DNA of 64,000 nucleotides, taken from positions 1,240,001 to 1,304,000 of the forward strand of contig JABVCE010000007.1 of NCBI GenBank assembly GCA_014905635.1, given 5' to 3'. This stretch comes from Scenedesmus sp. PABB004. Taxonomy: Eukaryota. Positions 1 through 64,000 of the stretch are shown piece by piece. Numbering within the stretch: the first letter of the stretch is position 1; the number at the start of each line of letters is the position of its first letter. The notes under the pieces were generated by a model. The model did not search any database and was not told the origin of the DNA. It was given only the letters and a program-made list of their open reading frames with translations. A program made the translations under genes and the position numbers.

Positions 1-221
1 ACGGACGCGGCGCAGATGATGCCGGGGCGCGCCATTGAGGCTAACACGCGCGCGCTTTTGCGCCTCGCGGGTGCAGCGCAGCCACGGGCGCGCTCACAGC
101 GCCCCTCGCGCCCCCAGCCCGCGAACGCGCCTCGCACGGTGCGCCGGATCGAGCTGAGCGCGTGGAACCAGGCTCGCCCCCCCGCTGCAGGCCGCGGGCT
201 GGCCCACACAGACGCGTGCCG

Positions 222-1085
222 ATGACCCTGGAGGGGGGCAGCGGCGCCGGCGGCGCGGCGGCGGCCGGTGCGGCGCCGGTGCCGGCGGCAGCAGCGCGCG
301 GCAGCGGCGGCACCCGCGCCGCGGCGCCCCCGCGTCGCCAGCTCGCGGCGCGCGGGCCGGCAGCTGCGCCAGGGCGCGGCCAGCCCGCCCGGCAGCGCGC
401 CGCCGCCCGCGCCGCCGCGCGCTCGGCGGCGCCGCGCCGCGCTCACTCGCGCGTCGCGGCCGCTCGCCCCCCCCCCCCCCCAGCGCCGCCGCCCAAGCCG
501 CTGAACCACGGCTTCAGCGGCTACGCGACCACGGTGTTCGAGGTCATGTCCAAGCTCGCGGCCGAGCACGGCAGCGTCAACCTGGGCCAGGGCTTCCCCG
601 ACGACGAGGGCCCGGCGGGCATGAAGGAGATTGCCTGCAAGGCCCTCTACGAGCACAGCAACCAGTACCCCAGCCTGCTGGGCGTGCCCGCGCTGCGCCA
701 GGCGGTCGCGCGGCACTGCGCCGCGCACGGCGGCGTGCCGTGCGACTGGGCGAGCGAGACGCTCGTGACGGTCGGCGCGACCGAGGGCATCGCGTCCGCC
801 TTCATGGGCCTCACCAACCCCGGCGACGAGGCGCGGCGCGCGGGGCGCGCGGGCGGACGCGCGGGCGGCAAGCGCTGCGGCGTCGCGGCGCGCGGCGCAC
901 GCACGCGCCGTGCAGCGCCGCGCCCGGAGCCCCGCCCGCGCCCGCGCCCGCGCCTGGGACTGCAGGTGGTGGTGTTTGAACCATTGTATGACAGCTACGC
1001 CGGCATGGCGCAGCAGGCGCGCCGCCGCAGACGCCGCCGCCGCCGCCGCTGCCGCCGCGGCCGCCGCCGCCGCCGCCGCCGCCGC

Positions 1086-1134
<49 letters not shown>

Positions 1135-2433
1135 GGCCGGCTCCCCGCGCCGGCCGCCCGACCCCGCCCCGCCCGCCCGCCCTCGCCCCCGCGCCCGCCA
1201 CGCCCGTCCCGCACGCGCGCGCGCAGGCGGGCGTGAAGCTGGTGCCGGTGCAGCTGCAGCCGCCCGACTGGAGCGTGCCGCGCGACGCGCTCGCGGCGGC
1301 GTTCAGCGCCAAGACCAAGTTCCTGCTGCTCAACACGCCACACAACCCCACCGGCAAGGTGCGGCGGCGGCAGCGGCAGCGGCAGCCCACCGGGCGCGTT
1401 GGGGCCGCGCCGCGCGCCGGGGCCGCCGCCGCGCTCCACACACACCCGCCGCGCACCCGCCGCGCGCCGCACGGGCCGCGCGGCGCAGGTGTTCACGCTG
1501 GACGAGCTGCAGTTCATCGCGGGCCTGGTGGAGGCGCACAACACCTACGCGCTGCTGGACGAGGTGTACGAGCACCTCGTGCTGCCGCCGCACGCGCACG
1601 TCAGCCTCGCGGCGCTGCCCGGCATGGTGCGGCGCTGCGTGCGGCTCGGCAGCGCGGGCAAGACGTTTTCGTTCACCGCCTGGAAGGCGCGGCGCGGCGC
1701 GGCGCGGCGCGGGGCAGTGGGCGATGGCACGACGCGGCACGCGGCGGACAGTCGCGCGGGCCGGCGCGCGCACGCGCCCCGCGGCCCGGCGGCGACGCGC
1801 GCCGCCGGCGCCGGCGGCCGCCCGCGCGCGCAGGTCGGGTGGATGACCGGCCCCGCCGCGCTGCTGGCGCCGGTCATCAAGGCGCACCAGTTTGTGGTCT
1901 TCACCGTCGCCGCCAACCTGCAGCACGCGGTCGCGTACGGCCTGGACGAGGAGTCGGGCTTTTACCTGTGAGACAGCGCGCGGGCCCGCGCGCGCACCCC
2001 ATTGCGCGGCTCGCGCCCCGCTGAGCGAGCCGCCGCCGCCCGCCCGCCGCCCGCCGCGCGCCGCGCGCCGCCCGCCGCGCGCCGCCGCAGGGGCCTCGGC
2101 CCGGCGCTCGCGGCGAAGCGGTCCGCGCTCGCGCCGCGGCTCGAGGCGCTCGGCCTGCGCGTGCTGCCCGCGCAGGGGACGTACTTCCTCGTCGCCGACG
2201 CGAGCAGCCTGCTGCGGCCAGGCGAGGACGACGTCGCGCTGTGCAAGCGGCTCACGGCCGAGGCGGGCGTGACGCTGATTCCGATCAGCGCCTTCTACGC
2301 CAGCGACGCGCGGCCGCACCACCTCGTGCGCTTCTGCTTCTGCAAGAGCGACGAGAAGCTCGACGCCGCGTGCGAGCGGCTTGGCGCGTACGTGGAGCGG
2401 CAGCGCGGCGCGGGCGGGGGCGGGGGCGCGTGA
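222..2433 (+). CDS. PLP-dependent class I/II aminotransferase (kynurenine/glutamine/methionine aminotransferase-like), multi-exon
   Basis: Spliced exons give NLGQGFPD, NQYP..G...LR, TVGATEG, LLLNTPHNPTGKVF, DEVYEHL, GSAGKTFSFTAWKVGW (PLP lysine) and VRFCFCK; stop at 2431-2433. Start is uncertain: ATG 222, or ATG 16 via a short 71-117 intron. Confidence 0.9.
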
Positions 2434-2759
2434 CGCGGCTGGCGCGCCGCGCTTCAAGGCCGGCGGCTGGGCGCAGCGCGCTGCGCAGCGCCTGTGACAT
2501 CGCCCCTGCTCAGACGCGCTGCAGACGCTGAGTCACGCACGGTTCAACCAGCCGCGAGCTGTGTCCGCGCCCGGCGCAGCCAGCAGCGGCGCAGCCTACG
2601 CGGCTGCTGCCGCCGCGTGCGCACCGCAGCCGCCGCCGCCTCCGCAGCCGCCCCGCGCTGAGTTCGCGCGCCAGTTGCAGCATCACCGCGCCTGCGCGGC
2701 GGCGTGGGGCGCGCGGAGGCCCCGGCGCGGCCGGAGCAGCGGCGGCGGGCGTCGGGGCC

Positions 2760-3785
2760 ATGGTGCGCTTCAAGAACAGGTGCGGCGGGCCCGGCAGCGC
2801 GCGGTGTGGCTGCAGCGGCGCCCTGTGGAACTCCTGCGAGCGCCGCTGCGCTGCCAGGTACTTCATTCTGTGCGTGAGAGCGAAGGACGGCCGTGTGCAC
2901 GAGAGCATCGGTGCGGCGGTCGCCGCCGGCGGTGCGGGTGGCCCGGTGTGGTGCTGCCTGGCGCAGCGCTGCCAACGCCACCGCCTGCGCCGCCGCCGCC
3001 GCAGGGCCCGTGCTGCCGGGCGCCATCCGCGCCGCCGTGCAGCTGCACCAGGGCGACGCGGGCCTGGAGGCGGCGTCGCCGGGCCTGGCGGGTGCGCGCG
3101 CGCGCGCATGCGTGCGGGGGCGGCCGGCCGCCGCCCGGCAGGCCGCGCAACGGGCGCAGCAGCACGACGCCCCGCCGCCGGCCCCGCGCGCCGCTGCCCG
3201 CCGCGCCCGCCGCCGTCAGTCCCCTTCTACCACCACCTGTCCGGCGTGGCGATCGTGCGCGTCGCGCGCAGCGAGCACGTCAAGGCGCGCGCACCGCAGC
3301 ACAGCAGCACACCGCTGCGCCGCACGAGGGCCCGCGCCCTCCCGTGCGAGCTGGCGCCGCGGCGGCCCGCCCCGCGCAGACGCGGTGCCCCGCGCCCCCG
3401 GGCTCGCCGCCGCCGCCGCGTGCAGGTGCTGCAGTCGTGCCTGAAGATGAACCAGGTGGACTTCAAGGGCGTGACCGTGCAGCTGCTCAAGCTCACGGGT
3501 GCGCCGGCGCGGTGCCGCCGCGCTGCGCGTGCCGCGACCCGGCGCTCGCTGAAGCGCGTGGCGCACCGCCGCAGGCGCGTTCCGCGTGGCCAAGCGCGCG
3601 GCGGGGGAGCACGCGGAGCGACTGCTGGCACCGCTCAAGCTGCGCGGCGAGGTGGGCGGCGTGCGTGGCGGCCGCCGCCGCAGCCAGCCAGCCGCCTGCC
3701 CTCACGCTGCGCGCGCACAACCCGCTCGCAGCAAGCCGCGGCCGCGGCGGCGCTCAAGGAGCGGCTCGACGCGCTGCACATATGA
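2760..3785 (+). CDS. POP5: RNase P/MRP subunit Pop5 (Rpp14/Pop5 family), multi-exon
   Basis: MVRFKNR|YFIL N-terminus, SGVAIVRVAR and terminal LKLTG|AFR motif typical of Pop5; frames join at GT/GC-AG introns. Confidence 0.82.
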   Translation: MVRFKNRCGGPGSARCGCSGALWNSCERRCAARYFILCVRAKDGRVHESIGAAVAAGGAGGPVWCCLAQRCQRHRLRRRRRRARAAGRHPRRRAAAPGRRGPGGGVAGPGGCARARMRAGAAGRRPAGRATGAAARRPAAGPARRCPPRPPPSVPFYHHLSGVAIVRVARSEHVKARAPQHSSTPLRRTRARALPCELAPRRPAPRRRGAPRPRARRRRRVQVLQSCLKMNQVDFKGVTVQLLKLTGAPARCRRAARAATRRSLKRVAHRRRRVPRGQARGGGARGATAGTAQAARRGGRRAWRPPPQPASRLPSRCARTTRSQQAAAAAALKERLDALHI

Positions 3786-4223
3786 TGCACGTCTGCACAT
3801 GCTGGCGCGCGCGCGCGGTCGCGGCGGCCCAGCAACGAACGACCCGACGGCGAGCGCCGAGGCGTGCTCGCGGGTGCGTGCGGCGGCGGGCCGCGGCGGG
3901 CTGCTGCCGCAACGCGCCCGCGCCAAACGTCCTGGCGCGCATCCCACCGCGACGCACGCAGATTGCTGCGAGGCCGGGAGTGGGCGCTGCGGCGGCGGAG
4001 CAGCGCTCCGCGGTTCTGGCGCGCGCACTGCGCGTGCGGCGCGCCGCGGCACCGCAGCGCCCGCCCCGTGAACGCCGGGCCCTGTATCTCCCACGACGTC
4101 GCCCGCTCGCCCCGTCGCGACGGCAGAGCGCAGAGCGCGGGCGGCCGAATTGCGACGACCGCTCCGCTCTCCCTCCTGCCGTCCGCCACGCTGGCGCGCG
4201 TCGGCCGGGTGATCATTCCGGAG

Positions 4224-7200
4224 ATGATCATGCAGATCGCACGCTCCGCCGGCCTCACGCGCGGCGGCGCCGCCCGCGCGCCCGCGCTGCGCCCGCCGCC
4301 GTGGGCGCCCGGCGCGCCGCGCGCTGAGGCGGTGGGCCGAGGCCGAGGGACGTGGGCCGCGGGCCGAGGCGCCGCCGAGGCGGCGCCGGACCCGTCGGAG
4401 CAGCGGGCGGAGCTGGCGCCGGCACCCGACAAGCCGCCGCGGGCCAAGGCTGCGACCGCCGCGCCCAAGCCACCGCGGGCCGAGGCGGCGCCGGCCGCGC
4501 CCAAGCCGCCGCGGGCCAAGGAGGCGGCCGCGCCCAAGCAGCCGAGGGCCGAGGCGGCGCCGGCCACGCCCGAGCCGCCGCGGGCCAAGGCGCCGGCCCC
4601 GCCTGATGAGAGCGCGGGGGCCGCCGCCGGCGGCGACGCTGCCGGCGGCGCCGTGCGCGCCGCCCGTGGCCGCAGCACGGAGGCCCGCCGCGCCAGCTCT
4701 GGCGGTGACGTGGGCATGCCGGCCACGGCCACGAGCATGGTCGCCGCGATATGGCACAACCACTTTGCCGGCTCGGAGCGCAAGCTGCAGGAGCGCGGCG
4801 CGGAGCAAGGGGCAGAGGCGGCCGAGGCGGGCGTGGCGCCGGACGCGGCGCTCGCCGCGGTGGCGCCCAGCGTGAGCTGGCTCGACACCGGCAGCGCGCC
4901 CGACGACGAGGGCCGGCAGCTGCACGCCGCCGCCCAGGCGAGCCCCTGGCGGCTGGAGGTCGGCCAGGTGGTGTGCCTGCCGCCGCCGGGCGGCCGCGGC
5001 GGCGTTGCGGCGCCGGCGTTTGGGCTGCTGCAGGCGATGTGGGCGGAGCCGGGCGGCGCGTGCATGGCGCAGCTGCGCGTGCTGCTGCGCGGCGCCGACA
5101 CGCTCCTGGGCGACGCGGCGGCGGAGGCCGAGCTCTTTGTGGGTGACAAGTTCGCCACGCACCCGCTGGCGGCGCTGGCGGCGGCGGGCGGGCCGGTCGA
5201 AGCGATCCGCCTGGCGCGGCCCGTGCGCGGCGCCTGGTCGGCGCGGGCGGAGCACCGGCGCTCCGACGAGCTGCTGGGCGCGGCGAACGCGGTCGCGCGC
5301 GCCGAGGGTGAGCCGGGCGGGGTGCCGCGGCACGGGGCCGTGACACCGCCGCACCCGCCGCGCCCCCGTGACGCCGCCCCCGCCGCCCCGTGACGTACTG
5401 GGGGCCCCTCCTCCCTTGCAGGCCGGCCGCTGCGCTACTTTTACCGTCACCGCTACGACCCAGAGCTGTGCGCATTCACCGCGCTGCCGCCGGACGAAGC
5501 CATGGGCTTTGGCGCCATCACGCCGCCGCCGCCGCCGCCGCCGCCGCGCGCGCCCACGGCGCTCGCCGACGGCGCCGGCTTTGTGGCGGCGGGCGTCGAG
5601 CACCGGTGGGCGCGCAGCGGGGGCGCAGGTCGCGCGCGCGCAGAGCACCGCTGCCGCGCGGCGGCCTCGCGGGCCAGCCAGCGGCGGCCGCTGACGCAGC
5701 GCCGCGCCGCCGCCGCCGCAGGCTTGGTGATCTGCTTTACGTCACGCCCGAGGTATTCCAGCTGGCGGGCGCAGACGGCGCGGACGGCGCGGGCAGCGCG
5801 GGCAGCGCGGGCAGCGCGCCCGACGCGTCCGACGCCTCGGCAGTCGACAGCAGCAGCGAGGGCGAGGGCGCGCCGCAGGCCGGCGGCGGCGGCGCGGCGG
5901 GGGCGGGCGGCGCGCGGCAGCCTGGGTTTGCGCACAAGGGGAGCCTGGACGGCGTGCGGCCGTGGGCGCTGGCGCGCCTGCTGGAGGTCGCGGCTGAGGG
6001 CCCCCGCCTGCGCCTGCGCCTGGAACGCTTCTACAGGCCTGAGGACGTCAGCGCCGAGCTCGGCGCGGCCTCTGATCCGTGGGAGGCCTACGCGCCGCCG
6101 CCGTCGCGCGCCGGCGCGGCGTCGGCCCGCTGGGTCGCGTGGGCGGGCGCCGATGCGGTGCGCGGCGCGGCCACGGCCGTGCCGGCCGGCACGCCGGCCG
6201 CCGCTGCCGGCGCGTGGGCCGCCCACGGCTGGCAGGGCCCGCCAGACGTGTTTGAGGTGGTCGGCACGTTTGACCCGGTCAGCGGCGAGACGGGCCCGCC
6301 GCCGCCCGAGTTTGCGGCGACGGACGCCGACGCGGCTGCGGCGGCGGCAGCGGCCGTGGCGCCGCCGCCGCCCGCCCCGCGCCCGCTGGCCTGCCTCGAC
6401 ATCTTTGCCGGCTGCGGCGGCCTGAGCGAGGGCCTGCACCAGGCCGGCGTGGCGGAGACGCGGTGGGCCATCGAGTACGAGCCCGCCGCAGCGCAGGTGG
6501 GCTGTGGGCCGGGGCTCGGCGGCAGGGCCGCCGCCGGGGCGCGCGCGCCCTGGCCTGGCCTCGGCCGGGGCGCAGAACCGAGCCCCGCCGGCGCCGCAGG
6601 CGTTTACGGTCAACCACCCGGGCGCCAAGGTCGCGACCGCCGACTGCCGCGCGCTGCTGCTCGCGGCGATGCGCAAGGCGGGCGCCAGCGCGGCGGCCGA
6701 CTGCGTCGCGGGCCCCGAGGCGGCGACCGCCGCGGACGCGCTGCCGCCACGCGACGTCGACGCGCTGCCGGCGCCGGGCGAGGTGGAGCTCATCGTCGGC
6801 GGCCCGCCCTGCCAGGGTTACTCGGGCCTCAACGCCGCGCCCAACACGGCGGGCAGCCTTCAAAACTGCTCCATGGCGCGTGCCGTGGCGCCCTGCCCCC
6901 GCGCGCGCGGCGCCACGCCGACCGCCCTCTGACCGCTCAACCCCGTGCCCCGCCCTTGCGCCCCTAAACCCCGCGCCCCGCCGCGCCCCGCACCCTGGCG
7001 CCAGGTCATCACGTTCCTGAGCTACGCCGACTACTACCGCCCCCGCTACTTCCTGCTGGAGAACGTCACGGGGTGCGGCGCATGCGGCGCGGCGCGGCAC
7101 GGGGGCCCACCGCCGTGTGAATTGCTGGGTCGGCGGCGCCGCGGCCCGCCGCCGCGCCCTGCCAGCCGCAAGACGCGCGCCCGCGCGCGCGCGTGCGCGC

Positions 7201-8590
7201 AGGTTTGCGCTGCACGAGGGCAGCCTCACGCTGCGCCTCACGCTGCGCTCGCTGCTCGACATGGGCTACCAGGTGCGGCTCGGCACGCTCAACAGCGGGC
7301 ACTACGGCGCGCCCCAGAGCCGCCGCCGCGTGTTTGTCTTCGCCGCCGCGCCAGGCGAGGCGCTGCCGGCGTGGCCGGCGCCGCGCCACGCGTTCCGGTG
7401 CGGCGCGCGCGCGCAGGCGCGGGCGCGCGCGCGCAGACACCTGCCGCCTGCCGCCGCCGGCGCGCCCCGCGGGCCCCGGCCGCGCCCGACCGCCGACCGC
7501 CGACGGGCTGCCGCGGCGGGGCGGCGCCGCAGCACGCCCACGCTGGCCATCAACCTGCCCAACTCGCGCGCGCCGGCGCGGGTGCGCTACGAGCCGTTTT
7601 CCCACCGCGAGCGCGGCGGGTCGCTGCGCCCGGTCACGGTGGGCGACGCGCTCAGCGACCTGCCGCCCGTCGGCAACGACCACGCCGCGTGAGCGCGCGC
7701 TCGCGCGCCGCGCTGGCGCGGCGCGGGCGCGTGCGCGTGCGCGCCTGCGCCTGGCGGGCGCGCGGCGGCTGACGCTGCCGCGCTTGGCGCGCGGCGTGCG
7801 CAGGCGCGAGATGCCCTACGGCGCGGCGCCGCGCACGGCGTACCAGCGGGCGCTGCGGCGCGGCGCGGCGGAGCTCACCGACCACGTGCCGTTCATGCTG
7901 AACGTCGACGACCTGGAGCGCGTCAGGTGCGTCAGGTGCCGTGCGGCCGGCGGCGCCGGCTGGCCGCGCGCGGCCGACAGCACCGGCGCCGGCGTCCAGC
8001 GGCGGCGGCGGCGGCGACCGACGCTGACGCTGGCGCCGCCCCCGCCACCGCCCTGCCGTGCCGCGCGCAGCCTCATCCCCAAGGACACGCCTGGCGCCGA
8101 CTGGCGCGCGCTTGCGGCAATTGAGGAGAATGAGCCGGGCCGCACGACGGTCAACGTGCGCGCGCGCGCGCCGCGGCCGCCCGCCCGCGCTGCCGGCCCG
8201 CAGCCCGCAGGCCGCAGACCACGCCCTGTCCTCCGCCGCGCGCGCGCGTGCGCCGCGCAGGGCCGGCCGCTGCGGCCGCCGTCGATGAGCGGCCCGCGCT
8301 GGTACGGCTGCTACGCCCGCGTGGACGCGGGCGGCATGTTTCAGACGATCACGACCGCGCCGCGCCCCGGCGCCAAGATGGGCATGGTGCTGCACCCGAG
8401 CCAGGACCGCGTGCTCACCGTGCGCGAGTGCGCGCGCGCCCAGGGCTTCCCCGACGCCTACCGCTTCGCCGGCAGCGTCGCGGACAGGTACAGGCAGGTC
8501 GGCAACGCGGTGCCGCCGCCGCTCGCGGCCGCGCTCGGACGCGCGCTGCGCGACGCGCTCGCGGCGGGCGGCGGCGCCGAGCACGCGTGA
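4224..8590 (+). CDS. MET1/DNMT1-type C5 cytosine DNA methyltransferase with two BAH domains, no RFTS domain
   Basis: Motif [14 protein letters not shown], motif [11 protein letters not shown], motif VI FLLENV, motif VIII QSRRR, motifs [32 protein letters not shown]-like segments ([27 protein letters not shown]) and a MET1-like [11 protein letters not shown] helix lie upstream. Start ATG 4224 is inferred. Confidence 0.9.
4431..4603 (+). repeat. Five imperfect 11-12 aa coding repeats (KPPRA[K/E]AAPAAP) in the methyltransferase N-terminus
   Basis: [58 protein letters not shown] read directly. Confidence 0.8.
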
Positions 8591-8857
8591 CGTGGCGGCG
8601 GCGGGCAAGCGCGCGTGAGGCGGCGGCGGCGGAGGCCGTGGCGCGGCCTGGCTGGGTGAGCTGCAGCTTTACGGTGGCAACGGGGGGGCGAGCCGCGGCG
8701 GTGAACCGCGTTCGCTCGCTGCCGCTGACGACGCCCGCTCAAACGCTGCCGCGCGCGCCGCCGCCGCCACTCGTGCGCCCTCCCGGGAGCGTGTGCAGGT
8801 CCTCAGGCAGCTGCTCGAGCTCCATTTTGCTCTCACTTTCAAGCGCAGGGCGCCCCG

Positions 8858-11114
8858 ATGGCGGAGGAGGCGGGCGGGCCCGCGCCCACACAGGAGCAGC
8901 TCGCCGCGGCCGACGCCGACTTCGCCAAGGTGCGACGGCCCGCCGGGCGGTCGGCGGGGGCCGTGTGTTCGCCGCACGGCGCCGCGCCAGGGCCCAGCCC
9001 GCGCGCTGCTGGTGCGCAGGCGCTGTCGCTGCGCGATGCCGACCCCGAGGCGGCCATAGAGCTGCTGGCGGGCGTGCTGGAGGTGCGCAACCGGGCCTTC
9101 GGCGAGCAGGCCATCGAGTGCGCGGAGACCTACCTCCACTACGGCATGCTCCTGTTCGAGCAGGCGCAGGCGCGTGCGGCGGCGACCACGCGGCGCGCGT
9201 GCGGCGCCCCGCGGCCGCCCCGGGCGCGCCAGCCCGCCGCAGGGACCTGGGCCCAGCCCCCGCCGCGGCCGTGCGGCGCGCCGGCCGCGCGCGGTGCCGC
9301 GGCGGCACGCACCTCCGCGCTGTGCGCGCAGCGCCCGCTGACGCCGCCGCGCGGCCGCCTGCGCCGCCGACGCGCTGCCGCGCATCGCCTCCTCCGCCGC
9401 AGGCCGCCAGCGACTACTTTGGCGAGCAGGTGAAGGACGCGGCGATGCAGCGGGCGCGCCGGATGGCGGCGGGCCAGCCGGGCGGCGAGGGCGGCGATGG
9501 CGGCGAGGACGGCAGCAGCAGCGGCGAGGACGAGGGGAGTGAGGAGGAAGAGGAGGAGAACGGCGGCGCCGACGAGCCCATGGGCGAGGCAGAGCGAGAG
9601 GGCGCCGATGCGGCGGTCGCGGGCGAGGAGCAGCAGCAGCCGGGCGCGGCGGCCGCCGCCGACGGCGCCGCCGCCGAGGAGGAGGGGCCGTCCGGCTCCG
9701 GCAGCGAGGACGGCGTGGACGGGGAGCCGTGCGACGGGGACGCCGCCGGCGGCGAGGGCGGCGGCGCCGAGGAGGGCGGCGCCGAGGAGGGCGGCGCCGA
9801 GGAGGTCACGGGTGCGCGGCGGCCGTGGCGCGCGCCGCTGGCGCTCGAGCAGCGCCGCGGCGCGCGTGCGCGAGACGGGGGCGGGCCGGCCGCGCTGCGC
9901 TCCTCAAGGTGGCCGCGCGGTGCCGCCGCAGGCGAGAACGACGACATGGCGCTCGCATGGGAGATGCTGGAGATGGCGCGGCTCATCTACACCCGCCACG
10001 GCGGCGCGGCGGCGCACCCGGCGGCGCTCGCCGACGCGCACGGGTGCACGCGGGCGCGCCCGGGGCTGAGGGGCTGCGCGCCGCGCGCGCCCAAGCACCG
10101 CGGCCGAGCCGCCGCCCGCGCGCCCGCGCGCCGGCCGCCAGGTGCATCGGCGACATCTTTGCTGAGCAGGAGAAGTTTGAGGAGGCAGTCCCCGAGTACG
10201 ACGCGGCGCTGGCCGCGCTCGACGCGGCGCCCGGCGGCCAGGCGGGCGCGCGGCGGCACGCTGCGGAGCTCGCGTTCAAAAAGGCCAACGCGCTGCAGCT
10301 CGCGGAGCGCCCGGCCGAGGCGCTGGGCGCGATGCGCGCCGCGCGCGCGCACCTCACGGCGCGCCTGCACGAGCTCAACGCCGCGCTCGCGGCCGCGGCG
10401 GCGGCGGCGGCCGGCGGCGGCGGCGGCACGGCGGCGGCGGCCGCCGCGGACGCGCCGACCGCGGCCGCGTTTGCCGCGTTTGCCTCGGTGCTGACGACCT
10501 ACGCCAAGCCCGCTGAGCCGGCGAGCGCGGGCGACGCCGCGGGCGCTGCCGCGCCGGAGCCGGCGGCCGCGGCGGCGGCCGAGGCGGCCGCGGCGGACGT
10601 CGCCAAGAAGCAGCGCGAGGCGGCCGACCTGCGCGGCGTGCTGGAGGGCGTGGACGACCGAATCGAGGAGCTCGGCGCCGCGGTGCAGGCGGACGAGGAG
10701 GTGAAGCAGAGCCTGCGCAGCGCGCTCGCCGCGCTCGCCGGCGGCGGCGGGGGCGCGCCCGGCGCGGGCAGCAGCGGCGCCGCGGCCGCCGCGGGCGGCG
10801 CCGTCGAGACCATCGGCTTTGGCGCGCCGAGCGGCGGCCTGCCCGCCGCGGCGGCGGCGCCGGTGCGCGACATCGGCGTCATTGGTCGCGGCCGCCGCGC
10901 GGCGCCGACGCCGGTGGCTGCGCCGGCCGTGGCCGCCGCTGGCGAGGGCGGCGGCGGCGAGGGCGGCGGCGGCAAGAAGCGGGCTCTGTCTGACCTCGTG
11001 TCGAGCGACCAGGAGGTCAGCCCCAGCGCCGGCGGCGACGACAGCGCGGGCGGCGCCAAGCCCGCACCCGCGGCAGCAGCGCCGGATGCAGCGCCGAAGA
11101 AGGCGCGCGCGTGA
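8858..11114 (+). CDS. NASP: NASP/Sim3-type histone chaperone (SHNi-TPR)
   Basis: TPR with FGEQAIECAETYLHYGMLLFE interrupted by an acidic D/E tract, then DMALAWEMLEMARLIY and IGDIFAEQEKFEEA; C-terminal DIGVIGRG and basic KKR/KKARA. Confidence 0.85.
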
Positions 11115-11276
11115 GCTGGCGGGGGCTGGGCGCGCGCTGCAGAAGTGCGCGCTGCAGAAGCGCGTGTGTGCCGGCTGCCCGGCGGCGGGGCGCTGCGAGC
11201 CTCGCGCCGAGCGTGCAACCGGGCTGGCTGGCCGCGGGGCGGGCGACGCGCGGCCGTGCGTCGCTGCAGCGAGGGC

Positions 11277-11281
11277 TTACA
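11277..11281 (-). promoter_or_regulatory. TGTAA chlorophyte polyadenylation signal (cyclophilin 3' UTR)
   Basis: TTACA on + strand about 200 nt downstream of the cyclophilin stop. Confidence 0.5.
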
Positions 11282-11474
11282 CACCGCCGCGCCCGCCGAG
11301 GGGCGCCACCGCCGGCGGCGCACCTTGCTCAGGTGGGGCGCGCCGGCGCCGCGCCCCTGACCGGAGCCCCGCGCGCTGGGCCGCGTGTCCGAGGTGTGCC
11401 GAGCCAGCACAGGCGCGCCGCGCGCACGCGCGCCCGCTGGCCGGCCACGCGAGCCCTGCGTATCAGCCCCGCGC

Positions 11475-13054
11475 TCACGCGAGCTGGCCGCAGTCGGCGA
11501 TGACGATCTTCTTGCTTGTGCGCCCGCTGCCGCTGCCGTAGCGCTCGATCGTCTTCACCACGTCCATGCCCTCGACCACCTTGCCAAACACAACCTGTGC
11601 GGCGCGGCGGCACGGCGCGCGGCGCGTGACGGGGAGGGAGGGCGGCAGCCCCAGGCGGCGCGGGGACGGGGTGCGGGCGCGCTCACGTGCTTGCCGTCGA
11701 GCCACGGCGTGGAGACGGTGCAGAGGAAAAACTGGGAGCCGTTGGTGTTGGGGCCGGCGTTGGCCATCGACAGCACGCCTGCGGGCCGCAGCGACGACGG
11801 CGGGGTCGTGCTTCGCCCGCCGGCGCTGCACCGGCGGCGGCGGCGCTCGCGCGAGCGCTGCTCGAGCGGCGCGGGCCGCCAACGCGCCGCACCGGGGCCG
11901 GTGTGCTTGAGCGTGAAGTTCTGCGCGCGGCGCACGGGCGACGCGGCGCGGGCGGGTGGGCGCTGCCGCGCGCGGCCGCGGAGCGGCTGCTGGGAGCGGC
12001 TGTCGCCCCCCCCCCCCCCCCGGCTGGCCGCCTGGCGGGCCTGCGCGCCGGCACTGCCCCCCCCCCCTCCCCGGGCCGCCGCCGGGGTTGCCGCCGCCGC
12101 CCACAAACGCACCTCGTCGGCGAACTTGGTGCCGTAGATCGACTCGCCGCCGGTGCCGTTGCCGGCGGTGAAGTCGCCGCCCTGGCACATGAACTGCGCG
12201 GCGCGGCGCGCGGCGCGGCGTCGGGCGCGGCGCGGCGTCGGCGCGGCGCGGCGTCGGGCGCGGCCTGGCGGCGGCCGGCCGGCGGCGCCGCGGGCGACCC
12301 GCGCAGGGCCGCGCCGCCGCGCACGTCGTTGATCACGCGGTGGAAGGTGGAGCCCTTGAAGTGCAGGGGCTTGCCCGACTTGCCCACGCCCTTCTCGCCT
12401 GGCGCGGGCGCGGCGGCGGCGGCCGTCAGCCGCGCGCGCACACCGCACCGCCAACTGCCGCAGCCGCCCGCGCGCAGCTGCGCGTCCTGCTGCCGGCCGC
12501 TGCCCGGCGCCCGCCGCCGTGGCCTGCGCCCCCCGCCAGGCCCGCCGCCGCCGCCGGCGCGGGGGGCAGGACGCGCGAGTGGCCGCGGCGGGGACAGCGC
12601 AGCAGCGGCGCCGCGGCCTCTCACCGGTGCACACTGCGGGCGGCGGCGCGGCGCGCGGGCGTGAGAGAGCGTCAACGTTGCGATCAAGCCGCCGCGCCAC
12701 CCGGCGCGGCTCCGCGAGGCTCGACGGCGCCGGGGCGCGGCGCGGCGCGCCACCGCCTTGATCTGCCCGCGCCCGCCGCGCGGCGACGTGCCCGCGGCCC
12801 GCCCGCGCGGTGTGCGTGGCCACTCACGGCAGCGGAAGTTCTCCGCCGTCTTGGGCACCACGTCGGCGCGGAGCTCCATCACGATGCGGCCCGTGGGCGC
12901 GCCGTCGGCGGTGATGTCGAAGAACACCTGCGCGCCGCCGGTCGACGCGCCGGCACGCCGTCAGCGCCGGCAGCGCAGGCGCGCGCGCGCCCGCTGCACG
13001 CTGGCGTGATGGTGATGCGCGGTCGCGCCCGCCGCCCACCTTGGGGTTGGCCAT
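11475..13054 (-). CDS. Cytosolic cyclophilin-type peptidyl-prolyl isomerase, multi-exon
   Basis: [78 protein letters not shown]. Confidence 0.97.
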
Positions 13055-13244
13055 GGCTGCTGGCGTGCGGGTGGGACGCGAGGGCTGCGGTCGGTGGGTG
13101 CGTGGGCGGAAGGGCGGGCGCTGGCGCCGCGATCGCTCTTGCGGCGGCGGCGCGACGCGCGGCGCTTGTGCCCTGGATGCCGCCGGCCGCCGCAACCTCT
13201 GCCAGCACACACAACGCGGTTGCTGCCGGCCGGCCGGCAGCACC

Positions 13245-13310
13245 TCACGCCGCCTCGGCCTCCGCACCGCCACCAGCGTCCGCGCCGCCGCTTTTCGCCG
13301 CGCCGCCGGC

Positions 13311-13344
<34 letters not shown>

Positions 13345-15133
13345 GCCTCGCCCTCCGCGCGCTTGCGGCAGGGCAGCACCGCCTCGAGCGCGGCGCGCCA
13401 GTCGCCGTGCGCCGCGACGCGGGAGATGATGTCGACCACCTGGTTGACCGTGATGACCTGAGAGGGCCCGCGGTTCAGCGGCCCGCGGCGCAGCGACGGC
13501 GCAGCGACGGGGTCCCTCGCTGGGCGGCAGCCCCGCGCGCACGCGGCGCCCGGCGCCGCGCCGCACCCACCGCGCTGGCCTGCAGCTTGACGTGCCGCGC
13601 GATCGGCAGGCGCGCGGTCGCGACGCCGTGCGCGGCCGCGCGCGCCGCGCAGATGCCCTTGTGCCGGTTGCGGTCGACGATGCCGCCGATGACGTACACC
13701 TTGCCCGCGTCCAGCTTGCCCAGCTCGGCCGGCGAGTCGGCGGTGAGGTAGACCAGGTCGCCCGCGCGCTCCTGCGACCGCGGCGCGCGGCGCGGGGCGC
13801 GCGTCGCCGGCGGCGGTGCGGCGCCCGCGCGCCGCGCGCCGGCCCACGCGCCCTGCCCTGCGCCGCCATCCACCGCTCCCTCCCCCGCGCCACGTGCTCC
13901 CCCCCCCCCCCCCCCGCGGACGCGGACGCGGACGCCGCGGGCGCCGCCGCGCCCAAGCGGCGCATCATCTGGGAGGCGGAGGCCGAAAAGAGCACCATCA
14001 CATACCCCCACAAGGCGCCCGCGCGCGCTGTGCGGCTCAAGGCGCGGCGCGGCGCGCACGCACGCACGCACGCCGGCACGCGCGCGCGCCGCGCGCCCCG
14101 GCGTCACGCGCCCCCGGCGTCACGCGCCCCCGGCGTCCCCCCCCCCTCCGCGCCGCCGCGCCGCGCCGTGCCTTGAAGAAGTCGTTGTACTTCTCCGCGC
14201 TCTTGGTGGCCGCCCAGTTCTCGTGGCTCGGCAGCTGCCGCTGCAGCGCGGCCTCGAGGTCGCCGCTCGCGCCGAGCAGGTGCAGGTGCAGCTGCGGCTC
14301 GCCCGCCACGGCGGTGTGGTAGCTGTAGCTCAGCTGCTGGCAGAGGCTGCGCAGCTCGTTGTCGGTCATCAGGCCAGGGAAGTCGAGGTCGACCGCCAGC
14401 TTCTGCGCCGCGCCCAGCGCCTGCGCGGCGCGACACGCGCCCGCGCGCGGCGGCGGCGGAGCAGCGCGCCTCGGGCGCCGAGCGCGCGCGCGCGTGCGCG
14501 CGCGCCGGCCCCGCGCCGGCCCCGCACCTGCTGGTGCCGCGCCTTGGCGTCCTTGCGCGCGTTCAGCAGCTGCGCCTTCCTGTCCTGCGAGTCCGGGGCG
14601 GCGGCGGCCGCCCCGTGAGTGCCACGCGGGCTGCGCGCGGCGGCCGCCCCCGTGCCCCCGCCCCCATCCCCGCGCCGCCGGCCGCGCCGGCCGCCGCCGA
14701 CCTTTTGCTGCTGCCTCCACGCCTCCCGCTCCTCCTCGGTCATTGCACCGAGCATCTTGTCGATCTCGGCGCGCTTCGCCGCCAGCGCGGCGGCCTTCGT
14801 CTCGCGCTCCGCCGCCTTGCGCGCGCGCTTGGCCTCGCCCGCGCTGGCGGCGGTGAAGGGCGGCGGCGGCGGGGGCGGTTGCGGCGGGGACCAGCACTGC
14901 GATCGGGACGCGAGCGACCGACAGCGGACGGCCGCGAGAGACGCACGGCAGCGGCCGCAGCAGCAGCGCCGCCGTCGAGCAGCAGCAGCCGCCGCCCCCT
15001 GCCCGCGCGCCGCGCCGCACCGCTCCGCCTTGAGCTTGCGCTTCTGCGCGCGCTTCGACAGCGGCGCCTCGCCGCCGCCGCCGTCCTCGCTGCCCGCCGC
15101 CGCCGATGCTGCTGCCTCGTCCTCGGCCGCCAT
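13245..15133 (-). CDS. TRM10: tRNA m1G9/m1A9 methyltransferase Trm10 (SPOUT)
   Basis: LSKRAQKR N-terminus, VDLDF..LM...ELRSLCQQLSYSY, LVYLTADS, YVIGGIVDRNRHKG, TARLPI, VITVNQV. Confidence 0.92.
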
Positions 15134-15303
15134 GGCTGCTGCCGCTGCTGCGGGTGGCTGACGGTGGGTGGCAGGAGCGCTGTGGAAGCTGTGCGCGGCC
15201 GCACGATGCGCGCCGTTCAACGGCGCGGCGCGTGACCGTCACTCCGCGTCCACCCGGCCGCCGGCAAAGCGCGCACGCAACCTGCTCCACAACTCAGCAC
15301 ACC

Positions 15304-15341
<38 letters not shown>

Positions 15342-15354
15342 GCTGCAGGCTCAC

Positions 15355-15826
15355 TCACGCGCTGGGCACGCGGTACGCGGCGCGCAGGCCCGCCACGTCG
15401 ACGCCGGGGCAGGCGTCGAGCGCGTCGAGCAGCGCGGCCAGCGGCGCGCGCGCGGCGCGGCTCGCCGCCGCCATGGGCGCGACGATGCCAAAGCGCTGCA
15501 CGCCCTGCAGTGCCGTGAGCGCGCGCGCCGCAAACGCCGGGCCGCCCGCCGGGTCGGCCGCGACGGCCGCGCCGAGGCCGGCGGCCAGCGCGCGCATCAC
15601 GCCCTCCGAGAGCTCGCTCTTGAACACAGCGCGATAGCGGTCCGGCGCGAGGGCGCGCACGTAGCTTGCCAGCGCGTCGCGGCCGCCGCCCCGCTGGCCC
15701 TGCAGCGCCTCGGCCGTGCGCACAAACTCGAGCGCCGAGGTCGGCGGCGCGGGCGGCGCCGCCGCGGGGCCCCCAGCCGCGCGCCGCGCCGCCGCGGCCG
15801 GCGGCTGCGGCTGCGGCTGCGGCTGC

Positions 15827-15862
<36 letters not shown>

Positions 15863-17410
15863 GGCTGCTGCGGCTGCTGCGGCTTCTGCTGCGTTGCCTG
15901 CTTCGGCGGCGCGGGCGCCTGTTGAGGCGCCTGCTTCGCCACCTGCTTGGCCGCCTGCTTGGCCGCTGCCGGCGCCGCCGCGGCGCCGTTGGCCGGGGGC
16001 GCCGCCGCGGCGTGCCCGTTGGCGGCCGCGGGCGCGCCCGCCGCCGCGGGCGCGTCCCAGTCGGAGTCGTCCTCGCTGCCGCTGCCGTCTGAGTCTTCAA
16101 TGACAATGATGCGCCGCATCACCACCGTCATCGCCTCGCCCTCCTCCGCCGCCGCCGGCGCCGGCTGGCGCGGCGGCGCCGCCGGCGGCGGCTCGACCGC
16201 CGCGGGAGGCGGCGGCGGCGCTGCGGCCGCGCCCGCGGCCACGGGCGCCACGTCGTTGGCGCCGGCGCCGCCAGCGGCGGCAGCCCTGGCCCTGGCCTTG
16301 GCCTTCTTGCCCTGCTGCTGCGCCTGCGCCCGCTTCGCCGCCTCGGCCTCCTCTGCCAGCAGCTGCGCCGCGAGCGCCTCAGCGCGCGCCTGCTGCTGCT
16401 CGCCCGCCTCGACCGCCTCGCCTGCCTCGCGCGCCGACACGACGCCCTCCAGCTGCTTGGCATACGCGGCCTTGCAGTCCTCGAGCAGGCGCAACACGCC
16501 GGCGTCGCCCGGCGCCGCCGCGGCGAGCGCCTTGGCCTCCTGCGCGCGGCGGCGCGCAGGACACGAGACGGGCGTTGGCCACGCGCGGGCCGCAGGGGGG
16601 CCGGCTGCCGCGCCCCCAGCCCTTCAGGACCCGCCAGCCCCCCTCCGCCTCACCGTGACGGCCTCCTTCACTCTGCCCATCTCCTTCCACGCCTGAGCGC
16701 GGCGGAGGCGGACCGCCGCCAGCAGCTGCTGCGCCGCGCGCGCGGCGCTGCCGCTGGCCTCGCGCAAGTCCTTGCGCAGCAGCAGCGCCGCGTCGTGGCA
16801 GTCCGCCTCGGCCAGCGCCCAGCGGCGCAGGCGCAGGTACCCCTGCGAGCGGCCCGCGTAGCCGCGCGCGTCGTCGGGCGCGAGCTCGACGACGGCGCCG
16901 TAGTGCCGCACCGCTGCGTGCGCGTTGCCGCCCGCAAACGCGTCGGCGCCAAGCTGCAGCTCCCGCTCCATGCGCCGCCTGCTCCGCTCCGCGTCTTGCA
17001 GCTTTTTGAGCTCGTCGCCGCCGTTGCCGCGCCGCTCGACCGTGTCCGGCAGGCCCTTGCGCGCGGCAACCTGCAGCTCCGCAAGCCGCGCCGCGTCCGC
17101 GGCGTCCTGCTCGCGCTGCGCGGCCGCGGCGCGCTGCTGCGACTCGAGCGCGCGCGCCGCCGCCCGCTGCTGGGCTGCCCGCTCGTCCAGGCGCTCCTGC
17201 TCGGTCAGCAGCTGGCGCATCGCCTGCAGCCCCACGCGCGCGCCCTCCTGCTCGTCCAGCTCGCCGTCGCCGGCGCTCTGCACGCGGCGCAGGCGCGGCG
17301 CTGGCTGCTCAGCCGCAGGGTGCGCCCCCGCCTGGCCCTGCTCCGCCGCCTCGTCGTCGTCGCTGTCGCTGTCGTCGCTGGACTCGACGACGGGGATGAT
17401 CGCCCGCACG

Positions 17411-17491
<81 letters not shown>

Positions 17492-20400
17492 CCCTGCTGC
17501 TGCTGGTCGCTGCGCTGCACGGCTGCCGGCGCGGTGCTGTCCGCGTCCGGCGCCTCCGGGCGCTGCGCCGCCGCCGGCGGGCGCGGCGCGGCCTGCTCCT
17601 GCGCCGCCAGCTCCCGCTGCTGCTCCTGCGCCGCGAGCTTCCGCTGCTGCTCCTGCGCCGCCAGCTTCTGCTGCTGATAAGCCTGCTTCGCCTGCTGCAC
17701 CGCCGCGGCCACGCGGGCGAGGTCGGCGTGGAGCTGCCCGTCGACCTGCAGGCCGGCGGCGGAGGTCTCCTCCACGACCTGCGACAGCAGCACCAGCGCG
17801 CCCTCCGCGTCGCCCAGCAGCTCCAGCGCGAGGCCGCGCCTGCGGGCCGGCGCCGGGCGGCGGGCGGCGGGCGGCGGGCGGCGGCTCGGCCAGGCGCCCG
17901 GGGCGGGTGGTGCGACCCGCCGGGGCCTCGTGCGCGGCGGCCCCGCGCGCGGCGCGCGTCGCGCCGCGCCGCACCGCAGCAGCGCCTTGTGCCGGCTCGC
18001 GCCGTCGAGGCCCGCCTGCGCCAGCACCTCGTCGCACGCCCGCGCCGCGGCCGCGCCGTCGCGCTGGCGCAGGCGCAGCGCCGCGATGTTCAGCAGCACG
18101 CCCGCGTTGTCGCCGTCCAGCTGCAGCGCCTCGGCATACGCCGCCTCGGCGGCGGCGAGGTCGCCCGCCGCCATGGCCTCGTTGCCGCGGCGCTTGAACG
18201 CGTCGACGCGCGCGGCAAAGCCCGACTCGACCTGCGCCGCCGTGGGCGGCCGCCGCGCCGCGAGCACGCTCGCCGGCGCCTTGAACGAGCCCGCCGGCGT
18301 GACGTCGGGCGTCACGGCGGCCGCGGGGCTCGCGCCCGGCGCCGCGGCATCCGCCGCGCCGCGCGCCGCCGGCTCATGCGCGGCGCCGGCGCACTGCGCC
18401 GCCCGTGGCTTGGCCGGCCGGCCGACGAGCTTGCCGTCGGCGGGCGAGGCGGGCGGCGTGAACGGCTCGGCCAGCCGCGCCGCCGCGCTGCCGCCGGACA
18501 GCAAGCCACGCCGGCCGCCGATGGCGATGGCCGCGCTCCCGCCACGGCTGGTCGGCCGCGCAGCCGCTGGCGCCGCTCCGCGCACCGCGCGGCGCGCCGC
18601 GCGCTGCGCTCGCGCGGCTGCACGCTCCGCCCGCGCGGCCGTGCGCTCGGCCCGCGCGGAGAGCGCGGCCTCCCGCTCCTCCTCAGCCGCGGCCCGGCGC
18701 GCCTCCCACGCCTCGCGCAGCTCCGCGCCGCGCTGCCTGGCCTTGTCAGCCTGGCGCTGCATGCCCTGCTCGCAGGCCAGCAGCTCCTCGTGCTTGCGCT
18801 GCGGCCGGGCGGGCGGGCGCGCGGTGAGCTGGCGACCGCGGCGCGTGCGCGCCCTCCGCTCGCGCGGCGCCGCCGCCGCCGCCGCTGCTGCCGGCGCGCG
18901 GGCCTGAGAACTGGCCGCACCTGCACCTCCTCCTCCGGCCCCTCCACCACCTCCTCGATCGTGCAGCTCTCGGCCGTGGTGCGCGCGCTCGCGCGCTGCG
19001 CCGCCGCCATCGCGCGCCGCCCCGCCTCCATCGACGCGTCGACCTCGCACCGCAGCGTCGCCAGCTCCGCCTTGAGCGCGCGCCGCTCGGCCGCCGGCGC
19101 GGCCGCGACGCACGCCTCGAGGTCGGCGATCGCGCCCTGCGGCGGGCGTGGCGGGTCGGCGCGCGGCCCTGCCGCCGCACGCGCGTGCGCGCGCGGGCCC
19201 GCGCGCCGCGTCGCCGCCGCAGCCGCCGCCGCCGCCCCCACCTTCCAGTCGCCGAGGCCCTGCTTGGCCTTGGAGCGCTTCTGCAGCGCCTTGAACCGCC
19301 CCGGCTCCAGCAGCAGCGCGAGCGTCGCGTCGGCGTGCGCGTCGGCGTAGCGGCGGAGCTCGAGCCGCGCCATCGCCCGGTTCACGAGCGCCGGCACGGC
19401 GTCGGGCGCGTGCGCCAGCGTCTCGCCGTACAGCGCGGCCGCGTCGGCAAACCGGCCTGCGCTTGCGCGGGCGCGTGCGCGTGGCGGCGGGTTGGCCGCT
19501 GCGCCGCGCTCGCCGCGCGCTGGCGCCGGCAGCGCAGCGGCGCGGCAGGCCGCGCGCGCCTGCTTTGTAGGCCGTGTTGCCCGCCAGGCGCAGGCGCTCC
19601 AGCTCCTCGTCAAACGTCAGCGGCAGAGCGGCGAGGGAGACCTCGGCGTCCGAGCCCGACGCCTCGTCGTCGGACGCCTCGCCATCAGAGGCGGCGCTGC
19701 CGTCGCTGCTGGCGCCGCCGCTGCTGCCGCCCGCGTCGCTCTCGGCGGCCGCGGCCGCGGCGGCGCTGAGCTCCGCCGCGAGCGCGGCCGGGTCGAGCGC
19801 CTCCGCGCCTGCGCGCTCGCTCCCCGCCTGCTGCTGCTGCTCGCCGTCGTCGCTGCTGCTCGCCTCCTCGATCACGAGCCGCACCGCGCCGGGCCTGGGG
19901 CTGCCCAGCCCGAGCGCCTTGCGCGCCCTGGCCGCGCCCGCGGCCGCGTCGGGCTGGCCGGGCATCAGCGACAGCACCGCCTCAAAGTCCTGCGCCCGGC
20001 GGCGGCGCGGCGCGGTGGGCGCGCGCGCGCGCGCACCCTCGCGCCGCGCCGCCGCCGCGCCGGCCCGCGCCGCGCTGCGTACCGCCAGCGCCGAGTCGGG
20101 CGCGTTCATGCCGGCGCTCGCCTCGCCGCGCCGCAGCAGCGCCTTGACCCGCAGCTCGGCGTCGAGCTCCGCGCCTGCAGCAGCGGCGGCGCCGGGCCCC
20201 GCAGCGTGGGCGCCCGCGGCGCCCGCGGCGCGGCGCGGCGCCGCCGCCGCTCGCGCGCCCGCACCTGCGCCGCTGGGCAGCATGCTGAGCGCGGCCGAGC
20301 AGTCCTCCACGGCGTCGCGGAAGGCCTTGAGCTTGAGCTGCGCCAGGGCGCGGTTGGTGAGCGCGCCCACCTGCGTCGGGTCCATCGCGATCGCCAGGCT

Positions 20401-21799
20401 GTACTCGTCCACCGCCTCCCTGAACTGGCGCGCCCTGTGTCCCGGGCGCGCGGCGGCGGCGGCGGGCGGGCGGGCGGGCTCGGCGGGCGCGCGCGCGGCG
20501 GCGCGCAAGCGTACGCGTGCCGCCGCCCGCCGCCGCCGCGCCGCGTGCTGCCCGCCCGCCCGCCGCGCGGGCGCGCCGCTCACGCAAAGAACTCGTTGCC
20601 GCGCCGCCGGGCGTCCTCGGCGAGCGTCGCGCGCTGCGCCTCTGGCAGCGTGGCGTTGCGCGCTGCGAGCGCCCGGGTGCGCTCGGCGCCCTTAAGCGAC
20701 AGCTCCTGGATCAGCGGGCTGGCCGCCGGCGCGCCGCAACCGCCGCCGCCGCCGCCAGGCGCGGCGCCGGCCGCGAGCGGGCCGCGCGCGGCCTTGGGCG
20801 CGGTGCCCGCGCTCGGCACGGCGAGGCCGCCGGGGCCCAGCAGCGCCGCCTGGTCGCGCTCGTCCGCGAGGTCCAGCGACTGCCGCGCCGGCTCGGGCGG
20901 GCCCTGGCGCGCGCGGCGCGGGCGGCGTGGGCTGGCGCCCCCGGGCGGCGCGGCGGTGCGCGAACACCGCGCGCGGCGGCTGCCCACCTTGGCGCGCCCC
21001 GCGTCCGCGCTGCGGCTGCCGCGCACGGGCGCGTGCAGGTCCTCGTGCTCCATCATCTTGGCGGGCGGCCTGCGGCGGCGAGCGCGCGGCGCGAGAGGCT
21101 GGCTGCCGCGGCGCGGGCTGGCTGCCGCGGCGCGGGCTGGCTGCCGCGGCGCGCCGCGCGGGCCGCCCTCTCACGCGCCGGCGTCGCCGCCGCCCCGCGC
21201 CGCACCTGGCGCGCTGCCGCTGCCGCGCTGCGGCCTCCTGCGGCGCGTCGCGGGCGGCGCGGGCGGCGCCGCGCGATCGGCGGGCCGCAGCAGCGGCGGC
21301 GGCCGCTCGCCGCGGCTGCGGCGCCTGTGGGGGGCGCGGCGCCGCGGCGCCGGCCGCGACGGGCGCATGGGCCCGCACCTGCAGCGCCTGCAGCGCCCGC
21401 TGCGCCTCAGCGGCCGCCTCCCGCTCGCGCCGCGCGCTGCTGCTGCCGCGCGCCGGCGCGGACGCGCCCAGGGCGGCGAGGCGCGCGTCCACGGCGGCTG
21501 CCGTGTCCAAAAAGCCCGTCCGCCTGCGCGGGGGAGGCGACGCCGTCAGGCCGCGCCGCGCCGGCGCTCGCGACGCAGTCGGCGCGCACAGGCCCCGAGT
21601 CGCGGCGGCGTGCGCGCCTGAAATACGCCGACGCAGCCTTCAGCTTCTGGGGCGAGGCACAGGCAGCGATGCAGTCCGCCCTGCGCGGCACGGCGGGCGG
21701 AGGCGGGCGCGTTCAGCCCGCGGTCTCTGCGCACTCACACTCCGCCTGCGTCGATGCGCACGTCCAGGTGTCAAACTCGGAGGATCCTCCCTCGTCCAT
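15355..21799 (-). CDS. SPAG1/RPAP3-like TPR co-chaperone with C-terminal RPAP3_C-like domain
   Basis: Several carboxylate-clamp-type TPR clusters (RRGNEFF..A+DEYS, GNTAYKAG, KRRGNEAM, LGADAFAGGN) and C-terminal PTSALEF...YRAVFKSEL...L..L.GVQRF. ATG 21799 is inferred from exon joining. Confidence 0.75.
17412..17488 (-). repeat. Coding CAG (poly-Gln) microsatellite of about 25 units
   Basis: Uninterrupted (CTG)n on + strand within the TPR gene. Confidence 0.9.
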
Positions 21800-22052
21800 C
21801 TGGGCAGCGCCGGGGCCGCCGGAGACCTTGCCAGCGCGCGGCGGCACTTGGCGGGCGGGCGAGCGGCGCCGCTCGCTGCGCGGGCGGGGCGGGCCGTGTG
21901 CGCCTGGATCGGGGCGGAGGAGCAGGCGATTGCTGTGCCGCGTCTCGACGGCGGCGCGCAGCGGCTGGGGCGGGCCAACAGCGCTGGGGTTCGTTGCACC
22001 GCGGCGCCGCCGCCCGGCGCCCGCGCCCCCCGCCCCCGCCCGGCCGGCCGCG

Positions 22053-25000
22053 TCACTTGATGGACACCGACACCTCCGCCCCGCTCGTCGCGCGCGAGGG
22101 CCGCGCGCTGCCGGCGTCGCGGTTGACCACGGAGAGCCAGCCGATCATCTTGTTCAGCGCCGCCACGTACGCGCGAGCGCTGCTGACCACGATGTCCTCG
22201 TCCGCGCCCTGGCCTGCGCGTGCGTTGCGTGTGTGTGCGTTGTGTGCGGGGTCGTTTGGTTGTGTGCGGGGCGGCGGGCAGCGGGCGCGCGCGCGCGGGG
22301 CGCTACGCGGCCGCCGCCACGGGCGCCGCGCGCCGCGCGCGCGCCGCGCGCCGCCGCGCACCTGAGAAGTTGCGCTGCACCTTGCCGCCCAGCCCGCTCG
22401 CGCGCTCCACGTACGCCTCGTCCTTCATCGCCCCCGTCGGGCGGATCGTCACGCGCGTCGTCGCGAGCGCCTGCGCACGCCGCGCCGCGGCCGGCGCCGC
22501 CGCCTCAGCGTGCGCACCGCCGCACAGCCCGCGCGCCGCCCGTCCCCCGCCCCCAATCCTTTTATCGCGCGCTGCTGCTGCCGCGCGGCGCGCGCCTGGA
22601 TGCCCTCTGTGACGCTGTTGACGCTGTAGTCGACCAGCTCCGCGTCGACGCGCACGAGGCCGTCGATGGCCTTGTACGCCGCGTCGACGGGGCCTGCAGG
22701 CGGGGGGGGGGGGGGGAGGGGAGGGATGGGGGGAGGGCAGGGTGTTGAGTGGGCGGGTTGGGGTGAGAGGGAGGGAGGGAGGGAGGCAGGAGGGAAGAGA
22801 GAGAGAGGGAGAGAGGGAGAGAGGAGAGAGAGAGGAGGGAGGGAGAGAGAGAGGGGGGCAGAGGGAGAGGCGCCGCGCGAGGCCCTTGGCGCGGCCGCCG
22901 CGGCGCACCCGCGCCGACGCCGACGCTGACGCGCGTGATGCCGTCGGGGCCGCGCAGCTGCACCGTGCAGGTCGGCATGCCCATCGTGCCGCACACCACC
23001 TGCGCCGCGCGCGCGCGGCGGCGGGCGGCGGCGCGTGGGCGCGCGAGCGCTGCGCAGCCGGCCGCTGGCCTCCCTCCCTTGCCGGCCTCCCTCCCTCCCC
23101 CTGCCCCCCCCCCCCCCCCCCGCCCTGCGGCCTGCCCTGCCCCGCCGCCCCGCGCGCCGCCGCGCCGCGCTGCCGCACCTGCAGGTCGACCAGCTCCCAC
23201 ACCGTCGCGGCCTGGTGCACCTCGTCGCCCACGAGCGCGAGCAGGTCCTCGTCGGTGATGCCCTTCTTCTTGTCAGCCAGCGTCTGCAGAGGGCAACAAA
23301 CACACAGGGCGCGAGCGAGCGGGGGTGGCGCGGTGAGGGGCGTGGGTGCAGGCGCGAGTGCGTGCAGGCGCGAGTGCATGCAGGCATGCGGGGTGTGAGC
23401 GTCGGCGCGTGCATATGCCAAGCCCTCAACTCTCACAGCCCCACAGACGGCCCGGCAGGGCTGCGCTGGGCTGCAGGGTTTAAGCGCAGCCCCCGACCAC
23501 AAAACCCTCCGCGCCGCACCTTGAAGCGCCGGAAGACGTCGTCTACCTCCTGCGGCGACAGCTCAAAGCCCAGCTGCGTGAGGCGCGTCGACAGCGCGTT
23601 GCGCCCGCTGTGCTTGCCCATGACGATGCCTGGCGCGCGGCGGCGCGGCGCGCGGCGGGCGGCGCGCGAGTGAGCGTGCGCCGCGCCGGCGGCGGCGGCG
23701 GGCGAGCCCGGCGCCGCGCCCGCCGCGCGCCGCGCCCCCGCCGTGCGCGGGCGCGCGCGCACCCGCGTCCTCGGGGCTGCGCGAGAGGCCGATCGTCTCT
23801 GGGCTCATGATTTCGTACGTCTCGCGGTTCTTGAGCATGCCGTCCTGGGCAGGGTTCAGCCGAGCCGCGGGCAGGGTTCAGGGACGCCGACGCGGCCGGG
23901 CGGGCCGCGCCTGGCCGGCGCGGCGCGGCGCCGCCGCCGCCCCTCGACACGCACGCACATCCACGCCCCACGCACACACGCATCTGCACGCACGCATCCG
24001 CGCCGTCCGCACGCCCCCGCCCCCGCCCGCGCGGCGCGCACCTGGTGGATGCCGCTCTCGTGCGCAAACGCGTTGGCGCCCACGATCGCCTTGTGGGGCT
24101 GCACCATCATGCCGCTGTAGTCGCTGACCATGCGGCTCGCGGGGTAGATGTGCACCGGCCGCACGCCCGTCCACAGGCCGCCCATCTGCTCGTCGCTGCG
24201 CGAGCGCGGCGGCGCGGCGCGGCGCGGGCAGGCGGCGGCGTCACGCGCGGGCAGGCGGCGGCGTCACGCGCGGGCCGGCGTCGGCACCGCGCACGGGCGC
24301 CCTGCGCGCCGCGCCCACGCCCTGCGCGCTCTGTGTGCGTCGCGCCGCGCGCTGTGTGTGTCGCGCCGCGTGCTGTGCGTGCTGCGCGCCCCTCACCCCT
24401 TGAGCGCGACGGCCATGACCACCTCCTCCAGGCTCGCGTTGCCCGCGCGCTCGCCGATGCCGTTGATGGTGCACTCGATCTGCCGCGCGCCTGCGATGGG
24501 CGGGCGTGTGGGGGTGAGGTGGGTGCGGGTGGTGTGTGTGTGTGTGTGTGTGTGTGTGTGGCGGGGAGGGGTTCGCGGCGCAGGCGGAGGAGAGCCGCAG
24601 GCGGACGGCGGGCAAGCGGGCAGGCGGCGCACCCGCCATCGCGCCGGCGATGGAGTTGGCGGTCGAGAGGCCGAGGTCGTTCTGGCAGTGCGTGCTGATG
24701 ATGACCTGCGGCGCGCACCGGCAGGGAGGCGCACGGCGCGGCGCGCGCGGCCGGGGGTCACGCGGGGTCGGCCCTCCGCGCGCTGCTCCCCGCGCGCCGC
24801 CCGCGCTCCCGACGCGCCGCCGCTGCGGCCGCACGTTGTCAGCGCCGGGCGTGTTGGCCTTGATCTTGGCAATGAGCCCGCCAAACTCGTGCGGCAGGTT
24901 CCACCCGGTCGTGTCGGGGATGTTGAGCGTTGTCGCGCCAGCCTTGATCACTTCGCCCAGCACCTGACGCCGATGCGGCGGCGGCCGCGGCGGCGGCGGC

Positions 25001-26629
25001 GGCGTGCGCGCGCGGTCGGCCGCCGCCGCCGCGCCGCTGCGTCGCCCCGGTCCGGCCAGCTGCTGCGCCGGCCCGCTGCCGCGCGCGCAGCTGTGGGGCG
25101 GCGCCCCGCAGGCGCCCCACCCCCCCCCCCCCCCCACCTGATAGAGGAACTCCGGGTCGGAGCGCCCCGCGTCCTCGGGGCTGAACTCAATGTCCGAGCA
25201 CCCCAGCGAGCGCAGGTGCTTCACCGCCGCGACCGCGTTCTCGATGACCTGCACGCACACACGCAGACACGCACCGCGGCGGCGGCGGCGGCGGTCGGCC
25301 GCCGCGCGCCGCACGCCCTCTCGCCCTCCCGCCGCCCGCCGGCTGCCGCCGCTGGGCGCGCTGGGCTGTCTCCTCGTCTAAACGTGCATCTGGCTGCCTC
25401 CATATTAACGAATGCGCCCGCACCTGGTCGCGCGTCATGCGCAGCTTGTACTGCATGTGGATCTCGCTGGTCGCGATGAACGTGTGCACGCGCGGCCGGC
25501 GCGCGTGCCGCACCGCGTCCCACGCGCGCTCGAGGTCGGCCGTCTTGGTGCGGGAGAGGCCGCAGATGACCGGAACGTACCCGTCCGGCTGCGTGGGCGG
25601 GGCGGCGCGCGCGAGGGCAGGGCGGCGGGGCGTCGGCGGGCGTCGGCGGGCCGCCGGCGGCGCCGCGCTGCGCCCGCACGCGCCGCCCGCGCGCGCCGCC
25701 CGCACGCGCCGCCCGCGCGCGCCGCCCGCGCGCTGCGCCCACGCACGCGCTCCGCCCCGCGCGTCACCTGCACGTCGTTGCCGACCTCCATCGCGATCGC
25801 GCGCACCGCCTCAAAGTCGTCGGGCGAGGCGATGGGGAAGCCGGCCTCGATGATGTCGACGCCCAGCCGCGCGAGCTGCTTCGCGATGTCCAGCTTCTCC
25901 TTGCTCGTCAGCGTCGCGCCTGCACGCGGCCGCGGCGGCGCGTGTGTGTGTGCAGCGGCGCGCGTGTGTGTGCGGCGGCGGCGCGGCGCGGGCGGCAGCG
26001 TGGGCGGCGGCGCGGCGCGGCGACTGCGGCCAGCGGCGGCGGCGCTGCCGTGGGCGGGCCTGCTGCTGCCGCGGCGCCGCGCACCCGGCGACTGCTCGCC
26101 GTCGCGCAGCGTGGTGTCAAAGATGCGGACCTGCGGGCGGGGCGCGCGGCGCGGCGCTCAGCGCTGCCGGGGGCGCTGCTGACAGCGGCGGCTGCCGCGC
26201 CGCGCCGCCGCCGCCGCGGCCCGCGCGCGCCGGCGGCGCGGTCCAACGCCGAGGCAGCAGCCCGGGGCGTGCGCCGGGGGGCCGCGCCGGCCGCCGCGGT
26301 GCCGCGATTGGCCGACGCGGCCGCGCCGCCGCTGCCGCTGCTGCCGCGCCCGCGCCGCGCCGCGGCGGGCGCGCCGCCGCCCGCGGCGCCGCTCAGCGCC
26401 TGCCGCGCGGCCCGCTGCGCCCGACCGGCGCTGGGCTGGCCCCCGCCCGCCCCGCCCCACGCCGCCGGCTCACGTAGTTGGGGTCGTCGATGCGGTTGGG
26501 GATGTATTCCGGTCGCTTGCGGGCCAGGCTGGCCGTCACCGGCGCGCAGCGCCGCGCCGAGGGGCGGGCGGGCCGCGCCGACGGCACCAGCGCGCGCCCG
26601 CCGATGCGGTGCGCCAGGGCGGGCTGCAT
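22053..26629 (-). CDS. IPMS: 2-isopropylmalate synthase, plastid-type with transit peptide and C-terminal regulatory domain
   Basis: [107 protein letters not shown]. Confidence 0.97.
22714..22870. repeat. Purine-rich (GA/GGGA)n simple repeat in an IPMS intron
   Basis: GAGGGAGGGA...GAGAGAGA tract read directly. Confidence 0.8.
24531..24560. repeat. (GT)n microsatellite in an IPMS intron
   Basis: GTGTGTGT... read directly. Confidence 0.9.
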
Positions 26630-26851
26630 GGCGGCAATGGCGCGGCTCGCGGGCCGGAGGAGGACCCCAGATCGGTGACTGACGCGGCCGTGCGCGCGGG
26701 CGGGGGGCGGGGCGGCAGCAGGAGCAGCAGCAGCAGCTGAACGGGCGCGTGCGCGGTGCAGGCTTCAGCCTCCAACCTCCGGCCGGGAGCCCCCACCACA
26801 ACGCAAACCGCCGCCGGCCGCGCTTGCCGCCGGCGACCGCGCCGCCGTGCG

Positions 26852-28720
26852 ATGGCGTTCCTCGCGCTCGGCGGCGACGCGGGCGCGCGGCCGACCTACT
26901 TTGAGGTCTACGCCGCCGACAAGCTGCTGCCCAGCCTCAAGGCCGCCGTCATCTACTCGCTCTCCGTGAGCGCGGCGCGCACGGCTCGCGGCGGCGGCGC
27001 AGCAGCGGCGCGGGAGCAGCGGCGGGGGAGCAGCGGCGCCCGCCGACGCCGCGCCGCCGACGCGCCGCCACGCCGCGCCAGGTGCTGGGACAGAGCCGCG
27101 GCTGGGTGCTGCGCGCGCTGAGCTACGAGGACGAGGTCTTTGCGGCCGTCGCCCTCGCGCTCGAGCGCGCGAGCCTGCTCGGCCTGCACGCGACGTTTGC
27201 CGAGAGCCTCTACGGCCTACGCCGCGCGCCGCTGCTGCCGCCGCCCCCGCCGGCGCCGCCGGGCGGCGCCCCCGCCGCCGCCGGCGCGGCGCAGCTCCCC
27301 GCCGCCGGGGAGCTGAGCCGCCGCCAGCTGTACCAGGCGCTCGCGTGCCAGGTGCGCAGCGGCCCCGGCGGCGGCGCAGCTCGCAGCGGCCCGTGCCCAG
27401 GCATGCGTCCGCGCGCGCCCGCCTGCCAGGTCCTGCTGCCCTACCTGAAGGCCAAGCTCGACCGCTGGCACGCGGCGCACGCGCACCGCGGCGTCCTCGG
27501 CCTCGCGGTCGCGCGCGCGGCGGCGGCGGCGGCGGCGCAGCAGCAGCAGCAGCAGCAGGTGCGCGCCAGCGCCGGCGCCGCGCCGAGCGCCACGCCGAGC
27601 GCCGCGCCGCGCGTCGCGCCGGCCGCCGCGCGGCGCGAGCGCCCGCGCCTGCACGCGCGCGCCCCGCAGGAGGCCGGCGCGCTGTCGCGCGCCGCCGCGG
27701 CGCTGCGGCGGCACGGCGCCGCCGCGCTCGTGGCGGCGTACCCCTACGTCCACGCGGGGCTGGAGGGCTTGAAGTTTGCCCACCAGCTGGCCTACCTGCT
27801 GGACGTGTACGACGTCCACAGCCCCGTGCTGCGCCTGCTGGGCCAGCGCCTCGTGCGGCTGTCGGGGCACGAGCTGGTGCGCCGCGGCGGTGGAGGTGGG
27901 GGTGGGGGGGGGGGGGGGGGGGCGTGGGCGGCGGCGCCGCCCGGCCCCTGCGCCACGCGGCGGCGGCGTGACTCCCTCGCACTGCGCGCCGCGCCGCGCC
28001 GCGCCGCAGGCCGACCTGGAGCGGAAGAAGCAGGCGCAGCGGCAGGCGGCGCTGGCGCGCGCCGCGGCGCGCCCGTCGCGCGCCGCCGCGGCGGCGCACC
28101 ACTGGTGGCTGCGCGGCAGCGCCGCCGTGTCCGACCACCTGCGCAGCGCGCTGATACTCGCCGTGTTTGGCTTCAAGGTCGGCCGGCCGGCCTGGCACAC
28201 CAGCCCCGCGCGCGCGCGGGCGGCGGCCAGCTCAGCGCCCTCGCGCCGTCGCGCCGTTTCCGCGGGCGCGCCGACCGCCGCCGCGCCGCCCGCGCCGCCC
28301 GCGCCGCGCCGCGCCGCGCGCAGATCCTGGAGTGGTGGTACACGTCAGCAGAGGACCGCCTCGCCAGCGCGGCCGCGCTGCCGCCGCCGCCGGCGCCGCC
28401 GGCGCCCAAGCCGCACCCGCGCGGCGTCGGCCTGCCGGCCGACCCCGCCGACTGCCCGCTGTGCCGGTGCGCGCGCCGCCGCGCGGCCCCCGGCGCCCGC
28501 GCCCGGCGCCCGCCGTTGGTTGCGCGCGCCGCCCACGACCCCGCGCCCGCGCCGGCGCGTGCGCAGGCAGCGCCGCGTCAACCCCGCGCTGCTGGCGGTG
28601 TCGGGCTACGTGTTCTGCTACCCCTGCGTCTTCCGCCACGTCAGCGAGGCGCACGCGTGCCCCGTCACGCGCGCGCCCGCCGCGCTCGACCACGTGCGCC
28701 GCCTCTACGAGGCCACGTGA
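26852..28720 (+). CDS. PEX12: Peroxin 12 (Pex2/12 N domain plus degenerate RING)
   Basis: RPTYFEV, ATFAESLYGLRR, LLPYLKAKLD, FGFK|ILEWWY, PPPP, CPLC..RVNP..SGYVFCYPC..CPVT. Confidence 0.93.
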
Positions 28721-29323
28721 CGCGTGTCGCGGGGCCCCCGCACACACGACCACGCCACCACGCGCCCTGGGTGGCGCCCGACGAACGAGCCGGGCACGCC
28801 CGCCCCCACCCGAGGCGTCGCCGCCGGTGCGCGCTGCGCGGCGGGCGGCGGCCGGGCGCGCTGCGCGGCGGGCGGCCGGGCGCGCGGCGTCGGCGCGCCG
28901 ACCCTGCCTGACCACGCCTGGCCCGACGGCCCACCACGCCGCCCGCAGGCGCTGCCACCGGCCGCCCACCACCGTCCACCGTTGACCGCCGCCGCCGCCG
29001 CCGTCGCCCACCCTGAGGCCGACACCGCGGCGGGCGCGGACCCGAGCTCCGGGTGCTCCCGGGAGGCGCCGGGCGGCGAATGCGCGTCGCGTGATCGCCA
29101 CCGGCCGCTCGGCCGTGCGCGACGTGAACTTGAGCCCCGCTCCCCGCCGCCTGGGCGCCGGCCGCGCCCCGCCGCGCCGCACAGCGCTGTTTGAGGACAC
29201 ACGTCGCCACCCCCGACACGCTAGCCGCGCCGAACGTGCTGCTCCGCGGAGCCTTGCGAGACCGGCCCGCCCCGTCGAGCCTAGCCGCGCCGCGCCGGCC
29301 CCCATGGGCCGGGCGTGCCGCTC

Positions 29324-30221
29324 ATGATGCGCCCCGGGCTGCGCAGCGCCGGCAACAGCAAGCTCTGGATGGCCGCGCCCGGCGGGCCCCCGTCCGCCGC
29401 GGCCGGCCTGGGCGTGCGCGCGGCGGCCGGCGGCCTGGGCAAGGCCGCGGGACTCGCCTCGCCAGCGACCGGCGCCAGCCTCGCGGCGCTCTACTCCGCG
29501 GTCCGCTCCGCGCAGCGCCAGGGCCACGCGCTCACGCCCGCGCAGGTCGAGGAGATCTGCGCCGTCATAGGTGCGTCGTCCCGGGCCAGCCCCGGCCCGC
29601 GGCGCCGCGTGTGGAGGGCGGGCGGGTGGCCAGGCATTCGCTCGCTGCTGCCCCGCGCCCATGCCCGCCCCGGCGCCGCGCCCCGGCCGCAGAGAACATC
29701 CCCCTGGAGGAACTCGGCGTGGACGCCAGCCTGGGCCAGGTGCGGCGCCGCCGGCGGCGCGCGGCGGCGGGCGGCGCACGCGGCAGCGGCGCTCGCGGCG
29801 GCACCCCGCCCTCGCCCCGGCGCCCCGCCCTCACCCCGGCGCCCGGCCGCGGCAGGCGATGCCCTACGGCACGGCGGCGGGCGCGCGGGAGCTGCGCTCG
29901 CGGCTGCGCACGCGCGGCGGCAGGTGCGCGCGGCGCGGCGCGGCGCCGCGCCGCGTCGCGCCCCGCCCCGCCGCGCGCGCGCCCACGGCCTCCCCCCCCC
30001 CCCCCCCCCGTGTGCCGCCCGGTGTGCGGTGCAGGGGCGTGGTGACGTACCTGGACATCCACGACGACCCCACGATGACGATCGGCATCTTCCAGCTGCC
30101 GCCCGGCAGCCGCATGCCGCTGCACGACCACCCCGGCATGACCGTGTTCAGCAGGCGCGCGCGGCGGCTGCGCGGCGGCAGCGGGGCGGCAGCGACGGCA
30201 GCGGCGGGGCGGCGGGGGGCA

Positions 30222-30262
<41 letters not shown>

Positions 30263-31150
30263 GAGCAGAGCGGCTGGCTGAGGCCTGACCCCACGTCCCC
30301 TGCCCCCCCCCCCACCCCGCAGGCTGCTGTACGGCACGCTGCACGTGCGCGCGTATGACTGGGTCAACCCGCCGGCGCACAGCGGCGCGGCGTGCAGCCC
30401 CACGAGCAGCGACGCGAGCAGCAACAGCAGCAGCTGCACGACGCACGAGCCCGGCCGCGGCGGCGGCAGTGGCGCCGGCGGCGACGGCGGCGGCGACGGC
30501 AGCGGCGGCGGCGGCGACGACGCGGTGCAGCCGGCGCGGCTCGTGACCGACCGCGTGCTCACGGCGCCGGCGGACACGATGGTGCTGTTCCCCCGCTCGG
30601 GTGCGGCGCGGGCGCGGCCGCGGGGGGCAGGCAGCGCCCGCGCCGCGCCGCGCCGCGCAGCCGCCCCCGCCCACGCCGCGCCGCTCACGCCGCTCACGCC
30701 GCGCCGCGCGTCGTCGTCCGTCCCCCAGGCGGCAACATCCACGCCTTCACCGCGATCAGCCCGTGCGCGATCCTGGACGTGCTGACGCCGCCGTACGGCA
30801 ACCGGCAGTGCACCTACTACCGCGAGGTCTTCCCGCCGCAGTGGCTCGGCGCGGACGGGCGCCCCGCGCTCGTGCCGAGCGAGGACGTCGCGAGCTGGGT
30901 CGCGTGGCAGCACCCGCAGGCGCAGGCGCAGGCGCCGTCGCAGCAGGAGCAGCAGGAGCAGCAGGCGCAGCTGCAGCAGCAGCAGCAGCAGCAGGGCGGC
31001 GGCACCGCCGGCGGCGGCGGCGGCGGCGCCGGCTTTGGCGTGGCGGGGCGGGACGACATTGTGGTGGGCCTCGAGGCGTGGCGCGAGCCCGCCGACTTCC
31101 ACGTCGCGCGCGGCCTCTACACCGGGCAGCGCGTGACGCACGGCGGCTGA
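29324..31150 (+). CDS. Plant cysteine oxidase / cysteamine dioxygenase (PCO_ADO cupin)
   Basis: [64 protein letters not shown]; three metal-binding His present. Confidence 0.92.
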
Positions 31151-32075
31151 TGCGAGGCGGGGGCGGGAGGGTGAGTCCTGGGGCGGGCGGGGGGAATTGG
31201 ATCTCGCGCGCGGGTCTGTTGCGGCCGGCCTGTCGTTTGTTGCCGCGTTAGCTCGTCTGTCCCTTGTGCCGCGGCGGGCGCGGCGCGGCGGCATGTCACG
31301 CCGCAGCGCCGCGCCGCCGCGCGCGTGTGCTTTTTGCTGGCCGACGTGCGTGTGTGCGCCGCGGGCGGCGGCGGCCACGCGGGCCCCGCCCCCGTGCCGC
31401 TCCGCGGCATCCTCACTTAACCAGAGAGACGGGGGCTGGAAGCGAGCGCGCGCGGGGTATGCACACGTCACACGCACGCTGCACGGCAGGCGGCGGGCCT
31501 CGGGCGCCCGCCCGGACCGCGCTGCTGCTGCTGCTGCTCGGGCTGGCGCGGCGGGGCGGGGCAGGGCGCGCCCCGCTTTGCCCGCCGCGCGGCCCATGGG
31601 ATTGTGACTGCACTCGCTTGCCGTGGCGCGGGCGCGCCGCACGCGCGGCCGCCCGCCCACCGGCAGACGCTCTCTTGCGCGGCGCTCGCGCCGCGCGCCG
31701 CTCGCGCGCCGCCCGTGGTCCGGGCGGCGCCGGCGGCGCGCGCGGCTCCCAAGAATTGTGCGTGCGGCCCACCACCGCTGGTGATCGTGCCAGCCTCGGA
31801 CACCCTCGCCCTCGCTTTCTATTGCGCGACCCGCGGGCCGCGTGCGGGGCGCACGCCGGCCCTGTCGCATCGTGCGCACGGCAGCCACAGCGTCGTGTGT
31901 GAGAGAGGCACCTGTGGAGTAAACGCGCGCCTCGTGATCCGTTACCCGCTCCCGCCAGGCGGCCTTGCCGAGTCCCCCGCCCCGCCGGCGCGTCGCCCCC
32001 AGTGCTTGGTCGCCCCGCCGCGCGCGGGCCGCCGCCGACCGGCAGCCGCGCCTGCCCGAGCCGAGCCGCCAGCCG

Positions 32076-34193
32076 TCACCGCGGCTTGGCGCGCCCCGCC
32101 GCGGCGCCGAGCATGAGCAGGCGCGTCGCGGTGTAGAGCTCTTCTTTGAGCATCATCAGCAGCGCCGCCGCCAGAACCGTCTGCGCGGCGCGAGCGCGCG
32201 CACGCGGGCGCGCGCCTCGGCGGCGCACGTGCGCCGGCGCGCGCGCCGGCGCGCGCGCCCCGCGCGCCCCGCGCGCCCCGCGCGCCCGGCAAAACACAAC
32301 CGCCGCCGCGCGCGCCTGCAGGAGCTTGACGCGCATGCCCTTGTAGAAGCCGCGCAGGCCCTCGTCCGCGGCCATGCGCGCGACCGCGTCCCACACGCCC
32401 GTGTATTGCATCTCCGCGCGCGTGTGCCGGTTGATCGACTGCGCAGCGCCCGCGGCGGCGGCGCCCGCAGCGGCTCGCGGCGGCGGCGCGGCGGCTCGCG
32501 GCCGGCGCGCAGGCGCGGCCCCCCGGCTGCCGCGCAGCGGGCGAGCCCCGCCCCGCCCCGCCGCCGCTGCCGCCGCGCCTGCAGCCGGTTTTTGACGACG
32601 AGCAGAGGGTACGTCACGAGCGTCGCGCCGATCTTGGCAAAGGCAGACAGGACAAAGATGTCGAGCGGCCCCAGGGCCAGCCCCGGCTTGGCGCCGGCGC
32701 CGTCGCCGCCGCGCAGCGCGTGCGCGCCGCCGCGCCCGCGGCGCCGCCGGGCGCGCGCCTGCCACTCGAGCGCGCGCGCGACGAGCGACTCGTACTGCGG
32801 CAAAGGGGGGAGAGAGGCGGGGAGGCGTTTGGTCAGCGGGCGGCCGCGGCCACGCGCCCCACACGCTGTGCTGTGGCTGCCCGCCCCGCCAGCCCCTCCA
32901 ACCCCGCCCTCCCACCCTCCTCCCCGCCCGCCCACACAACAGCACGCACCAGGATGTACTGGATGGTGGGGTTGACCACCATGACCATGCTCGGGGCCAG
33001 GCCCTGCGCGCGGGTGTGCGCGGCGCGCGGCGCGACGCGTCGGCGCCCGCGCCCGCTCGCGCGCGCTGCTCCGCCGCCCCGCGGCGCGCGCCGCCGCCCG
33101 TGCCGCCGCCGCCCGCGCCGCCGCGGGCCGCCGCCCTCCGCGGCACGCTCCCTCCCTCCCTCTCCCTCTCGCCTTGAAGAAGCCTGCGAGGCCCTGGTCG
33201 GCGTACATCTGGCGCACGACCGCGGCCATGCCCATGCCGGGGCGCTGCCGCGAGAGCGCCTGCATCTGCGTGATGACCACCCAGATGGGGTTGGTGAGCA
33301 GCACGTTCACCAGGCCCGCCACGCCCGCGACGAGCATGCTCGCGCCGACGCCGATGCCGACCGACTTGCCGCCGTCGGGCGGCGGCGCCGCCGGCGCCGG
33401 CCCGCGCGGCCCGCCGCGCGCCGCCGCGAGCGCCGCCATCTTGTGCGCCTGCGTTGGGCGGCGGCGGCGGCGCGTGGGCGGCGCGTGGGCGGCGCGTGGG
33501 CGCGCGCGGCGTGCCGGGCTCTGCCGCGCCGGCGGCAGGCGGCGTGATAGCGCGCCGGCGGCGGCGGCACGGCGCGGCGCGGCGCACCACCGCCATCTGG
33601 CGCAGCATGCTGTACACGGTGTGGTACACGCCCTGCGACGTCGCCGTCGCGACGACGGCGGGCTTGAGACCCGCAAACAGCGCGCGCCAGCTGTGCTCGC
33701 GCGTGAACTCTGCGGCGACGCGCGGCGGCGATACGGGGCGTGAGCGCGCACACGCGGGCGCCGCGCTGCCTCGGCCGCGGCGCCGCGCGCTGCGCTGCTA
33801 GCTTGCGGGCGGGCGTCCGAGGCGGGCCGGTGCTGCGCGGCGCGGCGGTGCACGGCGCGCACGTATGACGTCCTGGACGGGCCCCGGCAGCAGGCGCAGC
33901 TTGCCCTGCAGCTGCTTCTGCCCGCTGCCGTCGTCGCGCAGCTCCAGCGCGCGCAGCGTGGACACCTGCGGCGCGGCGGGCGCCGGCGGCGGCGCGGCGG
34001 CCCAGGGTGGCGACGCGGCGGTGCGGCGGCGACCAGCGCGACCAGCGCGTGCAGCAAGGCGACAGCCCGGGTAGCAGCGCCCGTCGGCGCCACGACGCCG
34101 CCGCACCGTGAGCAGCGGGTAGGTGGCCACGAGCGCGGTGACCGCACCGATGGCGCCGGCCACGCCCTCAATCGCCGCGTCGGACGCCGCCAT
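32076..34193 (-). CDS. Mitochondrial carrier family (SLC25) protein, peroxisomal PXN/PMP34-like
   Basis: Three carrier repeats (ATYPLLTV, LTNPIWVV, VTYPLLVVKNRLQ), NPTIQY.LYE, EGLRGFYKGM..KLLQTVLAAALL; these motifs resemble peroxisomal nucleotide carriers. Confidence 0.85.
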
Positions 34194-34743
34194 GTCCCCT
34201 CAGTGCTGCCACGCTGGCACGCCCGGCCGCGCGCCGGGCACGGGCCCCCGCCGCCCTCCGGGAGAGCACACTGCGTCCCCGCAGCCGACGGGCCGTCCAC
34301 GGGCAGCGAGCCGCTCGCAAGGGCGGCGGGCCGCGCGGCGGCGGCGGGCGCTGCTGCGAGGGCGCGCGGGCGCGGTCGCTGGTGGCGCGTGCTGCAGCTG
34401 CGCCTGCGAGCCAGACGGTGTGTCCAGTCACCGAGGTGGGGCGCGGCCCGTTCAGCCGACGCGCGGCGGGGCAGCGGCGGTTGAGCGGCGCCGCGCGTCA
34501 CGCGACCGCGGCGCGCCACCGGCCGCCAATCGCGGCCGCGCGCGCTCTTCCCCGGTGCGCTGCCGACGCAGCACGACCGCCGGCGACCGCAGCTGCGGCC
34601 GGTCTCAGAGAGCAGCACCCTCCCGAGCAGCCCGCTCCTCGATCCGGGCGCTCTGCCTGCGGCCAGCGGTCGGCCGCGCTAGATGCCGACCTGAGCCGGT
34701 GCGCCGCAGCCGCCTGCGGGCGCGCGGCGGCGGCCGCGGCAGA

Positions 34744-37700
34744 ATGGCGACGGCGCCGCCGCCCGGGGACGCGGCCGCCTCCGCGGCGATGGCGGAGCTC
34801 ACGGCGCTGCAGCAGCTCGCGCTGCGCATGCGGCGCGAGATGCCGGGCCTGCGGGAGCGGTGCGCGTCGCGCCGCGCGCGCCGCCGCGCGTGCGCTGCTC
34901 GCGCGCGTGCGCTGCTCGCGCAGCGACCGCCCGCCGCCGGCCGCGCCGACCGCGCCGCGCCGCGCCGCGCCGCGCCGCGCCGCGCCGCCGCAGCACGGTG
35001 CACCTGCAGACCTTTCGCTGGACCTTCCACGGCCACCAGGCCGTGGCGTACCTGGTCTCGGCGGGGGTCGCGGCCGACGCGGACGCCGCGGTCGGCCTCT
35101 GCCAGCGCCTGCTGTGCCACTCGTTCGTCAAGAGCGTCGGCTCGACGCACCGCGACGCCTTCACCAACGACGGCGAGCTCTACCGCTTCAGCAGCGCCAT
35201 GCTCGACAACACGCGCGGCCACAAGGGCCTCACCGGCCTGACCAGCACGCCGTTTTACAAGGAGATCGCCAAGCTCAGCAAGGCGGCGGCGCAGCCGTTC
35301 AAGCAGGTGCAGGTGTCGCTCAACGAGTCGCTCGCCACCCTGGGCAGCCTCTCGGCGCCCCGCGTCGCCGCGGCCGGCGCAGCCGGCAACGGCGGCCTCG
35401 GTGCCGGCGGCGGCGGCGGCGCCGCCGGCACGCCGCTTGGCATCAGTCGGCTCGGCCGGCTGCCGTCGCGGCGGCGCAGCGTCAACGGGCGCGGCGGCGC
35501 GCTCGAGCAGCTGGGCGGCGCGGGGCTGCTGCACGCGCTGGCCGACGCGCCGGGCGACCGCGTCGCCGCGGTGATCGCGGAGCTGCAGGCGCTGCAGGCC
35601 GAGGTCAAGGAGAGCACCGGCCTGATGCGGCTGGACCTGCAGCAGCACACCGCGCTGCAGGAGCACATGGTGGGGCTGCTGGTCGCGCAGCAGGCGCACC
35701 AGCACGCGATGCTCGTGCTCGCGGCCGCCATCGCGGCGTCCGCAGCGCTGCTGCTGGCGGCCGTGGCGCCGCCGGGCGCCTGGGCGCTGCAGGCGGCGGG
35801 CGCGGCGCTGCTGCTGGTCGTCGCGGCGGTGGCGGCGCCGCGGCGGCTGCACCTCGCGCCGCACGGCGTGGCCGCGCGGCTGCTGCGGCACGCCGGGCTG
35901 GGCGGCGCGATCGCGGCCGCCAGCGAGCACAAGGCGGGGCGGCAGCTGGCGCGGCAGTCGCGGGGGCTGCCTGCCCTCAGCACGGTGCGGGGGCGGCGGC
36001 GCGCACGGCGCGCGCGGCGCGCGCATCCGCCGCTCGGCTCACGCTGCCCCGCCGCGCGCGCCGCGCGCCCGCGCCAGGTCAGCGCGGACGGCAGCGTGGC
36101 CGCGCAGCCCGGCTCGGCCGTCGCGAGCGACGCGTCGAGCGTGGCCGGCGAGCTCGGCCGGCCCGAGCCGGGCGGCGAGCTGGGCGGCGCCGGCGACGAC
36201 GACGACGACTGGGAGGAGTGGGCGGGCCCGGCGCTCGAAGATTTCGACGACTGGCCCGACGCCCCCGTCATGCTCGTCCCCGAGCCGGCCACGCGGCAGT
36301 CGTTCGGCGGGCCGGCGCCGGGGCCGTGCGGCGCGCTGGCGGTCAACGCCGGCGCGATCCCGTTTGAGAGCGAGCTGTTCAGCGGCGCGCTCGCCGTCTA
36401 CGTGCGGCACCTGCCCACAACGCCGCCGCACCTCTTCAAGGGCAAGAAGCGGCTCGTCTGGATCGCGCTGCAGGTGGGCGGTGGGGCCGGCAGCGCAGCG
36501 GTCGCGGCGGCGGGGCCCGCGCGCGGCGCCCGCGGCGCCCGCGCCAGCGCCGCGGCGGCCCGAGCGCCGCGCCGCGCGCAGGGCACGTTCAAGCGCCCCA
36601 TCTCCATGGACGCGCTGGTGTGTGGGCAGGACTTTGGGCGCAAGCTGGCCAACCTGCCCGCGCCATGGCTCATCGACAACATGCTGCTGCCGCTCGCGCG
36701 CAAGATCAGCCCCGCGCTGCGCGTGGGCAGCGTGGAGCGCCCCTACTTCCACTCCCCCCTCATCACAGCCAGCCAGGCGCGGCGCGGCGGCGGCGGCCTG
36801 TGAACTAGACTCGCGGCGCCCCGCCGCGCGGCCGCCGAGCGGCCCGCGCCGCGCGCGCGCGCGCAGGTGGTCAACGTGGCGCTGCCGGGCGCCGCGCCGC
36901 CGCTGATGGAGGCGCGGGAGGACGTCAGCCTCGTGGTCGAGGCGCTCGCTGGGCGGCCAGGTGCGCGCGGCGCACGGCGCCGCTCCCGCCGGCCGCCGCC
37001 GGCCGCCGCCGCCGGCCGCCTCGCTGACGCCCGCGCGGCCGCGCAGGCGAGCTCGGCAGCGTCGCCGCGCGGCGCAAGCTCTTCCAGAGCGCGGGCGCGC
37101 GGGCGCGCGCGGTCTTTGAGCCGGGGCTCGTCTGGACCTTCCACCTCTGGCAGGAGTGAGCGCCGCCGCCGCCGCCGCCCGCCCGCCCGGCCGGCCACCC
37201 GCCCGCCCGCCCGCCTGCAACCGCTCAGTCGGCCGGCCAAACAATCACTACGCCCCCCGCGCCCCGCGCAGGTACATCGACTACGCGCACTACCTGCTCA
37301 GCCTCGGCTACTCCAGCTACGACCTCACGCAGCACCTCGACGGCCAGCCGCTGCAGGCGCGCGCCGCAGCCTGCCGCAGCCTGCCGCGCCACGCGCCGCC
37401 GCCACGCGCCGCCGCAGCCTGCCGCGCTGCGCGCCGCCGCAGCCGTCCGCGCGCTCACGACCCCGCCGCGTGCGCGCGCAGGTGATGCTCAAGGACCTGG
37501 CCACCGGCGTGCACCTGCTCAACCTGCAGGTGTGGCACAGCAACCTCGTGCGCAGCAGCCAGCGCAACGGGCGCAGCCATACGCGGTGAGCGCGGCGCGG
37601 CGCGGCGCGCGCTCGAGCCGCCCGGGTGCCCCGCGCGCGCTGGCGCCTCATGCCCTGCCGCGCCGGCTCGCAGGGGGCGCGCCCGCGACCGCAGCACGCA

Positions 37701-38607
37701 GGTCACGACCTGCGGCGGGGTGGGGGCGGAGCAGGAGCCGGAGCGGGGCTCGCCGCGCGCCGCGCGCCGGCTCAGCGAGGGCGGCGCCGCGGCCACGCCG
37801 CCGGCGCTCGCGCGGCAGGCCACGGCGGGCCCGCACCTGACCCGCGCGTCGAGCGACAGCCAGGACGGCACGCTGTTCGGCGGGCGGCGCTCGCTGAGCG
37901 AGAGCTTCCCCTCGCGCCCCGGCGCCGGCGGCCAGCTGGCGCGCCTCGGCGGCGCGGGCGGCAGCGGCGGCGCGCCGGGCAGCCCGGCGGCGTCGGATCA
38001 GTGGTTTGACCCAGGCGGCCACGTGCAGGCCGCGCAGGGCGAGGGCCACCCGCCGCTGCAGCAGCCGCAGCAGGCGCCAGGGCCGCCGGAGGCGCCGCAG
38101 CAGCGGCAGCCCCCGAGCTTGGCGCAGCGGCGGCGGCAGGGGCAGGTGCAGGTGCAGGACCCGGCGCTCTCGTTCGCAGCCGCGTCGTCGGGCAGCAGCG
38201 GCGACGGCGCGTCGGGCGGCTCGCCGACGGGCGGCAGCGGCGCGCGCACGCCGGCGCCGCAGGCCGCGTCCGCCGCCGCGTCGGCGGGCCCCTCGGTCGC
38301 CACGTCGGCGGCGGCGTCGGGCGCCGCGTCGCCCGCGCTGGGCTCGCCGCTCGCCGCCATGCGCAGCGGGCTGCGCAGCGCGGACGCGCTGCCGGCGCTG
38401 GCGGGCCCCGCCAGCGGGCGCTCGACGCCCGCCGCCGCCGCCACGCACAGCTACACGACGACCCGCACGCTGACCGAGGACGAGCTGACGGGCATGGGCG
38501 TGGGCACGGGCGGGCCCTCGGCCGGCAGCAGCGTCGCGACGTCGCCCAGCGTGGCGGCTGCGGCGGCCGCCGCCGCGCGCGCGCTGAACAGCGTGCGCTC
38601 GCTGTGA
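34744..38607 (+). CDS. DEP domain + transmembrane hairpin + DUF1769-like domain protein with low-complexity C-tail
   Basis: TFHGHQAVAYL...AVGLCQRLL...F.NDGELYRF (DEP); hydrophobic segments about 35710-35840; FESELFSG..FKGKKR..LQGTFKRPI..GQDF..FEPGLVWTF..YDL..HLDGQPL (DUF1769-like). The last exon joins via intron 37586-37673. Confidence 0.72.
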
Positions 38608-38764
38608 CGCCGCGCGCTTTTGTGCACACATGGTGTGGCGGGCTCGGGCGAGCGAGTTTTTTTGTCTGTAGGTGGGCCGGGGGGTTGCGGCGTCACCATC
38701 GTTGTCGCTGAACAGCCGCCGTGGACGGGCAGTGCGCGCGCGCGAGCGCCGGGAGGCGCGCGGC

Positions 38765-38769
38765 TGTAA
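38765..38769 (+). promoter_or_regulatory. TGTAA polyadenylation signal
   Basis: TGTAA about 160 nt after stop 38607. Confidence 0.55.
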
Positions 38770-39099
38770 ACACCAAGCGCGTCTACTGCTGCTGCTCGAT
38801 CCCCCGGCCGGCGCTCCCCCGATCTGCGATCGCCCTTGCGATGCGGCGGCACGCGGCAACCGCAGCGGGTTAAACTTTCGAAGCGCGGGTCGACAGCTCT
38901 GGCTGACAGCTCTGCGTGCTGCGCCCTGAGACCGTCCCCGGCACCAGGACCACGCAGAGACGCGTCGCGGTCGAGGGCGTGACGCCGGGCGCACGGGAGG
39001 GCTGGCTCGCGTCTTCGGTGCCCCCTGCCGCCCCGCGCGCGCCGCGTTCATGACCCCAACGCGCTGCTGCGGGTGCGTTGAGTGAGCCGCAACCAAGTC

Positions 39100-42000
39100 A
39101 TGGAGGAGCCGGAGGCGGCCGGCGCGCCGCAGAGCCAGCAGTGGACGGTGGCGTGGGAGCCGCCCGCTGCCGCGCCCCGGGCGCACGCGCGGCGCCAGGA
39201 CGACGGCGGGACGGACGCTGAACCCGTCGGAGATGCTCGTCCGGTGGCAGCCGTGCTGCAGCTGCAGCTCTTCGCGCCGGTGCGGCGCGCCGTCGGCCGC
39301 GACAACGGCCGCCGCTGCTGCCCGCCCCCGCGCCACGCTCACCGCCCGCCCCACCCGCCCCCCGCAGCACCCCACGCTCGACTTTGGCAGCCTGGCGGTG
39401 GGCGGCCACAAGACGCTGTACCTGCGCGCCGAGAACGCGACGCTGCTCACCCAGGTGCGCGGCCGCGCCCCCGCCCGCCGCGTCCGCGGCGGTTGCACCG
39501 CACAGCCGCGCGCACGCTCACGCCGCCGCTGCCGCCGCCGCAGCACCTGGCGGCGGAGAAGGTGCCCGTGGCGGACGGCTTCAGCCTGAGCGAGGACCCC
39601 GGCCTGGCGGGCGCGGCGAGCCTCAACTGGAGCGCGACCGTCGCGCCGCACAGCGCGGTCGTGCTGCCCGTGAGCTGGGCCCCGCCGCCGCGGGCGCGGT
39701 GTCCAAGCTGGTGGTGCTGAAGCTGGACGGCAAGCACCGCCTGCAGGTGAAGCTGCTCGGCAAGGCCGCGGCGCCGCAGCGGCGGCGGCCCGGCGACCAG
39801 GCGCTGCGCGGCGCGGCGCACGCGCGCGGCAGCGACGCGCCGCCCAGCCCGCGCGGCGCCAAGGCCGGCGCCGGCCCGGGCGCGCGGCCGCCGCCCGCGG
39901 CGGGCGGCCCGCCGCGTGGCCCCGCGGCGGCGGCCAAGCCGGGCGGCGACCAGGCGCCCGGCGGCTTCAAGGTCCCGCCCCGGCGCAGCGCGGCGGTGGG
40001 CAGCTCGCTGCGCCTCAAGCCGCCCGGCGCAGCAGCGGCCGCAGGCGCGCGGCCGCCGTCGGCCGCGCCGCGCGGCGCCGACGCGGCGGCGCGCAGGCCG
40101 GCGCAGCGCGCCGGCGCGGGCGCCGGCCCGCTCTCGCCGGCCTCGCCGCCGGCCAGGGCGCGCGCCCCGGGCGAGCTGGGCAGCCCCGGGGGCGAGGGCA
40201 GCGTGCGCTCGCTCGCGCTGACCGCGGGCGGCCGGCCGGCGGCCAAGGGCGCGGCGAGCCGGAGCGGCCGGCCGGCGAGCGCCGCCGGCGGCGCGGCCAA
40301 GGTGCCGAGCAGCGCGCGCAAGACCTTCCGATTCTTCCACACCGAGTGAGCGCCGACGCGCGGGGCGGCGCGGCAGGGAGGCAGGGGAGCGGCGCCCGCC
40401 CGCCCGCTCGGCCGCCGCCCCACGCCGGTCCGCACGGCCGCCCACGTGTGCGCCGCCGGCGCGCAGGCTGTGGATGGGCAAGCAGGACCGCGCGTTCACG
40501 GGCTGGCTCAACCACCTGCTGCTGCCCTACACGCCGGAGTACCTCCGCGCCGCGAGCGAGGGCGACACCTCGGCGGCGCTCACCGACCTGCGCCTCGCCG
40601 CGCGCGTCAAGGGCGCGATGCTCGCCGCGTACAGGCGCGTGCTGTTAGTTGTTGACACGCGCCGCGCACGCGGGCGGGCTGGCGGGCGCGGCGCCCCCGC
40701 GCCGGCGCCGCGCCTCGCGACGCCGCGCCGCGCTGCGCGGCGCCGCGCCGTGCAGGGGCGACCCGGAGGTGCGCGAGACGATGATGCGGGTGGAGGCCTG
40801 CATCGACGCGGGCAAGCTGCGCATGAAGCCCGAGGTGCGTGCGGCGCGGCATGGCTCCGCAGCCCCTCTCGCGGCGCGCCGCCGGCCCGCGCCCTGACGC
40901 CGCGGTCCGCGCCGCTGGCTGGCTGCAGCTGGTGCTGCTGGAGGACCTGGTGCAGCGCGCCGCGGTGCTGGACGTGCTGATGTCGTACAACCCCTTCTGG
41001 CTGCGCGTCGCGGTCGAGGTGGTCACGCAGCGCCCGCTGCACCCCGGCGGCGGCGGCAGCGGCCCCGGCGCGGCGGCGGGCGAGGCCCCCGGCACGCCCG
41101 GCGCGCCGCCGCGGCGCGCGCCCGGGTTCAGCGAGGCGATGCGCGCCTTCCTCACGGCGCACTTCCTCGGCGACCGCGACATGGCGGCCGAGGCCGAGGC
41201 GGGGCGCGGCGCGGCGCACTTCAACACGGAGCGCTACCTGGTGCGGCGCCGGGGCGCGCGCGCGCGCGCGGCGCCGGGGCGGCGCGCCCCCCAGCGGCGC
41301 GGCTCACGCGCCGGCCTCGTCCCGCCGGCGCCGCCTGCCAGGCTGAGCTGGGCACGCTCGTGCTGAAGCGCTTCCTGCTGCTCGTGCTGCTGCTCGACCG
41401 CGCGGCGACGCACCTGGCGGGCCCCCTGCGCACGCCGCTGCTCTTCCGCCTCGCCGGCAGCATCAAGAGCTCCAAGCAGGTGCGCCGCCGCCGCCGCCGC
41501 CGTCGTGCGCGGCGCGCAGCCGCGGGGCCCGACCCGCGCCGCCGCCGCACCGCGCCCGCCGCGCCCGGCGCGCCCGGCGCGCGCCGGCAGGCGGTGATGG
41601 AGTTCCTTCACGGCCGCCTCGTGGGCGAGGGCAACGTGGGGCGCCACCTCGAGCTGCTCGGCTACCGCCTGGCCTACAGCCAGAGCCCGCTCATGGAGTA
41701 CCCCTTTGCCGTGACCAACCTCGCGGTCGACCTGCGCGACGGGCTGCGCCTCATCAAGGTGGCAGAGGCGCTCACGGGTGCGGGCCGAGCTGGTGTCCGC
41801 GCCGAGCGGCGGCGCTGCCCCCGCCCGCCGCCCCGCGGCCGGCGGCGCCGACGCCGCCGCCGCCCGCCGCCGCCCGCCGCCGGCGCCGGCCGCAGGCGAC
41901 GAGTCGCTGCTGCCGCAGGCGCGCTTCCCGTCGGAGCGGCGCCCGATGCAGCTGCACAACACGGGCCTCGCGCTCTCCGCACTCGCCGGCGCGGGCGTGC

Positions 42001-45000
42001 CGCTCGGCGCGGTGCCGAGCAGCACCGGCCTGCTCGCGGTCAAGCCGGAGGCCATCGTCGACGGTGACCGCGAGGCCACGCTAGCGCTGCTCTGGGCGAT
42101 CGCGCGCACGCTGCAGCTCGGCGCGGTGCTGCGCCCCGGCACGCTGCGCGCCGAGGTGCAGCGCGTGCTCGCGCGCGCGTGCGCCGCGCCGCCGCCGCCG
42201 CTGCTGCCCGGGTGCGCCGGCGCGCGCGCGCCTGGCGGCGGCGCGGCGGCGGTGCCGCTGGCGGTCTACATGCACGACGAGCTCCTCTCGGCGCTCATGG
42301 AGTGGGTGCAGGCGGTCGCGCGCGCGCACGGCGTGGCCGTGCACAACTTCACGTCCTGCTTCGCCGACGGCGTCGTGCTCTGCCTCCTGGTGCGCGCGCC
42401 GCGCCGCGCGGCACGCGTTGCACCGCGCCGGCCGGAGGCGCGTGGGTGTGGCACCGGTTGCTGACTGCCGGGCTGCTGACGCCACGCCGCGGCTGCCCCT
42501 CGCTGCCCGCCCGCCACCAGGTGCACTACTACCTGCCAAACGCGGTGGACCTCGCCGCCGTCCACATCCCGCGGCAGCGCCGCCAGGAGGCGGCCGCGGC
42601 GGCGGCGCCGCCGCCCGCGCGCGACGACGACACGCCCGCCGACGCCGGCGACGGCGCGAGCTCGGCCGCCGGCAGCGCCGGCGCCGCCGCGCCGGGCGCG
42701 CCGGGCACGTGGCGCGGCGACGACGGCGCCGCGCCCGACGCGGCGGCGGTGTGGGGGGGCCCAAGGGCTGGTACGGCGAGTTTGACGCGGCGAGCTTTGG
42801 CGGCGGCGCGGAGGACCCCGGCGCGGAGGACGCGCGCGGCGTGGCGGCCAACTTCCGGCTCGTGCACCGCGCGGCCAAGGCGCTCGGCGGCGTGCCGGAG
42901 ATGCTCAGCGCGCGCGACTGGACGGCGCACGGGCCGGACGAGCGTGCGGTCATACTCTATGCTGCCTTCCTCGGCGCGCGCCTGCTCGAGTGCAGCCGCG
43001 ACGACCGCGCGGCGCACATCATCCAGAGCGCGTGGCGCGGCGCGCGCACCAAGACGGCCGGTGCGTGCGCGGCGGGGCGCGGCGCGGCGCGGCGGGGGCG
43101 GGGCCGCGGAGGCGGGACCGCGCCGCCGACCGCCGCGCGGCCGCCCCCAGGCATGGCGCGCGCGCACCTCAACCGCTGGGTCGCGGCGGCGGCGGTCATC
43201 CAGCGCGGCGTGCGCGCGTGGCTGCTGCGCCGGCGCCTCGCGGAGTGGCTGGCGGCGCAGCGCGGCGCGGCGCTGGCGCTGCAGGCGGCCTGGCACGGGC
43301 GCGCCGCGCGCGGGGAGCTCGCGGCGCAGGCGGCCGCCGCCGGCGCAATCCAGCGCGCGTGGCGCGGCGTGCGCGCCGCCCGCGCGGCGCGGCAGCAGCA
43401 GGCGGCGCTGATGATTCAGGCCTGCTGGCGCGCGCACGTCGCGCGCGCCGCCAACACGCGCATGGTGGCGCTGCTCGAGCGCGGCCTGGTGGCGTGCCGC
43501 GCGCTCAAGCTGGCGAGGTGGGCTGCGGCGTGGCGCCCGCGCGCGCTGCGGCCGCCCGCACGCCCGGCGGCGCGCCCGACGCGCCCCCCGCCGCCGCGCC
43601 GCCGCAGGCAGGAGAAGCGCGAGGCCGCCACCGCGCTGCAGGCGGCCTGGCGCGGGCGCACGGCGCGCGCAGAGCTGCTGGCGGCGCGCGGCGCGGCGGT
43701 CGTGCTGCAGGCGGCCTGGCGCGGGCGGCAGGCGCGGCTCAGGTGGGCGCTCGCCTGCGCCGCAGCGCAGCGGCGGGCGGCGGCTCGCCCGACACTCACA
43801 CGGCGCCCCGTTCCTGCTGCGACGCAGGCTCCGGCAGCAACGCGCGGCGGCGCTCGCGCTGCAGGCGGCCTGGCGCGGCCGCGCGCTGCGCCAGCAGCAC
43901 CGCCGCGTGTGCGAGGCGGGGCTCGCGCTGCAGGCGGCCTGGCAGGGCTTCAAGGTCCGCCAGGCGGTGCGGCAGAGCCACGCGTTCGCGACGTTCCTGC
44001 AGGCCTGCTGCCGCTGCCGCCGCGACCGCGCGGCGTTCCTGGCGGCGCGCCGCGCCGCGGTCGCGCTGCAGGCGGCGGCGCGCGGCGCGGCGGCGCGGCG
44101 CAGGCTGCAGCAGCTCCAGGCCGCGCGGCGCGCCTTGCAGGAGCAGCGCGCCGCGGCCACGGCCATCGCGGCGGCCTGGCGCGGCAGGGCGGCGCGGCGC
44201 ACCTTCGCACGGCAGCGGTCTGCCGCGCTGACCATCCAGGCTGCGTGGCGCGGCGCGGCCGCGCGCGGCGGCGTGCGCCGCCAGGCGGCGGCGGCCACAA
44301 CCATCGCGGCGGCGTGGCGCGCGCGGGCGGCGCGGGTGCGCCTCGCGCAGCTGCGCGCCGCGGCCGTACGGCTGCAGGCGCTCGTGCGCATGCGCCAGGC
44401 CCAGGCCGCGCTGCAGCGCCAGCGCGCCGCGGCGGTCGCGCTGCAGGCCGCCTGGCGCGCGCGCGACGCGCGGGCGCAGCTCGCGGCGCACCGCGCGGCG
44501 GCGACCATCCAGGCGCACTGGCGGCGCCACATGGCGCAGCGCGAGCTCCGGCGCGCGGTGCGGGCGGCGACGGTCATCCAGAGCTGCTGGCGCTGCCACG
44601 TGTGGAGCGCCGCGCGCGCGGACGCGACGGCCGCGGCGGTGGCGCTGCAGGCGGCGGCGCGCGGCCGCGCGGCGCGCACGGCCTACGCACGCCAGCGCGG
44701 CGCCGCGGTGGCGCTGCAGGCGGCGACGCGGGGCTGGCTGGCGCGGCGGGAGCTCGGCCGCCAGCGCGACGCCGCGGTGGCCATCCAGGCGGCCTGGCGG
44801 CGCCACGCGGCGCGGCAGCGCTTTGTCGAGGCGCGGCGCGCGGCGGTGCTGGTGCAGGCAGCCTGGCGGCGCCACGCGGCGCGCGCCAGCTTCCTGCGCC
44901 AGCGCGCCGCGGCGGTCGCGCTGCAGGCGGCCGCGCGCGGGCGCGCGGCGCGCGCGGAGCTGGCGGCGGCGCGCCGCGCGGCGGTCGCGCTGCAGGCCGC

Positions 45001-47634
45001 GGCGCGGGGCTGGCTGGCGCGGTGCGCGCTCGCGCGGCAGCGCGCCGCCGCCACGGCCATCCAGGCGGCAGTGCGGCGGCGCCAGGCGCAGGCGCGCCTC
45101 GCGGAGGCGCGCTCCGCGGCGGTGGCCATTCAGGCGGCGTGGCGCGGCGCCGCGGCGCGCGCCGAGCTCGGGCGCCAGCGCAGCGCGGCGGTGGCGATCC
45201 AGGCGGCCTGGCGACGCCACGCGGCGCGGCAGCGCTTTGTCGAGGCGCGGCGCGCGGCGGTGCTGGTGCAGGTTGCCTGGCGGCGCCACGCGGCGCGCGC
45301 CAGCTTCCTGCGCCAGCGCGACGCGGCGGTCGCGCTGCAGGCGGCCGCGCGCGGGCGCGCGGCGCGGGCCGCGCTGGCGCTCCGGCAGACCACCGCAGCG
45401 GCGGTCGCGCTGCAGGCGGCGTGGCGCGGGCGCCGCGTGCGCGCCGAGGCGGCGCGCCGCGCGGCGGCGGCGGCCGTCATCCAGCGCTGCGCGCGCGGCA
45501 TGCAGGGGCGCAAGCAGGCGCGGGTGAGCCCCGCCGCCGCCCGCCGCGGGCGCCCGGGGGGCCGCGCGCCGCCGCGGCCGGCCAGCTTACCCCGCCCGCC
45601 ACGCCGCGGCGCGCCCAGATGCGGCGCGAGTACGTGCGGACCGCGGGGGAGCTGCAGAAGATGCTGCTCATGCTCCACACGCGCTCCCGCGCGGCGACGA
45701 CGATCCAGGCCGCCTGGCGCGGCTGGCGGCAGCGCGCCGCGTTTGCGCCGGTCTGGCACGCGCACCGCACGCTCACGGCGGCCGGCGTGCTGCAGCGGGT
45801 GCGCCGCCCCGCCGTGCTCGGCAGCCGCGCGCGCCGCCCGCGCTTCTGCGGCGCGCCCACGCCCACCCGCCGCCGCGTCCGTCGCATTCGCAGGCGTGGC
45901 GGTGCGCGCGGGCGCGCGCGGAGCTGCCGCGCCTGCGGGCGGAGCTGCCGCGGCGCCGCGCGGTGGCCGCCTGGCGGCGCGCGCTGGCCGCGGCGCGCGC
46001 ACACCTGGCGGAGCAGCGCGCCGAGGCGGCGCGCCGCGAGGCCGCCGCGCTGGTGATCCAGAGCGCGGTGCGCGGCTGGCAGGTCCGGCGCGTGACGTCG
46101 CGCCAGCTCGCGGGCGTGCGGCGCTTCCAGGCGCTGTGGCGCGGGCACCGCGTGCGCAAGACCTGCGGCCGCGCGAGCCGGGACGCGCGGCGGCGCATCG
46201 CCGCCGTCAGCGCGGCGGCCGCGTCGGCGCCGCAGCGCCGCATCGGCGTGCGCACGCGCGAGGCGCTCGACGTGCTGCTCGCCAGCCGGCAGTGCTCCCA
46301 GGTGCGCGCCGCGCGCCGCCGCGCTCGCCGCCAGGCGCTGCAGCTCGCAGCGCGCCCACGGCGGCTCGCCGTGCTCACCGCGTCTGCTCCCCCCCCCCCC
46401 CCCCCAACAAACACACACACACACCGCCAGGTCATCACCGCGGTCGCCGCGATTGAGTTTTCCACGCGCTACTCGCGCGCGTGCTGCGCGCTCATGGTCG
46501 ACGCCGGCGGCGTCGCGGCGCTGCTGTCCTTCATGGCGAGCTGCAACCGCAGCCGCCCGCACGTCGAGATGCTCGGCCACGCGCTCGCGTGCCTCGCCAA
46601 CATCGCGCGCTGGCCGGAGCTGCTCCCCGGCGTGCTGACCGCGCCCGACTGCGTCATGGTGCTCAGCGAGCGGCTGCAGATGTTCCGCGACACCGAGGCG
46701 CGCGCGCGACGCTCGGCGGGAGGAGGGGGAGGGAGGGGCAGCCCAGCGCGCGGCGGCGGCGGGCGGGCGCCGGCCCACCCGCGCAGCTGACCGCCGCGTG
46801 GCCGCGTCCCCGCCGCGCAGGACATATTCATGGCGACCGTTGCCATCCTCGCCTGCCTCGTGCGCAGCGACGAGGGCGCGCTCGAGGCGGCGCGGCGCGC
46901 GCCGGGCGCGGTCAAGCTGTGGGAGGGCGTCGCGCAGCTGCTGGCGCGCAAGATGGACATGGAGCGGCGCTACATCGAACGGCTCGAGGGTGCGGCGCCG
47001 CGGGGGCGAGGCGGGGGGCTGGGGGCGGGGGCGGGGGCGGGGGCGGGGCGGGCAAGCGCGCGCGCGGCGCCGCTGACCGCCGCCAACCGCCGCTAACCGC
47101 CGCCGCTGACCGGCGCTGCGCGCAGGGCAAAAGGGCAGCGACGTGACGGCGCGCGAGGCGACGCGCAAGCTCGTGTCCGCCGCGACGCAGCTGGACGCGC
47201 TGCAGCAGGTGCTCGCGCGCGTCGAGTGCGTCGCGGCGGCGCACGGGCTCGAGCTGCCGCGCCTCGCGCGCCCGGGGCAGCCGGGCGGCGGGCACGGCGG
47301 CAGCGGCGGCGGCGCGGGCGAGGCGCGCGAGGGCGAGGAGCTGGTGCCGCGCAACCCCGCCGCCATCGCGGCGCCCAACCACTGGCAGCCCAAGAACACC
47401 ATCGTGCGCGGCGCGTTCAGGGAGAGCGTCGCCACGCGCGCGCACGCCGCCGCCGCGGCGAGCGCGGCCGCCGCGGCCGCAGCCGCGGCCGCCGCGCCAG
47501 CGGCCGGCGGCGACGCCGGGGCGCGCGGCGTCGCGGGGCCGGACGTGCTGCTGGCCGCGGTCCAGAAGCTGGGCTCCGCGGACCAGGAGCTGCGGGGCAG
47601 CGACCAGAGCCACAAGCAGAGCCGCGCGCGCTGA
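39100..47634 (+). CDS. ASPM: Abnormal spindle (Asp/ASPM) homologue: ASH domain, CH domains, long IQ array, C-terminal ARM-like region; two apparent 1-nt frameshifts
   Basis: KQDRAFTGWLN, LMSYNPFWLRVAVEVV, LKRFLLLVLLLDRA, VTNLAVDLRDGLRL, IVDGDREATLALLW, NFTSCFADG, many LQAAWRG IQ motifs, SCNRSRPH. Confidence 0.9.
43015..46150 (+). repeat. Tandem IQ-motif array (about 23-aa period) of ASPM
   Basis: Repeated AAVA[L/I]QAA[W/A]RG..AR units. Confidence 0.85.
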
Positions 47635-47757
47635 GCGGGGCGGCGGGGGGGATTTCATCTGGGCGGGGCGCACGGCCGTGGGCGTTGGCGGGCGGCGCAG
47701 CGGGTTGCGCAGCTGGGCTCCGCGGGGACGGGCCGGGTCTGTTCTGGCGCTGGGCGG

Positions 47758-47762
47758 TGTAA
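47758..47762 (+). promoter_or_regulatory. TGTAA polyadenylation signal (ASPM)
   Basis: TGTAA about 125 nt after stop 47634. Confidence 0.55.
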
Positions 47763-47898
47763 AGGTGTGGCGAGCTGCGAGCAACAGCCAGCCGCAGCAG
47801 AGCGCGGCGCGAGGCGTGACAGGCGAGCTGTGTGTGTGTGTCACGCGAGAGTTGCCGCCGACCCGCACCAGGCGCACCGCCCCAGCCCTCGCCGCGCC

Positions 47899-50800
47899 TC
47901 AGGCCAGCCCCAGCGCTGCCAGCACGTCGCCCACCGGCACGCTGCCGGTGCGGTCCCTGTCCATGCGCCGCCCCAGGCTGATCACCTGCCGTGCGCGAGC
48001 GAGGGCGGCGGGTGAGCGCGCGCACGGCTGCGGGCGGCCGCCGCCCAGCCGCCGTCCCGCGCCGCCGCGCAACGGACCTGGTGGCGCGTGAACTTGAGGC
48101 CCGCCGCCGCGAGCGCGCCCTCCAGCTGCTCGCTGGTCAGGAGGCCCTGCCCGCCTGCGGCCGCGGCCGCGAGCGCGCCGCGCACCGCGCCCGCGCGGCC
48201 TGCCGCCTGCGCGCGCAGCGAGCCGAGCGTGGCGTCGACGTCGGCCATGATGAAGATGTGGCTGTTGTTCTCCATGTAGGTCAGGCTGTACTCGTCCGCG
48301 CCCGTGAGCTCAAACAGGCGTCCAAACACGCTCAGCACGCCGCCGACGTACAGGTCCTGCGCGCCGCGCGGCGCGCCGCGTCGGCCGGCGCGCGCGCTGC
48401 CGGCGGCGGCGCGCGGGGCGCGTCGCGGCGCGCCCCCCGCGCCCCGTGCCTGGTGTGTGTAGATCTCCTCCGACGCGCCGGGCTTGTACACGCGCTGGCG
48501 CTCGAGGAACTTGCCGCCCACGATGCCGCTGTTGCGCAGGGGCGGCTCAAAGATGAGGAGGCTGTCGTCCATGAGGAAGTAGCTCAGCACAAAGCGCCGC
48601 CCCGCGTCGGACGCCGACACCGCCGACCCGGGCGCCATGGCGGCGGTGAAGCGCAGGATGATCTTGTCCTTGTTCATCAGCTTGTGCATGTCCTGTTGTT
48701 GGGTGGCAGCGGTGGTGGTGGAGGGAGGGAGGGGCGGCGGGGACCGCGGCCGCGCACACGGCGGCGGGGCGGCGAGTGTGGGCGGGCGGGCGAGCGAGGC
48801 GGGCGGCGGCGCGGGCCGGCGGCTGTGCCGCGACCGCGCCCCGCGCGCCTTCTTGGGCGGCTTGGGCACGAGCGCGACGCAGTTCTGGCGGCTGTCGTCG
48901 AGGCTGCCGTAGCCGTTGTACGGCGGCAGCGCCGGCCGCGGCAGCGGCGGGATGGGCTCCGCGACCGGCACCGCCTCGAGCGCCTCGGCGGGGAAGCCCA
49001 GCTCGGTCGCGTACCACTCGCGCGTGAAGGCGTCGCAGTCGTGCAGCAGGAAGGCCCGGCTGTGCACGTTGACGTACCCGCCCAGCCTGCCGCGCGTGGT
49101 GGCCCGCGGCGGGCGGGCGAGCGGGGCTCGGCCGGGGCGAGCACGCGCCGCGCGCGCGCGCGCGCCTGCAAGCGCCGACGGCCACGAGCGCGCGCGCGCG
49201 CGCGCGGTGCGCGCATGCCTGAAGTCGGCGGGCGCGTAGCACATGCTCTTGGGGACGCGGCCCGCGAGCGCCGCGTCGCGCGGCTTCTCGCGCGGCAGCG
49301 GGCCGCGCTTGAGGAACGCGGGGAAGGGGTCGCGCCCGCTGTTGCGCTCGTGCACCTGCGCGGCGCGCCCCGCCCACGGGCCGTCGGCGGCGCGCCCGCA
49401 GCGCGCCGCGCGCCGCGCGCGCTGGGCGCGCAGCGCCCGACGCGCCGTGCCGCCGCCGCCGCAAGGGGGCCCCGCGGCGGGCGGGCCCACCTCGAGCACC
49501 TCCACGGTGTCGTCCTCGAGGTAGTAGTGGACCACGTAGGGCCGGCGGTCGCCGAAGAGCCCCGGCCGGTCGTCCCAGAGCGCGTAGAAGCGCAGCACGC
49601 GCCCGCTCTGGCCCAGGAACTGGCGCAGCCGGTCGTCCTCGAGCAGGTGGCTCGGCTTGCCCAGGCGCGCCTCGACAAAGGTGGCGAGGTCGTTGCCCTT
49701 CTTCACTGCGGGCCGGCGCGGCGGCGCGCCGCGGCACGGCCGGGGCTCGGCGCTCGCGGCTGCAGCGCGCGCAGCGCGGCGGGAGCAGCCCGGAGCTCCG
49801 CTTTGATCCCTCTCCGTCTCGTGCGCGCGCGCGAACGCACCGGGCGTTGAGGAGAGGCCAAACTGCTCGCGGTACTGCTCCACCGGGTCGGCCGGGTACG
49901 TGCCCGCGGGGCCGAGCGCCACGTCGAGCTTGTCCGCGTACCTGCCGCGCGGCGGCGAGGCGGCGCATGGCGTCGGCGGCGGCGCACGGCGGCGCGCAGG
50001 GCGCGTCCCCGGCCGGGCAGGCCTGCGCGCCGCCGCCGGCCCTCGCCCGGCTGCTGCGCGGCTGGCGACTGCCTTGCCCCGCCGCGCCGCGCCGCCCACC
50101 ACGCGCGCGTGAAGGCGTCGGCGTCCAGCAGGCGGAAGGTGAGGCCGTAGAGGCTCACCTCGCCGCCGACGGCGAGGTCGGGCGGCGCGATGAGCCCGCC
50201 GCCGCCGGCGCGCTCCACCTGGTGGCGCCGCACAAGTACGCCCTGCGCCGGCGCGGCCGGCGGCGGCGGCGGCGGTCGGCGGCCGGCGCCGGCGGCCGCG
50301 CGCGGCCGGCTCACGCCCAGCGCGCACCTGGGGGATCCCGCTGTTGTCCTGCCTGGGCTCGGTCACCTGCGGCGGCGCGCGTCGCTCACACACGACCGCG
50401 GGCCGCGGAGCGCGCGCGGCGCGGCGCGCGCGCTGAGCTCCACCGCGCTGTGCGCGCTGAGCTCCGTGCGCGCGCGCGCGCGCGCCTGCAGCGTGTCGTC
50501 GGCCAGGTAGTACAGCACCACCACGCGGCGCACGCGGTGGGTCTCCGCCCTGCTCTCGGGCACGGCCTCCTCAAAGTAGCCGAAGAAGCGCAGCACCTGG
50601 CGCGCGCGGCGGCGCGGGGCGGCGCGGGGCGGCGCGGGGCGGCGCGGCGGCGCGCGGGTGTGGGCCCGGCGCGCTGGGGCGGCGTGGCGGCCGGGCCGGG
50701 CCGGGCCGGGCCGTCGCCGCTCGCCGCGCTCCCGGCGGGCAGGCCTCGCGGGCGTGCGTGCTGCGCGCGCCTCGCAGCACGCAGCGCCGCACCTGGCCGT

Positions 50801-51294
50801 TCTGTTCCACCCACTTGGGCAGCGGCGAGCCGGCGGGCGAGGCGGCGCCGGAGGAGGCCCGCGGGCTGCCGCCGCCGGCGGTGTGCGCGGCGGGGATGGT
50901 GAAGCCCACGCCCGGGCCCCGCGCGGGGCCGTCGCTCGACATCAGCCCCGCGTCGGGCGCCTCATGCTGGTAGCCGCGCAGGTAGGTGAGCGTCTGCTTC
51001 CGCCCCAGGCTCTGCTTCTCCAGGCACGGCTGCGCGGCGCGCGAGAGCAGCGGCGCGCGCGCTCGGGTCCGCGCAGCGCCACGACAGCGAGCCGGCGCCG
51101 GCGCCGTGCCAGCTGGTGGCTGGGCCGGGCCTCAGAGCCGTGCGCCGGGCCGGCCCAGCGGGCTGGCGCGCGCCGGCGAGCTGCGGGGGCGACGCGGTGC
51201 AGCAGGCCCCGCCCCCCCCCCCTGCCGCGACCGTGACCGCGCGCCTCACCGGCAGCGTCACGCTGTACCCGGGAAGCTTGGGGATGCCGTCCAT
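47899..51294 (-). CDS. RIB72: RIB72/EFHC1 axonemal microtubule inner protein (three DM10 domains plus degenerate EF-hand tail)
   Basis: PKLPGY, QTLTY..GY, VLRFFGYFEEAVPES..E..RVR..YYL.DDT..EP..NSGIPQG, VLRFYALWDDR, ERNSGRDPFP, PPYNGYGS.DDS.QNC, ILRF..RRFVLSYFLMDD..IFEPP.RNSGI.GGKFLER. Confidence 0.93.
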
Positions 51295-52086
51295 CGCGCC
51301 GCAGCGGCCGCCCTGCACCGTGCGCGGGGGGTGCCGAGGTCGCGTGCGCTGACCGGGCCGCGCTCGCGCGGAGGCGGTCGGGGCCGGGCTGCGAAGGAGA
51401 CGGCAGAGTGCGAGGAGCCGGGCAACGCGCGGAGGCAGCGCTGCGGGCCCGGCGCAGCAGCCGGCGGGGCGGCGTCGTGTCGGGCCGCCCTGCGCGGCGC
51501 AAGGCCACGGTGGTGCACGGCCGTGCACGGCAATGCTGCAGCGGATGAGGCTCATGCGGCCAGGGCAGGGCGGGCGAGCGCAGGAAGCCAGGCCAAGCAC
51601 CCCGCGTGGGTCGCGCGCTGCGCAGACGGCGGCGGCGCCCCAGCACCCGCGCCCGCGAGGGACCGAAGCTCGTCGATCAGCCGGAGCCGAGCTAGGGAAG
51701 CAGCACGTGGGGCTTTGCGCCCCCGGTTGAGCCACCGCGGCGGCGCTTGTGCAGCCAGTGATGGCTGCAGCCGCCGGCCGCGCCGCCGGCGCTCCGCAGG
51801 CCGTGGTACCAGCGCCGCGCCGCCCCGAGGCGAGTGGGGAGCTCGTGGGAGCTCACAGCCTGCGTGGGTGACGCGCAGCGTGAGGTGACGACCGGCGTCC
51901 GAGTTGACAGCAAAAATTCCATCGTCATGTCGCAGATCCAAAGCATGTCGCGGCGATGCGGCGGCGCGGCCGTCCGCGACTCCGCCACTCCCGCGAGCCG
52001 CCCCACCCATCGCACAGCGTCGTGCAGCCGCCGGTCGATCACTGAGCGCACCCGTCCCGCGTTGACGCCCGCGCCCGCGTTCCATC

Positions 52087-52882
52087 ATGGCCCGCCCTGT
52101 CCTCGTGGCGCTGCTGGTGGTGGCGGTGAGTCCGTCGGCAGCACTGCGACCGCGCGCCCGATCGCGCGGGCGGCGGGCAGCGCGCGGGCGGCCGGATGCA
52201 TGGCCGCGACGGCTGCGCCCGGGCAGCCGCGCCGCGGCGCGGTGAATCCGTTCCCGATTGATAACGGCGCGAGCTGACACTCTTCCCGCTCCCGCAGGCG
52301 CTCGCAGTCGCCGCTGGTGAGTCACCGGTCGGCGGCGCCTGGCCGCGGCGGAACCTGGCCGCGGCGACGTACAACCGTGCTTTCACGGCCAAGCAGGTCG
52401 CGACCACGCCCTCCAAGCCGACCCTGCCCGTGTTTGTGACCAAGACCCCCAAGCGCAGCCTGCTGGCGGCGGCCTACAACCGCGCGTTCACGGCCAAGCA
52501 GGTCGCGACCACGCCCTCCAAGCCGACCCTGCCCGTGTTTGTGACCAAGACCCCCAAGCGCAGCCTGCTGGCGGCGGCCTACAACCGCGCGTTCACGGCC
52601 AAGCAGGTCGCGACCACGCCCTCCAAGCCGACCCTGCCCGTGTTTGTGACCAAGACCCCCAAGCGCAGCCTGCTGGCGGCGGCCTACAACCGCGCGTTCA
52701 CGGCCAAGCAGGTCGCGACCACGCCCTCCAAGCCGACCCTGCCCGTGTTTGTGACCAAGACCCCCAAGCGCAGCCTGCTGGCGGCGGCCTACAACCGCGC
52801 GTTCACGGCCAAGCAGGTCGCGACCACGCCCTCCAAGCCGACCCTGCCCGTGTTTGTGACCAAGACCCCCAAGCGCAGCTGA
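52087..52882 (+). CDS. Secreted tandem-repeat peptide precursor (207 aa; exons 52087-52125 and 52298-52882)
   Basis: Exon 1 MARPVLVALLVVA ends at a GTGAGT donor. The intron has a CTGAC branch point, a pyrimidine tract and CAG. Exon 2 is in frame: ALAVAAGESPVGGAWPRRNL followed by five repeats, with 34 of 35 codons per repeat G/C-ending. Confidence 0.8.
52352..52879 (+). repeat. Five tandem 105-bp coding repeats (SLLAAAYNRAFTAKQVATTPSKPTLPVFVTKTPKR)
   Basis: ACGGCCAAGCAGGTCGCG recurs at 52385, 52490, 52595, 52700 and 52805. Units 2-5 are identical; unit 1 differs only in its first 30 nt. Confidence 0.97.
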
Positions 52883-53281
52883 GCTGGTTGGGGCAAGCGT
52901 GCGGACACGCATGTGCGTGTACGCAAGCGCCGGAGCGGAGCAGGTCGGGGCCGGCGGCGCGACCGTCCGTTGACCATTATGCTGCACGGGCACAGGCCTT
53001 CTGCAGTCATAAGACTTGTTTGGCGTACTAGTGCGACGGCACCGCTGGCTGCGCCAGGCGGCGAGATTGAGCTCGAGCGAGCCTAAGAACGGCCGAGTGG
53101 AGAAGCGCGCGCTCGTCGCGGCCGTCTGCCGCGGCGGCCGCGTGTGCCCCTCGCGCCCGCCCTGTGATGTACCCCAATGATTCATTCACCACCCATAAGG
53201 TGGTCTGCCTAGTTGATTGATTGGCCAACAACAACGGCGCTGCACTCCCCAGCATAGACTGCGCTCGAACCGGCTTGCACA

Positions 53282-53286
53282 TGTAA
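53282..53286 (+). promoter_or_regulatory. TGTAA polyadenylation signal, probably of the repeat-precursor gene
   Basis: ATGTAAC 400 nt downstream of stop 52882 and before the convergent LSM2 3' end. Confidence 0.55.
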
Positions 53287-53521
53287 CAGAGCCGTTGTTT
53301 GCTGGATTGGATGGCCGCGCGCGCGGGGCGGAGGCGAGAACGGCTGGAAGCCGGTGCCGCGAGATTACCAGCGCCGCCGCCGAGCCTCCGCGCGCGCGCT
53401 CAGCCCCGCAGCCAGCCTCTTGCAAGCCGCGCCGCGCCGCGCCCGCCCGCCGCGCCCCCCGCGCCGCGCCCGCGCCGCAGCCGACGCTCCGTCCCCTGTT
53501 TCCCTGCGCCGCCCCATCGCT

Positions 53522-54253
53522 TCACGCCGCCGCGCGCGCCTCGCGGCGCGTGGCGTCGTGCAGCAGCTCCACGTCAACGCTGCCCGCCGGCAGCTGCGCG
53601 ACGCGGCAGCAGTGTCGGCGGCGGTGGCGGCGCGAGCCGGCGGCCGACAGCAGCAGACGGCAGCCGCCTGCTGCTGCTCCGCATGCGCCCCCTGCGCGCG
53701 CTGCTGCTGCGCCGCGCCCTCACCAGCACGTAGCGCACGACGGAGCCGCGGACGAAGCAGTTGCGCACCGTCATCTGCGGCGCGACGGCGCGGCGCGGCG
53801 CGGTCGGGGCCCCCGCCGCTCGCTCCCCTGGACGCTGCGCGCCGCGCTGCGCCGCAGCTGCGCTGCCATCGCGGAGCCGCCGTCGCCGCTGCAGAGCGGC
53901 GGCGGCGGCGGCGCGGCGGCGTCGCGGCGCGCACCATGTGCGGGAACTTGTCGCTAGCGACGCGCGTCGCCGAGAGCTTGATGTTGAGGTACTGGTCCAC
54001 GCTGTGCAGCGTGCCCGTGATGGACAGGTCGTTCTTCAGCTCCACCGTCACCTACCCGGCGCGCGGCGGCGGCGGTGGGCGGTGGGCGCGCGGCGGCGAA
54101 GGGGGGGGGGGGGGCGGGCGCGGCCAGGCCTGCAGCGGCGCGGCGCCCTCTGCTGCTGCTGCGGCGCCGCGGCGCACGCAGCGGCGCCGGCCGCTGGCCC
54201 CGGCGCCGCACCTCCTTGCCGACCAGGGTCTTGAAGTAGGAGTAGAACAGCAT
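53522..54253 (-). CDS. LSM2: U6 snRNA-associated Sm-like protein LSm2
   Basis: MLFYSYFKTLVGKE|VTVELKNDLSITGTLHSVDQYLNIKL..KFPHM|MTVRNCFVRGSVVRYV|LP..VDVELLHDATRREA. Confidence 0.97.
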
Positions 54254-54716
54254 GGCGCCGCGAGGCCGCGCCCGGGCCCGCCGCCGCTGCTGCCGCGCGC
54301 CCCGCGCCGCGCGCGCCGCGCGCTCCCGCCCGCCGCTCGGCCCGGACTCCGCTGCCGCAGGTCAGGGGACGCGCCGGGGGAGGGCCTGCGGGGCGCTGCG
54401 CGCGCGGGCCGGGCGTGGAGCGGCGGTGATGAGGTGCTGCTGCTGCTGCTCTGCTCGAGGTTGCGCGCCTGGCGGATGGGAGTGCAGTGATGGTAGCGCG
54501 CCGGCGCAGGCCTGGTCGTGATGAACCGGGCGGCAGCCCTGACCCCCAAGTGACAAGAACGGCGCGCCTTTTCGGCGGCGGCTCCAGCTGCCCCTGATCG
54601 CCGCCCCTGCCCCAGTTTCGGCGCCGCCCCGCTCTCCCCACCACGTCGAGCAGCGCGCACGCTCGCAGCCCGCCGCCGCCCGCCGCACACCGCTGCTGCG
54701 CGCCGCTCGCCCCGCC

Positions 54717-55915
54717 ATGCGCGGCCGCGCGCGAGCGCTGGCGGCCGCAGCGGCGGCGGCAGCTGGCTGCTGCGCCCACCAGATGCCGCTGGGCGCGGCG
54801 CTCGGCGGCCAGCTCGGCGCGCCCGCGGCGCCGCGGCGGGCGCTCGCGCCGGCGCGCGCCGCCGCCGGCTTCGCGTCCCTGCGCGCCGACCTGGGCAGCG
54901 GCGCCGCGCTCGGCGACGTGCGCGGCCCCGCCGCCGCCGCGGGGGACGGCGGCGGCGACGAGAGCGACACCGCACGGCGGCGCGCCCGCCTGCTGAGCGC
55001 GGCGGGCGGCGGCCGATTCTATGACACCGTCACGGTGGCCCCCTGCCCGCCACCGGGCGGGCAGCAGCAGCAGCAGGGGCAGCAGCAGCAGCAGCAGCAG
55101 CAGCTGCAGCAGCAGCAGCAGCAGGCGGGGCAGCAGCAGCAGCACTACCAGCTGCTGCTGGGGCGGTACCCCATCAAGACGCCCGGGCAGCGGGCGCTCG
55201 TGCTGCCGAGCCGCGCGCTCGCGCTCGCGCTCGCGGCCGAGTGGGAGTGGCTGCCGCGCGGGCGGCCCGCGCCGCACCTCATGCCGCTCACGTCACTCGC
55301 GGCCACCGCGATCGACCAGCCCAAGGAGCGGGCCAAGGTGGTGGAGCACCTGCTGAAGTACACCCACACCGACGCGGCCTGCGTCAGGTGCGCGCACGCG
55401 CGCGAGCCCGGCGCGCCAGCCGGTGCCGCGGCACGCCGCGCGCGCGCCGGCGGCGGCGGCGGCGGCTCAGCGCGTCGCACGACCGCGCGGCCGCGCCGCG
55501 CCGCAGGTACGAGCCGGGGGCGCTGCAGCGCCGCCAGCAGCGCACGTTTGACCCGCTGCTCGCGTGGCTGAAGGCCGACCGCGGGTGGGACCTCGCGACG
55601 AGCGACAGCATCGCCGGCGCGACGCAGCCGCCCGCGTGCGTCGCGGCCGTGGGCGCGTGGCTGGGCGGCCTCGACGCGTGGCACCTCGCCGCCGCGGAGC
55701 AGCTCGTGCAGGCGAGCAAGAGCGTGGTGATCGCGGCCGCGCTGCTCGCGGGGCGGCTCAGCGTCGCCGAGGCGGTGCGCGCGGCGCGGCTGGAGGAGGA
55801 CTTTCAGCTGGAGGACTGGGGCATGGTCGAGGCGGGGCACGACCTGGACATCGCCGAGGCGCGCAGCCGCATCGGCGCGCCGTCCGTGTTTGTGCGCCTG
55901 CTCGCGCTGCCGTGA
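54717..55915 (+). CDS. ATP12: Mitochondrial F1-ATPase assembly factor Atp12/ATPAF2
   Basis: RFYDTV, IKTPG..LVLPSRALA.ALAAEWE, HLMPLTSLAATAID, SKSVVIA, AARLEEDFQ..WGMVEAGHD; one intron. Confidence 0.93.
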
Positions 55916-56070
55916 CCGGGGCGGCGGGCGGCGGGCGGCCGCGCGCGCGGTGCGCCGCCGTTTCCACGCGGGCAACGACTCCGAGCGACCGCCGCCCGGC
56001 CACGCGCCGCCGCCCAGCGCGCCGCGCGCCGCCGCCCAGCGCGCCGCCGCCCAGCGCGCCGCGCCGGGCC

Positions 56071-58553
56071 TCAGGCCACCGGGAAGCGCTCCTCGTTCGC
56101 GCGCTGCCAGAGAACGCAGGAGCACTCGAGCCTGCGGCGCCAGCGGCGCGGGCGCGCGGCGCGTCAGCGGCGGCCCGGCGTGCGCGTGCGCGGAGGGAGG
56201 CCGCGCGGGGCGCCGAGCGCGGCGCGCCGCGCCCACCAGGCGGGGCTGACCACGTGGCGCCCGTTCTGGCGCGCCCACGCGGCCTTCTCGGTGCCGCCGT
56301 GCGTGGCGACGACGTGCGTGGTCGCTTCGTCGCAGCCGCCGCCGCACACGGCGCCAAACTGCTCCGCGAGCTGCCACAGCGGGTGCGTGCGCGGGTTGGC
56401 CTCCAGCGGGATCACCCGGCTAAACACCAGCACCACGCCCGCGAGCACCTGCGGGACGGGACGCGGCGCAGCGCGCGCGGCGCGCGCAGCGTCGGCACGT
56501 GCCTGCCAGGGCGGCGCACGCACACAGGCACGCGCGCACCTGCCGCTTCTCTGCCGCCATGATGCGCCGCACGTCCCACGCCGCCGACGCCTCGGGCGCC
56601 GCGCTCGGCGGCGCGGCGCGCATGGCGGCAAACACCTGCGCCGGCGCGCGCGCGCGGGTGGGGGCCGGCGGTCGGCGGCTGCTGCCGCGCGCGCGCGCGC
56701 GCGCCTCGCCCCCAGCCGCAGGCCCGCGCGCGGACAAGGCCCGGCGCGCGCCCCACCTGCGCGTGCAGGTGCTCAAACACGCGCAGCGCCGTCATCAGCA
56801 TGCCGCGGCTGGGGCACTCGTCCCTGCGCGGCGCCGGCGGGGGCGTGGGCCGCGCGCGAGCTGCTGCGCACCCGCCGCGCCGCGCCGCGCCGCCGCCCGC
56901 CCACGCGCCGTCCCTGGGGCCCGGCGCGCGGCGCCCGCCCGCGCGCACGCGCCCGCCCGCCCGCCGCACCGGTCGATCTCCAGCAGGCTGCGCCCCTGCA
57001 GGCCGAGGCGCCGCCGGCGCGAGGGGAAGAAGACATAGCGCTCCACCACAAACAGGTTGGACCGGTCGCCCGGCCACACCGCCGCGCTGTCATCCACGAT
57101 CAGCACCACCGGCTGCAGCCCCTCCAGGCCCTGGCGGGCACGGGCGCGGCGGGGCGTGGGCGGGTGCCGCGGGGCGCGGGGCGCCGCGAGCGGGGCGCGT
57201 CTCCGCCGCGCGCCGCGCCTGCACGAGGCGCTTGTGGACGACGGCGTCGCCTGCGGCCTCGCCGTCGGGCCCGCTCGGCACGCCCTGCGCGATGACGCGC
57301 CCGCCAAAGAGCGTCCCCGCGGGGTCGAGCAGCTCCACCATCGCCTGCACCCCGCGGCCGCGGCGGCGCGGCGCGGCTCAGCGGCCGGGGGCGCCCGCGC
57401 GCGCGCAAGCGCGAGGGAGAGGCGGGAGGCAGGCAGAGAGGGACCAGCCCGCGCCGCGCGCCCCACGCCGCGCGCCCCCCGCCCCGCGCCCCGTGCTCAC
57501 GTCGGCATACGCCCTGCTGCCGGCGGTGTAGATCCACAGCTCAAAGCGCTCCGACGCGCGCGCCAGGAACGCGCGCACGCCCGGGCGCAGCTTCGTCCAC
57601 ATGCCCACGCGCCCGAGGCGGTGCAGGTCGCGCGCCTCGCGCGGCCGTGACAGCTGCGCGCCGGCGGCGGCGGTGCGGCGGCGGCGCGGCGCCGCGTGCG
57701 CTCAGCGCCGGCCGCGCGGGCCGGCGCAGCGGGCCGCACGCGCCCGCCCCACACCGCGCGCGCCGCGGCAGCCGCCGCCGCACCTGCTCGGCGGCCAGCT
57801 GCTCCAGCTTGAACTCCCACTCAGCGTCGACCTCGCTGAACTTGGCGCTGTTGACGAGCGTGTGGTCCAGGTCCAGCACCAGCACCAGCCGCCGCGCAGA
57901 CAGCAGGCCCTGCAGCACGCCCTGCGCGCGTGCAGGGTGAGCGCGGAGCCAGCAGCGCGGGCGCGCCACGCGGGGGCCGCGGGCGGGGGGCGGTGCGGCG
58001 CACCTGCAGCTGGCTGGGGTTGGCGAGCGCGGCGGCGACCTCGGGGAGCCCGGACAGCGCCACGCCGTTGGCGCCCGGCGCGTGGCCGGGCGGCGGCCCC
58101 GGCAGCGGCTGGTCGGGGCGCAGCCGCTTGGCCGCCTGCTGCTGCGGCGGCTCGTCGTCGCCCGCGTCGAGGTCCAAAATCTCAGGCATGTCCCGCTTGA
58201 CGCCGCCGCCGCTGGCGCCCTCGCCGGCGCCGCCGCCGAGCGTGGCCGTCTGCAGCACGATGCGCAGCTGCCCCCGCGGCGCCGCGGCGAGGCTGCTGGC
58301 GTCGCCGGGCGCGCCGCCGGCGCCCGGTGAGGGCGGCTGCGAGCCGCCCGGCGCGCCGCGCGAGCTCACCGCGCCCGCCGGCGCGTGGCTGGCCTCGCTG
58401 ACGGCGTCGTCCCGGCTGGCCGACGCCTGCATGCCGTCCGAGCGCCCGCTCAGCGGCTGCGGCGGCGGTGGCGGCGGCGGCGGCTGCGGCGGCGGCGGCG
58501 CCTGCTGCTGCTGCGCCGCGGGCGGCTCCTGCGCCGTGGGCGCCTGCTGCGCC

Positions 58554-58600
<47 letters not shown>

Positions 58601-59896
58601 GGGCGGCGGCGGCGGCGCGCCGCGGGCGAGCGGCACGCGCTGCTGCGGCTCGCCGCCGCCGCCGCCGTGCTCGCCGGGCTTGCCGTCGCCGCCGCGCGCG
58701 TCGCGGCTGGAAAAGAGGTGCCCAAAGTGCTTGCTCTCCCGGATCAGCGCCTCCACCTCGCGCTTCTGCGCCGCGGAGAAGACCTCGTGCCTGCCGCGGC
58801 CGCGCGGGCGGCGCGTCGTCGGGGCGGGCGCTGCGCCGCGGCGCGCGCCCCCGGCCGCGCCGCGTGCCGCCGTGCGCCGGCGCCGCGCGCCTGTAGTTGA
58901 CGGTCGTGCGCATGAGGTGGGCCGCGAGGTCCATGTCTCCGAGGCGCGCGAGGCCGGTGGAGGTGATGACGAGCACGTGCTTCAGCGCCGCGAGGATGCG
59001 GCCCGCGTACGCGTGCGCGACCGGGTACACCTCCACGCTGTCCTCGCGCTTGCGCTGCGCGGCGGCGCGGCGCGGCGCGGCGCGCGGGGGTGGGCCGCGG
59101 CGCCCCCGCGGCGCGCGGGGGCCACCCGCGGCGGCGCCCGCGGCGAGGGGCGCGCACCTTGATGCGGCGCAGGAGCTTGTCCAGCTTCTTGATCGCGTTG
59201 CGCAGGTCCTGCACCGCGACCACCCAGTTGCTGCGGCGCGGCGCGGGCGCGGGCGCGGGCTGGCGCGCGGGCGCGGGCGCGGGCGCGGGCGCGCCGCGCG
59301 CGGGGCGGCGGCGCACGCGGCAAGCGCCGCGTGCCGAGCAGCCCCGGCGCCGAGGCTCACTTGCGGACGTCCTGGAACGACAGGTCCTGCGTGAGCCGGT
59401 CCAGCTCGCGGCACAGCTCCGCGCGCTCGCGCTCCGCCTTGGCGCGCTCCGCCGCGGCGGCCGCCTCGGCCGCCTCGCGCTGCTGCCGCGCCGCGTCGCC
59501 GGGCGGCGGCGGCCCGCCGCCGCGCGCCAGCGGCGGCGCCGCGCGGCGCTCGCGGGAGCGGTCGCGCGAGGCGCCGCGCCGCAGCGGCTCGCCGCCGCGC
59601 CGGGGCCCGCCGCGCGGCGAGGAGGCGCCCCGCTCCGGCGGCGGCGGCGGCAGCACGACCGGGTGCGGCTGCGCCGCTGGCGGGTGCGCCTGTGGCGGTG
59701 CACGGGCACGGGTGGGCGGGGCGCGGCGCCGCGTCGGCGTGGCGCCGCCCGCGCTCACAACGGCAGCAGCGGCGCGCGCTGCTGCTCGCCGCCGCGCGCG
59801 CACCTGCGGCTGCGCGCCCGCGCCCGCCGCGGCCGGCTCATCGGGCAGCTCCCCCTCCTCGGAGAGCTCGCCCTCCTCGCGATTGTCCTCGCCCAT
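56071..59896 (-). CDS. RNA polymerase II CTD phosphatase FCP1/CPL3-like (FCPH + BRCT)
   Basis: LVLVLDLDHTLVNS (DxDxT), WTKLRPG..FELWIYTAG.RAYA, LIVDD..VWP..NL..VERY.FF, BRCT VLVFSRVIP..THVVA..GTEK..VSPAWL; N-terminal REEGEL. Confidence 0.92.
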
Positions 59897-60195
59897 GTCT
59901 GACGACTGCTGCGCCGGTTGATGGCGCTCCCCCCGGCGTCCAGGGGCGCCGCGGGCGCGCGTCGGCTGCCGGGCTGTGCGGGCGCCGGACCGGGCGCGGC
60001 GCGCGCTGCTCCCGGGCTGGAGGGAGCGGGAGCGGCGCGAGCGGACGCGCTTCAAAAATGCGTCGCGGTGAGTGCTCCGCTGCCCGCGCCCGCCATCCAT
60101 CCCGCCCGCCCGCCGCCGCGCGCCCCGCGATCCCGACCGCCACCAGCGCGCCCGCCGCCGCCGCCCCCGCCGCCGCGTGCCCGCCGCTCGAAGCG

Positions 60196-60821
60196 ATGCT
60201 CGTCCGCGTCGCGGGCCCCGACGGCGCGCCGCCGGAGTGGGCGCTGGTGGAGCTGCAGGGCAAGATCGAGCCGCAGCGCCCCGTGGAGCCGGGCGAGGCG
60301 CTGACCGTGGGCGCGCTGCAGCTCTCGGCGGCGGTGCGGCAGCGGCCGCCGGCCGCGGCGCCGGCCCGCCTGCGGCGCGCGCGCAGCCCCCGGCAGCGGC
60401 GGCGGCGGCGACGGCCCCCTCGCCGCCGCACGCGGCTCGCGCGCAGAACCCGGACGTGGTGACGCTGCAGGTCGGCTATCACGTCCTCGAGGGGCGGCGC
60501 GTGGCGCTGAAGAAGCCGCTGGCCATCCTGGAGAACCAGGCGGGGCGGCAGCAGCAGCAGGAGCAGCAGCAGCAGCAGCAGCAGGAGCAGCAGCAGGAAC
60601 ACGGCGGCGGCAGCCAGGACGGCGCGGCCGGCAGCCAGGGCGGCGCCGTGACGTGCAAGGTGCGGGCGTGCGCGGCGTGCGCCGGGCAGTCACCTGGCCT
60701 GGCGCGCCGACCTGCCGACCCGGCGCCGCCGCCGCCCGCGCAGGTGATCGGCGTGCTGCGGCACAAGTACCTGTTCAAGAACCGGCCAAAGGCGCTCATC
60801 TCAAAGCCGGGGCGCGGCTGA
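60196..60821 (+). CDS. CTF8: Chromosome transmission fidelity protein 8 (Ctf18-RFC subunit)
   Basis: EWALVELQG, LQVGYHVLEG..V.LKKPLAIL, GVLRHKYLFKNRPK. Confidence 0.9.
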
Positions 60822-61516
60822 GACGAGAGAGGGCGTCGAGCAGCAGCTGCGCAGCTGGGGGGCTGGGGCTGGCGCGCCGAGCGGGCTCGGTGTGACCAGG
60901 TTGCAAGGGCCCGAGCGCCCCCCGTCGGCGCGGGGCGCGCTGACGGACGGACCGCCCTCCCGCCCCGCCCCGCGCGCCCGCCAGCGCGCGGGCGGCGGCC
61001 AGCACAGGGCCAGCGCCGCGCGCCCGCCGTCCCGCGAGGGGACGGCAGCGCCCCCGACCCCCCTCCCCCGTGTTAGCTTTTTCGCAGCGGCCAAGCAAGT
61101 GCGGTCCGGTCGCCTAGAGTACACGCCGCCCAGTTCAGCGCGGGGGCAGCCCCGGCAGCCGCCGCCCACGAGCGGGCTGGCGGCGCCTAGTCCAGTTCAC
61201 CAAGCCCGCCGCCCGGCAGCCCCGGGCGCTCGTCGCGCGTCCACGTGCGGCGGACAGGCGCCCCCCGCCCCAGCGCCCCGGCCGCCCGCCGCCCCGCCGC
61301 TGCCACCCGCACATACACGTACACACACGCTCGCGCGGCACATGCACACACGCCGGTTGGCACAGCAAAACACAGTCCGCGCGCATGCACACCGACGCCC
61401 ACACGCGCGCGCACGCTGTGCGCGAAGCGCGCAGCGTCGCCCCCGGGACGGCACGCCGCGCGCGCCGGCATCGCCGGCGCCGCCGCCGCCGCCAGCCGGC
61501 GCCGCTCGCTCGCTCG

Positions 61517-63892
61517 CTACGCGCGTGTGAAGGCACGCATTATGAAGAAGAGCGAGGCGCTGCCCATGAGGCTGCCGACGGTGATGCAGAGCCCGGTGAC
61601 CGGCCCAAACTCGGCCTCCTTGCCCGGCGGCACGAGCGCGGGCGCGTGCATGCAGAGCGTGCTCAGCAGGTGGCCCTGCGTGAGGCCGAGCAGCGTGATG
61701 AAGGCCAGCGGGTACGCGTCGCTCGGGAACAGCGTCGGCAGCGCCCACGCGGTCGGCGTGACGACGTGGCAGAAGAGGATCGCGCCGAGCAGGCCGAAGC
61801 GCGCGAGCGCGTACGCGAGCAGCGACAGCGCCGGCGGCGGCGCCGCGCCCCAGGGGCCCCAGCTGCTCGCGATGCGGCCGGCGAGGTCGCCGACACCAAA
61901 CACGACAAACGTGATCGGCACGAACAGGTCGCCCGTCACGCGGCCCCAGCGCCCGCCGCCCGACGTCGACGCGCAGGGGCTCGTCGTCGCGGGGTTGTCC
62001 ACGCTGCAGATGAACGCGGTGATGCCCGGCCACACCGCGAGGCTGCAGCCCATCGTGAGCACCATGCAGGCAGCGTAGACGGCAAACGCAAAGCTCCCGC
62101 GCGCCCCGCCGCCGCCGGGCGCGCCCGGCGGCGGGCCCGACGCGATCGCCGCGTCCGCCGCCGCGCTCGCGCGCAGCCCGCCGTCGGCGCCGCCCGCCGC
62201 CGCCCAGCCGGGGGCGCTGCTGAGGTAATAGTCGCGCGCGAGGCCGCCGCCCGCGGCGCCGCGCTCGGCCGCGCTCGCGTGGTAAAAGTCGGCGCCCGCG
62301 GGGCCGCCGCCAAAGTAGGGGCTCGGCGCCCCGCCCGCGTGGGGGTAGGGGTAGCTCGGCAGCGCGTCGGGGTCCTTGCCCGGCGGCAGCAGCGCCGGCG
62401 GCGGCGGCAGCAGCTGCTCCACCAGGTCGCGGTCCGCCGCCGCGACCGCGGCGGCGCGGCCTGCGGACGACGACGCGGACGCGGGCGCGGGCGCGCGGCG
62501 GGGCTGGGCGCGCGGGCGCGCGGGCGCGCGCACCGCGCCGCGGGGCAGGCCGCGCCGCAGGCCGCGGGCGAGTGCTGGTCTGCGGCGCTGCGCGCGGCGC
62601 CGCCGCTCACTCGCGAGGTACGGCCCCAGCTTTGCCCGGCTGTACTTGAGCTTGGTGAGCAGGGAGAAACAGAGGATGCAGAGCCCCGTCATGAGGCTCG
62701 CGGAGCCAAAGTACACAAACGCGGCCGGCGCGACGTCGCCCGCCGTCGGCTGCCCGCCCGCGCCGCTGCTCTTGGCGCTCAGCTGCGACAGCAGCGACAG
62801 CGTCGACGTCGCGCAGCCCGACAGGCCCGCGCCGACGACAAAGCCCTGCGCGCCGGGCGCGGGCGCGTCGGCCGCGCCGCCGCGCCGCCGCCGCGCGCGC
62901 GCGGACGCTGCCGCCGCCGGCGCGTCGCAGGCGCCCCTCCCGGCGTGCGCGGGTCCCCCCGCCGCGCACCTGGATGTATATGGGCGGGAACATGCTCGCC
63001 AGGTTGAGCACGCCGCCCTGCAGCACCGCCATGCTCATGCCCTGCGACGCGCGGCGCGGCGGCGCGGCGGGCGCTCGGCGGCCGCCGCGGGCCGGCGGCG
63101 CGGCGCTCGGCGGCGCGGCGGGCGCTCGGCGGGCGCTCGGCGGCCGCCGCGGGCCGGCGGTGCGGGCGCCGCCGCGGCTCACCAGCACGGCGAGCGCGGG
63201 CAGGGAGTAGTAGGCGACCGACTCGCCGGACAGGTCGAGCTGCAGCGCCTGCGCGCGGCGGCGGCGGCGGCGGCGGCGGCGACGCGGCGAGGTCGGCGCC
63301 GCGCCCCCGCGCGCGCGCTCGGGCGCTGCCGCCCGCTGCGCCCGCTGCCGCGCGCACGGGTGGGCGCGCGCGCCGCCGCCGCGCACCACGCCCGCGGTCG
63401 AGGCGAGCACGATGAAGATGACGACCAGCGGGTTGACGATCTGGCTGCGCAGCGACAGGTTCTGCTGCAGGCAGATCACAAACAGCACCGCCAGCAGGTT
63501 CCTGCGCGCCGCCGGGCGCGCGCGGTGCGGCGTCGCCCGGTCCGGCCGGCGCTGCGCGGCGGCGCGGTGCGCCGGCGGGCCGCGCACTCACGCGCCGTTG
63601 AAGACCAGGCCGAAGAGGGAGAGGAAGTTGTCCGCGATGGCGGGGCTGCTCGGCGGGACGTGGAGGCGGATGTCAAAAAACTCCTTCTCGGTCAGAAACA
63701 CGTTGAGCGGCAGCAGCGTGCCGATGCCGAGCATCACCAGGATGCCGTACACCAGCCCGAACCTGCAGCGCGGCGGGCAGGGCAGCGCTGGGCGCGGCGG
63801 CGGCGGCGCGGGCGGCGGCGCGCGCGCAGCGGCGGCGGCGCGCGGCAGCGGCGGCAGCGCGCGCACCTGTCCTGCACTTGCGGCTGCTTCAT
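61517..63892 (-). CDS. Equilibrative nucleoside transporter (ENT/SLC29)
   Basis: LGIGTLLP.NVF, QGG..LASMFP..YIQ.FVVG.GLSG, WPG, F.VGDLAGR, LGLTQGHL..LCM.AP, G...GS; multiple TM segments. Confidence 0.88.
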
Positions 63893-64000
63893 TGCTCCTG
63901 CCGCCGGCAGCTGCGCCTAGGCAACGGATCCCAGGCCGCGCCACGGCGGCAGGCCCGCGCCCGGGCGGCCGAGGCGCGCGCTGGCAGCAGCGCGCTGCGA

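Follow-up and report, generated by a model that had tools for sequence, protein, structure and literature searches.

The green alga Scenedesmus sp. PABB004 has a two-exon gene for a repeat protein with a signal-type N-terminus and protease-type junctions

A 64,000-nucleotide stretch of DNA (the window; all positions refer to it) from the green alga Scenedesmus sp. PABB004 contains a real gene with two exons. The gene is on the plus strand in very GC-rich DNA (79.9% GC), is missing from the protein collections searched and is apparently unannotated. Splicing of 52087-52125 to 52298-52882 gives an in-frame product of 207 amino acids that ends in KRS. This protein joins a known architectural kind, that is, a signal-type N-terminus followed by basic repeats with protease-type junctions. 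By analogy with processed precursors, there is a somewhat less than even chance that it is a five-repeat secretory polyprotein that is cut by subtilases into peptides. The features of the locus are as follows.

51295-52086, plus strand: divergent intergenic region between the efhc2 ATG (51294, minus strand) and the ATG of the repeat gene; probably contains the promoter and 5'UTR
52087-52125, plus strand: exon 1, ATG and 12 codons (MARPVLVALLVVA), first part of the signal-type hydrophobic N-terminus (translation, hydropathy, 8 loose RNA-contig letters)
52126-52297, plus strand: 172-nt intron with GTGAGT donor, CTGAC branch-like site and CAG acceptor (splice model; an RNA-contig match ends at 52297)
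52298-52318, plus strand: start of exon 2, remainder of the hydrophobic signal region, ALAVAAG (translation, hydropathy)
52319-52345, plus strand: short pro-segment of 9 residues, ESPVGGAWP, with the sole acidic residue of the protein (translation; ESP also in the homologue P0002)
52346-52360, plus strand: first junction, RRNLA, a copy of KRSLL that has diverged but is in phase (translation, in-phase alignment)
52361-52879, plus strand: tandem array of five 105-nt (35-aa) units, each a 30-aa core AA(A/T)YNRAFTAKQVATTPSKPTLPVFVTKTP followed by KRSLL; the last unit ends in KRS (TRF, translation)
52451-52465, plus strand: junction KRSLL after unit 1, recurring at 52556-52570, 52661-52675 and 52766-52780
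52871-52882, plus strand: terminal KRS and TGA stop (sequence)
52883-53300, plus strand: probable 3'UTR, GC down to 0.64-0.67, with TGTAA at 53282-53286 (composition, motif)

The adjacent gene matches efhc2 of Scenedesmus sp. PABB004 at 100% identity, and the first-pass annotation, made from the sequence, was therefore right to call the DNA algal. The efhc2 start codon was placed from the sequence of P0009. The repeat gene thereby falls in the interval that separates the LSm and RIB72/EFHC genes. Three ATGs (51927, 51945 and 51956) are upstream of the start of the repeat gene. TGTAA is the chlorophyte poly(A) signal; the copy here lies ~400 nt past the stop and is a weak indication, with 3 copies on the plus strand of the window and 2.6 expected. 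We also considered a RiPP or other gene cluster. When 100 GC3-selected ORFs from across the window were compared to Pfam (E <= 1e-5), there was no match to a subtilase, prolyl hydroxylase, tyrosinase, DUF3328 or BURP family and the neighbours were housekeeping genes, so this idea was dropped. The deposited genome annotation of PABB004 has just 7,092 genes according to the available text of PMC12571836, and a missed small gene is therefore unsurprising.

Only the proposed reading frame has coding-type composition. Three of the six frames are open across the array, as is normal at this GC content. GC3 of the proposed frame is 0.94 (0.96 inside the array), compared to 0.61 and 0.62 (0.53-0.58) in the other two open frames. 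The 172-nt intron that had been proposed earlier fits this frame: its removal, with GTGAGT, CTGAC and CAG in place, yields the 207-aa product without a shift.

The RNA evidence comes from a single run, X1, an oligo-dT library (share 0.06). Its contigs give no cover over 51700-52271, a gap that under the 31-letter rule for bridging contigs has no bearing on the intron or the 5'UTR. Two contigs of the run, which are 95-99% alike to the genome and come from a close relative, span 52297-52470. In one of these the match to the genome ends exactly at the predicted acceptor (52297), and the 8 letters beyond that point agree with the last part of exon 1. Of the 9 contig letters before 52298, 8 match the exon-1 end (all 9 if one GTG is lacking in the relative) and 4 match the intron. 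We take this contig as a hint of transcription and splicing; it does not bridge the intron, with just 8 letters on the exon-1 side against the 31-letter rule. A contig also passes through the alternative GTGAGT at 52317, with only 20 letters on its left and no formal bridging of the site. An apparent joint in one contig that skips 81 letters (52362 to 52444) was rejected as repeat-derived, one of its sides (27 letters) being below the 30-letter bar.

The repeat array is nearly perfect. Tandem Repeats Finder (TRF) reported a period of 105 with 4.9 copies, 99% matches, 0 indels and a score of 1010, and among its 11 rows this was the sole array in the whole window with a period above 3 and more than 85% matches. 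Units 2 through 4 are identical in DNA, and unit 5 is identical to base 99, where the stop follows. Unit 1 differs from the others at 4 of 105 bases: one Ala-to-Thr codon (2 changes) and 2 synonymous changes. The array had been described as five identical 30-aa peptides, each preceded by RxxL and followed by KR. Only four of the peptides are identical; the first carries one change (Ala to Thr) and has 31 residues under the cut sites that had been chosen. The units are indeed bounded by KR and R-x-L-x or RxxL, but in phase the first boundary is RRNLA rather than KRSLL. The motif common to all junctions in a single register is R-x-L-x, or [KR]-R-x-L. The core lacks acidic residues (Asp, Glu), Cys and Gly, in agreement with the composition given earlier. 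There is no paralogue within the window by tblastn.

The N-terminus is of signal type, as had been claimed. The 11-residue Kyte-Doolittle mean reaches 3.4 over residues 5-15, in an unbroken hydrophobic run of ~16 residues, and hydropathy revealed no other hydrophobic segment. The protein has a pI of 11.97 and a net charge of about +31. In the AlphaFold2 model (mean pLDDT 43.5, pTM 0.10), the only short helices are on the LAAAY(N) stretch right after the junction, in 2 of the 5 units and with pLDDT below 70. The protein is thus modelled as intrinsically disordered and polycationic. We found no fold or Pfam family for it and no sequence match in the PDB; that is, there was no match to a known folded repeat domain, the result that had been named as one that would count against a processed precursor. 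Two Pfam families, RMF (PF04957) and BTHB (PF18410), gave whole-protein scores of 35.7 and 33.0 bits. These are summation artefacts, each built from 4 identical partial stretches of ~23 residues; a single unit scores 13.9 (cut-off 27.9) and 15.7 (cut-off 25.6), respectively, both below threshold. The idea of an amphipathic-helix antimicrobial peptide was also unsupported: the hydrophobic moment (muH) of the core, 0.23, was reached by 792 of 1000 shuffles.

We found one credible homologue, P0002. It was recovered with phmmer from 1.84 billion representatives at E = 2.8e-12, a value inflated by the repeats, since the unrelated repeat protein P0001 scores alike (2.6e-12). Pairwise, P0002 is 48% identical to the 207-aa protein over 116 residues, and its three units have z values of 8.5, 10.0 and 4.8 against shuffles. 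From a hydrophobic start, P0002 continues with ESP and TRQLL into three diverged units that each end in PKR followed by xLL; its odd C-terminal tail may be a frameshifted fourth unit. That is, the P-K-R-x-L-L junctions and several core positions are kept while the cores have diverged. The Atlas model of P0002 has a pLDDT of 0.40, and the protein matches 0 Pfam families.

Other candidates did not qualify as relatives. P0001 (25% identity, 28% gaps) is an unrelated repeat protein, P0005 and P0008 carry bacterial-type repeats, P0003 was set aside as unrelated from inspection of its sequence alone, and P0004 and P0006 were set aside as unrelated by score alone. The unit-level z values of P0001, P0005 and P0008 (6-7) mark the reach of chance matches among 1.8 billion proteins. 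P0007 is a weak look-alike with 34-aa units (z 1.4-3.5) in which QQLLAA, without a basic pair, stands in place of KRSLLAA. A search of proteins of similar length gave 0 of 123 candidates with E <= 0.01, and a profile search with the 207-aa protein returned P0002 alone among the 8000 candidates scored. There were no relatives in metagenome contigs with either the 207-aa protein or P0002 as query, and none were found in viral contigs or prokaryote genomes.

The junctions resemble sites for secretory subtilases. Across the 207-aa protein and P0002, all 9 junctions contain R-x-L-x, 8 of the 9 are dibasic, and all 8 units end in KR. The junction residue that varies (S, N, Q, L or A) is the one left free in the S1P consensus. 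The specificity of S1P/SBT6.1 is RxxL or RxLx, with one proven site, RRIL|A in RALF23, in the portion of PMC13082318 available; this agrees with the earlier assignment of the RxxL-type motif to S1P. The recurrence of the junction within one protein is not independent evidence because the motif belongs to the repeat unit, and the first junction, in phase with the others, is what remains of a unit tail, so that its presence may reflect ancestry and not selection. Basic cleavage motifs are also of low specificity: in the excerpted survey of Chlamydomonas, sites of the proprotein convertase (PC) type occurred in 756 of 771 proteins with signal peptides (PMC6313938).

Of the earlier proposal of a repeat-peptide polyprotein, the gene, the signal-type N-terminus, the motif-bounded units and the junctions kept in P0002 stand, and the processing and activity of the peptides are putative. 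The [KR]R-x-L-x junctions are plausible processing sites by analogy with the diatom silaffin Sil1p, the KEPs of fungi and the S1P substrates of plants. The protein would be made as a secretory pre-pro-protein with a cleavable signal peptide that is split by the intron, the 9-residue pro-segment and the five 35-aa units. The P-[KR]-R-x-L-[LA] junctions would then be cut by subtilases in the ER and Golgi. The cuts could be of the S1P/SBT6.1 type, after R-x-L-x or RxxL, or of the kexin/PC type, after KR with carboxypeptidase trimming, or both. One variant and four identical peptides, each of ~30 residues, charge +4, ~3.2 kDa and rich in Thr, Ala and Pro, would be released outside the cell, where they may work within or at the wall or matrix or may target nearby cells or bacteria. 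It is in this sense that we infer secretion, cleavage and peptide activity. A stronger form of the proposal is that this is the first green-algal tandem-repeat pro-peptide polyprotein, in which a Golgi relay of S1P-like and kexin-like enzymes releases five cationic 30-aa peptides as an extracellular bioactive agent, and in which the junction logic has evolved convergently with that of diatom silaffins and fungal KEPs. We consider this form unlikely. If it were correct, the peptides could serve as a cell-cell signal (in gamete behaviour, or when coenobia or colonies form) or as an antibacterial in biofilms.

The main alternative is that the secreted protein stays intact, which is a substantial possibility even if we would not expect it. 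In that case it would belong to the wall, the coenobial matrix or an adhesive layer as a disordered, polycationic repeat protein rich in Thr and Pro, possibly hydroxylated or O-glycosylated. P-K-R-x-L-L would be a conserved part of the repeat that might, for instance, cap a short helix or form a patch that binds anionic polymers. The units abut without variable spacers, unlike those of many prohormones, which counts against cleavage, and the predicted helices directly follow the junction. The charge and pI would suit binding to anionic wall polymers. In P0002 the core also seems to be as conserved as the junction, as judged from the sequence alignment: 12 of 16 invariant columns are shared with the query, compared to 9 of 17 variable columns (Fisher p = 0.17). 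The QQLLAA of P0007 would favour a structural motif if P0007 were a true relative, but its unit z values are too low to establish kinship. On the other side, each of the 9 junctions conforms to a protease consensus from the literature, with variation solely at the free position. In addition, the array stops just past KR-S, and the last unit equals the others only if the chain is cut at KR. Contiguous Pro or Ser-Pro(n) modules are typical of algal and plant HRGPs of the extensin or pherophorin type. Such modules are absent here, where Pro is isolated (TP, KP, LP, TP), and there was no HRGP-type Pfam match.

It is very unlikely that the protein is instead a pyrenoid linker, or another intracellular phase-separating repeat protein, analogous to EPYC1 or CsLinker, with short helices that bind Rubisco. 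The protein is largely disordered by prediction, and the 35-aa spacing falls inside the 20-120 residue range for FLIPPer-type proteins in the available part of PMC11570498. A high pI and the short helices in 2 of 5 units, of low confidence, would also fit. The helices stay below a pLDDT of 70, however, and the unbroken hydrophobic N-terminus is of the ER-signal type and unlike a green-algal chloroplast transit peptide. The start of P0002 is likewise hydrophobic.

Least probable of all is a non-coding, GC-rich minisatellite open in several frames, with a coincidental start codon, intron and signal peptide: 24 kb of this DNA at 79.9% GC contains 111 ORFs of at least 150 aa, three frames are open over the array and the product is missing from the protein collections, but high GC3 is confined to the proposed frame, P0002 is homologous at the protein level with its diverged units in the same phase, the relative's contigs come from an oligo-dT RNA library with one departing from the genome at the acceptor, and the deposited annotation is small.

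The candidate is of interest in several ways. Peptide signals and defence peptides are almost unknown in green algae, and the GATI-amide of Chlamydomonas is the sole worked example that we found in the literature searched. The gene offers a simple, chemically testable hypothesis: the exact masses of the predicted peptides, to be sought in the medium or wall of a culturable Scenedesmus, are known, and each precursor would deliver a five-fold dose of peptide. The junction motif could reveal the logic of the 'RXL' endopeptidase of diatom biomineralisation proteins. The locus also illustrates that annotations of algal genomes with extreme GC content overlook small repeat genes. Should the protein not be cleaved, it would be an ordinary component of the wall or matrix, specific to its lineage. 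In the literature searched, neither of the two unit peptide strings occurred, and the chlorophyte repeat-peptide precursors were limited to the Chlamydomonas series, found together with plant papers.

The closest architectural analogue is the diatom silaffin precursor Sil1p, which the first-pass annotation had overlooked (PMC4557024, in part). In the available text, Sil1p has a signal peptide with an RXL motif after it, the RRIL or RRNL ends of its basic repeats are missing from the mature peptides, and the endopeptidase for RXL cleavage is not known (PMC4557024). Sil1p of Cylindrotheca fusiformis and other RXL-processed biosilica proteins, as far as described there, share with the 207-aa protein a signal peptide (predicted in the alga), an early R-x-L and basic repeats that end in [KR]R-x-L. 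The silaffin form RRNL is also the first junction here, 9 residues past the predicted signal region, and four KRSL(L) follow. In contrast, there is no sequence homology. Silaffins have Lys/Ser clusters (KXXK) with polyamines and phosphate and are embedded in silica, whereas the algal core is rich in Thr, Ala, Pro and Val, with 3 Lys and 1 Ser per 30 residues and a single KxxK (KTPK). The pro-domain of Sil1p is long and acidic, compared to the 9-residue pro-segment here. The host green alga is not known to make biosilica.

The fungal KEPs, such as the yeast alpha-factor precursors and Rep1 of Ustilago maydis, are a second likeness. Their operational definition (Le Marquer et al. 2019; PMC6339444, in the part available) asks for an N-terminal signal peptide without a membrane anchor, and for in-silico cleavage at KR or RR into 4 or more fragments that share a repeated motif and are no shorter than 2 aa. 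Cut in this way, the 207-aa protein gives 7 fragments, of which 5 are the 35-aa repeats. The peptides of the KEP Rep1 stay attached to hyphae, according to the same excerpt (PMC6339444). The differences are a green-algal and not a fungal host, no homology, SLL after KR in place of STE13-type XA or XP dipeptides, and an added R-x-L-L motif that KEPs do not need. The repeat unit of Rep1 is similar in length to the 35-aa algal unit.

Plant S1P/SBT6.1 substrates (RALF23, GOLVEN/CLEL and PROSCOOPs) are secretory precursors cut at RxxL or RxLx, and the RRIL|A of RALF23 is very similar to RRNL|A and (K)RSLL|A of the algal protein (PMC13082318, in the portion available). The algal protein has R-x-L-x at each of the 9 junctions counted above, and the signal-type N-terminus suggests that these would be exposed in the lumen. 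Unlike the algal array, the plant precursors yield one C-terminal peptide and belong to conserved peptide families, to which we found no homology.

Apidaecin-type precursors of insects, like the algal array, hold many tandem cationic Pro-rich peptides with dibasic separation. They are animal immune genes with dipeptidyl spacers, and we know of no homology to the algal protein.

The statement that such an architecture was unrecognised in green algae was too strong. Neuropeptide-like precursors, PC-like subtilases and an S1P-like subtilase (Cre14.g628800) have been described in Chlamydomonas, and the product of one precursor is a modulator of gamete chemotaxis, as reported in the available parts of PMC6313938 and PMC6919629. 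The precursors described there, for example Cre03.g204500, the source of GATI-amide, differ in being large (94 kDa), in not being arrays of identical units and in requiring a Gly-basic amidation site. The units here end in TP-KR and the core has no Gly; with no Gly before KR, the algal protein cannot be a PAM substrate. The two have in common the same algal class, a signal peptide (predicted for the protein here), paired-basic sites and Pro-rich regions (PMC6313938 and PMC6919629, as excerpted).

We found that splicing 52087-52125 to 52298-52882 across a 172-nt intron (GTGAGT ... GCTGAC ... CAG) reproduces the product described in the first-pass annotation: 207 codons in frame, ending in KRS and a stop. 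The gene and its predicted protein are laid out as follows.

52087-52125 and 52298-52882, plus strand: the two exons
52361-52879, plus strand: array of a 105-nt unit, 4.9 copies, 99% matches, no indels, score 1010 (Tandem Repeats Finder)
Hydrophobic N-terminal run: MARPVLVALLVVA, exon joint, ALAVAAG (Kyte-Doolittle 11-residue mean up to 3.4)
Segment after the run: ESPVGGAWP
First junction: RRNLA, preceding unit 1
Five 35-aa units: a 30-aa core, then KRSLL; the last unit has KRS at its end

Among the 11 rows scoring at least 150 in a tandem-repeat listing of the whole 64-kb window, this was the only array with a period above 3 and more than 85% matches. The first-pass annotation had reported five identical peptides; a script comparison of the units reduced this to four identical copies and a variant. 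Units 2, 3 and 4 do not differ at any base, unit 5 is the same up to base 99 with TGA directly after, and unit 1 departs from the others at 4 of its 105 bases, with ACG in place of GCC (Ala to Thr) and two further changes that are synonymous. If the protein were cut after RRNL and after RSLL, as had been proposed, the first peptide would have 31 residues, unlike the 30-aa peptides claimed. The first junction does resemble the cleavage motif, but it is in phase with the others and is a diverged copy (RRNLA vs KRSLL) that did not arise separately. Placed in one register, all junctions share R-x-L-x, or [KR]-R-x-L. As first described, the 30-aa core (3178 Da, about +4) lacks Asp, Glu, Cys and Gly; the whole protein has one acidic residue in total, a pI of 11.97 and a net charge of about +31.

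We searched for relatives of this protein. A word-based protein search gave 123 candidates, none of them significant. An exhaustive phmmer search of 1,835,955,588 representatives gave eight proteins at E <= 1e-3, two of them at E <= 1e-10. One of the two, P0002 (214 aa, a JGI singleton from a 6,174-bp contig), is 48% identical to the polyprotein over 116 aa. It has a hydrophobic start, ESP, TRQLL and three diverged 33-aa units, each ending in PKR and followed in turn by LLL, ALL and LLL. We scored its units singly against 2000 shuffles, so that the repeats could not multiply the score. The z-scores were 8.5, 10.0 and 4.8, and 0, 0 and 2 of the 2000 shuffles reached the observed score. P0002 is a convincing relative. 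Its first 45 residues start with V and look like upstream DNA translated by a prokaryote-style gene call. At its other end, past the third unit and KRLLLAA, residues 171-214 form an unrelated tail ending ..KSALL.. and ..RLLASR, which may be read-through or else a fourth unit shifted out of frame.

The remaining matches were of other kinds. P0001 is an unrelated repeat protein (25% identity, 28% gaps) whose match depends on the word QVATT..P..V.V; it has the same E-value as P0002, so E-values here are inflated. P0005 and P0008 have bacterial-type repeats with unit z of 6-7, the chance level for the best of 1.8 billion proteins. P0007, unnamed and 277 aa long, has four 34-aa units (..QQLLAA..N.T...SCAA..P.ALVKY.T.P..) with a period near that of the polyprotein and LLAA in the same place, QQLLAA standing for KRSLLAA without the basic pair; its similarity is weak (z 1.4-3.5 per unit). 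No relatives were found in metagenome, viral and prokaryotic contigs.

Taken together, the polyprotein and P0002 have nine junctions; all nine fit R-x-L-x (RNLA, RSLL four times, RQLL, RLLL twice, RALL), eight of nine are dibasic and eight of eight units end in KR. The sole variable junction residue falls at the position left free by the S1P consensus. This conservation is not to be over-read, because the core is conserved too: the P0002 units agree with one another in 16 columns, 12 of which are identical in the polyprotein, and of the 17 columns where they vary, 9 match it in one unit or more (Fisher p = 0.17 vs invariant columns). The shared pattern is R-x-[FW] ... A ... P-x-K-P-x-x-P-x-F ... 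P-K-R-x-L-L. Cleavage at the junctions into peptides is the best-supported reading, and we favor it tentatively. It is possible, if somewhat doubtful, that the protein instead stays intact as a polycationic wall or matrix protein, a role with which its charge and the conserved core are compatible.

The first-pass annotation had named a match to a known folded repeat domain as evidence against a peptide precursor, and we found none in AlphaFold2, PDB-sequence and Pfam analyses. AlphaFold2 with a two-row alignment gave a mean pLDDT of 43.5 and pTM of 0.10, with only two short helices, at the LAAAY(N) stretch. The Atlas model of P0002 had a pLDDT of 0.40, and its best feature matches (0.80) were at the level of shuffled proteins. 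PDB sequences gave no match at E <= 1, and P0002 had no match in Pfam. The Pfam families RMF (35.7 bits) and BTHB (33.0 bits) passed their cut-offs only by summing four identical 23-residue partial matches; a single unit scores 13.9 (cut-off 27.9) and 15.7 (cut-off 25.6), both below. The protein has the disorder and spacing features used by FLIPPer for pyrenoid linkers (PMC11570498), but its N-terminus is signal-type, and a linker-like role is very unlikely.

At the 79.9% GC of the window, open frames are no evidence of coding: the stretch from 40 to 64 kb has 111 stop-to-stop frames that reach 150 aa or more, and over the array three of the six frames stay open. The proposed frame has a GC3 of 0.94 (0.96 within the array), like other coding stretches of the window (0.91-0.98), and the two other open frames have 0.61 and 0.62 (0.53-0.58 within the array). 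GC3 thus separates the frames, and the two-exon gene model is the sensible one; a non-coding artefact, for which the abundance of open frames leaves room and against which GC3 speaks, is the least probable explanation. Upstream ATGs lie at 51927, 51945 and 51956, in the likely 5' region; that at 51927 would open a short upstream ORF, closed after the same splice by TGA at 52318-52320.

RNA data came from one public run, an oligo-dT RNA-seq library labelled biofilm metagenome (0.06 of sampled words). Two of its contigs fit 51700-52470; both are 95-99% alike and so come from a close relative, not from this strain. In a 142-nt contig (depth 3.6) the match begins at 52297, with 8 more letters upstream. 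The 9 letters before 52298 (the 8 and the shared G) agree with the end of exon 1 at 8 of 9 positions, or 9 of 9 should the relative lack one GTG codon, vs 4 of 9 for the intron; this 9-mer occurs 7 times in the window, counting two strands. The relative's contig leaves the genome at the predicted acceptor, but its 8 letters do not bridge the junction under a rule of 31 per side, and because of this the support is weak to moderate: a genuine hint that the acceptor is used and joined to exon 1. At the alternative GTGAGT at 52317 the same contig continues unbroken, here too with one side shorter than 31 letters. A contig of this run also jumps from 52362 to 52444-52470, after which come two extra letters and then the beginning of a normal unit. 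If this is genuine, an additional TPKRSLL-like piece stands in the relative between RRNL and its first complete unit; the jump may be an assembly artefact, since one side has 27 letters and the joint is in a repeat.

The genes on either side are:

47985-51294, minus strand: three DM10 domains, RIB72/EFHC type (Pfam scan)
53368-54051, minus strand: LSm gene; an ATP12 chaperone gene also lies downstream of the polyprotein gene

The first of these matched NCBI "efhc2 [Scenedesmus sp. PABB004]" with 100% identity over the 241 residues searched, which confirms the algal origin first assigned; among 48 proteins listed, the next relatives were from other Sphaeropleales (52-53% identity). The genome of this strain is described as 39.8 Mb, 78.5% GC, with 7,092 genes (PMC12571836), figures with which the window agrees. 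Since efhc2 starts at 51294, it and the polyprotein gene diverge from a 793-bp spacer. None of the protein searches (word-based, phmmer, profile) returned the polyprotein itself, so its gene appears unannotated. At 815 aa, the deposited efhc2 model is longer than most of its relatives (574-676 aa), and it has Arg/Ala/Pro-rich stretches between its DM10 domains that resemble translated introns, which suggests that gene models in this GC-rich genome are unreliable. A single deposited protein of Scenedesmus sp. NREL 46B-D3 has an LSM domain (residues 7-71) and then three DM10 domains; there the LSm and RIB72/EFHC genes are thus adjacent, on the same strand and merged in the annotation. In the window the two are 2.1 kb apart, with the polyprotein gene between them on the opposite strand. 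It may be a lineage-specific insertion, or may have been missed in NREL 46B-D3 too.

Nothing pointed to a biosynthetic cluster: of 100 ORFs chosen across the window by GC3, none matched subtilase, prolyl hydroxylase, tyrosinase, DUF3328 or BURP at E <= 1e-5. Elsewhere in the window are:

7021-8587, plus strand: two ORF pieces matching C-5 cytosine DNA methylase (PF00145, E 5.5e-07 and 8.1e-16)
41715-42461: CH-domain piece
44119-45467, plus strand: long degenerate 69/138/207/276-nt array (64-74% matches) downstream of the CH piece, coding for many IQ calmodulin-binding motifs (PF00612, E 3.8e-27); with the CH piece, probably a CH-IQ, ASPM-like protein

The 30-aa peptide is not amphipathic (muH 0.23, equalled or exceeded by 792 of 1000 shuffles), and it cannot be amidated because no Gly precedes KR. 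An Asp-Tyr context is the rule for sulfation; as read from its sequence, the peptide has none. The two peptide strings did not occur in the literature searched, where work on chlorophyte repeat-peptide precursors was limited to a Chlamydomonas series and land-plant studies. The tandem-repeat pre-pro-polyprotein architecture is well known in fungi, diatoms and animals, and neuropeptide-like precursors have been predicted in bulk in Chlamydomonas (PMC6313938, PMC6919629). The polyprotein is therefore a new, homology-free case of a known architecture, in a lineage without any tandem-repeat example in the literature searched. The alga is culturable, and a direct test by peptidomics is possible.

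By analogy, the product would be a secretory pre-pro-polyprotein cleaved at P-[KR]-R-x-L-[LA] junctions. Five alike products would require removal of KR(S) from the last unit, so that cleavage or trimming at KR would be additional to any R-x-L-x cut, as in silaffins. Chlamydomonas belongs to the same algal class; it has genes for PC-like subtilases and for the S1P-like Cre14.g628800 (PMC6313938) and produces at least one bioactive peptide, GATI-amide (PMC6919629). Plant S1P/SBT6.1 cleaves RxxL/RxLx, and its site in RALF23 is RRIL|A (PMC13082318); the junctions here are R-x-L-x. In the diatom silaffin precursor Sil1p the signal peptide is followed by an RXL motif and then by basic repeats R1-R7, whose RRIL/RRNL ends are absent from the mature peptides, and its authors proposed a dedicated RXL endopeptidase (PMC4557024); here RRNL is found at the first junction. 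In fungal KEPs, KEX2 cleaves after KR and KEX1 does the trimming, and the Rep1 peptides stay attached to the hypha (PMC6339444); the units of the algal polyprotein likewise end in KR.
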